The notes below the pieces were generated by a model. The model was not told the DNA's origin. It worked only from the letters and a program-made list of their open reading frames with translations, and did no database searches. From NCBI GenBank assembly GCA_016783455.1, contig JADHWN010000001.1, positions 41,930 to 105,929 of the forward strand: a stretch of DNA of 64,000 nt, read 5' to 3'. The position numbers and the translations under genes are program-made. Numbering within the stretch: the stretch's first letter is position 1; each line of letters starts with the position of its first letter. Below, piece by piece: positions 1 to 64,000 of the stretch. The DNA is from Candidatus Bathyarchaeota archaeon. Its GTDB lineage: Archaea; Thermoproteota; Bathyarchaeia; TCS64.

Positions 1-449
1 GGGACCACCAGCTGGTCGAAGGCACGGTCAACCCGGTCGTAGTAGTTGAGGCCGACGACGTGGAGCCTCTCGTCCTTGTAGGTCATCTCTCCGTCGTCGA
101 AGGCATGGAGGTATTCAGCGAGGGGGTGCTTGATGTAGTCGAGGGTGTCGCTCTGGGGCCTGCCGTCATGGTTCCCCCGGATGACGAGGACCCTGGGCTG
201 TTTACCGTGCCTCTCTTCTGTTTCCTTGGCTAGCCTGTAGAGCTCGTCGTGGGCGAACTGGACAAGGTACGGGCGGAGGGTCCTACGCTCGAAGAGGTCG
301 CCGCAGAGGAAGACGTAGTCGACGCCTGCCTCTATGATCGCGTCCACTGCCTTGGTGAATGCGTTGGAGAAGGCCTTGCGCCTGTGCTCGGCTATGGCGA
401 GGGGGATGCTGCGGCCGATATGGGCATCGGCGAGGACGGCGAACCTCAA
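1..449 (-). CDS. mre11: Mre11/SbcD-family calcineurin-like metallophosphoesterase (DNA double-strand-break repair nuclease). N-terminal ~150 aa only; the gene runs off the window start.
   Basis: Minus-strand translation from a TTG start gives MRFAVLADAHIG...GVDYVFLCGDLFE...VLVIRGNHDG. These are the phosphoesterase motifs I (D-x-H), II (GDLFD-like) and III (GNHD). No stop is reached before position 1. The ORF is absent from the supplied track because it is open-ended. Confidence 0.65.
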   Translation of the reverse strand, partial: MRFAVLADAHIGRSIPLAIAEHRRKAFSNAFTKAVDAIIEAGVDYVFLCGDLFERRTLRPYLVQFAHDELYRLAKETEERHGKQPRVLVIRGNHDGRPQSDTLDYIKHPLAEYLHAFDDGEMTYKDERLHVVGLNYYDRVDRAFDQLVV

Positions 450-634
450 CTGCTCACCTATTTTGTATTAACTACGATTGACATCCTTCTTATCCGTTGT
501 CTTAAGGGGCTGCCTCTTCAGGTCAGAGCCCGTTGACATGGATACTCTCAGCGAGAGAGGTCGCATGAAGGGCTATCGAAATCTCCCAAGAAATACATAG
601 TACAAGCAGCCAAACTAACCAACATAGGTGCATA

Positions 635-1576
635 GTGTTGTCTGAACCAACCATGCCGACCCACCACGGCATCGAAGCTAAAGTGAATGGAGACTACCCC
701 AACGAGACGCTGCGGATCCTCCACCAGAGGGGAAGCTGCCGCCACTTCAAAGACGAGAAGATACCCGAGGAGGTGCTGGAGCTCCTCCTTGGAGCGGCGG
801 TGAACGCCCCCAGCGGTGGCAACCTCCAGAGCTTCAACATAGTCAAGATCGAAGACCCCGAGCGCCGGGAGAAGCTGATGAAGATCTGCGGCAACCAGAG
901 GTTCATCGGGGAGGCACCCCTCAACCTCGTCATCTGCCTCGACCAACGTCGGAGCATGAGGTGGGCGAAGCTCGACTATGCCCCATTCACCGGCATGGCC
1001 CAGATCAGGTCCTTCCTGATGGGCATCCAGCTGACAGGCATCGTGGGCCAAGCGATCTGCGTGGCAGCTGACGCCTTAGGCCTCGGCTCCTGCTACGTCG
1101 GTACGGCCCTAGCGAATGCGGGGGAGGTCTCGGAGTTCCTTGAGCTGCCCCAGGGAGTCTTCCCTGGAGTGCTCATCAGCATCGGTTACCCCGCAGAGGA
1201 GATATCCACGAGGAAGAAGCACCGGCTGAACACCCTCCTCCACCAGGAGAGGCACCGTGACCTCCCCGACGAGGAGCTCCTCGCCGCGTACAAGGAGAAG
1301 CACGAGGCGGCATGGGCCCCCCGGGTCGAGATAACGGAGAGACGGCTCCAGAGGCTCTACGAGACCTGCCTCAGGGTCCACGGAGAGGAGTTCGCTGAAC
1401 GTAGCGTAGCACATGCACGGGAGCTAGGATATATAAGCCCCGTTCAGAGGTACTTTGGCCTCCACTACCGAGCCGACTCTGTCTTCACCTCCCCCAATTC
1501 GGAGTTCTTAGAGATCATCAAGGGGCAGAGCTGGAACATCTGCGGGGACTATAAGCCACCTATGAAACACGAATAA
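635..1576 (+). CDS. Nitroreductase-family flavoprotein with a C-terminal extension.
   Basis: 313 aa ORF with a GTG start. The nitroreductase fold shows in RGSCRHFKDEKIPEEVLELLLGAAVNAPSGGNLQSFNIVKIED and SCYVGTA. The alternative ATG at 653 is equally plausible. Confidence 0.75.
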   Translation: MLSEPTMPTHHGIEAKVNGDYPNETLRILHQRGSCRHFKDEKIPEEVLELLLGAAVNAPSGGNLQSFNIVKIEDPERREKLMKICGNQRFIGEAPLNLVICLDQRRSMRWAKLDYAPFTGMAQIRSFLMGIQLTGIVGQAICVAADALGLGSCYVGTALANAGEVSEFLELPQGVFPGVLISIGYPAEEISTRKKHRLNTLLHQERHRDLPDEELLAAYKEKHEAAWAPRVEITERRLQRLYETCLRVHGEEFAERSVAHARELGYISPVQRYFGLHYRADSVFTSPNSEFLEIIKGQSWNICGDYKPPMKHE

Positions 1577-1685
1577 CCTCTACGAGTGGGCTAACCCCTT
1601 ACGAGAGACTCGTTCAGGACAGAGGCGTTGTCACATACCGGGTAAGCGATATATAGACAGTTCCCAAAGGAATACTGAACAGAAA

Positions 1686-3287
1686 ATGGTCGACCAAGGA
1701 TTCAGGATCCCCACCAAGAAAAGCCTCGTCGTGAGAAAGGTCAGAGACGTCACCCAGAAGCAGCGGGAGCGAGCCCAAGCGGCGACTGAGTACAACGTCT
1801 TCTCTTTCCCGGCGGAGCTTCTGGTTGTGGATTACCTGTCGGACTCGGGGACAACGGCCATGACCGACAGGCAGTGGGCGGCGCTGATGTACGGGGATGA
1901 GAGCTACGGGAGGAACACCGGCTACTTCGTCCTCTTGGAGGCGTTCAGGGACATCTTCGAGAGGGGTGACGCCCGGAGGAAGACTGTGGACCTGATCCTG
2001 AGAAACGAGAGAGACGTCGACAAGCTCATGGACGAGCTCCTTCTGGTGGATGTCGAGGGGGGGTTCGTGAACGGTGGCAGGTTCCAGCTCATGAGGCCAA
2101 ACGCATTCATCGTGCCCCAGGGCAGGTGTGCTGAGCACCTGCTCTTCACCACCCTCAGGAAGGTCTTGACGGAGCACTTCCCCGGATCGGAGTACTGGAT
2201 CCCGAGCAACGGGCACTTCGACACCACCGAGGCCAACATCCACAGCAACGACATCCACCCCGTCAACCTCTTCTCGGGGGACATTTTCAGCGAGTTTCCC
2301 GTCGAGGAGATACGAGACGTGAACCCCTTCAAGGGGGATATGGACATCAGGAGGCTCGTAAAGCTCATAGATGAGAAGGGAGCGGAGTCGGTTCCCCTGA
2401 TCTACCTGACGATAACCAACAACACGGCCGCCGGTCAGCCCGTCTCCATGAGGAACATGCGCGAGGTCAGGGAGGTGGCCGACAGGTACGGCATCCCCCT
2501 GTTCTTCGACGCATGCAGGTTCGCCGAGAACGCCTACTTCATCAAGGAGTTCGAGGAGGGCTACGAGGGCTCTTCCATACCTGAGATAGTCAGGGAGATG
2601 TTCATCCACTGCGACGGGTTCTCAATCAGCTTCAAGAAGGACGGCCTAGCGAACATGGGGGGAGGCCTCTTCTTCAAGGACAGGGGGGTCTTCCATCGGC
2701 GGTTCTCCGTTGACGCTGACGTAGGGGTGCTCCTCAAGGAGATGCAGATACTCTCCTTCGGGAACGACAGCTACGGCGGCCTCAGCGGCAGGGACATCAT
2801 GGCGCTGACCATCGGCCTCTACGAGGTCGTCGAGGAGGACTACCTCCGGGACAGGATAGAGCAGGTGAGGGACATGGCGGAGAAGCTTGCCCTAAACGGA
2901 GTGCCGGTCGTCCTGCCCCCCGGAGGCCACGCGGTCTACGTTGACATTGACAGGTTCTTCGAGGGCACCGACGTGAGGATCGAAGACTTCGGTGGCGTGG
3001 GGCTAACCCTGGAGTTGATCAGGAGATACGGGATAAGGGGCTGCGAGCTAGGGCCATTCGCCTTCGAGTGGGACAAGAAGACCCCGGAGGAGAGGAAGGG
3101 CATACTGAACTTCGTGAGGTTCGCCGTGCCCAGAAACGTGTACAACGTTGAGCACATCAACTACACTGTCGCAGCGTTGACCGAGCTCCACCGGAACAGG
3201 GAGAGAATACCGAAAGTAGAGATAGTGAGGGGGAAGGAGCTCCGCCTTAGGCACTTCCAGACAGGTCTCAGACCTGTATACAGCTAG
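1686..3287 (+). CDS. Tryptophanase / tyrosine phenol-lyase (beta-eliminating lyase family, PLP-dependent).
   Basis: 533 aa. It aligns along its length with E. coli TnaA as I recall it: DYLSDSGTTAMTD, PVSMRNMREVREVADRYGIPLFFDACRFAENAYFIKE (the PLP-Lys region context) and a C-terminal ...LRHF... end. There is a central insertion of about 60 aa. Trp versus Tyr specificity cannot be called from sequence alone. Confidence 0.85.
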   Translation: MVDQGFRIPTKKSLVVRKVRDVTQKQRERAQAATEYNVFSFPAELLVVDYLSDSGTTAMTDRQWAALMYGDESYGRNTGYFVLLEAFRDIFERGDARRKTVDLILRNERDVDKLMDELLLVDVEGGFVNGGRFQLMRPNAFIVPQGRCAEHLLFTTLRKVLTEHFPGSEYWIPSNGHFDTTEANIHSNDIHPVNLFSGDIFSEFPVEEIRDVNPFKGDMDIRRLVKLIDEKGAESVPLIYLTITNNTAAGQPVSMRNMREVREVADRYGIPLFFDACRFAENAYFIKEFEEGYEGSSIPEIVREMFIHCDGFSISFKKDGLANMGGGLFFKDRGVFHRRFSVDADVGVLLKEMQILSFGNDSYGGLSGRDIMALTIGLYEVVEEDYLRDRIEQVRDMAEKLALNGVPVVLPPGGHAVYVDIDRFFEGTDVRIEDFGGVGLTLELIRRYGIRGCELGPFAFEWDKKTPEERKGILNFVRFAVPRNVYNVEHINYTVAALTELHRNRERIPKVEIVRGKELRLRHFQTGLRPVYS

Positions 3288-3382
3288 CGGACTCATGGAA
3301 GAGGCCTCCCCCCATCTTACACGGCAGATATGGATCCAAGTAAGTGAAGGGTTTAGTGCTTCCTGGCGGTGAGCAAAGCCAC

Positions 3383-3472
3383 TTAGGTCCTCTCGTCGGG
3401 GGACATGTTCTTTGCGTAGACGGCGAGGGCCGTCAGTGATGAGGACAACGCGTGGAGGACGACGCTGTTCAT
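3383..3472 (-). pseudogene. 29-codon relic matching the C-terminus of the threonine-synthase-like PLP enzyme encoded at 6307-7266; a gene remnant.
   Basis: The minus-strand translation MNSVVLHALSSSLTALAVYAKNMSPDERT* parallels ...LVLPASSSSLAALADYAKNRSSGERT... at the C-terminus of the 6307-7266 product. Shared nucleotide motif: ttgcgtagacggcgagggc versus ttgcgtagtcggccagggcggcgaggg. Confidence 0.3.
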
Positions 3473-3534
3473 CACGGGTATCTATTAGAGGGCACTGGTT
3501 ATTGTCGTTTTCATCTAAAAGCGAGGAGTCTCGC

Positions 3535-4770
3535 CTACTCCTCTCGCTTCTCGGGCTCCCTAACCTTGAGGACGGCTAAAAGCGCCCCCACGACGAGCAG
3601 CCCCGCGCTCAAGTAGAAGACGAAGGCCTTAGAGTAGCCCTGGTAGATGGCCCCACCCACGACGGTCCCGGCTCCCCAGATGAGGGACCAGGAGACGCTG
3701 GCTATCGCTGAGAACCGCCCCCGATGCTCCTTGGGGGAATAGTCGTAGAAGACCGCCTCCCAGGCAGGGTCCCCTATGCAGCTCGCCACCGTGATCAGCA
3801 ACCGGGCCACTAGGATACCCGGGTAGCCCCTCGCAACTGCGAAGAGGACGAAGGAGACCGGCCAGAGGAACATGGTCGGCAGTATGAACTTCATCCGCCC
3901 GTGCTTGTCCGAGGCCCTCGCCAGGGGGGGCATCAGAACTATCCTGGCGATCATCACCATCATCGTTGCGGCTCCCCACTGGGAGGCCAGGACGCCCACC
4001 TCCTCCTTCGCGTAGGTGACGAAGTAGGGCTCAGCCACGGCCCAGGCGAATGTGAAGACGAAGTCGATGAGGAGAAATGTCCAGAGCTGGATGGGGAGGT
4101 CCCTGAATGTGGCGACGAAGTCAGATAGGATCTCCCTCGCGGCGTTCCTAGGGTCCTTTTCGACCCCCTTCCCGTTCTCCAGGGTCTCCTCGATGTACCT
4201 GTACCTGAGGAACGAGGCCAGGGTAGCAATCACGAAGGTGAAGATGTAGGCCAATCGCATCACCGGCAGGATGCCCCTGGCGTCTATGAAGAGGCCAATA
4301 GCGTAGGGGGAGAGGAGGCCGAACAGGGAGGGGACAACCCTCCTGAGGGCCATGGAGAGGGCTCGGTTGTCAGGCGTCGTCGAGTCCGCCATGATGGAGA
4401 GGAAGGCCGGATCCCTCAGGCCGGCGAAGAGGGAGTCCAGCGCGAAGGCGACGTAGATGTACCGGTAGTCGGGGGCGTAGGCGAAGAATAGCTGGTTCAT
4501 GGCCAAGAGGAAGCTGAGGGAGTAGAGCATCTTCTTCCGCCCAAGGGCGTCTGCCAGATAACCCCCGAACAGGGAGGGGACTATCCTGATGACGGCTCCG
4601 AGAGCGAAGATGAGGCCGATGTCGATGTACCGGCCTCCTAGCTCCAGCACGTAGAGCGCGTAGAAGGGAAAAGTCATGGATGCGCCGATGTTCCACAGAC
4701 CTGAGCTGAGAAGCAGAACCCCGATGTTACTCCTTATAAATTTCCATCTACCCGCGTGGGCTTCAGGCAT
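3535..4770 (-). CDS. MFS-family transporter.
   Basis: 411 aa with multiple hydrophobic spans. An MFS-like signature appears in LIFALGAVIRIVPSLFGGYLADALGRKKML (G-x3-D-x-x-G-R-[KR]). Confidence 0.8.
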   Translation of the reverse strand: MPEAHAGRWKFIRSNIGVLLLSSGLWNIGASMTFPFYALYVLELGGRYIDIGLIFALGAVIRIVPSLFGGYLADALGRKKMLYSLSFLLAMNQLFFAYAPDYRYIYVAFALDSLFAGLRDPAFLSIMADSTTPDNRALSMALRRVVPSLFGLLSPYAIGLFIDARGILPVMRLAYIFTFVIATLASFLRYRYIEETLENGKGVEKDPRNAAREILSDFVATFRDLPIQLWTFLLIDFVFTFAWAVAEPYFVTYAKEEVGVLASQWGAATMMVMIARIVLMPPLARASDKHGRMKFILPTMFLWPVSFVLFAVARGYPGILVARLLITVASCIGDPAWEAVFYDYSPKEHRGRFSAIASVSWSLIWGAGTVVGGAIYQGYSKAFVFYLSAGLLVVGALLAVLKVREPEKREE

Positions 4771-4914
4771 ACCTCTCAGCTAACATCTATCATCAACGCT
4801 CAGGTTAATGCAATAACGGGAAGGGATCAACAATAAAAATTTACCTGAAAAAAAAAGGCCGCGTGCTAAATATTTATCTTCTAATGTCGAGATGCTTTTA
4901 CGGACCAGATAATA

Positions 4915-6357
4915 ATGTCAGGTGCCAAAGACGGTTATCTCGACGTCGAAGCCTTCTACGACAACGATTCAGTTCTAATCCGGCTCGACGGCAAGGACTA
5001 CCGCATCGAGTACCCCGAGGAGGTCTGGAGCCCCCTCAGGGATGAGGTTAAGGCCTCCATCGTAGACCACCTGGCCTTCCTAGCCACCAACTATCTCCCA
5101 TTAGTCGCCGAGAAGACGGGGGTGAGGTATAACACCCGCCTGCCGATGTTCGACTCCTTCTCCTTCAAGAGCAACGCCATGGACATGCCCTCAAGCGCCG
5201 TCCTCGACTGGAAGAAACCACATGACTATGTAAGGGACTACCTGAACCTCGACTTCGTCTTCAGCCCCGAGAGGCCCATAGTGTGGAGGGAGACCTTCGA
5301 GCCGGAAAACAGGGCGATTATATCCTTCACTTCGGGAAAGGAGAGCCTCCTCACCCTCGCCATCTGCCTCGAGCTCGGGCTGGAGCCCATCCTGATCAAC
5401 ATCGTGGAGCCCTCCAACACTTACGAGAGGGGACATAAAGCCGAGATCCTCGAGAAGATCAACGAGGAGTTCGGCATAGGCTACTACACCGTCCCCAACC
5501 AGGTGGGGCTCTTCCACGACGCCAAGCACATGGGCCTGAGGCCCAGCGCCCTGGGCTGGGGGAACCAGCTAATGTACTACCTCTTCATCTACCTCCCCTT
5601 CATAATCCACCACAGGGCAAAGTACGTCTTCTACGGCAATGAGCACAGTTGCGACTTCGAGGTTGATGGCTCAGAGGGCTTCCGTAACAACTTCTGCTAC
5701 GACCAGAGCAGCCACTGGACCATCCAGCAGGACATCATGCTGCGTACCCTGACTGGAGACTCTGCGAGCGTGGGGAGCCTCGTCGGCCCCCTCAACGAGA
5801 TAGCGGTAGTCAAGTGCCTCCACGAGGGCTACCCGGAGCTGGCGAAGTACCAGATGTCATGCTTCTGCGAGGACGAGGTCACCCGGGAGCACAGGTGGTG
5901 CTGCAACTGCTCGAAGTGCGCCAGGAACTACGCCTTCATCAAGGCCATAGGAGGGGACCCTCAGAGGGTGGGTTTCTGGCTCGACATGTTCAGCGATGAT
6001 TGCATAGGCCTCTACGCGGCCATGGATGGCAAGGAGACATATGGGTTCGACAGGAGCGGCCTCGGGAGGGAGGAGCAGGAGCTGGCGCTCCTCATGGCGT
6101 GCGAGAGGGACCCTGAGAACCCTTTCCTGAGGGAGTTCATGGCGAAGATCGATCTCGGTACCTCAGGCGAGAACCCCGGCGACCCATTGGACGCCTTGTA
6201 TGAGTACTACTTCACGCCCCAGGAGTACCTCGCGATACCCGAAGAGCTGAAGGAGCAGGTGTACGATATCTACAACAGGCTTCTGAAAACCCAGAGTGAG
6301 ACGCCCTCAGAGTCTCCTACCCGTCAAGACGGCCACGAAAGTCCTCTCTCCGGATGA
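4915..6357 (+). CDS. Uncharacterised PP-loop-like / PAPS-reductase-like ATP pyrophosphatase-family protein, paralog A. It has a conserved QueC-like C-terminal Cys cluster.
   Basis: 480 aa. Degenerate PP-loop IISFTSGKESLLTLAI (compare SGGKDS). Cys cluster MSCFCEDEVTREHRWCCNCSKCARNY. It is homologous along its whole length to the 7360-8718 product, with shared N-terminal I/VEYP-E-W and LPL-KTG blocks. Confidence 0.55.
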   Translation: MSGAKDGYLDVEAFYDNDSVLIRLDGKDYRIEYPEEVWSPLRDEVKASIVDHLAFLATNYLPLVAEKTGVRYNTRLPMFDSFSFKSNAMDMPSSAVLDWKKPHDYVRDYLNLDFVFSPERPIVWRETFEPENRAIISFTSGKESLLTLAICLELGLEPILINIVEPSNTYERGHKAEILEKINEEFGIGYYTVPNQVGLFHDAKHMGLRPSALGWGNQLMYYLFIYLPFIIHHRAKYVFYGNEHSCDFEVDGSEGFRNNFCYDQSSHWTIQQDIMLRTLTGDSASVGSLVGPLNEIAVVKCLHEGYPELAKYQMSCFCEDEVTREHRWCCNCSKCARNYAFIKAIGGDPQRVGFWLDMFSDDCIGLYAAMDGKETYGFDRSGLGREEQELALLMACERDPENPFLREFMAKIDLGTSGENPGDPLDALYEYYFTPQEYLAIPEELKEQVYDIYNRLLKTQSETPSESPTRQDGHESPLSG

Positions 6358-7266
6358 CCTGTTTTTTGCGTAGTCGGCCAGGGCGGCGAGGGAGGAGGAC
6401 GACGCCGGGAGGACGAGGAGCCCCTCCTGGTGGGCAAGGATTTCTGAGAAGGCTAGGAGCGTGTCGTCAGGGACATAGGCGGCCCACCCCCGGCTTTCCC
6501 AGAGGGCGTCCAGGGCCTCCTGCCCGTCGAGGCATCGCCAGCTCACCAGGGGCTCGTTGTGCTCGGTCTCAGTGATCTCCGAAGGCTCTAGGTCCCTTAT
6601 CCTTCTCTCTCCATTATGGAAGCAGTCCACGACGGGGTTCCCCCCGGGGGTGCTTGCGGCGACCATGATCGGGACCTTGTCGGTCTCACCTTCGTCTCGG
6701 AGCCTCTTGAAGCCCTGATGGACGCCGGCGAGGGTGGTGCCGTTGCCCACCGGCACGGCGACGACGTCTGGGGCGTACCCCAGCCTCTCGTGGATCTCGT
6801 AGGAGATCGTTGCGTAGGCCTCCATGGAAGCCTTGGTGTTGGCCTCTACACCGGGGTTGGCGTTGAACCACCCGAGCCTCGCCGCCTCTTGCCCAGAGAA
6901 CTCGACCACCTCCTCGTAAGTCCCGGGAGCCCGGTGGATGATCCCCCCCGCATCCTCCATCTCCCTTATTCGGGGAGTGTGGTAGCCTTCCGGGATGTAG
7001 ACATGGGTCTCTATGTCGAATCTCTTCGAGAGGTGGACGAAGGAGGCGCCGAAGTTGCCGCAGGAGGCTATGACGAGTTTGTCGTATCCCCCCTTCCTGG
7101 CGAGGTCCAGGCATGCATAGGAGGCTCTGTCCTTCATTGTGCCAGTGGGATTTCCGCCCTCGAACTTTAGGAAAATTTTACTGAAATCTAGCAATATTTC
7201 GATATTACGTGAACGTGTAAAGATCGTGCCCCCGATGCCGTGCAGTTTTAGATCATCTTTCAACAT
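6307..7266 (-). CDS. Threonine-synthase-like PLP-dependent enzyme (fold-type II, TrpB/ThrC/CysK superfamily).
   Basis: 319 aa. FLKFEGGNPTGTMKDRASYACLDLA is closest to the threonine synthase PLP-lysine motif E-x-NPTGSFKDRG. A glycine-rich loop VPVGNGTTLAG is present. Its 3' end overlaps the 4915-6357 gene convergently by 51 nt. Confidence 0.7.
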   Translation of the reverse strand: MLKDDLKLHGIGGTIFTRSRNIEILLDFSKIFLKFEGGNPTGTMKDRASYACLDLARKGGYDKLVIASCGNFGASFVHLSKRFDIETHVYIPEGYHTPRIREMEDAGGIIHRAPGTYEEVVEFSGQEAARLGWFNANPGVEANTKASMEAYATISYEIHERLGYAPDVVAVPVGNGTTLAGVHQGFKRLRDEGETDKVPIMVAASTPGGNPVVDCFHNGERRIRDLEPSEITETEHNEPLVSWRCLDGQEALDALWESRGWAAYVPDDTLLAFSEILAHQEGLLVLPASSSSLAALADYAKNRSSGERTFVAVLTGRRL

Positions 7267-7359
7267 TTTGATTAACTTTCTCTCGAAGAAGGATAGATAT
7301 TGTTTTTAATCACCAAGTATTTACGCGTTTCGGATCTCAGATCTAAAGGTAATGGTTAA

Positions 7360-8718
7360 GTGAAGAGTCTAGCCATCAAGGCCAGGCAGACGGACAGCGG
7401 CGTGGAGATCCGCTTCCGGGGCTCCAAATACGTCATCGAGTATCCCGACGAAATCTGGAAGGAGTACCCCCGGGAGGCCCGTGACGTTCTATTTGACAAC
7501 CTCGTCTACGCCGAGACCATCCATCTGCCTCTGACCCACAAGACCGGGGAGATAGTCTACGACACTCCTCCCCCCTACTTCCAGACCTATTTTTTCCAGA
7601 ACATGGTCATGGACTTCCCCAGCTGCGCCGACGTGGATGGTACATCGACCGCTGAGCTGCTGAAGGCCTTCATGAACACGACGGTCTCCTTCAGTGAACA
7701 GGAGATAAAGTTCCCCGACCACGTCGAGGAGACCCGGGAGGACTCCTCGGTTGTGAGCATCAGCTTCGGGAAGGACAGCCTCCTCACCTGGGCAGTCTGC
7801 AGGGAGATGGGGATGAACCCCCAGCTCTGCTACGTCGTGGAGCCCCTCCTCACATACGAGGAGAAGCACAAGATGGTCCTCGCCGAGGAGTTCCACAGGG
7901 AGTTCGGGGTCAAGCTCAACAAGATAATCCACTCCGCCGGCAAGCTCCGGGATGGCATAATGCTGGGGCTGGGCAAGACGGAGTTAGGCTGGGGACTACA
8001 GTCCACGGAGTACGCCCTCATGATCCTCCCCGTCGCCCACAGGTACGGGGCCCGGTACATCCTCCTCGGTAACGAGCAGAGCTGCGCCGAGTACTACCAT
8101 GACAAGGAGGGCTTCGTCTGTTACCCCGCCTACGACCAGAGCCACATCTGGACGAAGCAGATCGACTCCATGACCCGGCAGATGACCGGGGGAGGCGTCC
8201 GCTACATGAGCGTCATCGAGCCCCTGAACGACATCGCCGTCGTCTACGCCCTCTACAAGCGGTATCCCGAGGTGGCCAAGTATCACATGTCCTGCTTCGT
8301 GGAGACGGAAGCTGGGAGGGACCACCGCTGGTGTCTCGACTGCTCGGTCTGCAGCAAGATGTACCTCCTCATCGTGGCCTCAGGCTTCGACCCGGCCACT
8401 GTGGGCCTAACCAGGAACATGCTCACCAGGGAGTGCAAGGACTACTACAGCCTCTTCGGCGGCAGCAGCGTCAACACATACGCCCTAACGGGGAGGGGCC
8501 GGGACGAGCAGCTTTTCGGCTTCTACCTCGCCTGGAAGAACGGCGACAGGAGCGACCTGGTCCAGGAGTTCGAGGACCGCTTCCTCGACGAGGCAAGGGA
8601 CAGGGAGGACGAGCTCTATAAGACGTTCTTCGGCCTCCACGAGAGCATAACGATGCCCAAACACATCAACGAGAAGGCGACGAGCATATACAAGGAGGTG
8701 CTTTCAGATCTCCCCTAA
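7360..8718 (+). CDS. Uncharacterised PP-loop-like ATP pyrophosphatase-family protein, paralog B.
   Basis: 452 aa with a GTG start. Better-conserved PP-loop VVSISFGKDSLLTWAVC. Cys cluster MSCFVETEAGRDHRWCLDCSVCSKMY. The stop lies 5 nt before the ATP-grasp start, so the arrangement looks like an operon. Confidence 0.6.
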   Translation: MKSLAIKARQTDSGVEIRFRGSKYVIEYPDEIWKEYPREARDVLFDNLVYAETIHLPLTHKTGEIVYDTPPPYFQTYFFQNMVMDFPSCADVDGTSTAELLKAFMNTTVSFSEQEIKFPDHVEETREDSSVVSISFGKDSLLTWAVCREMGMNPQLCYVVEPLLTYEEKHKMVLAEEFHREFGVKLNKIIHSAGKLRDGIMLGLGKTELGWGLQSTEYALMILPVAHRYGARYILLGNEQSCAEYYHDKEGFVCYPAYDQSHIWTKQIDSMTRQMTGGGVRYMSVIEPLNDIAVVYALYKRYPEVAKYHMSCFVETEAGRDHRWCLDCSVCSKMYLLIVASGFDPATVGLTRNMLTRECKDYYSLFGGSSVNTYALTGRGRDEQLFGFYLAWKNGDRSDLVQEFEDRFLDEARDREDELYKTFFGLHESITMPKHINEKATSIYKEVLSDLP

Positions 8719-8722
8719 ACGA

Positions 8723-9721
8723 ATGAGGGTGGCCTTCTGCTGTAACACCCGTCACGAGGAGGACGAGTTCCAGGTCGAGTACGACCCACCGGACACGATA
8801 GAGAAGGTCAAGAAGGGGATAGAGTACGCGGGCCACGAGTACCTCTTCATCGAGGGCGACGAGACCGCATACGACCGCTTGAGGACGCTGAGGCCCGACA
8901 TGGTGCTCAACAGGGCGGAGGGGATCAGAGGGGAGAGCAGGGAGTCCCATATACCCGCCTTCTGCGAGATGCTGGGCATCCCCTACGTCGGCGCGGGCAT
9001 TATGTCCACGGCCATCTGCCTCGAGAAGCCCACAACCAAGATGATACTAGAGTTCAACGGCGTCAAGACGGCGCCCTTCCAGGTCTTCAACGCCGTCGAC
9101 GACCCCCTGGATTCCGGTGTCGAGCTACCCCTGATACTGAAGCCGAGCCACGAGGGCTCCAGCATGGGGATCAACTGGGACAACGTCGTCTTCGACGAGG
9201 CGGCGCTCAGGGCGAAGCTGGCGGAGATGCTGGAGACCTACAGGCAGCCAATCCTCGGGGAGAGGTACATCGATGGCCGCGAGTTCACCACAGGGCTCCT
9301 GGGCAACTACCTTCCGGGGGAGGAGCCCCGGTTCCTCTCAGTATTGGAGGTGGACTTCTCCAGGTTCCCGGAGGGGCTGGGGAACGTCCTGGGGCAGAAG
9401 GCGAAGACCATCTTCGACACATCAGACCACTACGTCTGCCCGGCGAACATCCCCGAGTCCCTGAGGCTGAGGCTGGAGGAGGCGTCCCTGAAGGCCTTCA
9501 AGGCTCTGGACATAAAGGACTGGGCGCGGTTCGACTGGAGGATGGACGGAGATGGGGAGATCTACTTCCTGGAGGCGAATCCGCTGCCGGGGATCGACGC
9601 GGTCGAGGAGGAGGACGAGTACAGCTTCTACCCCATGATGGCCCTCGCCTCCGACATGACCTATGACGAGATGATAAAGCAGCTGATCGAGGCCGCCTTC
9701 AGGCGGTACGGCATCAAATAG
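8723..9721 (+). CDS. ATP-grasp ligase, D-alanine--D-alanine ligase family.
   Basis: 332 aa. Ddl-like organisation with ILKPSHEGSSMGI (ATP-grasp lysine region) and EIYFLEANPLPG (C-terminal Mg/ATP motif E-x-N). Confidence 0.75.
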   Translation: MRVAFCCNTRHEEDEFQVEYDPPDTIEKVKKGIEYAGHEYLFIEGDETAYDRLRTLRPDMVLNRAEGIRGESRESHIPAFCEMLGIPYVGAGIMSTAICLEKPTTKMILEFNGVKTAPFQVFNAVDDPLDSGVELPLILKPSHEGSSMGINWDNVVFDEAALRAKLAEMLETYRQPILGERYIDGREFTTGLLGNYLPGEEPRFLSVLEVDFSRFPEGLGNVLGQKAKTIFDTSDHYVCPANIPESLRLRLEEASLKAFKALDIKDWARFDWRMDGDGEIYFLEANPLPGIDAVEEEDEYSFYPMMALASDMTYDEMIKQLIEAAFRRYGIK

Positions 9722-9733
9722 AGGGAGTGCAGT

Positions 9734-10336
9734 ATGGAGGACCTTGTACCTTTCCTGGAGGACGCGATGAGGGCGGCAGAGGGGAGGCTCCGGGACACCC
9801 TGGGCAGGGAGTGCAGGATCTGCATCCACGTCCACATGAGCGGGGAGCTCACGCAGGTCGTCGATAGGATAGACCACGAGAAGTTCAGGCCCGAGCTCCA
9901 GTACACCCTGGAGGAGCTCATGGCAAAGGCAGGAAATGGGGGCTTCGTCCTGTTCATGCTGACCTGTGACGACGAGCCGACGGCCTTCCTCTACGGCTAC
10001 ACCGATGAGGGGGACGGGTCCAGATTCTTCCTCGACTCTGTCGCCACGCTCATAGAGGGGAAAGGCATAGGCTCCATCCTGGTGACCCTCGCCCTCGTGT
10101 ACTGCCACGACATCGGATACAGGAGCGTGGAGCTGTATACGGAGGAGGTGGATGAGAGGGGGCGGCACCTCGTGAAGTTCTACGAGGACATGGGGTTCGA
10201 TTTGGCAGATAAAGACCCGGACAAGGGCGTCGTCATGCGCTCTTACCTCGATGCCTCTAAGCTCAGACACGCGTGCCTGAGATACATCGGCCTGGAGAGG
10301 GATGCCCAGGAGTTCAGCTCCATACACACCCTGTAG
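9734..10336 (+). CDS. GNAT-family N-acetyltransferase (paralog of the 14477-15040 product).
   Basis: 200 aa. GNAT motif A-like LIEGKGIGSILVTLAL. It shares the unusual block RIDHEKFRPELQY with the paralog at 14.5-15.0 kb. Confidence 0.6.
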   Translation: MEDLVPFLEDAMRAAEGRLRDTLGRECRICIHVHMSGELTQVVDRIDHEKFRPELQYTLEELMAKAGNGGFVLFMLTCDDEPTAFLYGYTDEGDGSRFFLDSVATLIEGKGIGSILVTLALVYCHDIGYRSVELYTEEVDERGRHLVKFYEDMGFDLADKDPDKGVVMRSYLDASKLRHACLRYIGLERDAQEFSSIHTL

Positions 10337-10348
10337 AGAAGCTCCGAA

Positions 10349-10360
10349 TCTTTTTCTTCC
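10349..10360 (+). terminator. Oligo-T archaeal terminator candidate after the GNAT gene.
   Basis: ctttttcttcc begins 13 nt after the TAG stop at 10334-10336. Confidence 0.35.
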
Positions 10361-10400
10361 ACACACTAATTGTTTGGAAAGTTCTCTGAAACGTTATTGG

Positions 10401-10410
10401 TTAAAAAAAG
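10401..10410 (-). terminator. Oligo-T (T7 on the minus strand) terminator candidate after the GYD gene.
   Basis: The plus-strand a7 run at 10403-10409 lies immediately downstream, on the minus strand, of the GYD stop at 10416. Confidence 0.4.
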
Positions 10411-10415
10411 GGAGG

Positions 10416-10739
10416 TCACGCCTTCAGTGTACTGACGAACTCGTCGATGGTAGCGGCGGGCATGCTGGTGATCTTCACGGTGCCTCGGCTCCCCAGCTCG
10501 ATGGACATCTTGAAGATGGCCTCGTTGTCCGGCGCATCGACGATGGTAACGAAGTCGTATGGTCCTAGGACTGCGTACTGCTCTATGACCTTCACGCCGT
10601 AGGACTCGACCTCAATGTTGACTTCCTTTATACGATCCGGCTTGTTCTTGATGGTCTTCCTCCCGTCCTCCGTCAGGGTCGAGAGGAGGATATACCTCGC
10701 CAAGGATCTCACCCATGAATGGAAAACGGAGACCTTCAC
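10416..10739 (-). CDS. GYD-domain protein.
   Basis: 107 aa. YILLSTLTEDG...VLGPYDFVTIVDAPDNEAIFKMSIELGSRG carries the GYD signature (LGPYDFV). The true start may be internal. Confidence 0.6.
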   Translation of the reverse strand: MKVSVFHSWVRSLARYILLSTLTEDGRKTIKNKPDRIKEVNIEVESYGVKVIEQYAVLGPYDFVTIVDAPDNEAIFKMSIELGSRGTVKITSMPAATIDEFVSTLKA

Positions 10740-10915
10740 AAATAGGTTACGAAAACTTCCCCTGTTTCATACCTCCCTTCCCCTTTTATTAAAAAAACAG
10801 CCATTACTCCCCAAGATAGGGTACTGCGTTCTACTGGTTAGAACAAATGGACTGGACTGTTCGAATGTGTAGCATTATACCCATGTAGCACATTATAGGT
10901 GGACGAGGTAGAGAG

Positions 10916-11662
10916 ATGAAACCTAAGTCGATCATCGTCTTAACCATAGTACTCGCATTAGCCCTGACGGCGATGTCACTCAACGCGGCGAGGCCCACCG
11001 GGAACGAGGTCTCCGAGGCGGACGCCGCCATAGAACTGGCACTGGAGTTCGTGAGGCACAGCCCCACGTACCTCTTCGACGGGGTCTACGAGACCGTTAA
11101 GGTCGTTGACACCCTCATCATGGAGAGCTACCCGGTCCAGTACGTCGTGACCATCGAGTTCGACAGCCGCCACGCTGGTTTCGGTGACAGGACCGGTCAG
11201 GTCCTGGCCCAGGTGATGACTTCCCACAAGGCCGGTGTGAAGGTCGTGGACGGCGAGGTCGTCGCGGCCATCCTTGACGACGTCTGGGACATGGTGAACC
11301 AGGAGGAGATGGAGGTCTTCAATGACGTTGACCCCGACGCTCCAGTCGTGCATGACAACCCGGCGACGACCATCCTCCCCCCGGAGAGGGCGGTTGAGCT
11401 AGCGGTGGAGTACGTCATCCTGAACTTCAGAGAGCTTGACGGCGTCAGCGCCCCGGAGAGCTGGGAGGTCGAGGACCTCACTCCCCAGGGGCTCGTCGGC
11501 GCCTCTAAGAGGAAGTTCACGGGAGACAGCTGGACAGTGGAGGCCAGCTGGGCAGTGGTCTGGAAGCCTGTCTACACCGTCGAGATAAACCACGGCGGCG
11601 AGGACGGATTCCACTGGAAGGGTACCGTGGACCAAGACGAGAACGTCATCGAGATGGAATAG
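10916..11662 (+). CDS. Hypothetical secreted or membrane-anchored protein with an internal tandem duplication.
   Basis: N-terminal signal/TM MKPKSIIVLTIVLALALTAMS. Two related modules are visible: AIELALEFVRHSPTY... and AVELAVEYVILNF.... Confidence 0.5.
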   Translation: MKPKSIIVLTIVLALALTAMSLNAARPTGNEVSEADAAIELALEFVRHSPTYLFDGVYETVKVVDTLIMESYPVQYVVTIEFDSRHAGFGDRTGQVLAQVMTSHKAGVKVVDGEVVAAILDDVWDMVNQEEMEVFNDVDPDAPVVHDNPATTILPPERAVELAVEYVILNFRELDGVSAPESWEVEDLTPQGLVGASKRKFTGDSWTVEASWAVVWKPVYTVEINHGGEDGFHWKGTVDQDENVIEME

Positions 11663-11826
11663 CCGAACTGAGCTGTACTCTCGGACACACCGGGAGAAGA
11701 CAGATTCAGACCCCCCATTTTACATTTTTATTAGATTCTGAAATCCTAGGTCCATCGGTATCCTAAGTCCCTGAAATCTGCACTACGGTTAATAGTCTCA
11801 CAGCCAGAATAAACGATGGTGTTCGC

Positions 11827-12771
11827 ATGGCCTCCTTCGAAGAGACTAATCCCTGTGACATACCCCTCGAGACGGTGGTGGGGGCTCTCCGAGCCTTCTT
11901 CCCCGACATCCGTGAGGGCGATGTGAGCTTCATCTACCACGGCACATACAACGTCTTCGAGGTGAGGGGGGACTACATCTTCCGCTTCCCGGACAGCAGC
12001 CTGCTCAACGAGGACGGACACGAGCTCATCCAGTATGAACACGAGATCCTCCAGACGCTGGGCCCCCACATCTCCCTGGAGATCCCCCAGTACGAGTACC
12101 TGTCGGAGGACCCCGAACTTCCCTTCGTCGGCTACAGAAAGATTCCAGGGGTCTCCCTGTCCACCTGCTTCGACCGCACGACCAAGAAAATCAGGGGGCA
12201 GATGGCCGAGAAGCTGGGGGGGTTCCTCTCGGAGCTCCACTCCCCCGAGGTCTACGAGGCTTACATGGATAAGTGGCCCACCGACTTCACGGGGGACGCC
12301 TTCAAGGAGTACTGGGAGAGCTACTACAGCCTCATGCAGGAGAGGGTGTACCCGGAGCTCGACCCAGACCAGAGGGCATGGGTCACACGGCTGTTCTCCG
12401 ACTACCTCGAGGACGAAGATAACTTCGCCTTCGAGCCCCGTGTCGTCCACGGCGACTTCGACATATCCAACATCATTGTGGACCCGGACTCGTATCAAGT
12501 TCAGGGAATAATCGACTTCGAGGAGACCCGGTTCTGGGACCCAGCGGCGGACCTCCTCTTCTTCAACGAGGGGGATGACTTCATCGACCTGATCCTGGAG
12601 GGCTACACCCAGCCTCCTGGCCCCAACCTCGAGGGGAGGATGCGTTTCCTGTACAACCGTGTGCCGTTGATCTACGTCTCGACCGGGATCGAGCTCGACT
12701 ACAGGGAGATGGTAGAGGCCGGCTTCAGTATGCTCGAGGCCAGGATGAGCCTCCTGACTTGGGGACTGTAG
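11827..12771 (+). CDS. Aminoglycoside/antibiotic phosphotransferase (APH) family kinase.
   Basis: 314 aa. Brenner motif VVHGDFDISNIIVD and a downstream IDFEET (D-x-E) motif are present. Confidence 0.7.
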   Translation: MASFEETNPCDIPLETVVGALRAFFPDIREGDVSFIYHGTYNVFEVRGDYIFRFPDSSLLNEDGHELIQYEHEILQTLGPHISLEIPQYEYLSEDPELPFVGYRKIPGVSLSTCFDRTTKKIRGQMAEKLGGFLSELHSPEVYEAYMDKWPTDFTGDAFKEYWESYYSLMQERVYPELDPDQRAWVTRLFSDYLEDEDNFAFEPRVVHGDFDISNIIVDPDSYQVQGIIDFEETRFWDPAADLLFFNEGDDFIDLILEGYTQPPGPNLEGRMRFLYNRVPLIYVSTGIELDYREMVEAGFSMLEARMSLLTWGL

Positions 12772-12796
12772 GTGGCTCCAGCCTCCCTAACATCAA

Positions 12797-13264
12797 TTAT
12801 CTCCAGTTGTCCAACGCTTTCCGTATGTCCAGTATTTTCCCGAGGTGGTAGGCGTTATGTTCAATGATGATGACGACCTCCCGCAAGTAGGTGTATTCGT
12901 CTGATCCGGGTATGACCGATAGCAGATCGATGTCCTGGTCCTTGACCATCTCAACAGCCCTGTCCATATCTCTGAAGAACCCGTTAACCGTCTTGTCCCA
13001 CTCTTTATCCGAGACCTCCTGACTCGGAGTGGGCCAGAGACCGCTGGGCCATTCAGGTGACTCCCAGTCCGGATCGATGGCATAATAGAGGAGGTCCTCC
13101 TGACAGATCCGCATGTGCTCCAGCTCTTCGTATATCGAGTGCAGACTATCGTCGGGCCTTACGCCTCTGAGCTCCGGTCTGATCCCTTCCAAGGCCTTCT
13201 TGTAAGGCACAAAGGCCTGCCCGCCTCTAAGGGATTTAGCTAGTTGCTCTCTTAACACATCCAT
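12797..13264 (-). CDS. DinB/YfiT-like (DinB_2) putative metal-dependent hydrolase.
   Basis: 155 aa. IIEHNAYHLGKI is the typical DinB_2 C-terminal His motif. Confidence 0.55.
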   Translation of the reverse strand: MDVLREQLAKSLRGGQAFVPYKKALEGIRPELRGVRPDDSLHSIYEELEHMRICQEDLLYYAIDPDWESPEWPSGLWPTPSQEVSDKEWDKTVNGFFRDMDRAVEMVKDQDIDLLSVIPGSDEYTYLREVVIIIEHNAYHLGKILDIRKALDNWR

Positions 13265-13363
13265 AAAGTTCTTCCCTTCCCTGGTTCACCTTGATGAATT
13301 GATGTATTAATTATTTATTAGAATGGCTAAATCCTCGGTCATCCCTCTCGCTTGGGGTCCTCT

Positions 13364-14350
13364 CTAGTAAATGTCGCTGTTTGTGACGTGCCAGCGTTGG
13401 TAGTCCGATATCTTCAGTTCACCCCTGAATACGGCTCTTCCTTCCTGGCGGGTGTTGTTTAGAGCCATCATGATGACGGTGTACCAGGGGAGGACCTTGA
13501 AGCCCATTTCCACGGCCAATGACTCGAGCCGGCTTCCCCTCTTTGCGTTAAACTCGACTGCGGTCACGCCCGTGTGCATCTCCAACAGAGCCTCCAAGGT
13601 TCCGGGTAACAGATCCTCGAGCAGACCGAGAGTGTAGTCGTTGAGGGTCATAGTGAGACCGCCGTACTCCTCCATGAGGTCGACTACGACGTAGCCCCTG
13701 GTCTCTCCGTCCATCAGAACCTTGTATGGGCGATTGTCTCTCACGGGGTGTCTATTCACCCGCCAGCGGAGATAGGGCAGGGTCCTATGGAAGTGGAGCA
13801 AGTGACTTCGCGCCGCCCACTCCTCGTAGAGCTCATGGTACTCCTCGACACTGATGGGTACCAAGTCGACGCCTCTGCGCGTAGCGAACTCCTCCAGAGC
13901 TTCACATTCAGCTTGGCATTTATCCACGTCGTATGCGAGCTCCGAGCCAGCTTTATGAGCGGCTCCAGCCGCCTCTATTAGGTTGAAGCCGATTAGTATC
14001 TCCGGGGCTCTCCCCTTCATCTCCTCTGACAGGAATCTCACAGTCCTCTGGAAGAGCCCCTTTCTGCGGTGCTCCCTGTCGACGAAGCCGTCGCAGCCCT
14101 GAACTGCCAGGAAGACCTCGTCGCCCATCCGGACCTGAAGGGGCAGGAAGGAGTTGAACGCTATGGGTACGCCCGTGGGGACGTGCTCTACAACGGCGAT
14201 GGACGTGAACCCGAGGTTGAATGGGTCCTCTTGGAACTTCCATCTGAAGACGTCCTCGTTGTACTCATCCCACAGGTCCACGTTCAGGCCATTCACAAAG
14301 GACGTTAAGTCTCCTTTTTTGAACCACCGCACAGTGTATTCGTCAGACAA
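13364..14350 (-). CDS. Two-domain GNAT-fold (FemAB/BioF2-like) acyltransferase-family protein, hypothetical.
   Basis: 328 aa. The acyl-CoA N-acyltransferase-like segment FLAVQGCDGFVDREHRRKGLFQRTV resembles an R/Q-x-x-G-x-G/A motif. Confidence 0.45.
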   Translation of the reverse strand: MSDEYTVRWFKKGDLTSFVNGLNVDLWDEYNEDVFRWKFQEDPFNLGFTSIAVVEHVPTGVPIAFNSFLPLQVRMGDEVFLAVQGCDGFVDREHRRKGLFQRTVRFLSEEMKGRAPEILIGFNLIEAAGAAHKAGSELAYDVDKCQAECEALEEFATRRGVDLVPISVEEYHELYEEWAARSHLLHFHRTLPYLRWRVNRHPVRDNRPYKVLMDGETRGYVVVDLMEEYGGLTMTLNDYTLGLLEDLLPGTLEALLEMHTGVTAVEFNAKRGSRLESLAVEMGFKVLPWYTVIMMALNNTRQEGRAVFRGELKISDYQRWHVTNSDIY

Positions 14351-14476
14351 GGAATGATGTTAGATATGTAGGGAAAGACTACATTAATTTTGAGTTCGAT
14401 CAAAGTCTAAGGAAAAAAGCACACGACGAGCTTGGATGCCCCTGACATATTAGGGGCGGTGATCGAACTGCTGACT

Positions 14477-15040
14477 CTACTTGTCCGAGATGTACCGGTC
14501 ATATAGCGACCTGATGCCTTGAGGGGTGTGTTTTAGCCTCATCTCTACGCCCTCCGATGGATCTGAGGATACAATCTCGAAGCCGAGTCTACCCCAGATT
14601 CGCGTCAGGGGCCTCCCTTCTTCGTCCACCTCCTCTGTCGTCAGCTTCGTGTATTCGTAACCATTTTCATAGGAATGGAGTATCTCCAACGCGAACAGCG
14701 TGGAGCCCACGCTCTTACCCTCGATGAGAGTTGCTGTAGTATCGGAGAAGAAAGTGCCCTCCTCCTCATCGTCGTACCCGTAATCAAAGGCGACTGCCCT
14801 GCCATCGAGTCTCGCTATCAGGCATAGGAACCCTCTCCTCTGCCTCCTCGAGTCCAGCTCGTCGCGGTCATACCATAGCTCCCGCCTGAACTTTTCGTGG
14901 TCTATTGTCTCGATATCTGTCATGAGACCCACATCAAGCTCGTGGTGGACTAAAATCTTGCATCGCCCATTCAGTAGCCGGCTTAACCTGCTTTCTGCCT
15001 CCTTTACCGACTCGGCAAAAGGGGGGATGGTTTCAGTCAT
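14477..15040 (-). CDS. GNAT-family acetyltransferase, paralog of the 9734-10336 product.
   Basis: Start taken at MTETIPPFAESVKEAESRL, which aligns with MEDLVPFLEDAMRAAEGRL of the paralog. Both carry IDHEKFRRELWY and LIEGKSVGSTLFAL. Confidence 0.6.
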   Translation of the reverse strand: MTETIPPFAESVKEAESRLSRLLNGRCKILVHHELDVGLMTDIETIDHEKFRRELWYDRDELDSRRQRRGFLCLIARLDGRAVAFDYGYDDEEEGTFFSDTTATLIEGKSVGSTLFALEILHSYENGYEYTKLTTEEVDEEGRPLTRIWGRLGFEIVSSDPSEGVEMRLKHTPQGIRSLYDRYISDK

Positions 15041-15217
15041 TGGAGACCTAAACACCGTTAATTAGTATAATGTTATAATTTTTATTATGTGCCTCCATGA
15101 AATTTTATTCCCCCCTGACGGATGAGTTTAGGGTCATTTTAGATGCGCTTGCGAGCCGGAACCAGTTTCTTAAGTTGAGCAGTGATAGGAGGGAGCGTTC
15201 CTTTTTTGTTCCGATTG

Positions 15218-15787
15218 CTACGAGGGTCTGATGTTCTGTGTGGTCCTTCTCACTACCTCTGATATCCGCCTGGCCCTCGTCTCCTCCCTCTTAGCGTCCT
15301 GCACCCAGCGGGTGTACATCAGCTTCACGGAGTTGGAGAAGGCCTCCCAGTTGCCCCAGGCCTCTTCGTCCCCCCTCAGGGCCTCGATGAGGTCATCGGG
15401 GACCTCGGGCGCCACCCTCGATGTGTAGGCGGACTCCCACCTCCCGTTCGCCTCCGCCTTCTCCACCTCGGCGTAGCCTGCCTCTGCCATGAGCCTCGCC
15501 TCCATCATCCTCTCCGCCCGCCTCCTGTTGAGCTTGGACCAGACACTGTTTCCACGTCGCGGCGAGAACCACTGACGGAACTTGTCGTCGTCGACGCTCT
15601 GCATTTTACCGTCAATCCAGCCGAAGCAGATGGCCTCCTCTACGGCCTCGTCGTACCTCAGCCCCTCCAGCTTGGACCCCTTCTTGTAGAGGGTCAGCCA
15701 GATCCCCTTCTCCCTCGTGTGGTTCTCCTCGAGCCAGCTGCGCCACTCAGATCTGGTCCTGAAGTCGAGGTCGGAGGGCTGGGACAT
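15218..15787 (-). CDS. YdeI/OmpD-associated-family-like protein (uncharacterised).
   Basis: Start taken at MSQPSDLDFRTRSEWRSWLEENH. The W-rich N-terminus and basic C-terminus are typical of YdeI-like proteins. The family call is from memory. Confidence 0.45.
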   Translation of the reverse strand: MSQPSDLDFRTRSEWRSWLEENHTREKGIWLTLYKKGSKLEGLRYDEAVEEAICFGWIDGKMQSVDDDKFRQWFSPRRGNSVWSKLNRRRAERMMEARLMAEAGYAEVEKAEANGRWESAYTSRVAPEVPDDLIEALRGDEEAWGNWEAFSNSVKLMYTRWVQDAKREETRARRISEVVRRTTQNIRPS

Positions 15788-15833
15788 GCCTACAGATAAT
15801 AGTCGAGGAGTTGAAAAAATGTCGCGTTCGGAC

Positions 15834-16139
15834 CTAGATCCGCTCAAGCTTGAAGACCACGGTCTTGCGGCCGTCGGTGCAGCTTGAGTATGAGGTGGCA
15901 GGGGCCCCTATCCAGGGGTAGTCGCCTCCCCGCATCAGGTGGATGAGGTCCCTGTAGATGTCCCTGAAGGCCCAGCTGCAAAACCCCTCCGGGCAGTCGG
16001 CGCTATCCAGGACGTATTCCTGGCCTGGGATGTGGGTCCCGCACGGGGTCGCGAAGTCAGCCAGTTCCTCGGGCATGTCGTCTCCGAAGATCTCCTCCTT
16101 GGAGAAGCCGCGGATGACGGTGATCTTTACAGCCGCCAT
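15834..16139 (-). CDS. Small Cys-rich protein (possibly the TIGR04076 family), tandem paralog 2.
   Basis: MAAVKITVIRGFSKEEIFGD...TPCGTHIPGQEYVLDS-ADCPEGFCSWAFRDI...SSCTDGRKTVVFKLERI. Its start overlaps the stop of the upstream paralog (TGATG). Confidence 0.5.
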   Translation of the reverse strand: MAAVKITVIRGFSKEEIFGDDMPEELADFATPCGTHIPGQEYVLDSADCPEGFCSWAFRDIYRDLIHLMRGGDYPWIGAPATSYSSCTDGRKTVVFKLERI

Positions 16140-16450
16140 CAGTTCTCCACCTTCTCGATCCTGAAGACCACGGGCCTCAGCCCGTCGGTGCAGGTCACCC
16201 AGTTCACCTTCCTCTCGGAGTAGTAGTCGCTCCCGAAGTAGAGGTCCACGAGGTCCTTCTGGATGTCGGCGTAGGCCCAGCTGCAGAAGCCCGCCGGGCA
16301 GCCCAGGCTGTTGTCGAGGATGAACTCCTGGCCCTCCAGGTGGATGGGGCATGGGCTCGTGAAGTCGTCGGGGAGGTGGTCGGGTGGTTCCCCCTGGAAG
16401 ACCTCCTCGACGGTGAAGCCCTTAACGACGCTGATCTTGATCCTGGTCAT
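16139..16450 (-). CDS. Small Cys-rich protein (possibly the TIGR04076 family), tandem paralog 1.
   Basis: MTRIKISVVKGFTVEEVFQG...SPCPIHLEGQEFILDNSLGCPAGFCSWAYADI...VTCTDGLRPVVFRIEKV has the same architecture as its neighbour. Confidence 0.5.
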   Translation of the reverse strand: MTRIKISVVKGFTVEEVFQGEPPDHLPDDFTSPCPIHLEGQEFILDNSLGCPAGFCSWAYADIQKDLVDLYFGSDYYSERKVNWVTCTDGLRPVVFRIEKVEN

Positions 16451-16483
16451 ATACGGCTCACGTATTCTGACACCTAGAGGATA

Positions 16484-18175
16484 TTAGTACCCTATGGCGA
16501 TGGACTCGTGCATGTATTGGTGGCACTGGACGCCCCCGTGGAGGAGCCCCGTCTCCGGGTCCACGATGACGCCGACGGGCCGCCCCCAGCCGTACCGCTC
16601 CCTGTCCACCCAGACCAGGTCGTGCCCCCTCTCCAGGAGCCCCTCCCTCACCTCCGGCGGATACCTGTTGTCGACGTAGACGGTGGAGGTCTCCCTGAAG
16701 AGCCTGGGTGCCTCGATGGCGTCCTGGATGCCCATGCCGTGGTCCACGACGTTGACGACGACGTGGGCGACGGAGACCTGGATCTTCCTGCCCCCGGGTG
16801 CTCCGACGGACATGAAGGCCTCCCCGTCTCTGAGGAGGATGGTGGGGCAGACGTTCTGGATGCGCCTCTTCCGGCCGTCGATGGAGTTGGCGTGGCCGGG
16901 CTCCGGGTTGAGGCCGTACATGGCGTTGTTCATCGTGATGCCCGTCCCGGGGACCACGATGCCGCTGCCGAATCCGTCCACGAGGGTCTGGTTTACGCAG
17001 ACCAGGTTCCCCGCCCTGTCCCCGACGGCGAGGGCCGTGGTGCACTCGGGTTCATGGCGCCAGGGGTCGCCGGGCTCGACGGCGCAGGCCTCGTCCAGGC
17101 GTATCCTCCCCCTGAGCTCCTCGGCGTACCCGTCGGAGACGAGAGCCTTCTGGGGGACGCGGACGTGGCCCGGGTCTCCGAGGTACTTGAAGCGGTCGGC
17201 GAAGGCGAGGCCCACCGCCTCCGCCATAAGGTGGACCGTCTCAGGGGATCCGAAGCCGAGGCCGGCGAGGTCGTATCCCTCCAGTATCTTGAGTATCTGC
17301 ATCATGGTGATCCCCGAGTGGCTGGGGTCGTAGACCACGTCGTATCCCCTGTAGCTCCCGGGCTCGGGCTCGTGGACTATGGGCTCGTAGATGTCCAGGT
17401 CCTCCAGGGTGACGAGGCCTCCTCCCCTCTCCATCTCCTCGGCGATGGCCTCCGCGATCCATCCCCTGTAGAAGGCGTCAGACCCATCCTCTGCGATGGA
17501 GGCCAGCGACTTTGCGAGGTCGGACTGGACGAGCTTCGGAGGGTTCTTGGCGATCACTGAGGAGGGCCTGTAGGGGTACTGGCCGTCGATGAGGTAGATC
17601 CGCCTCCACTCCGGGAAGCCTGAGAAGAGCCTTAACCTGTTCGCGATGGAGGTGGTGATGCCCCTGCCGGGGACGAAGCCCTCCCTGGCCACAGCGATGG
17701 CAGGCGCCATTACCTCCCGAAGGCTCATGGTCCCGTACCTCTCCAGGGCCTCCGTGAGGCCTGCTACTGTGCCCGGTGTGGTGCTAGCCCTGTAACCGTA
17801 GACGTTGGCGTCGCCCTTCACCTTCCTCCAGCCCATCCAGCCGGGCTCGGTGTCATCTGTGAGCTCGTACATGTCTGGGGTGCAGCTCTTGGCAGGGCGC
17901 CCGACGTAGTCGACTATGATGTTCTCCCCCGACTCGAGGTGGATGGCCATGACGCCCTCCCCACCGATGCCGTTGGAGGCTGGCTCCACGACGCAGTCCA
18001 TGAAGGCGGCGGCGATGGCGGCGTCGACGGCGGTCCCGCCCTTCCTCATCATCTTGACGCCGGCCTCGCTGATGAGGGGGTGCTTGGAGGCGACCATGCC
18101 GTTCTCGGCGACGCAGTCGGGTCTCCCGGCGCCGATCCATCTGCGTCTCTGGTAGACTAGGGGCTGATCAGACAT
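16484..18175 (-). CDS. ggt: Gamma-glutamyltranspeptidase.
   Basis: 563 aa. GGT family features: the autoprocessing and catalytic Thr in NQTLVDGFGSGIVVPGTGITMNN, and the MSVGAPGG small-subunit motif. Confidence 0.85.
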   Translation of the reverse strand: MSDQPLVYQRRRWIGAGRPDCVAENGMVASKHPLISEAGVKMMRKGGTAVDAAIAAAFMDCVVEPASNGIGGEGVMAIHLESGENIIVDYVGRPAKSCTPDMYELTDDTEPGWMGWRKVKGDANVYGYRASTTPGTVAGLTEALERYGTMSLREVMAPAIAVAREGFVPGRGITTSIANRLRLFSGFPEWRRIYLIDGQYPYRPSSVIAKNPPKLVQSDLAKSLASIAEDGSDAFYRGWIAEAIAEEMERGGGLVTLEDLDIYEPIVHEPEPGSYRGYDVVYDPSHSGITMMQILKILEGYDLAGLGFGSPETVHLMAEAVGLAFADRFKYLGDPGHVRVPQKALVSDGYAEELRGRIRLDEACAVEPGDPWRHEPECTTALAVGDRAGNLVCVNQTLVDGFGSGIVVPGTGITMNNAMYGLNPEPGHANSIDGRKRRIQNVCPTILLRDGEAFMSVGAPGGRKIQVSVAHVVVNVVDHGMGIQDAIEAPRLFRETSTVYVDNRYPPEVREGLLERGHDLVWVDRERYGWGRPVGVIVDPETGLLHGGVQCHQYMHESIAIGY

Positions 18176-18225
18176 GATCAGGGGTTATGCGATGATCTTA
18201 AAATGATATTCTCGTGCCTCGGAGG

Positions 18226-19554
18226 CTATCCTGCCTCCTTGTCTGAGACCTCCAATGCCTTGTCCAGCACCTCGATGCCCTCGTCTATCTCCTTCTCCGT
18301 GGCGATGAGTGGTGGCGCGACGATCAGCGTGTTGATTATGTTGACGACGTAGACCCCCATCTCCATCGCCGCCGCGCTGACCCTCTTCAGCGTGTTGGGC
18401 TCGAACTTCTGCTTCCGGGTCACGAAGGGCTCCTTCGTCTCCCTGTCCCTGACGAGCTCGATCCCCCAGAAAAGACCCTTCCCCCTGACGTCGCCCACTG
18501 ATTTATGAGATTCAGCGAGTCCCCTCAGGCGCTTCTCCAGAACCTTCCCCATCCTCGCGGCGTTCTCCACCAAACCTTTGTCCTCATACTCCTGAATGGC
18601 CGCCAGGGCCGCCGCGCATCCCAGGGGGTGCATGGCATATGTCTGGCCGTGGCTGAAGAGGTTGCCGGGCTGGTCGAAGTGGTCGGCTATCTCCTGGCTG
18701 GTTATGGTGGCTCCCACGGGGAAGAGGGCGCCCGTTATTCCCTTGGCCATGGACATGATGTCGGGTTCTACGCCCCAGTGCTCGATGCAGAACATCCTGC
18801 CGGTCCTCCCGAAGCCGGCCATGACCTCGTCGTCGATGAGGAGCACCCCGTGGTCGTCGCAGATCTCCCTGAGCCTGGGGACGTAGGGATCTGGGGGCAC
18901 CAGGATGCCGTTGGAGCCCACTATGGGCTCGACGACGACGCCTGCGACGGTGCCCGGTCCCTCCATCCTGATGATCTCGTCGACGTACTCGGCGCAGGTC
19001 ACTCCGCAGCCCGGGTACTCCTTCCCGAAGGGGCACCTGTAGCAGTAGCAGTCGGGGGCCCTGACGACGCCGGGCATGCCGATGGCGTGCTGGGTCCTGG
19101 GGTCCCCGGTGAGGGCGATGGCCCCCGAGGAGGCCCCGTGGTAGGACCTGTACCTTGAGATGAGCTTGGTCTTCCCGGTGTAGAGGCGGGCGATCTTGAT
19201 GGCAGCCTCGTTGGCCTCGGCGCCCCCGTTGGTGAGGAAGCTCTTGGTGAGGCCCTCAGGGGTTATCTCGGCGAGCTTCTGGCCCAGGAGGGCGGCGGGG
19301 ACCGTCGCGAAGCCTGGTGCGGCGTAGCAGAGCTTCTCCGCCTGCTCGGCTATGGCGTCGATGACCGCCTGGCTGCGGTGGCCTATGTTGCTGCACATGA
19401 GCTGGGATGAGAGGTCCAGGTAGCGCTTCCCCGAGAGGGAGGTGAAGTGACATCCGTCTGCCCTGTCGACGACGACGGGGTTCCAGGTGTTCTCGTACCT
19501 CCAGGTCCCGTAGACGTACTTCTTCTCCAGCTCCCTGTAGTACTCCTCGCTCAT
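18226..19554 (-). CDS. Class-III (omega-type) PLP aminotransferase.
   Basis: 442 aa. LLIDDEVMAGFGRTGRMF (D-E-V-x-G-F-G-R-T-G) plus MSMAKGITGA, which carries the PLP lysine. Confidence 0.8.
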   Translation of the reverse strand: MSEEYYRELEKKYVYGTWRYENTWNPVVVDRADGCHFTSLSGKRYLDLSSQLMCSNIGHRSQAVIDAIAEQAEKLCYAAPGFATVPAALLGQKLAEITPEGLTKSFLTNGGAEANEAAIKIARLYTGKTKLISRYRSYHGASSGAIALTGDPRTQHAIGMPGVVRAPDCYCYRCPFGKEYPGCGVTCAEYVDEIIRMEGPGTVAGVVVEPIVGSNGILVPPDPYVPRLREICDDHGVLLIDDEVMAGFGRTGRMFCIEHWGVEPDIMSMAKGITGALFPVGATITSQEIADHFDQPGNLFSHGQTYAMHPLGCAAALAAIQEYEDKGLVENAARMGKVLEKRLRGLAESHKSVGDVRGKGLFWGIELVRDRETKEPFVTRKQKFEPNTLKRVSAAAMEMGVYVVNIINTLIVAPPLIATEKEIDEGIEVLDKALEVSDKEAG

Positions 19555-19605
19555 GGTTCCCCCTTGGCCCTCATGGAATATAATATTTAGTTAACAATCC
19601 ACCTA

Positions 19606-21222
19606 TTGGCTGGGTGGCATGGGGTGGAAGCGGATCTAGCGTTGACCGGGGGCAATGTGGTCACCATGGACGGGGAGGAGTCGATCGCCGAGGCGGTGGC
19701 CGTCAAGTACGGGAGGATCATCAGGGTCGGTGGCTCGTCCGATGTGGAGTCCCTTATCGGCGAGGGGACGAGGGTCATCGACCTCCGGGGCAGGACGGTG
19801 GTGCCGGGGTTCATCGACAGCCACTGCCACATGATGCGGACCGGCGCGGACAGGATGATCAACGTGGACCTCAGCGAGGAGGCCGGGGTCCACTCCATAG
19901 GGGACCTCGTGGAGAGGCTGAAGGAGATGGCCGACGAGACGCCAGAAGGAGAATGGGTGGTCGGCTACCAGGAGGACGACTCCAAGCTCGCCGAGAAGAG
20001 GCATCCGACCAGATGGGACCTGGACGAGGCTAGCACGGAACACCCCATCATCATCTCCACGGTGGGAGGCCACTTCTACGTCGCCAACAGCCTGGCCTTC
20101 GAGCGGGCGGGCGTATCCAAGGACACTCCCGACCCCGTGGGGGGCAAGTTCGACAGGGACCCCGAGACCGGTGAGCCCACCGGGAGCCTCCACGAGAAGG
20201 CCTTCGGTGTCATCAAGCCGGAGGGGCCTTCGGAGCCCACCAGGGAGCAGTCCTACGAGGGGGCCAAGAGGATACTCCAGGAGTGCGCTGAGAACGGGAT
20301 CACCTGTATCTACGATTCGGTGGGGCGCTCCTCGATCAGGGCAGCCCTGGACCTCAGGAACAGGGGGGAGCTTCCCGTCAGGGTGAGGATGGACGCAGTC
20401 ATCGGCCTCTTCCCCGACCTCAACAGGCTGGGCATCTACAGGGGGATGGGGGACGACTGGGTCAGGCTCTGCGGCCTCAAGTTCTTCTTCGATGGGGCCA
20501 TCAGCGCCAGGACGGCTGCGGTCACCGAGCCCTACCTCAACAAGCCCGGCTTCTACGGGGTGATGGCCACGACCCGGGAGATCGCCACCGAGACCATCAT
20601 GGAGGCCTACGCGGAGGGCTACAGGATCTCAGCCCACGCCAACGGGGACGCGGCCATCGCGATGTATCTGGACATCATGGAGGAGGCCCAGTCGCGGTAC
20701 CCCAGGGAGGACCCCCGGAACAGGGACATCCACTGCACCGTGGTCACCCCTGAGCTGGTGGAGCGCATACGAAGGCTGGGGATCCTCCCCACCATCTTCG
20801 GCCCCTACGTCTACTACCACGGGGACAAACTGATACCCGCCTTCGGCGAGGAGCGGCTGGAGCGGATGTTCGCTGCCAGGTGGTTCCTGGACGCCGGGGT
20901 CACCATCACCGCCCACAGCGACCACCCCTGTGCCCCGTATCCGCCCCTGATGGCCGTCCACGGACTCGTGAACAGGACCACCAAGGCGGGGAGGCCCATC
21001 GGAAGGAGCCAGAGGATCTCTGTCGTGGAGGCACTCAAGCTCTACACCACCAACGCGGCGTACCAGAGCTTCGACGAGGACAGGCTGGGCTCCATCGAGG
21101 TGGGGAAGCTGGCCGACATGGTGGTCCTGGGAGAGGACATACTCACGGTCCCCACGGAGAAGATAATCGACATCCCGATCGATATGACTATCGTCGACGG
21201 GAATATTGTCTACGAGCGGTGA
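19606..21222 (+). CDS. Amidohydrolase-3-family metal-dependent hydrolase.
   Basis: 538 aa. PGFIDSHCHMMRTG (metal-binding HxH) and the C-terminal ITAHSDHPCAPY are typical of amidohydrolase 3. Confidence 0.75.
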   Translation: MAGWHGVEADLALTGGNVVTMDGEESIAEAVAVKYGRIIRVGGSSDVESLIGEGTRVIDLRGRTVVPGFIDSHCHMMRTGADRMINVDLSEEAGVHSIGDLVERLKEMADETPEGEWVVGYQEDDSKLAEKRHPTRWDLDEASTEHPIIISTVGGHFYVANSLAFERAGVSKDTPDPVGGKFDRDPETGEPTGSLHEKAFGVIKPEGPSEPTREQSYEGAKRILQECAENGITCIYDSVGRSSIRAALDLRNRGELPVRVRMDAVIGLFPDLNRLGIYRGMGDDWVRLCGLKFFFDGAISARTAAVTEPYLNKPGFYGVMATTREIATETIMEAYAEGYRISAHANGDAAIAMYLDIMEEAQSRYPREDPRNRDIHCTVVTPELVERIRRLGILPTIFGPYVYYHGDKLIPAFGEERLERMFAARWFLDAGVTITAHSDHPCAPYPPLMAVHGLVNRTTKAGRPIGRSQRISVVEALKLYTTNAAYQSFDEDRLGSIEVGKLADMVVLGEDILTVPTEKIIDIPIDMTIVDGNIVYER

Positions 21223-21246
21223 GGCTTCCAGGATACCGCGTCGTCC

Positions 21247-22059
21247 CTAGGCTTTTGTCGCCTTGATGCTGTACATGAGGGGTAGGCCGTATCCGGGCAT
21301 GTCGTGGTAGCCATCCTCCCTCCTCTCCATGAAGGCCATCTGGGTGCCGTCGACGCTGTAGGGGTACTCCCCCATCTCGGTGACGGTGAGGCCTGCGGTG
21401 ATCAGGGCGTTCACCACCTCGCTCACGGGATGGGCCCAGTTGTAGGTCCCCCAGTTCTCCACCTTGGCGTCCTGATCGGCGTATGTATTTTCGGACTCAT
21501 AGTAGTCGGGCTCCTCCCCCTGCCAGTAGCTGTACTTGACCTTGAACTCGGAGGGATCCTCAAAGTCGAAGACCCACATGAAGGGGTGGAACTCGGCGAC
21601 GAAGAAGGTGCCCCCGGGCTTGAGGTATCGGGAGACGATTCGGGCCCACTCCCCCATGTCGGGGAGCCAGCAGAGGGCACCGTAGCTCGTGAAGACGATA
21701 TCGAACTCGGCGTCGAGGTTCTCCGGCAGGTCATAGACGTTGCAGCAGACAAACTCAGCGTCGACGCCTATCTTCTTCGCGATCTCCCGTGCAAGCTCGA
21801 TGCCCGTCTCGCTGAAGTCAACGCCAGTCACCTTAGCCCCGAGCCGGGCCCAGCTCAGTGTGTCGAGGCCGAAGTGGCACTGGAGGTGGAGGAGGCTCTT
21901 CCCGGAGACGTCGCCGAAGGCCTCCAGCTCGACGCTGTGGAGGCTGTTCTTCCCAGCGATGAATCCCTCTAGGTCGTACTCCTGGGAGGCGGCGTGGATC
22001 GCCACCAGCTCGTCCCACCTCTTCCTGTTTACATCGTAGTACTTCTCCACGGCGTTCAC
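21247..22059 (-). CDS. Class I SAM-dependent methyltransferase, paralog 1.
   Basis: 270 aa. SAM motif I LLHLQCHFGLD and motif post-I VTGVDFSE are present. Confidence 0.75.
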   Translation of the reverse strand: MNAVEKYYDVNRKRWDELVAIHAASQEYDLEGFIAGKNSLHSVELEAFGDVSGKSLLHLQCHFGLDTLSWARLGAKVTGVDFSETGIELAREIAKKIGVDAEFVCCNVYDLPENLDAEFDIVFTSYGALCWLPDMGEWARIVSRYLKPGGTFFVAEFHPFMWVFDFEDPSEFKVKYSYWQGEEPDYYESENTYADQDAKVENWGTYNWAHPVSEVVNALITAGLTVTEMGEYPYSVDGTQMAFMERREDGYHDMPGYGLPLMYSIKATKA

Positions 22060-22127
22060 CTATGCGCATCCCATCCTCGTGCCGATTATTTCAATATAAC
22101 TGCGAACGAAATGAATGGAAAGTTAGA

Positions 22128-23708
22128 TTAGTAAAGGAGGCCTTCGTCCTTCTTCTCGGCCTCGGCCTTCTCCCGGGCCTCCCTGAGGAGCCCGTAGATG
22201 TCGGGGGTGCGCCCTCCGTGGCGGGTCTCCCTCATGGCGGTGCGGATCATGACCGGGACGGGGACGAAGGGCCCCACCAACACGGCCTCCCCCTGCTCCA
22301 GGGCGGGGAGGTCCCCAAGGAGGTCCTCGCTGAAGGACTCCGAGGCGGCCTGGATCGTCCTCTGGTCCTGGCTGTTCACGATGCGGAGGATGGCGAGGTT
22401 GCTGCAGTTCGCCAAGATGTCCGGGTCTAAGCGGCGGGGCCTCTGGCTGATGACCGTGAGGAAGACGCCGAACTTAGCGCCCTCGGCGGCGATCCTCGCC
22501 AGGATGTCCCTGCTGAACTTTCCGCCTCCCTCGTCGGGTGGAGACGCGAATCGGTGGGCCTCCTCGACGAAGACGAATATGGGTGGTCTTGCCCAGGGCT
22601 CCTTGCGGAACTTGGCGTTCCAGATGCGGCGGAGGAGCATGCCGACGACGACGTCCTGGACGTAGTCGGTCATGCCGCTGAGGAAGATGTCGGACATGTG
22701 CTGGGGCTGGAAGAACCTGCGGACGTCGACGTCGCCCTCGGTGAAGATACCGCGGCGTCCCAGGTCCTCGAGGCGCATGATGACCCGTGAGATGCGCTCC
22801 TTGCCCTCCGCCTTCTGGGCCTCCATCTCCGCCTCAAGGTTGTCGATGATGTCCTCCAGCGTGTACTTGGGATTCTCCGCCCTCGCCTTCCGCACGGCGC
22901 GGCGGAGGAGGATAGTCTGGAGGCTGCCGGTGATCCTGGCGAGGGCGAGGAGCTCGGGGAGGCTGCAGCCTGAGACGCTGAGGCGGAGGGGGACGACGTG
23001 GGGGGCCTCGTACGCCTCGGCGGACTCGGGGCGGTAGACCGTGACCTTGTCGTGGAACTCGTCGCTGAGACGGCCCTCCGGGTCCTGGGTCATGTTGGCG
23101 TAGTCGCCGTGGGCGTCGATGACGAGGACCGTGGCCCCCTGCCTCAGGAGCTCCTCGATGATTCGGCCGGCGAACCAGCTCTTGCCGTAGCGGGTCATGG
23201 CGAGGATGGCGGTGTGCCTGTGGAGCTCCCTGCCGCTGAGGGGGATCTTCACCGACTCCCTGTGGAGGAGGTGGCCCACGTCTAGGGGGAGGTCCCGCTC
23301 CTGTAGGGTGAATAGCTCCTTGAGGAGAGCGTCGGTGGCCCTCTTCACGGGGGTTCCGGGCATCGGGGGGGTGCGGGGTCTCCGGACGTCGCGCCTCCCG
23401 TGCTCCTCGTGGATGTAGCCCAGGATCTTGACCGAGGCGATCACCTGGAGCATCTCGTCTCCGAGGCCGATCTCCCTCTGCTTCCAGACCGCCCCGGGGG
23501 TGGTGCGCTGGTCGTAGAAGGGGTGGCGGCTGTAGAGGCTCTTCACCTGGCCCAGGACGTCCACCTTCCTAGCGGTGCCGTCCGGGAGCTGCTCCTCGAG
23601 CTCTATCTGGACGTACTCGTAGCTCCGGGGCTTGGCGTCGGGGCTGGCGATGTTGAACTCGAAGAAGTTGGGGTTCGCTTGGCCGATTATCACTCCGTAC
23701 TCAGTCAT
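22128..23708 (-). CDS. herA: HerA-family FtsK-like ATPase/helicase.
   Basis: Start at MTEYGVIIG, about 526 aa. HAS-barrel-like N-terminus. Walker A AILAMTRYGKSWF. DEAH-like Walker B PIFVFVEEAHRF. The ATG overlaps the nurA stop (ATGA). The track ORF extends spuriously upstream in the same frame. Confidence 0.75.
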   Translation of the reverse strand: MTEYGVIIGQANPNFFEFNIASPDAKPRSYEYVQIELEEQLPDGTARKVDVLGQVKSLYSRHPFYDQRTTPGAVWKQREIGLGDEMLQVIASVKILGYIHEEHGRRDVRRPRTPPMPGTPVKRATDALLKELFTLQERDLPLDVGHLLHRESVKIPLSGRELHRHTAILAMTRYGKSWFAGRIIEELLRQGATVLVIDAHGDYANMTQDPEGRLSDEFHDKVTVYRPESAEAYEAPHVVPLRLSVSGCSLPELLALARITGSLQTILLRRAVRKARAENPKYTLEDIIDNLEAEMEAQKAEGKERISRVIMRLEDLGRRGIFTEGDVDVRRFFQPQHMSDIFLSGMTDYVQDVVVGMLLRRIWNAKFRKEPWARPPIFVFVEEAHRFASPPDEGGGKFSRDILARIAAEGAKFGVFLTVISQRPRRLDPDILANCSNLAILRIVNSQDQRTIQAASESFSEDLLGDLPALEQGEAVLVGPFVPVPVMIRTAMRETRHGGRTPDIYGLLREAREKAEAEKKDEGLLY

Positions 23709-24997
23709 CAGTCTATCTCCCTCAGGGAACGTCGGGTGCCCCGTATGTCGAGTCCCGCCTCCTCGAGGCGTCGGACGATGAAGGGCTCGTACCTGCTCGT
23801 GTAGAGGTTCCTGTCGAAGCGGGCGAGGGTGTCCGTCTGCTTCAGGGGGAGGTTGTACTCGACGTCGTTGCAGTACCAGTGGAGGAGGTGGTTCAAGACC
23901 TTTTCGAGGGGCCCCGCCTCCCCCTCGTGGAACCTGTTCCCCGCCTGGTTGATCCAGGGCTCGTGGTGGCCGAGGCTGTGGGCGGCGAGGTCGACCCTGA
24001 AAGGGCGGGCGTCCGAAGTGGGCTTCCAGTAGGTGGTGGCTACCCCAGGGCACTGGAAGAAGGTGCTTATGGAGGTGATGATGGACTCTGCGGTCTCCGC
24101 TGGGAGAGTCCTCCGTATACGCGTGTAGAGGGCTGGGGCGTTCTCCCGCCCGTAGTAGATGGAGGGGGCGAGGAGCAGGGGCCGGGTGTACCCCTCGGCG
24201 GGGGCGCACACGTCGACGAGGTGGGTGTCGCAGAGGGGGCGGGCGTCGAGGAAGGGCTTCAGTGCCTCCCGGTCCGCTGCGTCCCAGGCCTCCATGCGGA
24301 TGCCGAGGTCGAGGGGGGTAGGCGCGTCCTTTAGGAGGGTGGCGGTCCTGCTCAGCCCGGCGTCACGTAGGGCCCTCCTGAGGAGGTGCATGTGGAGGTA
24401 GAAGACGGTGGAGTCCTTGGAGACGGCGGCGAGTGGGAAGCCGTTGTCGTACGCCAGCCGGCGGAGGTCGGCGAGGCTCGTGAAGAAGTCCCGGAGGAGC
24501 ACGGGGTGGTGGCGGTACTCGCGGATGGCGTAGGGGAACCGGGCGATGTAGAGGCTGCCGTCCAGGAGGACCAGGGGCCTCAAGCCCGCGTCGAGGGCCT
24601 TCCGGGCCGCCTGAGCTGCCGCGTCGTACTCGGCGATGATGCGGGCGTATCCCGGGATGAACCCCCTGTCCCGGTTGTCGTATGTGTCCTGGACGTTGAT
24701 CTTGACAGTCTTGGTGAGAGTAGGCTGCTGCCCGGGAGTGTGGGTGATGGCGAGGGCCCGGGCGACGGCGATGAATCCTCCGTAGGCGTACCGGGACTGC
24801 TGGACGCCCCCGTCGACGGAGATGAGGGCGTGAGGGCGGTCGTCGGTGTCGGCTTCGTGGGGCGTCCAGTGCTTCAGGAGGGTGTCTGAGAGGGCGGGGG
24901 GCGTCCCGGGCTCCTCCTGGTCGGCCTGGAGGTCCTTTGTGACTCGTTCCAGCTCGTCGTAGAACTCGTCGAAGAATAGGTCTCGTACTTGGGACAT
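23708..24997 (-). CDS. nurA: NurA-family 5'-3' nuclease.
   Basis: Start at MSQVRDLFFDEF, about 429 aa. The NurA catalytic block ALISVDGG is present. It sits immediately upstream of herA and is translationally coupled to it. Confidence 0.65.
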   Translation of the reverse strand: MSQVRDLFFDEFYDELERVTKDLQADQEEPGTPPALSDTLLKHWTPHEADTDDRPHALISVDGGVQQSRYAYGGFIAVARALAITHTPGQQPTLTKTVKINVQDTYDNRDRGFIPGYARIIAEYDAAAQAARKALDAGLRPLVLLDGSLYIARFPYAIREYRHHPVLLRDFFTSLADLRRLAYDNGFPLAAVSKDSTVFYLHMHLLRRALRDAGLSRTATLLKDAPTPLDLGIRMEAWDAADREALKPFLDARPLCDTHLVDVCAPAEGYTRPLLLAPSIYYGRENAPALYTRIRRTLPAETAESIITSISTFFQCPGVATTYWKPTSDARPFRVDLAAHSLGHHEPWINQAGNRFHEGEAGPLEKVLNHLLHWYCNDVEYNLPLKQTDTLARFDRNLYTSRYEPFIVRRLEEAGLDIRGTRRSLREID

Positions 24998-25148
24998 TCC
25001 GTGTCGTCTGAAGATTGTGTGTCTAGGCTTAAATCTTTGAGAGGTGGATGAAAGTGCTCCGAGGGGGTGGTTCGTGCATAACCGGAGGTCAACCGGTTGT
25101 TCATCGCACGTGAATAGAAATATTAGCGTTAACGCCGTAGGGCATATC

Positions 25149-26513
25149 ATGGTTGATTTTTCGGAGATACTTGAGAAGGTACCCGACTGGAAGGCGTACC
25201 ACACCATCGATGAGCTGCATGAGAGCTCGGCGAGGCTCGCGAACGAGTACCCCGACCAGGTGGAGCTCATGGTCCTGGGGAGGTCCGCCCAGGGCGAGGA
25301 CATCGACTGCCTGAAGATAGGTGAAGGCAGGTACAACGCGTTGATCCACGGGTTCCCCAACTGCGAGGAGCCCTTCGGCGGGAACCTCCTGGACTACCTC
25401 TCCTGGGCCCTGGTGGAGCATCCCGAGGTCACGGAGAAGCTCGACTACACCTGGTACCTCATCAAGTGCAGCGACCCCGACGGTGCGAGGCGGAACGAGG
25501 GCTTCCACGGGGGCCCCCACACACCCATGAACTTCACAATGAACTACTACAGGACCCCAAACAAGGGGACCCCCGATAGCTGCTTCCCCTTCAGGTTCGG
25601 GCCCATGGACATGGACTCTCCTGTGCCGGAGACACGGGCCCTGATGGAGGTGATGGACAGGGTGCCCATGACCTTCGTGAGCAGCCTCCACATGATGAAG
25701 TGGGGCGGGATAACCTACGAGGTGCCTCATCCCTGCCCTGAGCTCTACGCCCCCCTCTGGAACGTGGCGAAGCAGTTCCACGTCTTCCCCAGGAAGCGGC
25801 TGGGGACCACTCTGGCTCCTGGGATACAGCAGGCAGCGTACCTGGCCCCCTCCCGGGGGTGGATAAGGCAGTGGGCCGCGGGGAACACCAACATCGAGCC
25901 ACTGCCCGGGTGCAACCTCTACGAGTACGGGCAGATGCTGAACCCCGACATGTTCATCATGATCCCCGAGTGCTGCATCTGGTACGACCCCCGGATGTGG
26001 GACGACTCCCCCAGCGAGACCACCCTTGGCTACTCCCTGGAGTACGCCCACGAGAGGTCGACTGAGGTGAGCAACTTCAGCCTCGACGTCTGGAACAGAG
26101 CCCTCCCCGACCTGAAGGTGGAGTCGCCGTACAAGGACATGATGGACGACTGGATGGAGCCCATCATCAAGAAGTACACCAACGTCAGCAACCCCCCCTT
26201 CACATTCGACCCCGAGGTCCACGCCAGGAAGGCCACCGTCGCCGAGAAGATCGGAGTCGAGGGCCGGGACGACCTCTACAGGATGTTCTACCTGGGAGGG
26301 ATGATACGGACCATCGACGCGGAGCTGGAGGCCGACGGTAGCGAGAGGCTCACCGGGCTCCGAGGCGAGGTGATGGCGAAGATCCAGGAGTACGACGAGT
26401 TCCTCCACGCCAACTACGACATCGTAGCCCACCCCCTCAGGAACCTGGTGGGGATGAGCCTGGGCTCACTGCTCCACAGCGCCCTCTACGCCAAGACCAG
26501 GCAGACCAAATAG
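25149..26513 (+). CDS. M14 metallocarboxypeptidase-like protein with an atypical zinc site.
   Basis: Start at MVDFSEIL. The N-terminal YHTIDELHESSARLANEYPDQVELMVLGRSAQGEDIDCLKIG matches the canonical carboxypeptidase-A domain opening. An SDPDG motif stands in for NPDG. The HxxE zinc motif is not canonical (HGFPNCEE). Confidence 0.5.
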   Translation: MVDFSEILEKVPDWKAYHTIDELHESSARLANEYPDQVELMVLGRSAQGEDIDCLKIGEGRYNALIHGFPNCEEPFGGNLLDYLSWALVEHPEVTEKLDYTWYLIKCSDPDGARRNEGFHGGPHTPMNFTMNYYRTPNKGTPDSCFPFRFGPMDMDSPVPETRALMEVMDRVPMTFVSSLHMMKWGGITYEVPHPCPELYAPLWNVAKQFHVFPRKRLGTTLAPGIQQAAYLAPSRGWIRQWAAGNTNIEPLPGCNLYEYGQMLNPDMFIMIPECCIWYDPRMWDDSPSETTLGYSLEYAHERSTEVSNFSLDVWNRALPDLKVESPYKDMMDDWMEPIIKKYTNVSNPPFTFDPEVHARKATVAEKIGVEGRDDLYRMFYLGGMIRTIDAELEADGSERLTGLRGEVMAKIQEYDEFLHANYDIVAHPLRNLVGMSLGSLLHSALYAKTRQTK

Positions 26514-26518
26514 AATCT

Positions 26519-26550
26519 CGGGGGGGTCTCCTCCCCCACACGTTTTTTCT
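26519..26550 (+). terminator. GC hairpin plus T-run terminator candidate between convergent genes.
   Basis: gggggggtctcctccccc forms a stem and is followed by cacacgttttttc, directly after the TAG stop at 26511-26513. Confidence 0.45.
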
Positions 26551-27430
26551 AGGGAGTTTCGCCCATCCGGTGTAGGTCGGCCTCTGCGATTATGTATCCG
26601 AAGCCTGACCAGGCGTCGGTGGAGACCACCTCCTTGAGGAGCTCCACGTACCTCTCCTCCTGGCCGTTGAACCTGAACCAGTTGGCGATGCCGTTCCCCG
26701 AGGCGGTGACCCCGAGGCTGCTCTCCTCCCGGGCCGCACTGAGGATCGCCTCGGCGTCCATCTCCCCCTTGTGGGCGAGGAGGCAGTGGTGGTAGTTGGC
26801 GCTGACGTGTATCTCCATGTCCGCCGTGATGGTCTCCAGAAGCGCGGACGCCTCCCCCTCCTCCCCCAGGCGCCTCAGGATCATGTAGAGCCAGTAGGCC
26901 CCCATAATCGTGTGGTCGTCATTCCTCGCCACCTCGATGAGCCTCCTGAAGGAGCCCGCGGCCTCGTCGAGCTCCCCCTTGGCGTAGTAGGCCAGCCCCA
27001 TGTGGTAGTAGGTGTTGGTGTGGAGGGAGTAGATCTCCAGGTGCTCGCTGCCCGGGAGCCCGCTGTACTCGACTTCATCAGGTTTCCCTGTCATGTGCTT
27101 GACCGCGAGGCGGGAGTCCTCGATGGCGTGGTCGAAGAGACGGAGGGTGAGAAACCTGTGGGCCCTGTGCCTGTAAAGCCACGGGTCCTCCGAAGCCCTC
27201 TCCAGCCCCATGGTGAATATGGCGACTGCCCTGCGGTACTGACCCATGTACGCGTACTGGCGTCCCAGATGGATGATCCTCTCTACGTCCTCGGGGTCCT
27301 CTCTCCAGTCCTTCAGCGCCTGATCTAGCTTCTCCTGCTGCTTCTTCGCGAGGTCGGGGCGGTAGGGTACGTGGTACAGGGGTCTCCTGAACAGAGTGAA
27401 GGCCTCTGGTACGCCTGGAAGCTCAACCAA
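26549..27430 (-). CDS. TPR-repeat protein.
   Basis: 293 aa. Repeated W/Y-x-x-G-x-x-Y-A-x-x-G-style helical hairpins are visible, for example YYHMGLAYYAKGELDEAAGSFRRLIE. Confidence 0.55.
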   Translation of the reverse strand: MVELPGVPEAFTLFRRPLYHVPYRPDLAKKQQEKLDQALKDWREDPEDVERIIHLGRQYAYMGQYRRAVAIFTMGLERASEDPWLYRHRAHRFLTLRLFDHAIEDSRLAVKHMTGKPDEVEYSGLPGSEHLEIYSLHTNTYYHMGLAYYAKGELDEAAGSFRRLIEVARNDDHTIMGAYWLYMILRRLGEEGEASALLETITADMEIHVSANYHHCLLAHKGEMDAEAILSAAREESSLGVTASGNGIANWFRFNGQEERYVELLKEVVSTDAWSGFGYIIAEADLHRMGETP

Positions 27431-27591
27431 TTAAGATCAGAGGTAATGTGGTGACCATTCGTAGTTAACGTTTCTTTTTACTATGGTGTGCGGGTGCGTG
27501 TGGGATTTGAGACACCTAGATATGATACAGGTTGAGAAGACCTTCGACCTGCGCGCGCCTCGGTCAGTACAACACCCGTTGTATGTGTTCG

Positions 27592-27852
27592 CTACTCCTC
27601 AAGCAGTCTGTTGATCCGGTCGACGCTCTCTTCAATGGACGACAGCCTCTTGGTGAAGTCAGTCAGGTCTTCTGAGAGCTTGTCGATTGACTCCCCCTCC
27701 GGCCTCTGCTTTACGATGTGCGCCGTCATCATGAGCGCGGCGAAGACCAGCCAGAGCGAAGCCCCGGCCAGGTATTCTGTGTAGTTGAATATGCCTATGA
27801 TCCCTGCCATCCCGACCCAGACCCCTACGATTGCGGTTCCTCTATAATCCAT
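27592..27852 (-). CDS. Small membrane protein, hypothetical.
   Basis: 86 aa with two hydrophobic helices and an acidic coiled tail. It overlaps the ArsR stop by 11 nt. Confidence 0.35.
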   Translation of the reverse strand: MDYRGTAIVGVWVGMAGIIGIFNYTEYLAGASLWLVFAALMMTAHIVKQRPEGESIDKLSEDLTDFTKRLSSIEESVDRINRLLEE

Positions 27853-28189
27853 CTTTTTCCCTCCTTTTTCTCAGTTCTTCAGGCGATATCTCGATGTGGA
27901 AGTCCCTGAGCTTGTAGTACCTCAGCGCCCGGGCCTCGTCCTCCAGGGTCACGACCCTGGTCTCGACGAGGCCGGCCTCCCTGAGCTTCTTGAGGTGCAC
28001 CTTGGCGAGGGCCCTGCTGATCCCAACGTCCTTGGCTATGCCGCTCAGGTAGCTCTCGCCCTCCGTGAGTGAGGACAGTATCTGGAGCCTTGAGATGTGC
28101 CCCAGCGCCTTGAGCTTGGACGCCAGCTCTTCGATTTCCACGTCTACACGCCTACGGAAACATGTAATAATTTGATTACATATAAGCAT
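27842..28189 (-). CDS. ArsR/SmtB-like winged-HTH transcriptional regulator.
   Basis: HISRLQILSSLTEGESYLSGIAKDVGISRALAKVHLKKLREAGLV is an ArsR-type HTH. Confidence 0.55.
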   Translation of the reverse strand: MLICNQIITCFRRRVDVEIEELASKLKALGHISRLQILSSLTEGESYLSGIAKDVGISRALAKVHLKKLREAGLVETRVVTLEDEARALRYYKLRDFHIEISPEELRKRREKDGL

Positions 28190-28282
28190 TATGTTTCAGG
28201 TAAGGATTCAATATATCATGGAGAACGCCGTCATCGCGGGGACACGTGGGGTTATAAAACCAGAAACCCAGTACAGGGTGAG

Positions 28283-29260
28283 ATGACCATCGACCTATCC
28301 GGCGTCTTCGACGTGACCGAGATCTGGGCGGCCCGGAAGAGGATCTCGGGGATCGTCTACAGGACGCCGCTCGTCTACTCCAGCGGCCTCAGCGAGAGGA
28401 CGGGGAGCCAGGTCTACCTGAAGATGGAGTGCTGGCAGAGGTGCGGGTGCTTCAAGGTGAGGGGGGCCGTGAACCACGTCTCGTCCCTGACGCCCGAGGA
28501 GAGGGGGCGGGGGCTGGTCACCGCCTCCAGCGGGAACCACGCGCTGGCCGTGGCCTTCGCCTCGCAGCTGTTCGGGGATCATCCGACCAGGATCTACGTC
28601 CCGGAGGACGTCGACCCCGCTAAGGTGAAACGGATTCTGGCCTGGGGTCCGGACCTCGTGTACCACGGCAGGAGCTTCCAGGAGACCTTCGACGAGGCGC
28701 GGCGATACGCTAAGGAGAACGGGTCAGTTTTCGTTCACAGCCACGCGGATCCCAAGGTGATCGCTGGGCAGGGCACCATCGGCCTGGAGGTCATGGAGGA
28801 CCTACCCGACGCCGAGGCGATCATCGTCCCAATAGGTGGGGGAGGGCTGGTCTCGGGGATATCGTCGGCGGTGAAGACCGTCTCGGAGGAGGTCAAGGTC
28901 TACGGCGTGGAGCCGACGGCCGCCCCGGGGGCCTACAGGTCCCTGAGGGAGGGGGTGTGCCATGAGACTCTGGATGTGAGTGAGAGCATCGCCGACGGAT
29001 TGCTGGGGGGGTTCGGGAGGCTGCCCTTTGAGATCTGCAGGCGGACGGTGGACGACACGTTCCTAGTCGATGATGGGGAGATCGTGGAGGCCATGGCTGC
29101 GTTCCAGCAGGAGGAGCAGGTGATGGTGGAGCCCGCTTCGTCGGTGGGGCTCGCTGCCATGCTCTCCGGTAAGATCAGGTTGCAGGACAGGAAGGTCGTG
29201 CTGGTGGTCACGAGCAGAAACATCGATGCGTCAAGATACAACCAGCTCATTAAACTCTAA
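28283..29260 (+). CDS. Threonine/serine dehydratase (threonine ammonia-lyase-like, PLP fold-type II).
   Basis: Start at MTIDLSG. The PLP-lysine motif CFKVRGAVN (compare SFKIRGA) and the glycine loop IVPIGGGGLVSGI are both present. Confidence 0.8.
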   Translation: MTIDLSGVFDVTEIWAARKRISGIVYRTPLVYSSGLSERTGSQVYLKMECWQRCGCFKVRGAVNHVSSLTPEERGRGLVTASSGNHALAVAFASQLFGDHPTRIYVPEDVDPAKVKRILAWGPDLVYHGRSFQETFDEARRYAKENGSVFVHSHADPKVIAGQGTIGLEVMEDLPDAEAIIVPIGGGGLVSGISSAVKTVSEEVKVYGVEPTAAPGAYRSLREGVCHETLDVSESIADGLLGGFGRLPFEICRRTVDDTFLVDDGEIVEAMAAFQQEEQVMVEPASSVGLAAMLSGKIRLQDRKVVLVVTSRNIDASRYNQLIKL

Positions 29261-29303
29261 CATTAATATTTCAGTCACACCTAGAACCCCACAGGTGTAA
29301 CTC

Positions 29304-29554
29304 ATGAGCAAAGTTATAGAGTACACCAGGGACATCTTCGGAGACGAAGACGAGTACAGGTGCTGCTACCGCGGCTACCTCGGCAACAAGTACGCTTCCT
29401 CGTCCTCTCCAACAAACGCCTCCTCTTCCTCCACGAGAAGGGCATCTCATCCGACTTCGACAAGATAGTGGATGTCCCCTACGACGAGGTCGCCGACTGC
29501 AGCTGCGTCGACCGCAACCTCATCGCCATTAAAACCATAGAGAAGTTTCGTTAA
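29304..29554 (+). pseudogene. Frameshifted paralog of the small bacterial-PH-domain-like protein encoded at 32771-33082.
   Basis: Frame 1 reads MSKVIEYTRDIFGDEDEYR...GNKYA. It then switches by +1 near 29395 to ...FLVLSNKRLLFLHEKG...IVDVPYDEVAD, which is the 29360-29554 ORF. Together these recapitulate MSKVIEYTKGILGDEDQFK...ILCNQRLLFIHEKG...ILEIPYDRVQEY of the intact paralog. This is either a single-nucleotide indel or a sequencing error. Confidence 0.5.
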
Positions 29555-29624
29555 ATGACGAAAATTTCACTAATTAGCGAAAGTATTTATGAGTCGGATG
29601 TTAGTAAAGTAGCATGGACATCGA

Positions 29625-30260
29625 ATGGCTATGAAACTTACATCCAAGAAATCATACAGAGTCATAGAGCACCTGCTCAAGCAACCCGAGAGCAGCCAAC
29701 TGGGGCTCTCAAACGAGACAGGGGTAGCCCTGGGACACGTGAACAAGATAATCAACTACATGCACGACCTGAACATGGTCTCCAAAAAGTCCCGAAGCTA
29801 CATCCTAACGGACCCCCTCCGACTGCTGGAGAAGATCAGCTTCGAGCGCCCCCTCAAACGGCTGGAGACCACAACGTTCCGCCTTCCCACAACCTCAATC
29901 GTGGAGAGCGAGGAGATCTTGAACAATGCCTGTAATAAAAACAACGTCGACTACGCCCTGACATCCTTCAGCGGCCTAAGACGCTACTACGAGTACCACA
30001 TATCATACCCCTCCATCCACGCCTACGTATCAGACCCAGGGATCGAGACGAAGATAGAGCACGGCGAAGGCGCCATACCCGTCACCCTCCTCAAACCAGA
30101 CAGGCCCGAGATACTCGTCAACTCCCTTGAGATCGACGGACTACGCGCCTGCGACAGGATCCAGATCGTCGTCGACCTGTTCTCAAGCGGATACGGCAGG
30201 GACGCCGCCATGAAGTTCCTAGAGGTCATCCAGCATGGGACAGAGGAACATACTAGCTGA
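29625..30260 (+). CDS. Winged-HTH regulator, AbiEi-like putative antitoxin.
   Basis: 211 aa. N-terminal HTH (LGLSNETGVALGHVNKIINYMHDLNMV). It overlaps the downstream nucleotidyltransferase gene by 26 nt. Confidence 0.45.
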   Translation: MAMKLTSKKSYRVIEHLLKQPESSQLGLSNETGVALGHVNKIINYMHDLNMVSKKSRSYILTDPLRLLEKISFERPLKRLETTTFRLPTTSIVESEEILNNACNKNNVDYALTSFSGLRRYYEYHISYPSIHAYVSDPGIETKIEHGEGAIPVTLLKPDRPEILVNSLEIDGLRACDRIQIVVDLFSSGYGRDAAMKFLEVIQHGTEEHTS

Positions 30261-31029
30261 CCACTCCTACCGGGAGCTCCTCAGCCTACTCGACTGGTTC
30301 TACCTCCACGGACCCATCCCCATCATCATAGGCGGCTGGGCTGTCTTCCTCTACAACTCATATCTCGGATCAGCGGACATCGACCTCGTAGGCCCTAGCA
30401 TGGGCGGCCTCTTCAATAACACCCTTGAGGGCTTCGAGCGCAGCCAGGGCTACGAAGCGGTCACAACCGACAGGTTAGGCCTGCAGACGAGCTTCAGGAA
30501 GCCCGTGATAGAAAACGGGGAGATAGTGGGCCACGTCCAGATCGACGCGTGCACCTACGAGCAGGACACCGGGGGCTTCCACGAGGACCCCTCCATGAAG
30601 CTCCCGTACGCCCTGTGCGCCGAAGCCGACCTCCGCTCCCACGTAAAACTGGACAGCAAGAGAGAGGCCTACATCCCAAGGAAGACCCTGCTCCTCCTCT
30701 ACAAACTCAAAGCCCTCAGGGACAGAACCCACGACCTCAGGACAAAAGGCCCGATACTCGGTTCCGAGAGGAGGAACTGGCTACGCGACAAACGCATAAA
30801 AGACGGAGCAGATCTCATGGCACTGCTGGACCCCCAGCCGAGAACCTGCACCCTAGCAGAGGAACTGGACACAAACCTACTGACCAAGATAATCGAAAAC
30901 CATTCCCTCCAGTTCACCCTGGAAAGCCTAGAAGAACTGCCGAACATGGAGGAAGCACTCAGCCTGTACAGAAACGCAAGCCGAGAGCAAGTAGCAGATT
31001 GGGTAAAAGACACGGTAACACGTAGCTAG
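30235..31029 (+). CDS. AbiEii/DUF1814-like nucleotidyltransferase, putative toxin.
   Basis: 264 aa. IIIGGWAVFLYNSYLGSADIDLVGP matches the AbiEii KGGTAL...R-x-S-x-DID-h nucleotidyltransferase signature, a minimal-NTase G[GS]...D-h-D-h pattern. Confidence 0.5.
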   Translation: MGQRNILADHSYRELLSLLDWFYLHGPIPIIIGGWAVFLYNSYLGSADIDLVGPSMGGLFNNTLEGFERSQGYEAVTTDRLGLQTSFRKPVIENGEIVGHVQIDACTYEQDTGGFHEDPSMKLPYALCAEADLRSHVKLDSKREAYIPRKTLLLLYKLKALRDRTHDLRTKGPILGSERRNWLRDKRIKDGADLMALLDPQPRTCTLAEELDTNLLTKIIENHSLQFTLESLEELPNMEEALSLYRNASREQVADWVKDTVTRS

Positions 31030-31499
31030 ACAAAACACCATTCCAGACACTGAAAGCCTTTGGTACAACGACACCTACAAGGAAAATACAGGTGAAACAA
31101 ACAATCCCACAGTGAAAAATACGCCAAACGATAAAAGAAACCTGAAAACAGCCCCTCCCAATCCGATGCCAGGCAAAAACACGGTCCATTCCCAGAAAAA
31201 CTATCTGAGGGGGGAGGGGGGGGTCATGCATCCGCCTATGAAAAACGCCCCTGCAGACGAAAGGAACCCCGGAAAACCCCCGACACGACCCCGTTCATAC
31301 CAAAAGGGGTACCTATTCATACCAAAAACACGCTCAAAACCCCTCAACGGAACAGTGAAAACACCACACCCAACACAACAGACCTCGCACGAAAAAAACC
31401 CCACGGAACGCTTATCCCCTGCCAGCCACACGCGAAAAAAACGCTTATCATATGTCACCACTCACAACCCCCAAATACACCCGCAGCCACACTACAACC
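31030..31499. repeat. A/C-rich (+ strand) low-complexity noncoding tract 1, internally repetitive.
   Basis: Almost devoid of T and poor in G on the + strand. Internal direct repeats include ttcataccaaaa (twice), acagtgaaaa (twice) and acgcttatc (twice). It contains G6-A-G8-TCATGCATCC at 31209-31233. Confidence 0.6.
31209..31233 (+). repeat. Repeat motif GGGGGGAGGGGGGGG-TCATGCATCC, copy 1. A G-quadruplex-capable run followed by a palindromic ATGCAT core.
   Basis: The same motif recurs at 43324-43349 as G8-A-G7-TCATGCATCC. Confidence 0.7.
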
Positions 31500-32549
31500 A
31501 TGAGACTCAACACCCTACCCAGGGCAGGCCTAGCGGTCACCCCTACACCCCTCCAGCCCCTCCCCAACCTCACCGAGCACCTCGGAGGCCCCACCATCCT
31601 CGTCAAACGCGACGACCTCACAGGCCTCGCATTCGGAGGCAACAAGGCCCGCAAGCTCGACTACCTCATGGGAGACGCCCTCCAGAAGAAGGCTGACATC
31701 ATCGTCACGGGCGCCGGATTCCACAGCAATTGGTGCACCCAGACTGCCGCAGCCTGCTGCAAGCTCGGCCTCCCCCTCATCCTCGTCAAGAGCGGCCCCC
31801 AGGACGGATACGACCCCGACCAGTGGGACGGCAACCACCTCCTCCACCACCTCTACGGAGCAGACATCACCATCCTCAAGGAGGGCTCAGGCCAACGCCG
31901 CCAGGAGATCACAGACGAGCTCCGCGCACAGGGCCGCAACCCCTACCTCATGCCCGTCGGAGGCTCCACCCCCCTCGGCGCCGCAGGATACGTCCACTGC
32001 ATGCTCGAACTCCTCACCCAGGCCGTGGACCAGACCACAGAGATCACCCACCTCTACCACGCCACCGGCTCAGGGGGCACCCAGACCGGACTCGCCCTCG
32101 GCGCCAAGGCCCTCAACACAGGCATCAAGGTCGTCGGCGTCTCCACCGGCTTCGGCGACAGCGCAAGACGCATAGAGAACCTCCTCAGGCTCTCCCACGA
32201 GACCGCCGAGTTCCTGGAGATCGAGACACGTCTCACCGAGGCCGACATCAACGTCCTCGACCAGTACAGCGAGGGATACGGATACGCCACCGAGGCCAAG
32301 ACAGAGGCAATAAAACTCCTCGCAGAGAAGGAGGGCCTCCTCATCGACCCCGTCTACACCGCCACCGCCATGGCAGCCCTCATCGACGACGCCCGGACAG
32401 GAAAGCTCACCGAAGACGACACAGCCGTATTCCTCCACACAGGAGGCACAGCAGCCCTATTCCCATACCGCGACACCCTCAAAGCCCACACCCAGGGGAA
32501 ACCCCTCCCATGGAAGATCCCCCAGTGGAATCCAGACTACACCGGGTAG
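31500..32549 (+). CDS. ACC deaminase / D-cysteine desulfhydrase family PLP enzyme.
   Basis: Start at MRLNTLPR. ILVKRDDLTGLAFGGNKARKLDYLM holds the PLP-lysine in the G-G-N-K-x-R-K-L-E/D context. The glycine loop is HATGSGGTQTG. Codon third positions are almost exclusively A or C. Confidence 0.75.
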   Translation: MRLNTLPRAGLAVTPTPLQPLPNLTEHLGGPTILVKRDDLTGLAFGGNKARKLDYLMGDALQKKADIIVTGAGFHSNWCTQTAAACCKLGLPLILVKSGPQDGYDPDQWDGNHLLHHLYGADITILKEGSGQRRQEITDELRAQGRNPYLMPVGGSTPLGAAGYVHCMLELLTQAVDQTTEITHLYHATGSGGTQTGLALGAKALNTGIKVVGVSTGFGDSARRIENLLRLSHETAEFLEIETRLTEADINVLDQYSEGYGYATEAKTEAIKLLAEKEGLLIDPVYTATAMAALIDDARTGKLTEDDTAVFLHTGGTAALFPYRDTLKAHTQGKPLPWKIPQWNPDYTG

Positions 32550-32770
32550 AACCCACAAAGAAGACAGAACCCAAACCCGAGAACCCCAGAAACCTCCCTA
32601 ATAAATGATAAGAAGAGAGGGACAGGAGAGAAGTGGCCTCTGCAGGAGGACCCTGCCCCCTCCAACCGTAGAACACCCAAAACCCCCTTAAGAGCATGAT
32701 GGGCAACAAAACCTAACCAACCCCTCCAAAATTATAATAAACATAAAACCCAATATGTTCAGGTGCTTAA
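32550..32770. repeat. A/C-rich (+ strand) low-complexity noncoding tract 2.
   Basis: aacccacaaagaagacagaacccaaacccgagaaccccagaaacc... has the same skewed composition as tract 1. Confidence 0.5.
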
Positions 32771-33082
32771 TTGAGCAAGGTAATTGAGTACACGAAGGGG
32801 ATCCTGGGCGACGAAGACCAGTTCAAGACCAGCTTCAGGGGGACCCTCGGCAACAGCTTCGGCTACATCATCCTATGCAACCAACGCCTCCTCTTCATCC
32901 ACGAGAAGGGCACAGGAGGGTTCGACAAGATCCTCGAGATCCCGTACGACCGCGTACAGGAATACGGATTCCCTGAGCCCAACCGACTCAGCATCACCCA
33001 GAAAGAAGGTAACACGAACGAGATAGTGGTCGCTGGCTCCACCCTGTTCCTGAAGATGAGCTTAAAAGAGCTCATACCTTAA
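32771..33082 (+). CDS. Small bacterial-PH-domain-like (bPH/DUF1696-like) protein.
   Basis: 103 aa with a TTG start. GYIILCNQRLLFIHEKG...ILEIPYDRVQEY resembles the YokE-like bPH core. This is the intact paralog of the 29304-29554 pseudogene. Confidence 0.5.
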   Translation: MSKVIEYTKGILGDEDQFKTSFRGTLGNSFGYIILCNQRLLFIHEKGTGGFDKILEIPYDRVQEYGFPEPNRLSITQKEGNTNEIVVAGSTLFLKMSLKELIP

Positions 33083-33106
33083 AAATCACCTATTTTTCCC
33101 ATACCC

Positions 33107-33123
33107 TGAATAACCACCCAACC
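33107..33123 (+). repeat. 17-nt exact repeat TGAATAACCACCCAACC, copy 1. Copy 2 is at 43355-43371.
   Basis: An exact match between two A/C-rich intergenic tracts 10 kb apart. Confidence 0.6.
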
Positions 33124-33189
33124 AGGGCATACCCCTCCCCACACAAAGGACATAACATAAGACCTATGCCACCCACAACACGAGTGGAG

Positions 33190-33519
33190 GAGGTGCAGCG
33201 ACGGCCCCCCAGGGCTCAAGGGCTCACCCACGGACAGGGGCGCACGACCCCCCTCAGGCTCGGGACCCCGCGAGCGCCAAACGTCCAGGCTTAGGCCGCT
33301 CCCTCCCGGGCCTCACCGGTTCACCCGACTACAGCCCCCACGCCCCCCTACGAGGGCGCAGAGAACAACCGCCGACCCCGCGGGACAAGCCCTCGACGGA
33401 GAGCCGCACGTCTTACCCGCAGGCTTCACCCCATCACACCGAGGTTACTGACCCCTCCTATAGCCCGTTTGAAGGCAAGGGGAAGGGCTAGCTCCCGGTC
33501 CTACCCGCCGCTGCACCAA
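33190..33519 (-). ncRNA. Signal recognition particle RNA (archaeal 7S / SRP RNA) candidate.
   Basis: The minus-strand RNA contains CCGGUGAGGCCCGGGAGGGAGCGGCCUAAGCCUGG. This closely parallels the universally conserved SRP helix-8 region of E. coli 4.5S, CCAGGUCAGGUCCGGAAGGAAGCAGCCAAGGC, including a GNRA-type GGGA tetraloop. The 5' GGUGCAGCGGCGG pairs with the 3' CCGUCGCUGCACC to form the long terminal helix. Length is about 326 nt. The region is GC-rich and noncoding. Confidence 0.65.
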
Positions 33520-33553
33520 CCACAACGCAGCCCGACGATAAAACCGTTACGCA

Positions 33554-34417
33554 CTAGAGGATCGGCACCAGACCGAACTTAACAAGGCTCAGAAGCAGGT
33601 TAGAGACCATCAGCGCCAGGAAGCTGAACATAGTCATCCGCTCCAGAACCCTGCCCCACCCCGGCTTCGTCGCCAGATACTCCCTCACCATCTGCCCCCC
33701 ATCCAGCGGATAGATGGGTAGCATGTTCACCATCGCCAGGTTAATCGACAGAAAGTAAAGCCAGTTCAGGAACACACCCACCACCCGGGGCAGGCTTCCC
33801 CCCACCACGGAGAAGACACCCACCACCAGCAGCCCCGTCACCAGGTTCACCAGGGAACCGGACGCGAAGACCCGCAGCTTAGACATCAGCCCAGCCCTCC
33901 CCAGGGACTCCTCATCGGGCTCCACGGCCCCCCCGAAGGTCACCACCGCCACCAGCAGCGCCGCCGACCTCACCTCGATCCCCTCAACCGCGCACATCAC
34001 CCCGTGGCTCAGCTCATGGAGAAGGATCACCACCCCCGCCGCAGCCAGGAACCAGACCATGCTCTGAAACTGGATGGTCACCCCCGGGATCAGGGGCATC
34101 ACCGGAGACGCCTCGGCCGGCACGTAGAGGAACCTGTAAAGATTAAGGAACAGCATGTATGTCATGAACGCCACCTGACCGAAGAAGGAGGCCACACCCA
34201 CGTTCCCCACCACCCTCCAGAGCCCCGGACGCCAGCTCCCCACACGGATCAGCACCGAGTTCAACCGCGTCGACTTATACATCGCGTAGAGGGGATGAAG
34301 CTCAACCCCGAACCTCTCCAGCTTCAGGAACCTCGCCAACAAGTAGAAGACGAACCACCCCACAACTAGAAGACCTAGAGTAGCGTACGTCTCATACCAC
34401 ATGGCCAAACTTGACAC
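33554..34417 (-). CDS. Site-2 protease (M50 family) intramembrane metalloprotease.
   Basis: 287 aa, polytopic. HExxH appears in VILLHELSHGVMCA. The LDG motif appears in NMLPIYPLDGGQM. Confidence 0.75.
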   Translation of the reverse strand: MSSLAMWYETYATLGLLVVGWFVFYLLARFLKLERFGVELHPLYAMYKSTRLNSVLIRVGSWRPGLWRVVGNVGVASFFGQVAFMTYMLFLNLYRFLYVPAEASPVMPLIPGVTIQFQSMVWFLAAAGVVILLHELSHGVMCAVEGIEVRSAALLVAVVTFGGAVEPDEESLGRAGLMSKLRVFASGSLVNLVTGLLVVGVFSVVGGSLPRVVGVFLNWLYFLSINLAMVNMLPIYPLDGGQMVREYLATKPGWGRVLERMTMFSFLALMVSNLLLSLVKFGLVPIL

Positions 34418-34474
34418 CAGCGAGCTTTACTAATAAGCGAAACCCCCCTTTAAATACCGTTTGAGGAGGGAGCG

Positions 34475-35158
34475 ATGACAGACAACATCGAGGTCGAGTA
34501 CACCCAGGAACACTGGGAACTCCTCAGCAGGCTCAGGGACGAGGCCAAGACTCTCACCCGCCCCCTCGCGGAGGCTCACATCGAGGCCCTCGTCTACGGC
34601 AGCATCGCCCGCGGAGACGTCCACACCGGAAGCGACATCGACGTATTCATCCCCAGCCCACCCGCCCCCACCATCCTCGAAACCCTCATCAACCGCACAG
34701 GCATCCAGACCGCCAACAGGGAGATCATTCAGGCCACACCCACGTACGCCGCCAAGGGCTACATCCATGCAGCCGAAAACAGGAGCTACTCCTTCCCCCT
34801 CGTCCAGCTTCGAGCCCACGAACGGGAGTTCTACGACTTCGCGGGGTCCCTCACCCCCAAACAGCTACAGGATGGAACACGGGTCCCAGGAGTCGACAAG
34901 CACCTAAAGCTAATAGAGCCCACGGAACGAGGGCACACCGAGACCCCCATCCAGGGCAGGGAGGGGGTCGTCGCAAAGACCCTGGGCGTAGGCGTCACCA
35001 TCGTCCTAGACAGGGTCCGAACCCTCCAGCGCAGGGAGAGGATAGGCAGGACCGGGGTCTACATAAAACGCCCCCTCGCCCCCGACGAGACGTTCGGGGA
35101 TGTCTACCAGCAGCTGGCACGGACAAGGCCCGCTCTGAGACGCAGAATGAGAATGTAA
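34475..35158 (+). CDS. Pol-beta-superfamily nucleotidyltransferase-domain protein.
   Basis: LVYGSIARGDVHTGSDIDVFIPS matches the GS-x9-13-D-h-D nucleotidyltransferase motif. The C-terminal roughly 120 aa is uncharacterised. Confidence 0.6.
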   Translation: MTDNIEVEYTQEHWELLSRLRDEAKTLTRPLAEAHIEALVYGSIARGDVHTGSDIDVFIPSPPAPTILETLINRTGIQTANREIIQATPTYAAKGYIHAAENRSYSFPLVQLRAHEREFYDFAGSLTPKQLQDGTRVPGVDKHLKLIEPTERGHTETPIQGREGVVAKTLGVGVTIVLDRVRTLQRRERIGRTGVYIKRPLAPDETFGDVYQQLARTRPALRRRMRM

Positions 35159-35176
35159 AAAAAGGGAATTATGAGG

Positions 35177-36385
35177 CTACTCGAGGTCCTTGAAGACCCT
35201 CACCCTGAGGCCCCTGGGGACCCGGACGCCCTCGGCGAGGCGCTCCCCTATGAGGGTCGCGATCCCCCGCTCCATGGCGACGTCCACGAGGCGCCCGGTG
35301 ACGATGCCGTCGAAGACGACCGTCTCCACATCCGCCTCGTTTCTTAACCGCTCCACGAGCTCCATGACGGGCACCTCACCGATCTTGCCACCGTCCTTCT
35401 TCACCAAGACGCCCTCGAGGGTCCCCTTCAGCCCCTTGGCGACCTCGGCCAGCTCCTTGAGCATCTCGGCATCCTTAGGGTCGACCTCGGCCGCACGGGC
35501 GGGCTTCGCCACTCGAGCAGGCCTAGCTGCACGGGCAGGCTTGGCCTCCGCCGGCTTTGCGCTCTCGGCCTCCGCGAAGGGCACCCTGGCCGCCAAGGCG
35601 GCCCGTATCTCGGCTGGGGTGAGGTCCTCGACCTCCTTGCCCCTGGGGGCCCTGGCGACGTACTTGGGCTGGGCTACTTGGGTCAGCTCCTTGAGGATGA
35701 GATCTCCGCCCCTGTCCCCGTCGAGGAAAGCGGTTATCTCCTTCTTCCTCTTCACGAGGTTTATGATGGTGCGGGGGACCTTCACGCCCTCCAGGGCGAT
35801 GATGTCCGTGTAGCCGCTCTTAAGGAGGTTGTTCACGTCCGCCCTGCCCTCGACGATAAGTATCTCATTCGCCTTGCTGAGGTCGGGGGTAGCGGTTAGC
35901 TTCTCACGTCCGTAGGTCACTGCCTTGACCGTCTTGTCCTCCCTGGAGACCTCGGTGAGGAGCTTCTCGATGTCCTGGGTCTCGGTTACCACCCAGTCCC
36001 TCATGAGCTCCTTAGCCCGCTTCATTATCTGCTCCCGCTTGTCAAAGCGGACGTCAGAAATCTGTTCCACGGAGACCTTCGCCTCGCATGGCCCTACCCG
36101 GTCAACCGTCTCCATCGCCGCTGCGATGATGGCGGTCTCCGCCCTGTCCAGGCTGGAGGGGGCGACGATCCTCCCCTCGGTCCGATCCTTCGCGGACTTC
36201 AGGTCGATGTCTATCCTTCCGATCTTGCCGGACCTCTGGAGCTCCCTGAGCTCAAAGTTCTTAGGGAAGAGCCCCTCGGTCTGGCCGAAGATGGCCCCGA
36301 TGACGTCGTGCTTCTCGACGACGCCGTCGACGACGAATTTCGCCTCAATTATGTACTTTGCGCTATGCTTCTCTTTTGAACCCAT
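35177..36385 (-). CDS. dnaG: Archaeal DnaG-type primase (Toprim domain).
   Basis: Start at MGSKEKHSAKYIIEAKFVVDG. The Toprim block is EILIVEGRADVNNL...ITAFLDGDRGGDL. The Ala/Lys/Pro-rich low-complexity linker KPAEAKPARAARPARVAKPARAAE is typical of archaeal DnaG C-termini. Confidence 0.8.
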   Translation of the reverse strand: MGSKEKHSAKYIIEAKFVVDGVVEKHDVIGAIFGQTEGLFPKNFELRELQRSGKIGRIDIDLKSAKDRTEGRIVAPSSLDRAETAIIAAAMETVDRVGPCEAKVSVEQISDVRFDKREQIMKRAKELMRDWVVTETQDIEKLLTEVSREDKTVKAVTYGREKLTATPDLSKANEILIVEGRADVNNLLKSGYTDIIALEGVKVPRTIINLVKRKKEITAFLDGDRGGDLILKELTQVAQPKYVARAPRGKEVEDLTPAEIRAALAARVPFAEAESAKPAEAKPARAARPARVAKPARAAEVDPKDAEMLKELAEVAKGLKGTLEGVLVKKDGGKIGEVPVMELVERLRNEADVETVVFDGIVTGRLVDVAMERGIATLIGERLAEGVRVPRGLRVRVFKDLE

Positions 36386-36577
36386 TATGTTCACGTCTAT
36401 ATCATCTACCACTCTTGCCGCAGGTGAACGCTTCTCCCAGTGTCCACCTGGGGTTGACAGAATCAAACCCGGTCGTGAATGCAAGGAGAACGACGCCCCG
36501 TTTAGGAGGCTCGTTCGTTCGCCCCGCGGTGAGAGTGATGCGGTGTTTTCTACACCGCGCATCTAAACATCAGGCCT

Positions 36578-36588
36578 GTTTAAAAATG
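36578..36588 (+). promoter_or_regulatory. TATA-box candidate upstream of gap.
   Basis: gtttaaaaatg lies about 40 nt upstream of the GTG start at 36626. Confidence 0.3.
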
Positions 36589-36625
36589 TTCCCGATTTGA
36601 ACATCGTGTTTTAATAATCAGCGCA

Positions 36626-37657
36626 GTGACTTTAGCTGAGGGACGGTTTTTGGGAGTTAAGGTCGGTATAAACGGCTTCGGCAGGACCGGCAGGCTCGCC
36701 TACAGGGCTGCATTGGAGTTGGGGCTGGACCTGGACTTCGTCGCCATCAACAGGGGCGACGCGAAGACCCTGGCCCACCTGCTCAAGTATGACAGCGTAC
36801 ACGGGAAGCTTCCCTTCAACGTCGAGGTGGAGGGTGACACCATCGTGGTCGACGGGAAGGCGCTGGAAGTCCTGTACGAGTCGGATCCCGAGAAGCTCCC
36901 CTGGAAGGCTATGGATGTGTACCTGGCCATCGAGTCCTCGGGTAAGTTCAGGGACAGGGAGGGCGCCTCGAAGCACATCAAGGCGGGTGCCCGGAAGGTC
37001 CTCATCTCGGCGCCGGCTAAGGGTCCGGACATCATGGTCGTGAGGGGAGTCAACGACCACCTCTATGACCACGGGAAGCACTACATCGTCTCCAACGCCT
37101 CATGCACCACCAACTGCGTCGCCCCCGTCATGAAGGTCCTCAACGACGAGTTCGGAGTGGAGTCCGGGTTCATGACGACGGTCCACGCCTACACTAACGA
37201 CCAGCAGATCCTCGACAAGGCCCACAAGGACCTGAGGCGGGCCAGAGCGGCTGCCATGAGCATCATCCCGACGACGTCAGGGGCCACGACCGCTACCGGG
37301 GAGGTGATCCCAGAGCTGAAGGGGAGGCTCAACGGCATGGCGATGAGGGTGCCCGTGCCGACGGCGTCGGTTGTGGACTTTGTGGGGGTCCTGGGGGAGA
37401 AGACGACGGCCGAGGCCGTAAACGGAGCCTTCAGGGAGGCCTCGGTGAAGGGGTTGAAGGGGATCCTCGACTACTCGGAGGAGCCCTTGGTCTCATGCGA
37501 CTACATCCATAACCCCTACTCGGCGGTGGTGGATGGCCTGTCGACCATGGCCTCGGGCAAACTTGTGAAGGTTCTAGCCTGGTACGATAACGAGTGGGGC
37601 TACTCCTGCAGGCTCGCCGAGATGGCGGAGAAGATGGGCCGGATGGCCGGCTTCTAG
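36626..37657 (+). CDS. gap: Glyceraldehyde-3-phosphate dehydrogenase, class I (bacterial/eukaryotic type).
   Basis: 343 aa. GINGFGRTGR (NAD-binding). ASCTTNC (catalytic Cys). WYDNEWGYS is the class-I C-terminal signature. Confidence 0.9.
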   Translation: MTLAEGRFLGVKVGINGFGRTGRLAYRAALELGLDLDFVAINRGDAKTLAHLLKYDSVHGKLPFNVEVEGDTIVVDGKALEVLYESDPEKLPWKAMDVYLAIESSGKFRDREGASKHIKAGARKVLISAPAKGPDIMVVRGVNDHLYDHGKHYIVSNASCTTNCVAPVMKVLNDEFGVESGFMTTVHAYTNDQQILDKAHKDLRRARAAAMSIIPTTSGATTATGEVIPELKGRLNGMAMRVPVPTASVVDFVGVLGEKTTAEAVNGAFREASVKGLKGILDYSEEPLVSCDYIHNPYSAVVDGLSTMASGKLVKVLAWYDNEWGYSCRLAEMAEKMGRMAGF

Positions 37658-37659
37658 GT

Positions 37660-38742
37660 CTACCTTGTGACCGTCAGCTTCCTCATCTTCTCGAGGTTCT
37701 CCGGCTTCTTCTCGAAGTATTTCGCCACGGGCTCCAGGAGCTTGATGACTGCTGTTGAAACCCCGTTCTTCAGGTCCAGGGGGTGGAGTTCCCCCTTCTC
37801 GTACGTCTCCGCCAGCTCCTCGAAGCTGTAGAACGTTATGTCACCACCGTACTTGCTGGGTCGTTCGATGTCCAGCTGCCCCAGATGGGGGAAGACCAGC
37901 ATCCTGGCGTGAGCGAGGACGGGGTTGTCCATGACCACCTTCTCAGGGCAGTATGCTTCGCGATACTTTTCTTTGATCTCGTCGGGAGAATCGTTGATCC
38001 AGACGGCCCCCTTCCCGACGCTCTTGCTCATCTTGTGCTTGATGCTCTTATCGATATCTGCGTCTTCGTCGAAGCTTCCCTCTACTTTTGTCATCTGCAG
38101 CCCTGGCAGGAGGGCGTTGTGTAGGCAGACCGGAGGTTTGAACCCTAGCTTCGGGGCTGCCTCCCTGGCGAGCATGTGGACCTTCCTCTGATCCATGCCT
38201 GCGCAGGCGACGTCTAGTTTCATCTCGAAGATGTCGCTGGTCTGCATGGCGGGGTAGAGGGCGAATGCGGTCTCGACGTCGACGGAGTCGGCGCTCCTCC
38301 CCATGATGGGCATCGCCCTGAGGGTCCTCCTGAGGCTCGTGGACTTCATGACCCGGACGACCTTCTCCCAGTAGTCCTTGGTGTCGACGATGTCAGATGC
38401 CCAGAGGTACTCCACCTTGCCTTCAGGTAGCCCAACCGCAGTGAAGCAGTCCTTGAAGTACTCGGCCGCGATGGCGAGGTTCTCCAGGACGCCCCCCATC
38501 TTGTTGTTAATCCAGCCGTGCCACTCGGCAAGGTAGATTATGAAGTGAAAGCCAGCTTCAACGTAGTCGCTAATCTTCTTTCCCACGATGAGGCCATGGG
38601 CTGTGTGCATCAGGCCGCTGGGCTCGAAGCCGACGTAGCCCCGTGGGTGGTCCTTGGTCTCTAGAAGCTCACGGAGCTCGTCGACAACGATGATCTCCTG
38701 GAGGTTTCTCGTGACAAGATTCAGACGGGTCTCTGTGTCCAT
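37660..38742 (-). CDS. tyrS: Tyrosyl-tRNA synthetase, archaeal type.
   Basis: 360 aa. It aligns throughout with M. jannaschii TyrRS as I recall it: YVGFEPSGLMHTAHG (HIGH-like), YPAMQTSD...GMDQRKVHMLARE, KMSKS, and the C-terminal ELHPLDLKNGVSTAVIKLLEPV. Confidence 0.85.
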   Translation of the reverse strand: MDTETRLNLVTRNLQEIIVVDELRELLETKDHPRGYVGFEPSGLMHTAHGLIVGKKISDYVEAGFHFIIYLAEWHGWINNKMGGVLENLAIAAEYFKDCFTAVGLPEGKVEYLWASDIVDTKDYWEKVVRVMKSTSLRRTLRAMPIMGRSADSVDVETAFALYPAMQTSDIFEMKLDVACAGMDQRKVHMLAREAAPKLGFKPPVCLHNALLPGLQMTKVEGSFDEDADIDKSIKHKMSKSVGKGAVWINDSPDEIKEKYREAYCPEKVVMDNPVLAHARMLVFPHLGQLDIERPSKYGGDITFYSFEELAETYEKGELHPLDLKNGVSTAVIKLLEPVAKYFEKKPENLEKMRKLTVTR

Positions 38743-38813
38743 AGATATCCCCTGGGAACGGATATTGGAGGGGAGAGCGTCGATTTAAGGTTTGAGGGCA
38801 GGTGCAGCTACCC

Positions 38814-39620
38814 TCATGCAGGCTTCACGGCCTTCACAGAGAACATCAGGGGCAGCTGGTAATTCTTTCTCTTGAACCTCCGGTAGCCGTCATCGTCCGT
38901 CTCCATGTTTGAGTAGATCTCGTCGACGCTGTACGGGTACTCCCTGAACTCCTTCAATGTCAGGCCAGCCCCGATGAGGGAGTTGATGATGCGGCTTATG
39001 GGGTGGGCCCATTCGTAGGTTCCCTTGTTCTCGATGAACGCGTCCCTGTCTGCGTAGCTTCCCTGGACCTCGTAGTAGGATGGCTCACGGTTGTGCCAGT
39101 AGCTATACCTCACTACCAGATCCTCGCCCTCCTGCTCGAAGACCCACATGAAGGGGTGGAACTCCGCCATGTAGAAAGTGCCTCCTGGCTTCAGGTAATG
39201 GGAGACGATCTCAGCCCAACCCTCGATGTCGTGGAGCCAGTTGATGACGCCGTAGCTGGTGTAGACGACGTCGAACTCTCCGTCGACGTGCTCGGGTAGG
39301 TCGTATATATTGGCGTGGATGAACTGGGCGGGGATCCTTAACTGCTCCGAGAGGTGCCTAGCCAGCTGTATGGCGTTCTCGGAGAAGTCGACGCCAGTGG
39401 CTTCGGCTCCCAGCCTCGCCCATGAGAGGGTGTCGAGGCCGAAGTGGCACTGGAGGTGGAGGAGGCTCTTCCCGGAGACATCGCCGAGGGCTTCCAGCTC
39501 TATATCGTGGAGGGAGCTCTCTCCGTCAAGGAATCCCTCCAGGTTGTAATGCCTAGACTTGGAGTGGATGTCCACGAGCTCGTTCCAGTACTTGAGGTTA
39601 GTCTTGTAGAACTTCTCCAT
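38814..39620 (-). CDS. Class I SAM-dependent methyltransferase, paralog 2.
   Basis: Start at MEKFYKTNLKYW. It parallels the 21247-22059 product, with an identical 27-aa block GDVSGKSLLHLQCHFGLDTLSWARLGA. Confidence 0.7.
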   Translation of the reverse strand: MEKFYKTNLKYWNELVDIHSKSRHYNLEGFLDGESSLHDIELEALGDVSGKSLLHLQCHFGLDTLSWARLGAEATGVDFSENAIQLARHLSEQLRIPAQFIHANIYDLPEHVDGEFDVVYTSYGVINWLHDIEGWAEIVSHYLKPGGTFYMAEFHPFMWVFEQEGEDLVVRYSYWHNREPSYYEVQGSYADRDAFIENKGTYEWAHPISRIINSLIGAGLTLKEFREYPYSVDEIYSNMETDDDGYRRFKRKNYQLPLMFSVKAVKPA

Positions 39621-39685
39621 GGGAATTGAGATGAGGGAGATGATACTAAAGGAATTTCCTGTAAAAAGGGGAAAAAGGGATGCGG

Positions 39686-40777
39686 TCACCAGAGACGGGG
39701 GCTCTTGAAGAGGGACTCACATCCGTCATCGGTGACGTAGACGTTCTCCTCGAAGCGGACACCGCCCAGGCCGGGGATATAGATGCCGGGCTCCACCGTG
39801 TGGACGTAGCCGACCCTCTCGACGTCGTTTGACCTCTTGGAGAGGCCGGGCTTCACGAAGCCGCTGACGGGGTGACCGAGGCTGTGGGGATAGTCCTCAT
39901 AGCCATGGTCGATGAGCACTCGCCTGCTCAGGGCGTCGAGCTCCTTGCAGCTCACGCCGGGCTTGATGGCGTCGAGCACGGCCTGCACCGACTTGTCCAT
40001 GGCCTCCAGCATGTGCTGCTTCTTGGGGTCGCTTCCGACTAGGAAGGTCCTGGAGATATCTGCCATATATCCATGCTTCACGGGACCCAGGTCTATTAGG
40101 ACCAGATCCCCATCCTCCACTACCCTGTCGCTGGGGGCGCCGTGGACGTGGGCTGAATCCGGCCCGCTGTTGACGATGCAGAAGCTCATGCCTTCGGCTC
40201 CAGCCTTCCTCATGGCGTAGACCGCCTCGGCAGCTAGCTCGCACTCGTTTATCCCGGGTTTCAGGTTGTCGTGGACGGCTTGAGTGCCTATGTCAGCCAG
40301 CGCCGAGGCCTTCCTCTGGTACTTGAGCTCCTCGGGATAGGGGCCGAAGAGGACCTCGGGGAGGATGGTGGGCTGGATGTCGACCACCTCGGCCTTGAAG
40401 CCCTCGTTGTAGAGCTGATACCTGCTGTGGGTGAGGCCGGAGGGGTTGCATCCTATCTTCTTGCCCGTCCCCAGGCAGTTGTTGACGAAGTCGATCACGG
40501 CCTGGTCGGGGGACGCTGTGCCTCTGTCATAGACAGCGACTGTGGAGTCGTCGGCGTCCCTGGCGTCCATGGATGAGCAGATGAGCGTGGGCTCAGCCCC
40601 CATGGGGACGACGAGGGCGCTGCCGACGGAGGTGTTCACGAGGCGTTTGAACATGTTTCCACCGGTCCTACCCGCCTTCAGGAGGCAGACGACGTCGATA
40701 CCGTGGGTGCCCATGTGCTCCCTCAACTGGGCGACCCTCCGGTTACAGAAATCCTCTAGAGTTGACATTTCAGACAC
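39686..40777 (-). CDS. M24-family metallopeptidase (Xaa-Pro aminopeptidase / prolidase-like).
   Basis: 363 aa. The pita-bread fold metal ligands appear in LVLIDLGPVKHGYMADISRTF, HSLGHPVSG and YVHTVEPGIY. Confidence 0.8.
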   Translation of the reverse strand: MSEMSTLEDFCNRRVAQLREHMGTHGIDVVCLLKAGRTGGNMFKRLVNTSVGSALVVPMGAEPTLICSSMDARDADDSTVAVYDRGTASPDQAVIDFVNNCLGTGKKIGCNPSGLTHSRYQLYNEGFKAEVVDIQPTILPEVLFGPYPEELKYQRKASALADIGTQAVHDNLKPGINECELAAEAVYAMRKAGAEGMSFCIVNSGPDSAHVHGAPSDRVVEDGDLVLIDLGPVKHGYMADISRTFLVGSDPKKQHMLEAMDKSVQAVLDAIKPGVSCKELDALSRRVLIDHGYEDYPHSLGHPVSGFVKPGLSKRSNDVERVGYVHTVEPGIYIPGLGGVRFEENVYVTDDGCESLFKSPRLW

Positions 40778-40835
40778 CTATTGACCTGAAAATATATTAT
40801 GCCTTACGATGGGACCCGATCTCTCCATCATCGCC

Positions 40836-40858
40836 TTTGACAAGAGGATTTGTCAAAA
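40836..40858. promoter_or_regulatory. Perfect inverted repeat TTTGACAA-n6-TTGTCAAA, an operator candidate.
   Basis: tttgacaagaggatttgtcaaaa lies about 55 nt upstream of the HTH-membrane regulator gene at 40912. It is a likely autoregulatory site. Confidence 0.4.
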
Positions 40859-40911
40859 CTGATGGTTCAAAAACGGTTATTTAGCTCGCGGAGAGTTGGA
40901 AACCGGGTGAA

Positions 40912-41619
40912 ATGAGCGAGAACAGTGGTCTCGGTGATGAGATCGAGGACGTAATCATGCAGGCCTTGACCCATCGCGAGAGGCGTAACATACTGAAGAT
41001 CATCGACCATTCCAATGGTGGTGTGATCTACAGTGGGATCCTGGGAGAGACGGGGCTCTCCACGGGGAGGCTCAACTACCACCTTAAGGAGCTTGAGGGC
41101 TTCATCGAGAAGGATGAGGAGAGGAGGTATCAGCTCACCTCCCTGGGGAAGAAGGCCGTCAGGCTCATGCGGGGCATCCGGGACGACCTGGATGATAGCT
41201 ACGAGGGCTACGTCTCGGTAGCAAAGGCCAGTAGAAGGACGTTCATCAATCGAAATCTGGACCGAGCGTTCTACGTGATAGCCGTCCTCCTGCTGATCGG
41301 TCCCCTCATCACAGTCTGGCTCTACACGGTGAACCCTCAAACTTGGTGGATTGGAGGGCTCACGTGGACGTTCTACCTCATCCTTGTCTACCTCATGGAC
41401 CGGGTACGTAAAGGGTCCCCAAAGTATCTCCTTGGGTTCATAAACTGGCTGGAGTGGAGGCTCTACGGAGATGGTAAAAAGGGGGAACGTAAAGTCAGCT
41501 TCCCAGGGTCCAGGCTCGTTATCGGATTACTCGTTGGATTAGCCATCGGGGCTATTTTCGACAAGACTGGAGCTGGTCTGCTCCTCGGCCTTTTCATCGG
41601 GGCTGCTTTGGAGATCTGA
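40912..41619 (+). CDS. ArsR-like winged-HTH domain fused to a C-terminal multi-pass membrane domain.
   Basis: N-terminal ALTHRERRNILKIIDHSNGGVIYSGILGETGLSTGRLNYHLKELEG is an HTH. Four predicted TM helices follow. Confidence 0.55.
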   Translation: MSENSGLGDEIEDVIMQALTHRERRNILKIIDHSNGGVIYSGILGETGLSTGRLNYHLKELEGFIEKDEERRYQLTSLGKKAVRLMRGIRDDLDDSYEGYVSVAKASRRTFINRNLDRAFYVIAVLLLIGPLITVWLYTVNPQTWWIGGLTWTFYLILVYLMDRVRKGSPKYLLGFINWLEWRLYGDGKKGERKVSFPGSRLVIGLLVGLAIGAIFDKTGAGLLLGLFIGAALEI

Positions 41620-41685
41620 GTCGAAAGATGAGAATTAAAAAATCCCCACAGGACATTATGATTATACAGTGTTGGAGGGAGTACA

Positions 41686-43263
41686 TTGGCTGAGACGGGG
41701 GGAGTAAAGTCCAATAGAAAGATAATCATCGTCGCAGTCGTAATCATCGTTTCCTCAATTGGGCTGTACCTATGGTACAACTGGGGTAGTGCAGTCAAGT
41801 ATGAGGTGTACGACAGGTTTGGGTTCTCCTTTGACTACCCCAAGGGGATGGAGTTTTCAGAGACTGGTTTTGGTGACTGGAGCCTCGCTTCAGTGAATTC
41901 GGGCGTTGTTCAAGGGATGTTAATGGGGGAAAGCCCAGAGTTGATTGGCGTCATCTGGTTCCACAATGAGTCTGCGCCGGTTTTTGAAGATTTTCTCGAT
42001 AGGGCCTTCACGGAGCTGGGTGAGGGGACCGAGGTCGATGAGAGGAATGAGTTGGTAACTTCAACTAAGGATGGCTACGATATGCTGACGCAGACGTTCA
42101 CACTATACATCGGAGACGACAAGACGATCGGCAAGGTGGGGACCTGGTACGACTCCGGGGCTCAAAGGTCCTACATGGTTTTCCACATCAGGGCCTCGAC
42201 GTTACCAGAGAAGAGGATGGAGACGGAATTCAACAAGCTTCTGGGATCTTTCGAAAGCTCCTACGAGGCTCTGTTGAAGATAACTCTGGAATCCTACTGG
42301 CCGACAGATGAATGGCGGACAGCGGTTCCAGAGGATGTAGGTATCTACTCAGGGCCTCTAGACGACATGCTTGAGGAGATCAGTAGAAGAGGCATCGGCG
42401 TAGATAGCGTCACCGTGGTAAGGGACGGATACGTCGTTCTCGACGAGTACTTCTCACCCTACGAAGGAGAGCCGCATATAATCTACTCGTGCACTAAGAG
42501 CGTGGTCTCGACCCTCATCGGCATCGCCATCGAGGAGGGGTACATTGAAGACCTCGACGTGAGGATGCTTGACCTCTTCCCGGACAGGACGGCGGGCAGC
42601 ATGAGCGCATGGAAGGAGGAGATGACCCTCAGGGACCTCCTCACCATGACGGCGGGCTTCAATGCCCGTGACTCATACCTCTACGAGTGGGAGGGACTGT
42701 ACACCATGCATGACAGCACGGACGCCCTCCAGTACGTCCTGGACCTCCCTGTTATCGAGGAGCCGGGAACCCGGTTCGAGTACACCAACGGCGTCTCCCA
42801 CCTCCTATCGTGCATCATCACCGAGAAGACAGGTATGAGCGCCCTGGAGTACGGCAGGGAACGCCTGTTCGAGCCCCTGGGCATCCACGATGTGGAATGG
42901 CACAACGACTCCATAGGGAGGAACTGGGGCTACAGCCGGATCTACATCACCCCCCACGACATGGCGAAGCTCGGCTACCTCTTCCTCAACAAGGGTCAAT
43001 GGGATGGAACCCAGATCGTGCCAGGGGAGTGGGTTGAGGAGGCCACCACCAAGCACGTGGACGCGACGATCATGGACGGGTACGGCTACCAGTGGTGGGT
43101 CAGCGGAGAGGGATACTACTCAGCGGTGGGCCACAAGGGGCAGTTCATCCACGTCGTCCCAGACCTCGACCTCGTGGCGGTCTTCACCAGCCGAAATGAA
43201 GTGGACTTCGATAGAATACTATCTCTACTGGAGACCTACGTCATACCCGCTGTCGTCCCCTAA
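41686..43263 (+). CDS. Serine-hydrolase beta-lactamase/transpeptidase-like family protein with an N-terminal TM anchor and an extra N-terminal domain.
   Basis: 525 aa. SxxK active site IIYSCTKSVVSTLIG. A Y-x-N-like motif in FEYTNGVSHLL. An HKG/KTG-like motif in AVGHKGQ. Confidence 0.75.
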   Translation: MAETGGVKSNRKIIIVAVVIIVSSIGLYLWYNWGSAVKYEVYDRFGFSFDYPKGMEFSETGFGDWSLASVNSGVVQGMLMGESPELIGVIWFHNESAPVFEDFLDRAFTELGEGTEVDERNELVTSTKDGYDMLTQTFTLYIGDDKTIGKVGTWYDSGAQRSYMVFHIRASTLPEKRMETEFNKLLGSFESSYEALLKITLESYWPTDEWRTAVPEDVGIYSGPLDDMLEEISRRGIGVDSVTVVRDGYVVLDEYFSPYEGEPHIIYSCTKSVVSTLIGIAIEEGYIEDLDVRMLDLFPDRTAGSMSAWKEEMTLRDLLTMTAGFNARDSYLYEWEGLYTMHDSTDALQYVLDLPVIEEPGTRFEYTNGVSHLLSCIITEKTGMSALEYGRERLFEPLGIHDVEWHNDSIGRNWGYSRIYITPHDMAKLGYLFLNKGQWDGTQIVPGEWVEEATTKHVDATIMDGYGYQWWVSGEGYYSAVGHKGQFIHVVPDLDLVAVFTSRNEVDFDRILSLLETYVIPAVVP

Positions 43264-43323
43264 CCGCAGGTCCGAGAATCACAGTGGCATACAGAAACAC
43301 ACGTGTACGTGAAAGGGGGGGAG

Positions 43324-43349
43324 GGGGGGTCATGCATCCAAGCGTGAAT
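43324..43349 (+). repeat. Repeat motif G8-A-G7-TCATGCATCC, copy 2.
   Basis: A direct repeat of the 31209-31233 motif in the same orientation, 12.1 kb away. Confidence 0.7.
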
Positions 43350-43354
43350 AACCA

Positions 43355-43371
43355 CCCAACCGAGAAAAGGA
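43355..43371 (+). repeat. 17-nt exact repeat TGAATAACCACCCAACC, copy 2.
   Basis: Identical to 33107-33123. Confidence 0.6.
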
Positions 43372-43745
43372 CGCTGAAAACGACTCCAGACGAGTCAGAT
43401 TCAGCATAAAAACGTGATGATAAGGCCTGAATACAGGGTAAAACCAGGTGGGCGGACGCCCCTGTCCCTCTGGGCAAACCCACGGCCTCACAGATAGGAC
43501 AACGCCCCCCTCAGCCGAGCTCTCTCATCCCAGAGGATTCCGACGCCCGCCCTGCCCACCTGTGCCATGTCTGGGTAACCCCGAATCACAGGCAGCCCTC
43601 CCCGAGGTCCGTCTGCATGGTGCGTCGCCTGGCGGGCACATAAACAGGAACAGGCAGCCACACTTAACCTTTACAGATGGCGTAGGCAACACAACGGGCG
43701 ACAGACGGGAACCCTCAGGGAGGCAACTACACGGAGATGGAGGCC

Positions 43746-43976
43746 TCACCGCAACCTCAATTCGCCCAGGAGCCCCCGCTTATACAGGATGTAACCCACC
43801 ACAGCGACCACAAGGATCACCATCATCGGCAGGACGACCTCAGAGAACACAGCTGGATCAGCCAGATCCCTCCCGGCAACCGCTGAGATGACGAAGACTA
43901 CTGCGACCGCAACATAGAACAGCTTCTCACGATTCTCCAAGGGCAACACTCGACTACCTAAGGAGCAGAAGCCCAC
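43746..43976 (-). CDS. Possible small two-TM membrane protein; weak call.
   Basis: 76 aa ORF with hydrophobic spans FYVAVAVVFVISAVAG and MMVILVVAVVGYILY. There is no homology signal, and the ORF lies in skewed DNA. Confidence 0.25.
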   Translation of the reverse strand: MGFCSLGSRVLPLENREKLFYVAVAVVFVISAVAGRDLADPAVFSEVVLPMMVILVVAVVGYILYKRGLLGELRLR

Positions 43977-44156
43977 CTAAAACACTTATTTCACTGCCAG
44001 ATGCAGCCTACTACTGATAATAAAATACGTAAATCAGAAGCCCCGGAGACCATTAACTTCGACCTATACCTAAAACCATTCATATAGTGGATTTTCGCGC
44101 AAAGACAGCGCATACCGAGCGTCAAGAAGGGCATTAATCCCCCACATATCAATGAA

Positions 44157-44166
44157 TTTTAAATAT
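44157..44166 (+). promoter_or_regulatory. Archaeal TATA box (TTTTAAATAT) upstream of the M14 peptidase gene.
   Basis: A canonical TTTAAATA core 15-20 nt upstream of the first ATG. Spacing suggests a leaderless transcript, possibly initiating at the second in-frame ATG at 44187. Confidence 0.4.
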
Positions 44167-44180
44167 TTCATCAACAATGT

Positions 44181-46718
44181 ATGTCCATGCCATCTGAAAT
44201 AAAATCGCCCGAGGAATTTTTCGGGCACAAGATGGGCGCAGACCGGAAACTGGTCCGCTGGGAGAAAATAGTCGAATACTTCTGGCACCTGGACAACTCA
44301 CCGTGCGTAAAGGTAACCGACCTGGGCAAGTCCACCGAGGGCAACCCATTCCTCCTCGCGGTCATCTCGTCCCCCGAGAACATCAAGAACCTAAACAAGA
44401 TACGGGATATGAGCTACAACGTAGCCCATCCCCAAGGGCTGAGCAATAGACAGCTCGACAGGATATACAAGGACGGGAAGACCGTGGTCTCAATGACCAT
44501 GAGCATCCACGCCTCCGAGGTCGGCGGCACACAGATGTCCCCCGAGCTCTGCTACGAGGTCGCCACGAGCCCCGAGCACGAGGAGATCCGGCAGAACACC
44601 GTGCTCCTGGCATTCCCCAGCTTCAATCCCGACGGCCAGATAATGGTCACCGACTGGTACAACGAGCATCTGGACACCGAGTACGAGGGAACGGGGACAC
44701 CGTTCCTCTACCACAAGTACGTGGGCCACGACAACAACAGGGACGCCATCCACCTCACCCAGGTGGAGTCCCAGATGGTCTCCAAGGTCATGTACGGTGA
44801 GTGGTACCCCCAGGCATACATCGACCACCACCACATGGGAGGCACAGGCGCCCGATTCTACATACCGCCGTTCGCCAACCCCGTAGACCCCAACGTCGAC
44901 CCCCTCATCTGGACGGAGCAGCAGCTCTACGGCGCCATGATGGCCACCATGCTGGAGGGCGCCGGCAAGACGGGCATCGAATCCGCAGCTACGTATCCGG
45001 GCGAGTTCATGCCCACATTCAACTACATCCCATGCTGGCACAACATCTGCGGGATGCTCACCGAGTCGGCATCTGCAAGGATAGCCACCCCCAGCTACGT
45101 CCACTACCACCAGTTGAGGCCGAGCAGGCGCGGCCGCCCAGAGTACAGGACCCAGATGGGCTTCCCCCACCCCTGGAAGGGGGGCTGGTGGAGGCTTAGG
45201 GACATCGTGGAGCAGCAGAAGATCTCATCCCTAGCCTGCCTGAAGGTCACCTCGAGCAACAGGGAGATGATCCTCAGGAACATGTACAAGAAGGCGAGTA
45301 GGGGCATAGAGAAGGGCAAGACCGAGGCGCCCTACGCATTCATCTTCAAGCCTGAGCAGCACGACGAGCTCAGCACGTACAAGCTCATGAAGACCCTCAT
45401 GGACATGGACATCAGGGTGAGCCGCAGCAAGCGTGAGTTCAAGGCCGAGGGAGTGACGTACCCCAGGGGCACGTACGCCGTCTTCGCCGCCCAGCCGATC
45501 AGGCCCTACATCATGTCCCTCCTCAGGAGGACGTTCTACCACGCAGGACCCTTCAGCTACGACAGCAACGGCAACCCCATCTCCCCCTACGACCTCTGCA
45601 CCTACAATATCGCCGAGTTCATGGGCATCGACCTCCACGAGGTGAAGGGCCCTTTCGAGGGAGAGTTCGAGGAGCTCCCGTCGGTCAGGTACCCCAGGGG
45701 CTCCGTCGAGGGCAGCCCCAAGGGATACATCCTCGACTGCAGGTACAACGACAGCTTCGCCGCCGTCAGCAGGCTGCTAAGGAGGGACACCGATGTCCAT
45801 AGGACCACCGAGCCGATCGAGGTAAACGGTGAGACCATCGGAAAAGGCGCATTCTACATCCCCGCAGCCGACGGCATAGAGGATGCTATAACCAGGCTCT
45901 CCAAGCAGCTCCATCTGACATTCCTACCAGCGCCCTCTGAAAACTTCAAGCATGAGCCCGTCAAGATGCTGAGGGTGGGCATGTACTACAGGTACAGGGG
46001 GGGTAACATGGACGAGGGCTGGACACGATGGCTCCTCGAAAAGTACAGGTTCAGGTACAAGAGGCTCCTGGACGCCGACGTCAAGAGGGGTAGGCTAGTC
46101 AACAAGTACGATGTCATCATCCTCCCGAGCGACAGCAAGGAGATGATCACAGGTGAAGGGATCGAGGAGTACTACAAGAAACGCTTCGGGTCTGGACGGT
46201 CGCCACCCAAATACCCCAAAGAGTACGAGAGCGGCATCGGCAAGGAGGGCGTCGAAAAGCTGAAGGAGTTCGTTGAAGAGGGCGGGACCCTGGTGGCCCT
46301 CGGAGCCGCCTCCGCATTCGCCATCGAGGCCCTGGAGCTGCCTGTCAAGAACGTGCTGCAGGACCTTAAATCCAAGGACTTCCTCTGCCCGGGCTCATCG
46401 CTCCACGTCGACGTAAACAGGGAGAACTCGCTGACGGACGGCGTAAAGGACGACCTGCTGATAATATTCAGGAACAACCCCGCGTTTGAAGTGGTGCCCA
46501 GCGCCAAGAACGAGGAGATGCAGGTAGTCCTCTCCTATCCTGATAAGAGGATCATGGAGAGCGGCTGGCTCATCGGGGAGGAGTACCTCAGTAGGAAGGC
46601 GGCCCTCATCGACGCCAAGAAGGGGAAGGGCAGGGCGGTCCTGTTCGGCTTCTCGCCCCAGTTCAGGGCGCAGACCGACGCCACGTTCAAGCTCTTCTTC
46701 AACTGCCTCATCGGCTGA
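44181..46718 (+). CDS. Large M14-family zinc carboxypeptidase with a C-terminal class-I-glutamine-amidotransferase-like/DJ-1-like domain.
   Basis: 845 aa. Zinc motif HxxE in SIHASEVGG, then PSFNPDGQ (NPDG). A downstream His/Glu sits in the M14 framework. The C-terminal AVLFGFSPQFRAQTDATFKLFFNCL resembles the end of an LD-carboxypeptidase or GATase-like fold. Confidence 0.7.
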   Translation: MSMPSEIKSPEEFFGHKMGADRKLVRWEKIVEYFWHLDNSPCVKVTDLGKSTEGNPFLLAVISSPENIKNLNKIRDMSYNVAHPQGLSNRQLDRIYKDGKTVVSMTMSIHASEVGGTQMSPELCYEVATSPEHEEIRQNTVLLAFPSFNPDGQIMVTDWYNEHLDTEYEGTGTPFLYHKYVGHDNNRDAIHLTQVESQMVSKVMYGEWYPQAYIDHHHMGGTGARFYIPPFANPVDPNVDPLIWTEQQLYGAMMATMLEGAGKTGIESAATYPGEFMPTFNYIPCWHNICGMLTESASARIATPSYVHYHQLRPSRRGRPEYRTQMGFPHPWKGGWWRLRDIVEQQKISSLACLKVTSSNREMILRNMYKKASRGIEKGKTEAPYAFIFKPEQHDELSTYKLMKTLMDMDIRVSRSKREFKAEGVTYPRGTYAVFAAQPIRPYIMSLLRRTFYHAGPFSYDSNGNPISPYDLCTYNIAEFMGIDLHEVKGPFEGEFEELPSVRYPRGSVEGSPKGYILDCRYNDSFAAVSRLLRRDTDVHRTTEPIEVNGETIGKGAFYIPAADGIEDAITRLSKQLHLTFLPAPSENFKHEPVKMLRVGMYYRYRGGNMDEGWTRWLLEKYRFRYKRLLDADVKRGRLVNKYDVIILPSDSKEMITGEGIEEYYKKRFGSGRSPPKYPKEYESGIGKEGVEKLKEFVEEGGTLVALGAASAFAIEALELPVKNVLQDLKSKDFLCPGSSLHVDVNRENSLTDGVKDDLLIIFRNNPAFEVVPSAKNEEMQVVLSYPDKRIMESGWLIGEEYLSRKAALIDAKKGKGRAVLFGFSPQFRAQTDATFKLFFNCLIG

Positions 46719-46821
46719 CCCCAACCTTTCTATATATTTTTTCTTAACAGTCAATACTAGTTTATAGAATCGAAGGGATTTTATATTCAAGCAATGTAGC
46801 TAAAGAGAATCGTGATCAAAG

Positions 46822-48018
46822 ATGCCAGTTGAAAGATTCGCCAAGAATGAATTGATACCCTCTCTCCAGGCTCGCATGGGCGGAGGGACCCGAGCGAGGA
46901 TGGGCCCCATGGAGGGCATGATCAACCTGGGCGCGGGGGACCCCGACTTCAACCAGCCCGAGTTCATCAACAAGGCCGTCTACGAAGCCATGAAGGAGGG
47001 CTACACTCACTACTCCTTCGGCGGCGACCCCGAGTTCAAGCAGGCCATCGCCAGCTACTACAAGAAATACGGAGTGGACGTCGATCCTAACACCCAGATA
47101 GTGATCGAGTCCGGTGGCAGTCAGGCCATATTCAGGTCCTTCGGGGCCATCCTGAACCCGGGGGAGGAGATCCTCATTATGGACCCTGCCTACGGAGGCT
47201 ACAGGGGACCGGCCGCCTACTTCGGCGCGACGATGACCAGGGCCAAGCTGACCAAGGGGAAGGACGGCCTCTTCAGGCCTGACATGGACAACATCAGGGC
47301 CGCCATCACCGACAAGACCAAGGCTATGCTCATCTGCAATCCCGACAACCCCTGTGGGACCGTCTACACGGAGAAGGAGCTCAAGGGGCTGGCCGAGGTC
47401 GCCGTTGAGAAGGACATCGTCCTAATCGCGGACGAGATCTACACGGAGTTCACGTGGGGCGACAGCGTGCACAGGCCCATAATCAACCTGCCGGGAATGG
47501 AGGAGAGGACCATGGTGCTCATGAGCTTCTCCAAGACCTTCGCCTGGACGGGCTGCAGGGCGGGTTACATCATCGCGGGCCCCGAGCTAATGAGGGTGGT
47601 CAACGCCGTGCCCACGGGGATCTGCTCGATGCCCGTGGCCTTCCAGAGGGCGGGGATCAAGGCCCTCAACGAGGGCTGGGACTTCGTCGATGAGATGAAG
47701 GCAGAGTACAAGAAGCGCATCGACTTCATGGCGCCACGTCTGTCCGAGATAGAGGGCATAACCTGCCCCTACCCCGAGGGCGCATTCTACCTCTTCCCCG
47801 ACATCTCTGAGCTGGGGGTGCCCTCAGCCAAGTTCTCCCAAGACCTCTTCGTAAAAGAGAAAGTGCGCTGCGCATCCGGCAGCGGGTACGGCGAGAACGG
47901 TGAGGGACACATCAGGTTCGCCCTAGTGAGGCCGGTTGAGGACCTGGCAGAGGCCTGCGACCGCATCGAGAAGTTCGTCAAAAGCCTCCCACCCAAAGCC
48001 CCAAGCGCCTACCCCTAA
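46822..48018 (+). CDS. Class I/II PLP-dependent aminotransferase (aspartate aminotransferase family).
   Basis: 398 aa. LICNPDNPCGTVYT, and the PLP lysine in MSFSKTFAWTGCRAGY. Confidence 0.8.
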   Translation: MPVERFAKNELIPSLQARMGGGTRARMGPMEGMINLGAGDPDFNQPEFINKAVYEAMKEGYTHYSFGGDPEFKQAIASYYKKYGVDVDPNTQIVIESGGSQAIFRSFGAILNPGEEILIMDPAYGGYRGPAAYFGATMTRAKLTKGKDGLFRPDMDNIRAAITDKTKAMLICNPDNPCGTVYTEKELKGLAEVAVEKDIVLIADEIYTEFTWGDSVHRPIINLPGMEERTMVLMSFSKTFAWTGCRAGYIIAGPELMRVVNAVPTGICSMPVAFQRAGIKALNEGWDFVDEMKAEYKKRIDFMAPRLSEIEGITCPYPEGAFYLFPDISELGVPSAKFSQDLFVKEKVRCASGSGYGENGEGHIRFALVRPVEDLAEACDRIEKFVKSLPPKAPSAYP

Positions 48019-48027
48019 ACTCTCCAT

Positions 48028-48040
48028 TTCCTTTTTTATC
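48028..48040 (+). terminator. Oligo-T terminator candidate.
   Basis: ttccttttttatc begins 10 nt after the TAA stop at 48016-48018. Confidence 0.35.
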
Positions 48041-48053
48041 CATTATAGCGAGT

Positions 48054-49508
48054 TCAGCCTTTTCGGCCCAGCCTCTCGGCTGCCTCTCTTGCTGCCTGAA
48101 GGGGAGGGGCGATGTCGTCGGGGATCGGACACATGTACGTCCTGCCCTGAAGCCTCTCCGAGAGCTCATCCCTTGCATTCTCGACGAGCCCCGGTTTAGT
48201 AAGTAGGTCCAGAGCCGAGCCAGCTATGGTCTTCGCCGCGAAGATCAGGCTCTTGTGCCCTATGCTTGTCCCGCTGCATGCCACGGCCTGCCATGCGTGG
48301 CCAGGTGCCCCGAGGACGAAGGTGGCGGTGGAGAACTCCATGGTCGGAGTGTTCCAGCTCACGTCGGAGACGTCCGTCGACCCCATGTTGACCTCCCCCT
48401 CATCCCAGGCGTCGAATATCTCGGAGACGAGGTCGACGTCGACGTACTTTTCCCAGTTCGGGAGCTTCATGTTTCTCAGTCTGTTCAATTTCTGCGATCG
48501 AGGCACGGATTCGGCGATCTCATGTGCGAACTCTAGTTCGTCCTTCGTGTATTCGGGGGCTCCCACCTCCCTCATGTTAGCAACCACCAGCTCGCTTAGG
48601 GTCCTGTTGGGGATCTTGTTGCTGCAGCCGCAGAGGTAGTCGATCTTGAAGTCGGTCTCGGTCATCATGGCGGCGCCCTCCGCGATCTTCTTTATCCTCC
48701 CGTAGATGGGCTCCAGCTGGTCGTTCTCTGGTGCTCTGATGTAGTACCAGCTGCGGGCGTAGCCGGGGACGACGTTGGGCTGGTCGCCGCCGTCCTCGGT
48801 GATGTAGTGGATGCGGGCCTTGTCGATGACGTGCTCTCTGAGGTAGTTGACGCCGACGTTCATCAGCTCCACGGCGTCCAGGGCGCTCCTCCCCTGCTCG
48901 GGGGAGCCCGCGGCGTGGGAGGTCTTCCCGTAGAAGTGGAACTTGACGCTGTAGACGGCGTTGCTGCTCTTCAGCCCGGCCGCGTTGACCGAGCTAGGGT
49001 GGTGGCTCAGCGATGCGTCAACGTCGTCGAAGAGGCCCGCGCGTGCCATGAAGGTCTTGCCGTCGTAGTTCTCCTCCGCGGGCGAGCCGTAGAACCTGAC
49101 GGTCCCCTCGAGGCCCCGCTCCTCCATCGCATATCTAACGGCGACGGCCCCAGCCATCCCCGAGACTCCATGGATGTTGTGCCCGCAGCCGTGTCCGGGT
49201 GCCCCCTCCTTCAGAGGGTCCTTGTAGGGGACCTTCTTCTGGGAGATGCCCGGCAGGGCGTCGAACTCCCCAAGAACGGCTATGACGGGCTTCCCTCTCC
49301 CCCAGGACGCCACGAACGCGGTGGGCATACCGGCCACGCCCCGTTCCATGTTGAATCCATGGGACTCAAGCTCGTCGGCCAGGAGCTTCGAGGACCTCTC
49401 CTCCATGAGCCCCAGCTCAGCGTAGTCCCAGATGGCGTCGCTTAACTCGATCAATCTATCCCTGTTCTCATCTATCCAGCTCCAGGCTTTCTCCTTCATA
49501 ATGATCAA
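48054..49508 (-). CDS. M20-family amidohydrolase/peptidase (AbgB-like aminobenzoyl-glutamate hydrolase subunit B family).
   Basis: 484 aa. Metal ligands appear in GHGCGHN and VLGEFDALPG. The M20D dimerisation domain signature is present. Confidence 0.75.
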   Translation of the reverse strand: MIIMKEKAWSWIDENRDRLIELSDAIWDYAELGLMEERSSKLLADELESHGFNMERGVAGMPTAFVASWGRGKPVIAVLGEFDALPGISQKKVPYKDPLKEGAPGHGCGHNIHGVSGMAGAVAVRYAMEERGLEGTVRFYGSPAEENYDGKTFMARAGLFDDVDASLSHHPSSVNAAGLKSSNAVYSVKFHFYGKTSHAAGSPEQGRSALDAVELMNVGVNYLREHVIDKARIHYITEDGGDQPNVVPGYARSWYYIRAPENDQLEPIYGRIKKIAEGAAMMTETDFKIDYLCGCSNKIPNRTLSELVVANMREVGAPEYTKDELEFAHEIAESVPRSQKLNRLRNMKLPNWEKYVDVDLVSEIFDAWDEGEVNMGSTDVSDVSWNTPTMEFSTATFVLGAPGHAWQAVACSGTSIGHKSLIFAAKTIAGSALDLLTKPGLVENARDELSERLQGRTYMCPIPDDIAPPLQAAREAAERLGRKG

Positions 49509-49582
49509 TATAAAGAGGGGAAGAGGAGATGAGACTTTCGTTCACTTGGTTAGGACCCCCTTCAGGTTATCCACTTGACGCC

Positions 49583-50557
49583 TCAGATTCCGGGGTATCT
49601 CTGACCGCTGTCAGGCAGCACCGTGACGACATGAGCATCTCGATCCAGATTCTTCGCGAGTTCCAATGCTGCATGCACGTTGGCCCCTGAGGAAACACCG
49701 GTGAACAACCCCTCGACGACTGCCAGCCCCCTCATCATCTCGAAGGCCTCCTCGTCCTTGACGAGAACGACTTGGTCCACGATGTCCGTGTTGTCCATGA
49801 CTATCTCGGGAACGAACGTCTCCCCTATTCCCTCTATCCTGTGGGGGATCCCTGAGCCTATCGGTAGGCTGCTCCCGTAGTACATGTTGTAGTAGGCTGG
49901 CGCCGCGGTCGGCTCGACGGCGACTATCTTGGTCTCCGGGTTCGCCTCCTTCAGCATTTGAGTGACACCCACGAGGGTTCCCCCGGTGCCTATGCCCGCC
50001 ACGAAGACCTCCACGTGGCCCGCCTGCCTCAGTATCTCCTTGCCCGTGGCGTGGTGGGCCTTCACGTTGTCGGGGTTCCTGAACTGGTCGAGGAGGAAGG
50101 CGCCTCTCTCCTCCGCCTCCTCCCTCGCCCTCCTGACTGTGGCGTCTATGCCCTCTTCTGAGGGAGTGAAGATCAGCTCAGCTCCGTAGCTGTCCATCAT
50201 TTTAGCCTTCACGCCACTCGTCGTCTCCGGGACCACGATCACCGCTTTGTATCCCTTGTAGGCAGCGATCATGGCGACCGAGACGCCGGTGTTTCCGCTG
50301 GAGGCCTCGACGATGGTGTCGCCATTGCCCAGTAAGCCGCTCCTTTCAGCTGACTCTATGGCGTAGTGCACCATGCGGTCCTTTATGCTCCCGCTGGGGT
50401 TGAGGAACTCCGCCTTAGCGAAGACCCTAGCTTCAGAGGAATGGCTGAGTCGAGAGAGCTCAAGGAGGGGCGTGTTGCCGATCAGATCGAGAACAGAGCC
50501 GAAGAAATTATTTCGAATTATTAACTCGTGTGCAGGGGATCCTGCAAAAACCCTCAC
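49583..50557 (-). CDS. Cysteine synthase / O-acetylserine sulfhydrylase family PLP enzyme.
   Basis: GNTPLLEL..., the PLP-Lys motif NPSGSIKDRM, and EASSGNTGVSVAMIAA. The exact start is uncertain because the track start looks about 10 aa too long. Confidence 0.8.
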   Translation of the reverse strand: MRVFAGSPAHELIIRNNFFGSVLDLIGNTPLLELSRLSHSSEARVFAKAEFLNPSGSIKDRMVHYAIESAERSGLLGNGDTIVEASSGNTGVSVAMIAAYKGYKAVIVVPETTSGVKAKMMDSYGAELIFTPSEEGIDATVRRAREEAEERGAFLLDQFRNPDNVKAHHATGKEILRQAGHVEVFVAGIGTGGTLVGVTQMLKEANPETKIVAVEPTAAPAYYNMYYGSSLPIGSGIPHRIEGIGETFVPEIVMDNTDIVDQVVLVKDEEAFEMMRGLAVVEGLFTGVSSGANVHAALELAKNLDRDAHVVTVLPDSGQRYPGI

Positions 50558-50665
50558 CCATATTCATCACCTTATACGTGAGCTATAGGGCGGGCGTGAG
50601 TTTATATATGCGTTTCCCATGGAGGACGTTCTTCCGTTGACTGCAATATAAAAAATGGGATGAGA

Positions 50666-51502
50666 TCACTTGGTGATGATGACCTCGTCGACCTTCATCT
50701 TCTGTGACTTGATGGGGGCCTCGTCAGGCCAACCGACGATGATGTGATTGCGGCTAACGAACTCATCATGGAGGCCCAGGTACTCCCGGACCCTCTTCTG
50801 GGTCTCCTCGCCGTGGGTGAGCCAGCAGGCGCCGAGGCCCAGGGCGTGGGCCATGAGGCAGATGTGGTCGGCGGCCGCGGCGGCGTCGTAGTAGATGTTC
50901 TGGGGGACTGCCTTGTCGAACCTCATGGCTTTGTAAAGACGCATGTCCTGGCAGACGACGATCATGACGCAGTTCTCAACGGGTATGTCACTCCTGACCA
51001 GCTTGAACTCCTCGGGCTTCTTGAAGACCACGAAGCGGGTGGTTCCCACGTTGCAACCGTGGGGGGCGTAGAGGCCCGCCTGGATTACCTTCCGTATCAA
51101 CTCGTCGGGTACGGGCTTGTCCTTGAACTGGCGGATGGAGCGCCTCCTGTAGATTAGTTTGTTGACGGTCTCCATCTCCTGGTCGGGGAAGGCTTCCGGG
51201 AGCTCCGTGCCCAGGTCCAGCTCCCCGCCGGTCCTCAGCATCCGGGCGAGGCCGACGTAGTTGAGGCTCCACTGGATATCGGGGGCGTCCGTGGGAAGCC
51301 CTCTCCTCTTCCAGATGTCCATGAGGTACTCCCCTGTCTCCCCGAAGCTCTTCTGGATCCCCCGCTTCCCTGCCATTATGCGGTAGATGTTGACCTCGAT
51401 GGTGTGGTGGATCCTCTCGTGGATGATGCCCCTGAGAATCGCGGGGTCCATCTCCATGAGCTCCTGCTCGATGTATCCGTGGACTGTGACTGGTTCGCTC
51501 AT
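50666..51502 (-). CDS. Nitroreductase-family protein with an N-terminal extension.
   Basis: 278 aa. RRSIRQFKDKPVPDELIRKVIQAGLYAPHGCNVGTTRFVV and LGLGACWL are present. Confidence 0.65.
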   Translation of the reverse strand: MSEPVTVHGYIEQELMEMDPAILRGIIHERIHHTIEVNIYRIMAGKRGIQKSFGETGEYLMDIWKRRGLPTDAPDIQWSLNYVGLARMLRTGGELDLGTELPEAFPDQEMETVNKLIYRRRSIRQFKDKPVPDELIRKVIQAGLYAPHGCNVGTTRFVVFKKPEEFKLVRSDIPVENCVMIVVCQDMRLYKAMRFDKAVPQNIYYDAAAAADHICLMAHALGLGACWLTHGEETQKRVREYLGLHDEFVSRNHIIVGWPDEAPIKSQKMKVDEVIITK

Positions 51503-51570
51503 GACTTCTCACTGGAGAATAGATGGATCGCATGATGTTTAAAAAATGAAATATGGGGAAAAGTTAGGGG

Positions 51571-52734
51571 TCAGCCGAACACTTTCTCGAACCGCTCCAC
51601 TACAAGCTTCTCATCGCCCGGCAGCATTATGAGGCAGTTGAGGCCGAAGCCCGTGCCGCCCCCGCCTCTTACCCAGATCTCGGGGTCCTCCTCACGGAGG
51701 CTCAGGACGATCTCGCGGACCTCCTGCGGCGTCTTATCCTTGAATTCCAGCTGAACACCGAGGGTGTGGTAGACGCAGCCCTCCTGGGAGGCAGGTCTGA
51801 AGCTGAGGTCGACGCCCTGGAGGCCGGGCAGCTTCTTGATGCTCTTCATGATGTAACGGGCCCTCTTCCAGGCGGGCTCAAACCTCTCGGCGTCGTGGTC
51901 CATCTCCAGCCACTTCTTGAAGGCGACGATCAGGGCGACCACCTCCTGCCTGTCGAGTTTGTAGCCTCTGCCGATGCTCCTGTAGTAGCCTCCCTGCTCC
52001 ATGGGGCCGGCCTCGGCGCCGATGAAGCTGTGGAGGGCCATGGCCTCGATGAGGTCCTTCTTGCCGATGGCGAAGCCCGTCGAGTTGGGTCCCAGCACGT
52101 ACTTGCCCCCGTAGCAGGCGACATCGACACCCATCTTCACGTACTTCTTCAGGATGTCAGGGGGGTAGGTCATCCCAGAAACGTCTAGTATGACGGGGAC
52201 GCCGTGCTTGTGGGCAACCTTCACGGTCTCCTCGACGGATAATACACCTGGCCTGAGGCTCCCTGCCAAAGCATGGTGGATGGCCGCCGTCTTGTCCGTG
52301 ATGGCGTTCTCCATGAGCTCAGCCGTGCAGCCGTACCTCTCGTCGCCGACGAAAACGAACTTGCCCCCCGGGACCTCCATGCTCCTGTCGTAGACGAGGA
52401 GCCTGTTCGCCCTCTGGATGATTATCTCGTCCTTCATCCCGGTGGTGTCTGGGAGCCGTCTCATCTTCTCAGGGTCCTTACCAGCCATCGCCGAGGCGGC
52501 CGCCAGGACAAGGGCGTTGAACGCCCCTGAGGTGATCCAGCCGGCCTCCGCCTCACAGGCCTCGGCGATGATCTCACCGCCTCTCTTCATGAGGTCCCAC
52601 ATGTAGACGTAGCTCTTGTTGGCCTCCTCCATGGCCTTTAGAATATCCTTGGATAAGGTGGAGCCACCTAGCCTTGTAAGGGCGAAGGATGCGTTGACCA
52701 CCCGGTTTACTCCGAGCTCCTTGTAGATGCTCAT
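51571..52734 (-). CDS. SelA-like PLP-dependent enzyme (L-seryl-tRNA(Sec) selenium transferase-related family).
   Basis: Start at MSIYKELG. The lysine-containing block CYGGKYVLGPNSTG parallels the SelA SGDKLLGGPQ motif. It is an archaeal MJ0158-type paralog, and its function is unknown. Confidence 0.55.
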   Translation of the reverse strand: MSIYKELGVNRVVNASFALTRLGGSTLSKDILKAMEEANKSYVYMWDLMKRGGEIIAEACEAEAGWITSGAFNALVLAAASAMAGKDPEKMRRLPDTTGMKDEIIIQRANRLLVYDRSMEVPGGKFVFVGDERYGCTAELMENAITDKTAAIHHALAGSLRPGVLSVEETVKVAHKHGVPVILDVSGMTYPPDILKKYVKMGVDVACYGGKYVLGPNSTGFAIGKKDLIEAMALHSFIGAEAGPMEQGGYYRSIGRGYKLDRQEVVALIVAFKKWLEMDHDAERFEPAWKRARYIMKSIKKLPGLQGVDLSFRPASQEGCVYHTLGVQLEFKDKTPQEVREIVLSLREEDPEIWVRGGGGTGFGLNCLIMLPGDEKLVVERFEKVFG

Positions 52735-52873
52735 AATTATCGGGTAGACTGGGTCATATTGGAGATAAAACAGTTTCCAGCCCAACCCTTTTCATATTCA
52801 ATATGTACCATTCTAGAGGGTCCCAATGGTTTGTAGAGTTCGAGCTAGGGATTTCGGCGTCGTCCTTGGACAT

Positions 52874-53899
52874 ATGGAGATGGGCAAGCTCAACGCCATT
52901 ACGGATGTGGGGGGCGTGGGGGTAGGCCACTCCACCATCATTTCAGGCGAAGACGTGAGAACGGGGGTGACGGCCATCGTCCCCCATCAGGGCAACCCCC
53001 ACGAGGAGAAGGTCACGGCGGCCGTGGACCTCTTCAACGCCTATGGGAAGGCGACGGGGCTCCCTCAGATCATGTTCGAGGGTGTTCTGGAGGTGCCTAT
53101 CATGCTCACGGAGACCCTGAACACGTGGAGGGTGGCGGACGCCACACTGGATTACATGAGTGAGGGGTACGGCGTTAAGCCCGGGTCCCTCAACGTCGTG
53201 GTCGGGGAGACCAACGGGGGACACCTCACCAACAACTTCGGGAGGCACGTCGGGAGGGAGGCGGTCTTCAAGGCCTTGGACGCCGCCCGGAGCCCCGGGG
53301 GCGTTGGGCATGTGCCCGAGGGGAACGTAGGGGGTGGAACTCCCATGTCGGGCTATGGGTTCAAGGGAGGCATCGGGACCTCCTCAAGGGTCTTCGGTAA
53401 CTTCACCGTCGGCGTCCTGGTCCAGCTCAACTGCGGCCGGAAGGACGACCTCATGATAGGCGGCGTGCCTGTGGGGCGCGAGGTGGAGCTGCCAAGGCCG
53501 CCAGGCAGGAGCCCGGGCAACTCCATCATGATGATCGTCGCGACGGACCTCGCCATGGACTCCCGGCAGCTCTGGAAGGTGGCTAAAAGGGCCGCCTTGG
53601 GGCTGGCCAGGACCGGCTCCTACGGGAGTAACGGGAGCGGTGATTTCACCATAGCTTTCACGACCGGGGGGAAGGACTTCAAGGGGCTCATGGAGGTGTG
53701 GCCTGGGGAGAGGCGCTCACGGGGGGACGGCTTCCTGAACCCTGTCTACAGGGCTACAGTTGAGGCTACCGAGGAGGCGATAGTGAATGCCCTGTTCATG
53801 GCAGAGACGATGGTGGGAAGGGACGGTCACACTAGATACGCCCTCCCAACGGAGCAGCTGCCCGAAATCTTCGAGAGGTACGGGAGACCCGTCGGATAG
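52874..53899 (+). CDS. S58/DmpA-family (P1) aminopeptidase-amidase (Ntn-hydrolase fold).
   Basis: Start at MEMGKLNAITDVGGVGVGH (family opening NAITDV-GV-VGH). The autoprocessing region is GGIGTSS. Confidence 0.7.
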   Translation: MEMGKLNAITDVGGVGVGHSTIISGEDVRTGVTAIVPHQGNPHEEKVTAAVDLFNAYGKATGLPQIMFEGVLEVPIMLTETLNTWRVADATLDYMSEGYGVKPGSLNVVVGETNGGHLTNNFGRHVGREAVFKALDAARSPGGVGHVPEGNVGGGTPMSGYGFKGGIGTSSRVFGNFTVGVLVQLNCGRKDDLMIGGVPVGREVELPRPPGRSPGNSIMMIVATDLAMDSRQLWKVAKRAALGLARTGSYGSNGSGDFTIAFTTGGKDFKGLMEVWPGERRSRGDGFLNPVYRATVEATEEAIVNALFMAETMVGRDGHTRYALPTEQLPEIFERYGRPVG

Positions 53900-53916
53900 G
53901 GTCGAGAAGGAGAACC

Positions 53917-55218
53917 TCAGCCTTTGTAGTTGCTGAAGAACTCCTCGGATGCTGTAAGGTACTCGTCCACGTCCTCTTCGGTGTGGGGCTCAGCGAGGAA
54001 GGAGTGGGGTAAGCCCGGGGTGACGTAGGCGAAGCCCCTGGGGATCATATGCTCGTAGAGGGCTAAGGCTGGCCTCTTGTCATTCTTGAGCACGTCCCTG
54101 GCGTTGCGGGGCCTCTCCTTCTGGAAGTGGATGGCGAACCCTGATCCCACGCCCGTGATGACCGCATCAACATTGCTCCCGCTGATTATGTCCTCGAGGC
54201 CCTCCCTCATCCTGCTCCCCAGGGCGTCTATCTTCTCGTAGACCTCTCCGTTCCTGAGGATGTCGAGGGTTGTGATCCCAGCTATCATGCTGATCGGGTT
54301 CCCCGTGAAGGTGCCTCCGTGGAAGGACCGTTCGCTGTCATCGGGATACTTCCTGTGGTCGAGGCGCTCGAAGACCTCCTCGGAGCCACAGAAGGCCCCG
54401 ATGGGGAAGCCCCCTCCCATGACCTTCCCTAGGATGGTGATGTCGGGGTTAACGCCGTAGTAGCCCTGAGCGCAGCTCGGGCCCAGCCTGAAACCGGTGA
54501 TGACCTCGTCGAAGATGAGGAGGGTCCCCGTCTCGTCGCAGATCTCCCGGAGCCCCTCGAGGTAGCCCGGATCTGGAGCGAGGAGGCCAGCTGCCCCCAT
54601 TATAGGCTCCACGATGAGGCAGGCCTGCCCCTCCCCCTTCAGAGCCTCATTCGCGGCGTCAAGGTCGTTGAATGGGATGACCGCCGTATCCTCCGTCGTC
54701 TTCGGATTCAAGCCCGCGGACGCGGAGGCGTCGAATGGGGCGTGGACCGCCTTGTGGAGGCTGTCGTATCCGCCATGCCAACCCCCCTCTATCTTAACCA
54801 TCCCCATCCTGCCCGTGTACGCTCTGGCCAGGCGGCTCGCGTACATGTTGGCCTCGGTCCCGGAGCTGGTGTACCTGAGCATCTCTGCCGAGGGCACCAT
54901 CTCAACGAGGCGCTCCGCCAGTTTGACCTCCAGCTCGTGGGAGAAGCCGTAATGGGTCCCCCTCCCCAGCTGCTCCCCGACGGCCTCCACCACCGCGTCC
55001 GGGGAGTGACCCAGAATTAGGGCGCCGTGCCCCACCCAGTAGTCGGTGTAGATGTTCCCGTCGACGTCGGTGAGCTTGACACCCTTGGCGCTCTTCACGT
55101 AGTAGGGATGAGGGGTGATATCCCTGATGCCGTATGACACACCAGCCGGGAGGACCTTTCCCGCTCTGGCGTAGAGCCTCTTGGAGGTGGAGGTCTTCTC
55201 CTCGTAGGTCTTCAACAT
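53917..55218 (-). CDS. Glutamate-1-semialdehyde 2,1-aminomutase-like class-III aminotransferase.
   Basis: 433 aa. LLIFDEVITGFRLG, and the PLP lysine in TILGKVMGGGFPIGAF. Confidence 0.8.
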   Translation of the reverse strand: MLKTYEEKTSTSKRLYARAGKVLPAGVSYGIRDITPHPYYVKSAKGVKLTDVDGNIYTDYWVGHGALILGHSPDAVVEAVGEQLGRGTHYGFSHELEVKLAERLVEMVPSAEMLRYTSSGTEANMYASRLARAYTGRMGMVKIEGGWHGGYDSLHKAVHAPFDASASAGLNPKTTEDTAVIPFNDLDAANEALKGEGQACLIVEPIMGAAGLLAPDPGYLEGLREICDETGTLLIFDEVITGFRLGPSCAQGYYGVNPDITILGKVMGGGFPIGAFCGSEEVFERLDHRKYPDDSERSFHGGTFTGNPISMIAGITTLDILRNGEVYEKIDALGSRMREGLEDIISGSNVDAVITGVGSGFAIHFQKERPRNARDVLKNDKRPALALYEHMIPRGFAYVTPGLPHSFLAEPHTEEDVDEYLTASEEFFSNYKG

Positions 55219-55268
55219 GAACCACTGAGTACATCTAGCCTTCTACAGACTTAGGCTTTAAGGTGAAA

Positions 55269-57140
55269 TCACATGAAAAATGAGGGTTTCAGGACCGTTT
55301 TCCCGGTCTGTGCCTTCAGGTTCAGAAGCTCTCCCTTCTGCGCCTCGAGCACCGCCCAGAACTCCTCGGGCATCTTGGGCTCGTCCCGGAAGACCTCCTC
55401 CATCCTGGAGATCTTCTCAAGGTAGTTATCGACACGCACGCTGAACTGCTGGTCGTACTCCTCCTGAGAGTACTCCCTGTCGAAGACACGCCTGAACAGG
55501 CCCCTCAGATCATCGTATAGCGGCAGGTAGCCTATCGGCGTCCTGATGGCGGGGTACTCCCCGTGTACGCGGCCCTCGGCCCAGAGGATCCAGACCTTCT
55601 TGTCCACCTTCTCGTTGGTGTACTCTCCCTCGTGCTTCAGGAAATAGTTGGTGGCGTAGACCTTGGGGCAGTTCCTGAGGTTCCTCCCGAACTTGATGTG
55701 GTTGGAGAGGTAGAGGCCTAGGGGTACAACCATGAAGTCCATGACCGCCATGGGGCTGCTCGTCCTCACGCCCCTCTTCCCGAGGGTCGCTGAGGTGGTC
55801 TCTGACTCTATGGTGGCGCCGAGGTAGACACCGTGCTCCCAGCTCAGGCTCTCCGAGATGGGGACGTTGGTGTCGGAGTCCCTACCACCGTAGTAGATCC
55901 CCCGTATCACGACGCCGTCGGGGTTGTCGATGTTGGGGTCGGCGTTCTCGAGCACGCTCAGCCTTATGGTGTAGCGGGCGTTGGGGTGGGCGAGGGGTAT
56001 CTCGTTCCCCTCGGGGTCCTTCTTCCCCTTCCACCAGTCACCGGAGTGGTTCACACCCTTGGTCGGGTACTCCCCGTCCTCCAAACCCATTCCCAGCCAG
56101 TAGGGGCGCCCTTCGGCGATGAGGACATTTGAGAAGATCATCTCCCGGGGGGTCTGGAGCACCTTATAGATCAGGGGGTCGTCGACGGTGTTCACGTCCC
56201 TGATGATCCCGAAGACCCCGGACTCGATGTTCACTGCCCTGCAGTTGCCCGCGTCATCCATCTTTAGGTAGGCGATGTCGTCTCCCACGATGCTCTGACC
56301 GGGTATCATGGCGGTGCTGGTCTTGCCGCAGGCGCTGGGGTAGGCGCCGGCGAAGTACGTCACCCTCTCCTTCTCCGGGGGGTGGACCCCCATGATGAGC
56401 ATGTGTTCTGTGAGCCAGTCCTCTTGGTTCGCCTTGTAGATGGCGAGGCGGAGGGCCAGCTTCTTGAGGCCGAGGCTGTTGCCGGCGTACTGGTTGTTGA
56501 CGCTGTAGACCTTGCCGTCCATGAAGTCGACGTAGATCCGCCTCCCCTCGACGTTCACGGTGCAGTTGCGCTCGTCGATCTCCCCCGCCGAGTGGATGAA
56601 GGTGAAGAAGTCCGGGGAGCCCTCGAGCCTCTTGAACTCCTCGTAGCCGCTCCTGTAGAGGAGGTCCTCACTGTGGGCTACGTAGGCGGAGTCGGTCAGC
56701 TGCAACGCGCATATTGAGAACCGGGAGTTGGTGGGTCCCAGGCTGAAGAAGCGGACGAAGACTTCCTTCCCCTTCATCGCTCCGTTGAGGAGTCCCAGGA
56801 CCTCCTTGAGCCCCGCTTCCCTCTCCACCGAGTTGATGCCCCGGCTCAGGGTCTGCCCCTCAGGGAGGAGGACGGCGGTGTGGGCCTTGTCCCTAGCCTG
56901 ATCTTGGAAGCCGTCGTAGTGGATCGTGTGGCCCTCCATCTCTAGCTTGCGTTCCTCCCCTAGCTCCAGGGCCCGCTGTCTGACGTAGGCGACCTCTTCA
57001 GGGTCGTCCGTGATAACACTCACCCTAGTGGGCTTGCACAGCCTCACGAACCTCTCAACCTGCTCAATGACGTGGGGATTGACGAGGGCATTTAATTTAT
57101 CAATGTTTTCCGGATCGAGAAGACCCTCTAACGACGCCAT
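55269..57140 (-). CDS. pckG: Phosphoenolpyruvate carboxykinase (GTP).
   Basis: 623 aa. Kinase-1a P-loop AYPSACGKTS. The GTP-PEPCK blocks FAGAYPSACGKT, IVGDDIAYL and YGGRDSDTNVP are present. Confidence 0.9.
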   Translation of the reverse strand: MASLEGLLDPENIDKLNALVNPHVIEQVERFVRLCKPTRVSVITDDPEEVAYVRQRALELGEERKLEMEGHTIHYDGFQDQARDKAHTAVLLPEGQTLSRGINSVEREAGLKEVLGLLNGAMKGKEVFVRFFSLGPTNSRFSICALQLTDSAYVAHSEDLLYRSGYEEFKRLEGSPDFFTFIHSAGEIDERNCTVNVEGRRIYVDFMDGKVYSVNNQYAGNSLGLKKLALRLAIYKANQEDWLTEHMLIMGVHPPEKERVTYFAGAYPSACGKTSTAMIPGQSIVGDDIAYLKMDDAGNCRAVNIESGVFGIIRDVNTVDDPLIYKVLQTPREMIFSNVLIAEGRPYWLGMGLEDGEYPTKGVNHSGDWWKGKKDPEGNEIPLAHPNARYTIRLSVLENADPNIDNPDGVVIRGIYYGGRDSDTNVPISESLSWEHGVYLGATIESETTSATLGKRGVRTSSPMAVMDFMVVPLGLYLSNHIKFGRNLRNCPKVYATNYFLKHEGEYTNEKVDKKVWILWAEGRVHGEYPAIRTPIGYLPLYDDLRGLFRRVFDREYSQEEYDQQFSVRVDNYLEKISRMEEVFRDEPKMPEEFWAVLEAQKGELLNLKAQTGKTVLKPSFFM

Positions 57141-57316
57141 CTAATATCTTTGAGAGAATATTCGCTATGTATATAGCCTTTCTGATTTCGTAAAGACTAG
57201 TACTTATCCTATTCCCTTAAATAGGCACTATCTTGACCCTGGAGGGTTAAAAGCCGTCTTTTAAAGCATATTTACAGGTAAAAGATAGGAATAAACTAGT
57301 TACAGGGGTTAAAGGT

Positions 57317-57326
57317 TTTAAATAAG
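57317..57326 (+). promoter_or_regulatory. TATA-box candidate (TTTTAAATAA).
   Basis: About 30 nt upstream of the ATG at 57356, in an AT-rich divergent intergenic region. Confidence 0.4.
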
Positions 57327-57355
57327 TCAACAACGCGTATACGAGGTTTTTCGGA

Positions 57356-58273
57356 ATGGTTGTGAAATCCAACAAGGACAAGCTGATGAAGCAGGCGCTG
57401 ATGGGCAAGGTCGCCCCGCCGGTGATGGCGGCCTCCGGGAGGAGCACGTACGTCACCACCTGGGACGGCAAGCCCAAGATCGGCATCGGCGTAGGCGGAA
57501 TCAAGTACAACGTCAAGATGGGGGACCCGTGCCTCGGCTGGCCCGAGACGGAGTACATGACCCCCGGGGTAGCCCTATATGGAGCCGACGAGAAGGCCGA
57601 GTACGACAGGCGCAGCGCGAGCGGAAGTGGCACGGCGTTCACAAAGCTGAGCTGCATCGGGAACAAAGTCACCGTGGTCGGCGGAGACGCCAAGGGCTCC
57701 AAGGGAGTGGTCACAGGTAAAGGTGGGGTCGGGGGCACGAGCAGGCACATCCTCTCCCACTTCCCCAGGGATGTCCTGAAGAAGCTGAACATCGGGGACA
57801 AGATGAGGGTCGCCTCCAAGGGGGTGGGCCTGAAGGTGGAGGGCTTCGACGGCAGGCTCTTCAACATGGCCCCCTCGTTCCTCGAGGCGCTGGAACCGGA
57901 GCTAGATGGGGACGTCCTGGAACTCCCCGTCGCAAAGGAGATACCAGTCATCGCTATGGGAATGGGTGTGGGCGGCTCCTCAGCGGAGTCCGGCGGTTGG
58001 TGCGTCCAAGTGTCCCCACCTCATCTTGTGGAGATGCTGGGCCTTGGCGACCTGAGATTCGGCGACCTGGTGGCCTGCAAGGACGCCCTCATGTCCTACG
58101 GGAAGGGCTACTACAAAGGCGCTGTCACGGTGGGAGTCGTGACCACGGGGGAGAGCCAGGTTGCGGGACAGGGGCCAAGCGTGATGGCCATCGCGGCCTC
58201 GAAGCACGGCAAGATAAAGTCCAGGGTCGACGCTACGGCGAACGTGGCCAAGTACCTAGAGCTGGAGGGATGA
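57356..58273 (+). CDS. Conserved hypothetical protein, tandem paralog A (possibly DUF4438-like).
   Basis: 305 aa. It is homologous to the next gene, sharing blocks KDKLMKQALMGKV / KDRLVKQAVMAEV, IGIGVGGIKYNV / IGLGMSGVKYNV and GYYKGAVTVGVV / GYYKGAVTIGIV. Confidence 0.5.
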   Translation: MVVKSNKDKLMKQALMGKVAPPVMAASGRSTYVTTWDGKPKIGIGVGGIKYNVKMGDPCLGWPETEYMTPGVALYGADEKAEYDRRSASGSGTAFTKLSCIGNKVTVVGGDAKGSKGVVTGKGGVGGTSRHILSHFPRDVLKKLNIGDKMRVASKGVGLKVEGFDGRLFNMAPSFLEALEPELDGDVLELPVAKEIPVIAMGMGVGGSSAESGGWCVQVSPPHLVEMLGLGDLRFGDLVACKDALMSYGKGYYKGAVTVGVVTTGESQVAGQGPSVMAIAASKHGKIKSRVDATANVAKYLELEG

Positions 58274-59136
58274 CTATGGAGACAAACAAGGACAGGTTAG
58301 TCAAGCAGGCAGTGATGGCCGAGGTAAACCACCCGTCCGCCTCTAGGGGCTACAGGGTCGACTGGGACGGAGTTCCCCGGATCGGCCTCGGCATGTCCGG
58401 TGTGAAGTACAACGTGGGCGTCGGCGACCTCTGCTACTACCTCGAGAACGGTGAGCACACGGAGCCCGGTCTTAGCATCTCCAACAACAACCCCGGAGAG
58501 GGACAAGCCCTGGGAGTGCTGGGCTGCATAGGCAACCACGTGAAGCTCACCTCGGGGGAGGCGAAGGGTGAGAAGGGGTACATCACGGGGAAGCACGGGA
58601 GCTTCATGTGCTGGTTCCCGCCCGAGGTGCAGGAGAAGATCAGCCCCGGGGACAAGATCAAGGTGAAGGCCTGGGGCGTAGGGCTGAAGATCGCTGGCTT
58701 TGAGGAGACGGTCAGGGTGAACAAGATAGACCCGGAGCTCTTGGAGAAGATGGGCGTCGAGGTGAAGGGCGGTAAGCTCCACGTCCCCGTGACTAAGGAG
58801 TACCCGTGCTGGATAATGGGCTCCGGCTACGGCATGTTCCCTGTGACCATCGACTACGACATCCAGACCACGTGCGACCTTGTCTGGGACGAGCTGAACC
58901 TCAAGGACATCCGCTTCGGGGACATCGTCTGCCTCAGGGACCAGCTCAACTGGTGGGGCAGGGGCTACTACAAGGGGGCGGTGACCATCGGCATCGTCAT
59001 CCACGGCTGGAGCTACTCCGCGGGCCACGGCCCCGGCGTGACAACGATACTCAGCTCGAAGGACGACACCATCGTGCCCAAGATAGACCCCAACGCCAAC
59101 ATAGCCTATTATCTGGGTGTCAAGGAGAAGCCCTAG
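58266..59136 (+). CDS. Conserved hypothetical protein, tandem paralog B.
   Basis: 290 aa. It overlaps the preceding paralog by 8 nt (ATGACTATGG), so the two are translationally coupled. Confidence 0.5.
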
Positions 59137-59144
59137 TAAAACCC

Positions 59145-59159
59145 TTTTTTTCTTTTTTT
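59145..59159 (+). terminator. Strong oligo-T terminator (T6-C-T7).
   Basis: accctttttttctttttttc begins 6 nt after the TAG stop at 59134-59136. Confidence 0.5.
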
Positions 59160-59222
59160 CGTACTCGAGAGACGTTTATATTCCGCCCCAGTTCGATCCA
59201 GAACAGACGGCTTGTGGCATCC

Positions 59223-60275
59223 ATGAAGCTGACCAGACGTCGATTCCTTGAGGTTGCCGCTCTTGCAGGAGCGGGGATCATCATAGGCGCCTACCTTGAC
59301 CCCTTTTCAAGCAGTGAGGATGCCAAGGAGACCGTTGAGAATGGAGATAATGGGATGAATGGACCGAGCGACGTCGAGTCGGACGTGTACATCATCAAGG
59401 CGTCAGATCGTTTAGAAGGGTTGGAGTCTTTACTTGGCGAGTTCGACATGTCCAAGTACTCGGGCAAAGGAGTGGCCTTGAAGGCGAACTACAACGACGA
59501 CCACCCGTTCCCCGCATCCACCCATGTGGACACTCTCAGGGGGATCGTGGGCGCCCTCAAGGGTGCGGGGGTGGCTGGGCTGACTCTGGCCGAGAGGAGC
59601 GGAATGGGGGTTGCCAGGGCGGTCATGGAGGAAAGGGGGGTCTACGGTCTCGCCGAGGAACTGGGCTTCGAGGTCATCTCCCTGGACGAGGTGGGGGCGG
59701 ACGGCTGGACCAAGGTCAATGCCGAGGGGCTCCACTGGAGCGACGGATTCTACATCTCAAACGTCTTCCTGGAGGCCGACCACGTGGTCCAGACCTGCTG
59801 CCTCAAGACCCACAGGTTCGGGGGGCACTTCACCATGTCCCTGAAGAACTCGGTGGGGCTCGTCGCGAAGACCATCCCCGGGATCAACCACAACTACATG
59901 GACGAGCTCCACGGCTCACCCCACCTGAGGCGCATGATAGCCGAGATCAACGCGTTCTACGACGTCGACCTCGTCGTGATGGACGCGATGAAGGCCTTCG
60001 TGAACAGGGGGCCCGAGGCCGGGGACACCGTGGAGCCCGGGCTGCTCCTAGCCAGCAGGGACCGCGTCGCCCTCGACGCCGTGGGCGTGGCCATCCTGAG
60101 GAGATACTGCTCCACGGATGAGGTCATGAGGGGCTCCATCTTCGACCTTGACCAGATAAAGAGGGCGGCCGAGCTGGGTATTGGCGTGAGCAGCGCCGAC
60201 TCCATCAGCCTGATACCCGTGAACGACGAGGCCCAAGGTATGGTGGGAGAGCTGGAAGGGATCCTGAAAGAATAG
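59223..60275 (+). CDS. DUF362-domain protein with a twin-arginine (Tat) signal peptide.
   Basis: MKLTRRRFLEVAALAGAGIIIGAY is an RR-x-FL-x Tat motif. The remaining ~330 aa resembles DUF362. Confidence 0.6.
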   Translation: MKLTRRRFLEVAALAGAGIIIGAYLDPFSSSEDAKETVENGDNGMNGPSDVESDVYIIKASDRLEGLESLLGEFDMSKYSGKGVALKANYNDDHPFPASTHVDTLRGIVGALKGAGVAGLTLAERSGMGVARAVMEERGVYGLAEELGFEVISLDEVGADGWTKVNAEGLHWSDGFYISNVFLEADHVVQTCCLKTHRFGGHFTMSLKNSVGLVAKTIPGINHNYMDELHGSPHLRRMIAEINAFYDVDLVVMDAMKAFVNRGPEAGDTVEPGLLLASRDRVALDAVGVAILRRYCSTDEVMRGSIFDLDQIKRAAELGIGVSSADSISLIPVNDEAQGMVGELEGILKE

Positions 60276-60278
60276 GGT

Positions 60279-61352
60279 TTAAGCGTGGACCGTTATCCTG
60301 CCCATGGAGGTCTTGGCGACGACGCCTATCTTCCTACCTTTTTCCTCGAAGCCCATCGTCTTGACCGCCACGTGATGCTTCTTTGACCTCAGGTACTCCA
60401 GCTCAGGGAGGTCAACCGAGATCCTGCCCATGCTCGTCGTGAGGTCCAAGTCGTACCCGTTGTCGGGATCGTCCGAGACGCCGAGATCGATGGTCCCATG
60501 GCTCGTGAGAAGCTCGTAGTTCCCGCCCTCGCTGCATGGGAGGGAGAGCTGGATCTTGCCGTTGCTGGTCTTCAGGTATGCGTCCGTGGACTTCAGCTCG
60601 CCCTTTATCTTGCCATTGCTGGTCCTTATGTTGAGAACCTGGGCGTCGACTCCGTCGAGGACGACCGCTCCGTTGCTTGTCTTCCCGTCAAGCCTCTCGG
60701 CTGTGATGTTCTCCATGAGTATCTTGCCGTTCGAAGTCTGCAGGTCCAGGTTACTGCCCTCGATCTCTGCGAGGTTGATCGACCCGTTGCTGGTCTTCAG
60801 GTTCAGCGCCGTCTCGACTCCCCTTGGGAGGGTGGCGTCCACGCAGACGCTGTACGAAACCCTGTGTGCGGGGTGGTCGAAGCCGAGGCTCAGCTTCTTC
60901 AGGCCCTCGACCTCTGTCTCTGAGAAGTCGACTATCAGGGCTTTCAGGTTCGTATCAGCTTCCTCCTCGGTGTATCCCCAGGCCTTGATGAGGAGGTCGA
61001 TCTTGTACTCGGGCTTGTCCCAGGTGCCGACGTTTATCTTGCCGTTCCTGCTCTCGACTTCGAGGAGCAGCTTGTCTGTCTCGACTGGCCCGGTGAGGGT
61101 CCTCTCCTCCTCTACTTTATACCGGTTGGTGCCCCATGAGCCTGCCCGGGCCTCCTCCGTTGCGCTCTTGACGGTCTCCTCGATGGTCCTCACAGCTTGG
61201 TTGACCATCGTCTCGATGCTTCCCTCCAGAGTGGAGAGGTCCTGGCGGGCCGGTACGCCCTCCTCCTCCGCCCTGCTCGTCCTCTGACCGCAGGCTGAGC
61301 AGAAGTAGGCGTCTTCGGAGAGCTCCTTCCCGCATTTAATGCAATAAACCAT
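60279..61352 (-). CDS. Zinc-ribbon plus DUF4097-like beta-strand-repeat (putative adhesin/YvlB-like) protein.
   Basis: Start at MVYCIKCGKELSEDAYFCSACG (CxxC...CxxC). Repeated [LK]KTSNG[KS]I strands follow (TSNGSINL, TSNGKILM, TSNGAVVL, TSNGKIKG, TSNGKIQL). Confidence 0.55.
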   Translation of the reverse strand: MVYCIKCGKELSEDAYFCSACGQRTSRAEEEGVPARQDLSTLEGSIETMVNQAVRTIEETVKSATEEARAGSWGTNRYKVEEERTLTGPVETDKLLLEVESRNGKINVGTWDKPEYKIDLLIKAWGYTEEEADTNLKALIVDFSETEVEGLKKLSLGFDHPAHRVSYSVCVDATLPRGVETALNLKTSNGSINLAEIEGSNLDLQTSNGKILMENITAERLDGKTSNGAVVLDGVDAQVLNIRTSNGKIKGELKSTDAYLKTSNGKIQLSLPCSEGGNYELLTSHGTIDLGVSDDPDNGYDLDLTTSMGRISVDLPELEYLRSKKHHVAVKTMGFEEKGRKIGVVAKTSMGRITVHA

Positions 61353-61533
61353 ATTTGGCCACTGAGATGGGTTGAGCGTTCTCGGGTTATAAGGGAAGCT
61401 CACCTCTGGCAATCACATGATGTGAGTAAAAGGTCTGAGTGGATGCAACCGTAAGTTCCTATGTCTTGGGATGACAGCCCAAGAAATATTAGCTGTGACT
61501 AATCTATGTGGACTCCGGACCTAAATTCAACCC

Positions 61534-61740
61534 TTACTTCTCGGAGTAGAAGTGATCCGGACAGTAGAAAGGGTTCTCACCTTTCTGTGCTTTAATGCGG
61601 GTCTTCACGACCCTGTCACCTGCCTTGAAGACCTTCCCACATCTCATGCACTTGACCTTGATGCCAAAGTTGCTATATGTCTGCAGGCTCCGTTCCGTCA
61701 GCACTAGCTCCTTCACAGTCGAATCTATAGACTTCCTCAA
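61534..61740 (-). CDS. Small zinc-ribbon protein, hypothetical.
   Basis: 68 aa. CMRCGKVF...FYCPDH is a C-x2-C ... C-x2-H arrangement. Confidence 0.35.
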   Translation of the reverse strand: MRKSIDSTVKELVLTERSLQTYSNFGIKVKCMRCGKVFKAGDRVVKTRIKAQKGENPFYCPDHFYSEK

Positions 61741-61998
61741 ACTCTTCTTTAATAAGAATCCGGTTGAATATCTTTAGAATTCGGTCTAAAACTATTTTAA
61801 ACTGAAAACATAGTTAATTTAATGGAAAGTACCTCTTTCACAGGATTTAATTTCAGTTAATATTCTAATATGTTCAGATTTGTGAAAAGGTCTGACCATA
61901 GAGGCTCATTGCATCGTGAATGTGTCTCCGAGAGGCTGTTTCATGCCCTCTGGGAATCGATATATAATCAGTTCAGCTTTCAATGGTCTTGATAGCTC

Positions 61999-62526
61999 AT
62001 GGACGTTCTGGAGGCCATCAAGGGGCGGAGGAGCATAAGAATGTACAAGGCCGACCTTGTCCCCGAGGAGCTGATGCGGGTGCTCGTGGAGGCCGGGCAG
62101 TGGGCACCCACCGGCGCTAACCGGCAGAACTGGAAGTTCATCGCGGTGACCGACCCCAAGCTCATGAGGAGCGTGAAGAGGATCTCGCCAATGATGTGGG
62201 GGGAGGCACCTGCAGCCATCTTCATCTGCCAAGACCTAACACGGAGCAGGGCCCCACCTGAGGGGGGATCCGGGAGAACCACCGGATTCGTCTCCCAGAA
62301 CATCATGCTCGCGGCGTACTCGCTGGGGCTTGGGACCTGCCCTATCGGGGGGTTCAACAGGGCGGCTGCCAGGGACCTCCTCGACGTCCCCGACGACATG
62401 GTGCCCCTCCTCCTGATAACCGTCGGCTACCCTGATGAGACGCCGGAGGTGAGGCTCCGGAGGCCCTTCTCAGAGGTGGCCTACCTGAACTCGTGCAGGA
62501 ACCCGTGGAGGGTCGGGGATGAGTGA
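61999..62526 (+). CDS. Nitroreductase-family protein.
   Basis: 175 aa. RRSIRMYKADLVPEELMRVLVEAGQWAPTGANRQNWKFIAV is a classic nitroreductase N-terminus. GLGTCPIGGF is also present. Confidence 0.75.
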   Translation: MDVLEAIKGRRSIRMYKADLVPEELMRVLVEAGQWAPTGANRQNWKFIAVTDPKLMRSVKRISPMMWGEAPAAIFICQDLTRSRAPPEGGSGRTTGFVSQNIMLAAYSLGLGTCPIGGFNRAAARDLLDVPDDMVPLLLITVGYPDETPEVRLRRPFSEVAYLNSCRNPWRVGDE

Positions 62527-62803
62527 GGAGCTCGACGAGGCCTTCCTGGACTACATGAGCTACCTGGTCTTCATGGCGGCCCAGCTGCCGTGGGGCTACG
62601 GGAGCTTCGCCCTGGTGAAGGGCCTCGGGAAGGTGCTGGAACTGAAGGCATTGAGCGCGGAGCTGGGCCACGACGAGCTCTGCGGAAGGCTAAAGGCCGA
62701 GCTGGACGCCGTCGAGGGCACACCCTCCTCCGAGACGGAGACCTGGACAGCCCTTCTCGACAGGCTCACCTCTATCCTCACCGAGGAGATGAAGAAGGCC
62801 TAG
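62519..62803 (+). CDS. Hypothetical small protein. Its start overlaps the nitroreductase stop (ATGAGTGA).
   Basis: 94 aa, helical and acidic. There is no homology signal. Translational-coupling geometry supports it being real. Confidence 0.35.
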   Translation: MSEELDEAFLDYMSYLVFMAAQLPWGYGSFALVKGLGKVLELKALSAELGHDELCGRLKAELDAVEGTPSSETETWTALLDRLTSILTEEMKKA

Positions 62804-62892
62804 AGACGAGCCTGCTCTGCTTCATCGAGGCTCTCCGAGGTACCGTACACAGTATTATATCGAGAGGTTAAGATTCTATAGAGGCGTTAGAG

Positions 62893-64000
62893 TTGCGAAA
62901 CGTCATTCTCATCATGCTGGACAGCCTGCGGAGGGACCATGTGGGATGCTACGGGAACGACTGGATAAGGACCCCTAACATCGACGACCTGGCGGCTGAG
63001 GGGGTCAGGTTCACCAACGCGTATCCTGAGGCCCTCCCCACTATCCCTGTCAGGCGGGCGATGCACACCGGGTACAGGACCTTCCCCTGCCGGGACTACA
63101 AGCTCTCCAAGGGGGACACCGTCCTCATCCCTGGGTGGCAGCCCATCCCCGAGGAGCAGGTGACCATGGCCGAGGTGTTCCGCCACCATGGCTACGTCAC
63201 GGCTCATATCGCCTCCACCCCTCACATCTTCAAGCCCTCCATGAACTTCCACAGGGGGTACACGGCTTGGGAGTGGATCAGGGGTCAGGAGGCAGACCAC
63301 CTCAGGGTCCCCCTCAAAGGGGAGATAGAGGATACGGCCAACCTCCCGTGCGACCTGGCCTACGGGTGCGTGGGCCACAGCCTCAGGCACTGCCTGGCGA
63401 ACATGCAGGGCTGGGAGACGGAGGAAGACTGGTTCCCTCCCCGGACCTTCGGCGCGGCTACCCGCTGGTTGGAGAGGAACGGCGGGGGCGAGGAGCCCTT
63501 CCTCCTGGTGATAGACGAGTTCGACCCCCACGAGCCCTGGAACGCCCCCAGGGACATCCTGGAGCACTACTTTGATACCGGCTCCTACGAGGGGAGGCGG
63601 GTGATCAACACCACCGGAGGCGCCTACGAGTTCAGGGAGGGGGAGCTGGAGTACACCCTCGCCCAGTACGCCGGAGAGGTGGAGCTCTGCGACAAGTACG
63701 TAGGGCTCCTACTGGACAGGGTGAAGGAGATGGGTCTCTGGGACGAGACCGTCGTCCTCCTGGTCTCCGACCACGGCCACAACATCATGGACCACGGCGT
63801 CATCCACAAGATGCCCGACCACATGTACCCGGAGCTCATGGACCTCGTCTACATAGTCAGGAGCCCCGACGGTGAGGCAGCCGGCTCCGAGTGCGATGCC
63901 TACGCCGCGCACCACGACATCCCAGTGACCCTGATGGGCATGGCCGGCGTTGAGCCCCCCTCTGGCCTAGACGGCCGTAACGTCTGGGCCTACGCGACGG
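62893..64000 (+). CDS. Sulfatase-like hydrolase (alkaline-phosphatase superfamily); 3' end beyond the window.
   Basis: TTG start. MRNVILIMLDSLRRDHVGCYG (metal-binding D-x-x-R-x-D-H). LLVSDHGHN (C-terminal metal site). The formylglycine position reads T-I-P-V-R rather than C/S-x-P-x-R. Confidence 0.7.
   Translation, partial: MRNVILIMLDSLRRDHVGCYGNDWIRTPNIDDLAAEGVRFTNAYPEALPTIPVRRAMHTGYRTFPCRDYKLSKGDTVLIPGWQPIPEEQVTMAEVFRHHGYVTAHIASTPHIFKPSMNFHRGYTAWEWIRGQEADHLRVPLKGEIEDTANLPCDLAYGCVGHSLRHCLANMQGWETEEDWFPPRTFGAATRWLERNGGGEEPFLLVIDEFDPHEPWNAPRDILEHYFDTGSYEGRRVINTTGGAYEFREGELEYTLAQYAGEVELCDKYVGLLLDRVKEMGLWDETVVLLVSDHGHNIMDHGVIHKMPDHMYPELMDLVYIVRSPDGEAAGSECDAYAAHHDIPVTLMGMAGVEPPSGLDGRNVWAYAT

Follow-up and report, generated by a model that had tools for sequence, protein, structure and literature searches.

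The window analysed here, meaning the whole 64,000-nucleotide stretch of Candidatus Bathyarchaeota DNA, carries between about 31 and 44 kb a PLP-enzyme gene of the D-cysteine desulfhydrase/ACC-deaminase family, a bPH gene, an archaeal SRP RNA gene and a candidate RNA gene, which we call RNA-X. Four noncoding tracts in this region (tract 1, 31030-31499; tract 2, 32550-32770; tract 3, 33083-33187; tract 4, 43264-43745) had been singled out for their A/C-rich plus strand and shared exact motifs. The features are listed below, with repeat units assigned to their G/T-rich, U-tract-bearing strand, which is minus here, the A/C-rich strand being plus.

31104-31200, minus strand: degenerate first unit of array 1, a body without a G-run (nhmmer unit profile, E=1.7e-10, profile positions 23-120)
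31209-31350, minus strand: full unit of array 1 (nhmmer E=2.3e-32), with G6AG8 and TCATGCATCC at 31209-31233 on the plus strand and an A/C-rich body
31351-31470, minus strand: RNA-proximal module of array 1, with repeated AACGCTTATC and A7 runs (T7 on the minus strand)
31471-31496, plus strand: probable promoter/start region of the D-cysteine desulfhydrase/ACC-deaminase-family gene, outside the repeat, with a CCCAAATAC box; true start ATG 31497
32550-32770, no strand: ordinary intergenic spacer in the skew island, with an A/T-rich promoter-like box for the bPH gene; no family member
33083-33187, minus strand: decayed, incomplete unit immediately behind the 3' end of the SRP RNA gene, without a G-run, keeping TGAATAACCACCCAACC (33107-33123) and AAAGGAC
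33198-33511, minus strand: archaeal SRP RNA gene (Rfam RF01857, 108.6 bits against a gathering score of 96.5)
43315-43436, minus strand: full unit of array 2 (nhmmer E=6.1e-30), with G7AG7 and TCATGCATCC at 43315-43339, the 17-mer TGAATAACCACCCAACC at 43345-43361, then the body
43437-43643, minus strand: candidate unclassified structured RNA gene RNA-X, about 200 nt, with two long hairpins and the end CCUGGUUUU
43651-43680, minus strand: promoter-like box of RNA-X, AAAGGTTAAGTG, about 25-30 nt upstream of the conserved RNA

Composition and shared motifs of the tracts

The initial annotation described the plus strand of the tracts as almost only A and C, which is too strong: A and C make up 72% of tract 1, 69% of tract 2, 72% of tract 3 and only 59% of tract 4, which contains 28% G because a G+C-rich, conserved RNA-like segment lies inside it. 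The A/C richness is a regional feature and not peculiar to the tracts, with plus-strand A+C staying at 0.56-0.71 all the way from about 29.2 to 35.2 kb, whether the DNA is coding or not and whichever strand its genes are on. What had been grouped together is a mixture of a repeat family, ordinary spacer and a candidate RNA gene within skewed DNA. The internal direct repeats are real (TTCATACCAAAA and AACGCTTATC, each present twice, and weaker repeats spaced 132-149 nt apart), as are the spurious low-complexity ORFs that the tracts were said to generate.

The sharing of motifs also held up, with corrections to position and sequence. The first motif, a G-run followed by TCATGCATCC and containing the 6-bp palindrome ATGCAT, reads G6AG8-TCATGCATCC at 31209-31233, as annotated, and recurs at 43315-43339 rather than 43324-43349, where it reads G7AG7-TCATGCATCC and not G6AG8; the exact word common to the two copies is the 17-mer GGGGGGGTCATGCATCC (31217-31233 and 43323-43339). 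The second motif, TGAATAACCACCCAACC, lies at 33107-33123 as described, with its other copy at 43345-43361 rather than 43355-43371. The longest exact word shared by tracts 1 and 4, and likewise by tracts 3 and 4, is 17 nt, whereas dinucleotide-preserving shuffles of the tracts gave a longest shared word of 8-9 on average and 11-12 at most, so the sharing is far above chance. Tract 2 has no word above chance in common with the other tracts.

Tract 2 also gave no match to the unit profile at E<=1, its T-runs are not enriched, and it is collinear with a relative (L043) within an 86.7% match. At the other side of the PLP-enzyme gene, the CCCAAATAC box at 31471-31496 is probably its promoter, and this region is conserved in two relatives (L042, L043) whose similarity to the window starts at 31470 and 31442. 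The public call of the gene begins at 31452, inside the tract, and homologues of 348-350 aa, which fit ATG 31497, indicate that its start is mis-called. The 211-aa and 264-aa genes upstream of array 1 had no useful NCBIfam or PADLOC matches, and a promoter/terminator scan employed bacterial-type models, which are uninformative for an archaeon. Two larger-scale accounts of the region were rejected: att sites at 31208 and 43314 bounding a 12-kb element, given that housekeeping genes (among them GAPDH, TyrRS and SRP RNA) but no integrase lie between them, and a tandem duplication of PALP+bPH, because the two PLP enzymes are only 23% identical, which leaves only the bPH genes as paralogues.

A tandem, dispersed repeat of one Bathyarchaeia clade

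Motif and profile comparisons show that a previously unreported intergenic repeat of about 130 bases, lineage-specific and both tandem and dispersed, makes up the tracts at 31104-31470 and 43315-43436 and, as a remnant, the one at 33083-33187. A dispersed family had been one of the initial suggestions; it stands for tracts 1, 3 and 4, of which tract 3 is a decayed fragment, and falls for 32550-32770. Read on its A/C-rich strand, the unit of about 130 nt begins with an interrupted G-run (G5-8 A G7-9), followed by TCATGCATCC and an A/C-rich body with conserved A-runs and the blocks AAAGGAAC and GATCCGATTCA; read on the G/T-rich strand, it presents several U4-U7 tracts, GGAUGCAUGA at its end and then a C-run.

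The degenerate unit of array 1 aligns with unit bodies from other loci, and the full unit has five T4+ runs on the minus strand. Array 1 matches the 3' flank of tRNA-Pro in the Bathyarchaeia MAG CAYONH01 (L011) at 87.6% identity over 267 nt, and the blastn match reaches 31473. The closest relative of the array is found behind tRNA-Pro in a different species, and the counterpart of its module at 31351-31470 abuts the 3' end of tRNA-Pro (L011, L027) or of SRP RNA (L042); since the module here abuts the probable PLP-enzyme promoter instead, array 1 (31104-31470) is an orphan copy. The decayed unit corresponds to a recognisable unit in a closed relative genome (L042 11065-11173, E=1.2e-10), which sits between the PLP-enzyme stop codon and the 3' end of the SRP RNA. 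The array 2 unit lies directly 3' of the RNA-like gene at 43437-43643 and has orthologues in four other species or strains.

Motif and profile scans turned up further copies and conservation in relatives. Searching 185,579 species genomes for the exact 17-mer gave two occurrences in one Bathyarchaeia MAG and also a match in a contig binned as Patescibacteria that itself matches Bathyarchaeia contigs, the remaining six matches being single and unrelated. A motif scan of metagenomes yielded 28 loci, about 20 of them with a conserved body, and the unit profile recognised 1-5 tandem units per locus with E-values to 1e-34. The family was recovered at 16 independent sites, and every contig comes from a narrow clade of uncultured Bathyarchaeia. 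The family is missing behind tRNA-Pro in Bathyarchaeia with 68-75% PGK identity (a comparison of PGK loci of other genomes, the PGK of CP070784.1 not being among the matches listed), and 2.9 million viral contigs held no member and one unrelated 16-mer match. Copies inside one genome are old, being about 60-75% alike. An archaeal replication origin (ORB) was considered for the repeats and rejected, as the copies are all direct and none inverted, and no Cdc6/Orc1 domain occurs among the annotated neighbours.

The long G-runs had been flagged both as possible assembly artefacts and as classic sites of phase variation. The first concern is removed by three further public assemblies (L001, L003 and L024, the last from a strain variant), all of which share the G6AG8 of the window. 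Phase variation is disfavoured by the setting of the two runs, which are intergenic, 51 and 180 nt past stop codons and at least 260 nt ahead of the next start, and lie outside promoter and ORF; in addition, G6AG8 is invariant in four assemblies of this population. Two samples of another species read C7 and C9 (L045, L046), a difference equally explicable as assembly noise.

Association and polarity with stable-RNA genes

At 7 of the 16 independent sites the unit follows closely on the 3' end of a stable-RNA gene, with identical polarity at all seven. Wherever such a gene adjoins the body, its sense strand coincides with the G/T-rich strand of the unit, and the array starts a few tens of nucleotides past its 3' end. 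The earlier remark that a minus-strand transcript would be GU-rich fits this arrangement, the polarity following the sense strand of the adjacent stable-RNA genes, here minus. Units were found 3' of 23S rRNA (L016, L017, L021), tRNA-Pro TGG (L011, L027), tRNA-Pro CGG (L026) and tRNA-Met (L035), as well as 3' of SRP RNA in the closed genome CP070784.1 and 3' of RNA-X. Loci reached through a neighbouring protein and not through the motif agree, namely PGK/tRNA-Pro in L045 and L046 and the SRP RNA flank in L042, where the SRP RNA was called by homology to the window and not by the Rfam threshold; the tRNA of L015 was called by eye only. There are only two stable-RNA genes in 72.5 kb of the host genome, both with a unit or remnant behind them, and the 8.5 kb of this sequence beyond the window contain neither RNA genes nor units.

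For the other nine sites (window array 1, L043, three sites in L023, L028, L038, L039 and L035-3284), no stable-RNA gene was recognised next to the body. Several of these lie between co-directional protein genes for which the A/C strand is sense, the U-tracts facing no known transcript, and at L008 and L029 the unit is upstream of a tRNA encoded on the same strand as the A/C side. Where one contig has units at several sites, these all point the same way (window, L023, L035).

A candidate RNA gene next to array 2

In comparisons with four other species or strains, identity is 92-99% in RNA-X and 77-85% at third codon positions of the adjacent gene. The consensus predicted by RNAalifold has 65 pairs, 2 compensatory changes and numerous G-U pairs that only the minus strand allows. 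The candidate had no Rfam match, whether in a window-wide search at gathering scores, within 29-45 kb at E<=10 or with 43400-43700 alone, and single-sequence folding of 43425-43665 on both strands gave z-scores near 0, so the support for RNA-X is comparative only. The promoter-like box at 43651-43680 is 81-97% conserved in the same relatives and resembles AAGGTTAAAAAC boxes upstream of tRNA-Pro in L047 and L049, which suggests that it is a putative RNA-X promoter.

Discussion

We propose, as the most likely reading and with about an even chance of being right, that the cassette is a polar stack of oligo-U terminators. Such a stack would halt RNA polymerase as it leaves heavily transcribed stable-RNA genes and would shield the neighbouring, often convergent, gene. 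We infer this function because U4+ tracts are a known archaeal stop signal and also follow this genome's ordinary stop codons. In Methanococcus, two or more U4 tracts confer higher termination efficacy and form the minimal aCPSF1-binding element (PMC8716108). The G/U strand of the repeat carries 1-6 U4+ tracts per unit, with at least three in 20 of 22 units, while the opposite strand carries none; across 28 units 108 such tracts were observed against 64 expected, the shuffle maximum being 78. The A-run columns that encode them are conserved at 0.85 compared with 0.64 for other body columns (p=4e-5), and two A4 blocks are kept in 21 of 22 units. At 7 of the 16 independent sites, a transcription unit is followed at once by at least two sense-strand U4+ tracts; the other sites have no known transcript upstream. 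T4-T8 runs occur in each of ten RNA-gene 3' flanks inspected, with a C-run at the end in eight, and host genes with a free 3' flank likewise finish with a C-rich stretch plus T5-7.

Several observations count against this proposal. They include the nine sites at which no stable-RNA gene adjoins the body and the tRNA arrangement at L008 and L029. Among close relatives the unit body diverges about like third codon positions (0.78-0.89 against 0.77-0.85), so constraint is weak over most of the unit, and its most conserved part, the G-run with TCATGCATCC, has no role in a simple oligo-U model. Furthermore, the flank of the SRP RNA in the window has lost most of its unit, with one T5 and one T4 run left.

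A selfish or neutral dispersed repeat, whether a non-autonomous element or a product of ectopic-recombination spread, that is tolerated at or targeted to stable-RNA 3' flanks and has no host function seems to us unlikely, albeit a serious contender. It would account for the narrow clade distribution, ending behind tRNA-Pro at the PGK distances given above, for the presence at no fewer than 16 different sites, some without an RNA gene, for arrays of 1 to 5 units and for the near-neutral drift of the unit body, and the likeness of array 1 to the tRNA-Pro flank of another species in a different context implies that arrays move. Nonetheless, the examined flanks have no terminal inverted repeats, obvious target-site duplication or transposase/integrase, the viral contigs contain no copy, and the age of within-genome copies speaks against recent bursts, while the strict polarity to RNA genes and the conservation of A-run columns point to selection. 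The MITE-like family suggested initially is not supported, given the lack of terminal inverted repeats and of a nearby transposase. No such repeats occur in 30980-31520 or 43250-43480, where there is a weak 70% G-run/C-rich match and, in one subtype, an internal 14-nt hairpin; unit-flanking sequences differ between loci, with no flanking direct repeat evident in the family alignment, and no annotated flank bears a transposase or integrase domain. Random low complexity arising from the strand-biased composition of the skew island, with motifs shared by chance, has a likelihood close to nil. The entire plus strand is indeed A/C-rich regionally, in coding and noncoding DNA, and the tract at 32550-32770 is just that, but the 17-mers far exceed the shuffles, about 20 homologous loci exist in other species with profile E down to 1e-34, and most family loci are skewed only locally, extended skew being seen only around L023; for tracts 1, 3 and 4 this explanation is already refuted by conservation in relatives. 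The idea that the tracts are scars of the process that produced the skew is not supported either: the units carry specific conserved blocks, and the island itself is ancestral, being found in a closed relative genome in which the PLP-enzyme gene is not preceded by a tract. Nor is there support for the long leaders or structured RNA put forward at the outset, as the tracts gave no Rfam match (all 64 kb searched at gathering scores, 29-45 kb at E<=10) and no consensus structure on either strand: across 22 units the RNAalifold consensus came to -3 kcal/mol with 4 pairs for the A/C strand and to no pairs for the G/U strand, and compensatory changes were absent.

The remaining explanations turn on the G-run and palindrome, for which an oligo-U stack offers no role. 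The cap might be a DNA-level element at which a dimeric protein binds the G-run and ATGCAT. Behind strongly transcribed RNA genes the complex would end transcription as a roadblock, insulate the neighbourhood or hold up replication forks, in analogy to the tandem TTF-I/Reb1 sites of eukaryotic rRNA genes; we regard this as improbable. The G-run with TCATGCATCC is the most invariant part, kept with 1-4 changes even in units not selected by the motif scan, the units form tandem arrays, the largest of which (5 units) lies behind 23S rRNA, and separate sites of one contig are constantly co-oriented. However, no candidate binding protein is linked to the arrays, and the conservation of the motif is partly ascertainment, as loci were found through it, and the palindrome is only 6 bp long. 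Alternatively, the functional strand may be the A/C-rich one, on which a non-template G-tract would form an RNA:DNA hybrid G-quadruplex and in this way end transcription of the protein gene upstream, or which would serve as a 3' UTR or leader without structure. In 14 of 21 arrays the G-run lies at most 273 nt from the end of a co-directional protein gene, none of the three window genes next to tracts has a T4+ run in the 100 nt around its stop codon, and ViennaRNA with its G-quadruplex option predicts a quadruplex for both window runs, of which G7AG7 at 43315 satisfies the four-G3 rule with 1-nt loops. There is a precedent in CSB II (G5-6AG7-8), which terminates transcription through a hybrid G-quadruplex (PMC3488243, PMC4176368, PMC5027508). 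Yet the neighbour on the G-run side is divergent in 7 of 21 arrays, the sense strand of L023 has its own T7 terminator after the unit, G6AG8 at 31209 is limited to two tetrads, and in several units the first G-run is shorter or replaced by A-runs; the enrichment behind RNA genes and the conserved A-runs would also be left unaccounted for, and we see only a slim prospect for this reading. Finally, the two faces might be combined in a mobile insulator, with U-tract terminators on one side and, on the other, a CSB II-like G-tract, possibly with a protein at ATGCAT, stopping opposite transcription or forks, which would have spread to stable-RNA 3' flanks in one Bathyarchaeia clade by a targeted, polar mechanism without inverted repeats or a known transposase. 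This composite is a speculative model to which we attach little likelihood.

Individual features of the repeat are found in a variety of known systems. The REP/BIME, ERIC and Correia elements found at the 3' ends of bacterial genes are lineage-specific short intergenic repeats, often located between convergent genes, whose copy number varies and some of which affect termination or transcript stability. The present repeat is likewise lineage-specific, short, intergenic and variable in copies per site. Those elements, however, are imperfect palindromes or inverted repeats that form hairpins, with REPs tied to RAYT transposases, whereas ours has no hairpin consensus on either strand and no inverted repeats, is strictly polar and favours stable-RNA genes. 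MITEs share its small size, noncoding nature and multiple dispersed copies, but the repeat here is tandem, its copies are old and diverged, and it lacks terminal inverted repeats, visible target-site duplication and a related transposase. Downstream of eukaryotic rRNA genes, tandem polar sites for TTF-I/Reb1 act as protein-dependent roadblocks, and there the factor is known. The arrays resemble such sites in being tandem, polar and placed behind the most heavily transcribed RNA genes, and differ in having no linked factor and in also following tRNA and SRP RNA genes.

Closest to the terminator proposal are the archaeal U4-tract terminators (aCPSF1/FttA), which also place several sense-strand U4+ tracts just downstream and terminate more strongly with more tracts (PMC8716108). 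The known ones are short and gene-specific, whereas those predicted here lie within a conserved, tandem, dispersed unit of about 130 nt that is confined to one clade and carries a G-run/ATGCAT cap. Human mitochondrial CSB II (G5-6AG7-8) has a near-identical interrupted G-tract, on the non-template strand for transcription in the A/C direction, but there the polymerase is of phage type, and CSB II works through a G-quadruplex shared by RNA and DNA and serves to prime replication (PMC3488243, PMC5027508). The main association of our repeat is with transcription from the opposite direction, and a similar response of an archaeal polymerase would be hypothetical.

In practical terms, the repeat explains why public gene calls include spurious ORFs and a wrongly placed start codon. 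It also marks stable-RNA 3' ends in uncultured genomes, and here pointed to a conserved, unclassified candidate RNA of about 200 nt that databases do not recognise. The unit gives a concrete sequence for archaeal termination assays, the G-tract/palindrome cap included. If the terminator proposal is true, an archaeal lineage packages termination signals as a reusable, repeated module behind its most-transcribed genes, and such signals would not always evolve gene by gene.

Shared motifs and the setting of the tracts

The DNA of the window is archaeal. Contig NODE_70 (178 kb) of ENA assembly ERZ24794671 is nearly identical to it, and contigs of two other public metagenome assemblies are fully so; among named organisms, the nearest relatives are Candidatus Bathyarchaeota/Bathyarchaeia, one of them represented by the closed 2.30-Mb genome CP070784.1. 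No tRNA genes were found in the window, and the 8.5 kb past its right end hold neither RNA genes nor repeat units. The four noncoding tracts named by the initial annotation, together with the repeat units and RNA genes within or beside them, are as follows.

Tracts, repeat units and RNA genes in the window
31030–31499, tract 1
31104–31200, degenerate unit without G-run, profile match
31209–31350, unit, profile match
32550–32770, tract 2
33083–33187, tract 3, a unit remnant below the profile threshold that keeps the 17-mer and AAAGGAC
33198–33511, minus strand, archaeal SRP RNA (Rfam)
43264–43745, tract 4
43315–43455, unit, profile match
43437–43643, minus strand, RNA-X, a candidate unclassified structured RNA

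Both motifs described as shared between distant tracts exist, and their first copies stand as reported (31209–31233 and 33107–33123), while the coordinates for the second copies were 10 nt too high. The second copy of motif 1, a G-run leading into ATGCAT, lies at 43315–43339 and reads G7AG7, not G6AG8, the exact word common to both copies being GGGGGGGTCATGCATCC; that of motif 2 lies at 43345–43361. Words of 17 nt are shared between tracts, against a maximum of 11–12 nt in dinucleotide shuffles of the tracts, which is well beyond low-complexity composition. Tract 2, which shows no above-chance sharing with the others, is correctly described as random low complexity; for tracts 1, 3 and 4 that reading is refuted. 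The portrayal of a + strand made almost only of A and C is overstated for tracts 1–3 (69–72% A+C) and fails for tract 4 (59%, with 28% G).

A/C richness is not peculiar to the tracts, because the + strand is 56–71% A+C without interruption from ~29.2 to 35.2 kb (29200–35200). Third codon positions in this skew island follow the DNA strand and not the gene, with C3/A3-rich genes on the plus strand and a G3/T3-rich M50 peptidase gene on the minus strand. Orthologous genes in CP070784.1 carry the same island (PLP enzyme, SRP RNA, M50 peptidase and nucleotidyltransferase; A+C 0.60–0.65; locus L042, 10001–13500), and it is therefore ancestral. The suggestion that the tracts are scars of the process behind the skew is not supported, since in CP070784.1 the island is present and the PLP-enzyme gene has no tract upstream.

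A narrowly distributed repeat family

When one genome for each of 185,579 species was scanned for the 17-mer, there were nine matches, two in one Bathyarchaeia MAG (CAYONH01), one in DATLAV010000049.1 (locus L009) and six single and unrelated. The first CAYONH01 match corresponds to window 31208–31473 (87.6% over 267 nt) with different flanking genes, and the second to 43317–43380. A metagenome scan yielded 28 loci, ~20 of them with the same A/C-rich body and conserved blocks after the motif, and the profile made from family sequences defines a unit of ~130 nt, present in 1–5 tandem copies per locus. The proposal of a dispersed repeat family is thus borne out, with copies in relatives, and the initial annotation is, overall, partly confirmed in its observation and partly supported in its interpretation. 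At the position in CP070784.1 equivalent to the remnant at 33083–33187 there is a recognisable unit (L042 11065–11173, E = 1.2e-10). The family is limited to a narrow clade, as more distant Bathyarchaeia (PGK 68–75% identical) carry tRNA-Pro without the unit. Searches of Rfam and the literature found no description of it.

Locus L009 is labelled Patescibacteria group bacterium and bears a partial RNA-X paralogue as well as a unit; across the 233 nt compared around the unit it is identical to three contigs of Bathyarchaeia type (L025, L030 and L033), and it is probably misbinned.

G-run lengths vary from species to species. Phase variation at these runs, raised earlier, is unlikely, as they are intergenic and G6AG8 is the same in four assemblies, one of which represents a strain variant that has 12 SNPs elsewhere. 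Within one population, two samples gave near-identical contigs (L045 and L046, ~5470–5490) that differ in a unit's C-run (C7TC6 versus C9TC6), owing either to true slippage at the homopolymer or to noise in the assemblies.

Placement behind stable-RNA genes

Units lie directly 3' of stable-RNA genes, identified with Rfam and ARAGORN, and it is always the unit's G/T-rich strand that is sense for the RNA gene.

RNA genes with a unit at the 3' side (L numbers, loci from other contigs)
23S rRNA: L016, L021 and L017 (five tandem units in L017)
tRNA-Pro(TGG): L011 (CAYONH01) and L027
tRNA-Pro(CGG): L026
tRNA-Met: L035
Intron-containing tRNA, recognised by eye only: L015
SRP RNA: L042 (CP070784.1), and as a remnant in the window
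RNA-X, conserved RNA-like segment: the window and four other species or strains

With orthologous loci collapsed, a stable-RNA gene precedes the unit at 7 of 16 independent sites, in a single polarity, which is a strong enrichment because such genes are, by estimate, only a few percent of the genes of a 2.3-Mb archaeal genome. The same arrangement recurs at loci found through a neighbouring protein and not the motif, namely PGK/tRNA-Pro (L045, L046) and the SRP RNA flank (L042). At nine sites no RNA gene is recognised; L023 has three units flanked by co-directional protein genes for which the A/C strand is sense, and in L008 and L029 a tRNA lies downstream of the unit. The family is shown to be a tandem repeat of fixed polarity, dispersed among intergenic regions and enriched behind genes for stable RNAs.

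Array 1 (31104–31470) is an orphan copy, related most closely to the tRNA-Pro flank in another species. The array's RNA-proximal module, AAAAAACGCTTATCAT ... CAGCCACAC, adjoins tRNA-Pro in L011 and SRP RNA in L042, whereas in the window it adjoins the PLP-enzyme promoter region; similarity to CP070784.1 begins at 31470. The public call for this D-cysteine desulfhydrase/ACC-deaminase-family protein (365 aa) starts at ATG 31452, within the repeat tract. Since the alignment with homologues (348–350 aa) begins at the ATG at 31497, codons 1–15 of the call (31452–31496) are probably untranslated.

RNA-X, and further repeats and paralogues in the window

RNA-X (~200 nt) has two long hairpins, a promoter-like box at 43651–43680, a UUUU 3' end and no Rfam match. 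It is 92–99% identical in four other species or strains, where neighbouring third codon positions are 77–85% identical, and it shows two compensatory pairs along with many G-U pairs that hold on the minus strand only. Its second hairpin has a partial paralogue in L033 (8190–8271).

Two bPH-domain genes (29305–29556 and 32771–33082) form a paralogous pair sharing a 51-nt stretch (86% identical); the N-terminal part of the first (MSKVIEYTRDIFGDEDEY...) matches the second, and the match continues in another frame after an apparent frameshift near 29390. A 300-nt direct repeat (21566–21865 and 39136–39435, 72% identity) lies in two methyltransferase-family genes ~17.6 kb apart, probably paralogues. 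At 60414–61060 a 32-nt motif occurs seven times, mostly at 57-nt spacing, within the minus-strand ORF 60279–61412, which suggests a protein with 19-residue repeats.

Unit contents and possible function

The units have no Rfam match and no terminal inverted repeats were found. RNAalifold on 22 diverse units gave no RNA structure (–3 kcal/mol with four invariant pairs for the A/C strand, and no pairs for the G/U strand). What the G/U strand does carry is U4+ tracts, 1–6 per unit and at least three in 20 of 22 units, with none on the other strand; the 108 observed in 28 units compare with 64 expected from dinucleotide shuffles (maximum 78), and tract 1 has 15 against 9.1 (p = 0.001). Among close relatives the body drifts at about the rate of third codon positions. 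The A-run columns are its best-conserved part (0.85 versus 0.64, p = 4e-5) and two A4 blocks are retained in 21/22 units. T4–T8 runs occur in all ten RNA-gene 3' flanks examined, eight of which finish in GGATGCATGA plus a C-run, with another T5–T8 run after it in some cases, and genes of the window genome with a free 3' flank typically end in a C-rich stretch and then T5–T7. The terminator signal of Methanococcus is the U4 tract; at least two such tracts make up the minimal aCPSF1-binding element and increase the efficacy of termination (PMC8716108).

The repeat may thus be a stack of oligo-U terminators, a reading to which we give about an even chance and which leaves the G-run + TCATGCATCC cap unaccounted for. 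This cap is the most conserved piece of the unit, partly through ascertainment; units found without motif selection keep it with 1–4 changes. Another reading, which we consider quite improbable, makes the G-run/ATGCAT the centre of a protein-bound roadblock or a barrier to replication forks. Function on the A/C strand, such as a G-quadruplex stop for the upstream protein gene, is suggested by the striking likeness of the interrupted G-tract to human mtDNA CSB II (PMC3488243, PMC4176368, PMC5027508) and by G7AG7 being predicted to be G4-capable; however, the neighbour on the G-run side is divergent in 7/21 arrays and L023 carries a T7 terminator of its own past the unit; we rate this reading very unlikely.

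A selfish or recombination-spread repeat without host function is a lesser but appreciable possibility. The cassette is packaged like bacterial intergenic repeat families, yet lacks REP/BIME palindromes and MITE inverted ends, and in its proposed action comes closest to archaeal U-tract terminators. As such a terminator, the oligo-U stack would stop polymerases leaving heavily transcribed RNA genes and shield the next gene, which is often convergent.

Follow-up and report, generated by a model that had tools for sequence, protein, structure and literature searches.

An archaeal SRP RNA gene downstream of a conserved site-2 protease gene in a Bathyarchaeia archaeon

RESULTS

Gene neighborhood and identification of the RNA

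The window, i.e. the whole 64-kb stretch of Bathyarchaeia DNA analyzed here, contains a spacer of 70% G+C lying between a plus-strand gene for a weak bPH_3 domain protein (32771..33082) and a minus-strand gene for a site-2 protease, S2P (33554..34417; Peptidase_M50, Pfam PF02163, E 1.4e-19). Beyond S2P, the conserved upstream neighbor of the RNA described below, come genes for a nucleotidyltransferase (34475..35158, plus strand), a Toprim/DnaG-like protein (35177..36562, minus), GAPDH (36626..37657, plus) and a class I Tyr/Trp-tRNA synthetase (37660..38742, minus).

The window was scanned against Rfam 15 at gathering thresholds. The spacer holds, on the minus strand at 33198..33511, a match to the Archaea_SRP family (RF01857) that scores 108.6 bits (E 1.1e-23) and spans model positions 1-317 of 317, thus reaching the gathering score of 96.5 bits across the whole model; the archaeal model is also the best within Rfam clan CL00003. 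The margin over the gathering score is 12 bits, and the composition bias term amounts to 35.6 bits. The ends of the gene were set by a terminal inverted repeat with arms of 13 nt each (33505-33517 and 33192-33204), GGUGCAGCGGCGG and CCGUCGCUGCACC, which form 12 Watson-Crick pairs and one G.U pair. As the earlier note on this DNA had said of this 13-bp helix, it encloses 326 nt, so that the SRP (7S) RNA gene runs between the outermost pairs from 33192 to 33517 with the Rfam match as its core; the bounds of 33190..33519 proposed in that note locate the gene, and are 2 nt too wide at either end.

SRP RNA is a universal RNA that helps to target membrane and secreted proteins. The earlier note had recognized it on the minus strand from a string, CCGGUGAGGCCCGGGAGGGAGCGGCCUAAGCCUGG, which is indeed present at ~33318..33284, and from the likeness of this string to the helix-8 apex of Escherichia coli 4.5S RNA. 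Compared without gaps, GGUCAGGUCCGGAAGGAAGCAGCCAAGG and the E. coli GGUGAGGCCCGGGAGGGAGCGGCCUAAG agree at 21 of 28 positions, and the GNRA tetraloop that had been claimed is GGGA. With one mismatch allowed, a degenerate form of the apex motif has an expectation of 0.17 occurrences per window. The identification itself is borne out by the family match above and by covariation of the fold among 43 Bathyarchaeia loci (below).

No other RNA family was found in the 64-kb window, either at the Rfam gathering thresholds or at a permissive E <= 0.1, and ARAGORN found no tRNA or tmRNA gene there; for known families, the gene is therefore the sole stable-RNA gene of the window, as had been supposed. A search of the window for SRP-type GTPase motifs (SRP54, FtsY) was negative, and it holds no SRP19, SRP54 or FtsY gene. 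Taking together the model match, the fold and the comparison with relatives set out below, we read 33192..33517 (minus strand) as the single-copy, functional SRP RNA (7S RNA) gene of a Bathyarchaeia archaeon, with a probability of about 0.96. The gene is of the ordinary archaeal type and adds a member to a known family; as annotation, a standard housekeeping RNA gene matters little.

Predicted fold

Besides the Rfam SRP models, the earlier note had looked to the helices of the fold and to a pairing between the loops of the Alu domain as checks on its reading. Threading on RF01857 places helices 1-6 and 8, with 110 of the 127 model pairs canonical. In the minimum free energy fold of the single sequence (z = -2.99) the terminal helix and helix 6 reappear, but the architecture of the S domain does not; this fold was given no weight for or against the reading.

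Helix 1, formed from the paired 5' and 3' ends as in the archaeal type, joins a 5' strand at 33503..33517 to a 3' strand at 33192..33206, all on the minus strand. Model threading and the inverted repeat define both strands; of the 15 pairs, which include the 13-bp repeat, 7 change on both sides across relatives. Past the ends of the Rfam model this helix has a conserved UGCA/UGCA extension, with covariation from A-U to G-C in three relatives (L008, L009 and L012).

The Alu domain (33449..33501) was mapped by the same threading and consists of helix 2 (33501-33497 with 33453-33449), the helix 3 hairpin (33496-33479, with loop UAGCC at 33490-33486) and the helix 4 hairpin (33474-33454, with loop CGGGCUAU at 33467-33460). 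In the window the two loops can form 5 bp (UAGCC with GGCUA), as the earlier note had anticipated. Two C-G pairs of this loop-loop interaction are invariant in 42 of 42 distinct sequences, and none of its five pairs covaries among the aligned relatives. The long helix 5 pairs 33370..33444 with 33207..33283; both strands come from threading, and 42 pairs of the helix change on both sides in the 43-sequence alignment.

In the S domain, threading gives a helix 6 hairpin at 33331..33369, the expected SRP19 site. Its tetraloop (33351-33348) is GUAG, a GNAR loop with A at position 3 that is invariant in 43 of 43 sequences, and 13 of the 17 pairs of the stem change on both sides. The helix 8 hairpin (33285..33328, again by threading) is the expected site of the SRP54 M domain. 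It has an asymmetric loop with AAC on its 5' side (33321-33319), a symmetric loop with GAGG (33314-33311) opposite AGCG (33300-33297), and the GGGA tetraloop (33307-33304), which is likewise invariant in all 43 sequences. The symmetric loop keeps A, G, G on the 5' side and A, G, C on the 3' side, hence the A-C pair and the adjacent G, with only the outer C/A replaced by G/G; the tetraloop keeps A at position 4. The invariant S-domain features listed in PMC4605306 are the symmetric-loop A-C pair with its adjacent G, A at position 3 of the helix-6 loop and A at position 4 of the helix-8 loop, and all of these are present in the window RNA.

The RNA folds as a canonical archaeal SRP RNA, in which helix 1 and the Alu domain (helices 2-4) are followed by the long helix 5 and by the S domain with helices 6 and 8. 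The M domain of SRP54 would bind the internal loops of helix 8, and the particle would bring ribosomes engaged on signal-sequence proteins to FtsY at the membrane.

Synteny and covariation among Bathyarchaeia

The Rfam scan was extended to 57 S2P loci of Bathyarchaeia, taken from GTDB species genomes, and to L001, which is the public version of this stretch. Full-length Archaea_SRP matches above the gathering score were found at 43 loci (42 relatives and L001), with scores of 97.9-161.7 bits, L001 repeating the score of the window. At a further locus, L004 on the closed chromosome CP070784.1, the SRP RNA (3371-3685) scores 89.9 bits, below the 96.5 required; at another, L014, the match is cut by the contig end, and most of the other loci have too little downstream DNA for the presence of the RNA to be judged. 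With L004 below the gathering score and some relatives near it, routine annotation will miss some Bathyarchaeia SRP RNAs, and that of CP070784.1 would escape standard annotation at the gathering threshold.

At all 44 loci (the 43 above the gathering score and L004) the SRP RNA is on the same strand as S2P and downstream of it. Spacing between the two falls into two ranges among the 43, 43-200 nt in 28 and 1.3-1.7 kb in 15. The order GAPDH / DnaG / nucleotidyltransferase / S2P is kept in more than 40 loci, S2P homologues carry Bathyarchaeota or Bathyarchaeia source names, and an identical S2P protein is encoded on a 2.9-kb contig of the NCBI metagenome-assembled genome GCA_014381835.1. From the conserved gene order it follows that this part of the window is ancestral chromosome. 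The earlier note had the RNA gene anchor a compositionally skewed island (below) as chromosomal, and the order through S2P to the SRP RNA, found also on the closed CP070784.1, upholds this: the gene shows the surrounding stretch to be native archaeal chromosome. S2P followed by SRP RNA is a landmark conserved across Bathyarchaeia.

For covariation, the Rfam structure, enlarged by 6 bp in helix 1 and by the loop-loop pairs of the Alu domain, was projected onto a sequence-only MAFFT alignment (n = 43), a procedure that understates covariation if anything. Standard pairs fill 77.1% of the cells, compared with 43-45% when the 3' partners are slid by 1-3 columns; 70 pairs are changed on both sides, compared with 40-45 when slid; and the covariation score is 0.272, compared with at most 0.10 when slid. 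None of 500 shuffles reached any of the observed measures. These sequence comparisons argue strongly that the SRP fold is maintained by compensatory change among the orthologues.

Putative promoter

A putative archaeal promoter (33537..33553, minus strand) begins directly past the S2P stop codon (33556..33554), with a BRE-like TGCGTAACGG followed by a TATA-like TTTTATC. Among the relatives, whose flanks have otherwise diverged, the upstream consensus is cgcacAa.gTTTTtaC, and in 41 of 43 loci the start of a TATA-like hexamer lies 26-29 nt ahead of the conserved UGCAG that opens the RNA. Knowledge of archaeal promoters leads us to infer that this conserved element is one. The position of the TATA element, combined with the known spacing of archaeal promoters, would put the start at ~33515-33517, the first nucleotides of helix 1; the SRP RNA would then be transcribed from its own BRE/TATA promoter, starting at or within ~2 nt of G33517. 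No oligo-T tract was found in the window within ~45 nt of the 3' end of the RNA.

A compositional island around the gene

Over ~29.3-35.2 kb of the window (about 29300-35170) the plus strand has a (G+T)-(A+C) skew of -0.2 to -0.42; the edges are sharp, and values outside are near zero. At third codon positions it reaches -0.37 to -0.62 in six of six island genes, in either orientation, and is absent from the flanking genes; its presence at third positions points to mutation rather than selection. The island is common only to one Bathyarchaeia sublineage, comprising the window, L002, L004, L005/L084, L086 and L087. It begins at the S2P start codon in L086 and L087, while the weaker skew of L084 sets in earlier, over the nucleotidyltransferase gene that lies upstream; all three islands stop 250-350 nt beyond the 3' end of the SRP RNA, near oligo-T tracts. 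In L004 and the window the island reaches further on both sides.

Excess G+T on a sense strand has been reported as the signature of transcription-associated mutational asymmetry and of deamination of exposed single-stranded DNA. Given this signature, an origin linked to transcription or R-loops and centered on the S2P-SRP RNA unit is a reasonable hypothesis. We hold it only tentatively, and think it less probable than not, that the unit is the core of the island and that very heavy transcription or persistent R-loops expose its sense (minus) strand to C/A deamination, which would have reshaped the SRP RNA. Such an origin alone does not explain the oppositely oriented genes in the window island. 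Transcription of each gene's own sense strand was rejected as the cause of the window island, since its plus-strand genes are skewed on the template strand. Horizontal transfer was rejected as the cause of the skew for the island core, where the gene order is ancestral.

Some further features of the composition can be recorded. The strongest skew of the window (plus-strand -0.40 to -0.42) lies at 30959-31451, a gap between annotated island genes with only compositionally odd ORFs. Two small plus-strand ORFs within the island, 29360-29554 and 32771-33082, share a bPH-like motif, ...RLLF(L/I)HEKG...FDKI...(V/I)PYD.V..., and the shorter of the two is 43-44% identical to the bPH regions of L001 and L002; they may be paralogues situated near both ends of a variable segment downstream of the SRP RNA. 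Weaker plus-strand skews, opposite to each other in sign, occur at 23000-25000 and 43000-46000 (+0.15 to +0.20 and -0.12 to -0.17), and a large ORF at 44181..46718 (plus strand) has a sense strand rich in A and C, which misfits a simple model of sense-strand transcription.

Peculiarities of the window copy

The symmetric-loop region of helix 8 reads C|CAGG...AGCA|A in 39 of the 43 aligned sequences. It reads U|GAGG...AGCG|G in the window and in L002, an independent assembly, i.e. the outer loop pair has gone from C/A to G/G and the closing C.A to U.G, all four changes being from A/C to G/U. L004 and L005 are intermediate (CAGG/AGCG), and L023 has UAGG/AGCA. In the linker between helices 3 and 4 the window has UUGC, versus uGUa in the Rfam consensus line.

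The same direction of change runs through the whole molecule. Set against the outgroup consensus, the RNA of the window carries 26 changes from A/C to G/T and 10 the opposite way, chiefly C-to-T (11) and A-to-G (8). Thirty-five of its 133 pairs (26%) are G.U, versus 12-26 in most relatives, a comparison that is somewhat unfair as the structure was taken from the window sequence. Thirteen conserved canonical pairs are changed in the window, and 12 of them are still canonical. For S2P and the SRP RNA alike, the sense-strand (G+T)-(A+C) skew of the window, L002, L004 and L005 ranges from +0.22 to +0.29, versus ~ -0.08 to +0.13 in all other relatives. We attribute the marginal Rfam score to this strong sense-strand G+T enrichment of the sublineage, absorbed mostly as G.U wobble. 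The locus thereby shows a universally conserved structured RNA tolerating strong directional mutation pressure, mainly by means of G.U pairs.

Alternative readings

The peculiarities just described could also be those of a decaying pseudogene, eroded by the local G+T mutation pressure while a functional copy resides elsewhere in the genome. A score marginally above the gathering score (with the related L004 copy at 89.9 bits falling below it), the alteration of two near-universal positions of helix 8 and the directional excess of substitutions (26 against 10) all speak for decay. The directional change that kept 12 of 13 altered pairs canonical accounts for the marginal score, though, and it argues against a pseudogene, as do the 110 of 127 model pairs that are canonical, the intact invariant loop nucleotides and A-C / G motif, the intact promoter element, the identical variant in the independent assembly L002 and the ancestral syntenic position. 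We regard decay as very improbable. That a GC-rich intergenic spacer with hairpins merely resembles SRP RNA by chance is more improbable still, to the point of being negligible: at 70% G+C the composition bias term in the score is large, and shuffled sequence also folds strongly (mean -165.5 kcal/mol), yet the match extends over the full model at E 1.1e-23, 44 syntenic orthologues carry compensatory changes, and the loop motifs are conserved. We consider this explanation refuted by the Rfam match, the syntenic orthologues and the covariation.

With the gene taken as a functional SRP RNA gene, there remains the question of its transcription. It may have no promoter of its own and depend on read-through from S2P, which ends 37 nt upstream, with the RNA cut from the 3' region of the S2P mRNA. 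The two genes share a strand, with just 43-200 nt between them at 28 of the 43 loci that pass the gathering score, and in relatives the skew island spans from the S2P start to just beyond the end of the SRP RNA, as a single unit would. On the other hand, the BRE/TATA-like element keeps its fixed distance of 26-29 nt from the RNA 5' end in 41 of 43 loci, and it is found as well in the 15 loci where the RNA is 1.3-1.7 kb from S2P. Dependence on read-through thus seems unlikely, less so than decay or chance; read-through and an own promoter are not mutually exclusive.

Comparison with known SRP RNAs

The window RNA resembles archaeal SRP RNAs (RF01857, clan CL00003; e.g. that of Methanocaldococcus jannaschii) in its size class of ~320 nt, in helices 1-6 and 8, in the GNAR loop of helix 6, in the symmetric-loop core xAGG/AGCx, and in having the asymmetric loop and the Alu loop-loop pairing. 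It differs in its helix 3-4 linker and, together with the other Bathyarchaeia sequences (43 of 43), in a helix-8 tetraloop of GGGA where the Rfam consensus line has GGAA. From other Bathyarchaeia the window and L002 are set apart by the G/G outer pair and the U.G closing pair, in place of C/A and C.A. E. coli 4.5S RNA has a like tetraloop stem, the AGG/AGC loop core and, as in the window, U.G closing the symmetric loop, but it is 114 nt long and comprises little beyond helix 8 and part of helix 5, with neither helix 6 nor an Alu domain. At 326 nt and with helices 2-4 and 6, the window RNA does not belong to the bacterial 4.5S type (~100-115 nt, helix 8 only). Within TACK archaea the same RNA family includes the permuted SRP RNA of Thermoproteus, which is processed through a bulge-helix-bulge (BHB) motif (PMC4731332). 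The window gene, in contrast, is neither permuted nor interrupted: it is colinear with the Rfam model, without permutation or insert.

Inserts at the helix-8 tip in relatives

The Thermoproteus RNA bears on inserts at the helix-8 tip in several relatives of the window gene (L008, L009, L012, L072, L075, L078 and L083). In L008, L009 and L012 the SRP RNA matches are 402-412 nt long, with an extra 91-101 nt exactly at the tip of helix 8 (3624-3724 in L008 and 3619-3709 in L012). A metagenome scan for the 3' junction yielded more inserts, of 97 nt (L072 and L076), 30 nt (L075 and L081), 51 nt (L078) and 63 nt (L083), all six within full-length Archaea_SRP matches; the 3' junction of these inserts was fixed by the search pattern, and the 5' junction was not.

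The inserts (30-101 nt) fold in a BHB-like manner: a 4-bp CGGG/CCCG helix is flanked by 3-nt bulges, AGA on the 5' strand, followed by the intron helix, and AAG on the 3' strand. The intron helix opens with a U-A pair in most cases and with A-U in L075, a compensatory change. A cut behind the second nucleotide of the bulge, the position in the canonical BHB motif, is predicted to yield ...AGG(A/C)CC-GGGA-GGG-AGCA..., the apex of the intron-less genes. RNAalifold applied to three intron-bearing helix-8 regions, the wrong context for this structure, gave no covarying pair. By these predicted folds the inserts look like simple BHB introns. A metagenome contig, Ga0114921_10030420 (L069), holds at 1-330 the 3' half of an SRP RNA that starts from the same helix-8 junction, CCCGAA|GGAGCAACC; ahead of this half lie more than 200 nt of unrelated, AT-rich DNA, and no 5' half was found on the 3.2-kb contig. 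It could represent a long intron or a split or permuted gene, which look alike on a contig this short.

In Thermoproteus, ligation of the permuted SRP RNA takes place at the helix-8 tip via a BHB motif, and a gene with simple BHB introns has been proposed as its ancestor (Plagens et al. 2015, PMC4731332). Our search of the accessible literature for simple introns in archaeal SRP RNA genes returned no report of them, only this permutation paper. The intron-like inserts of the Bathyarchaeia relatives resemble the type of ancestor proposed there.
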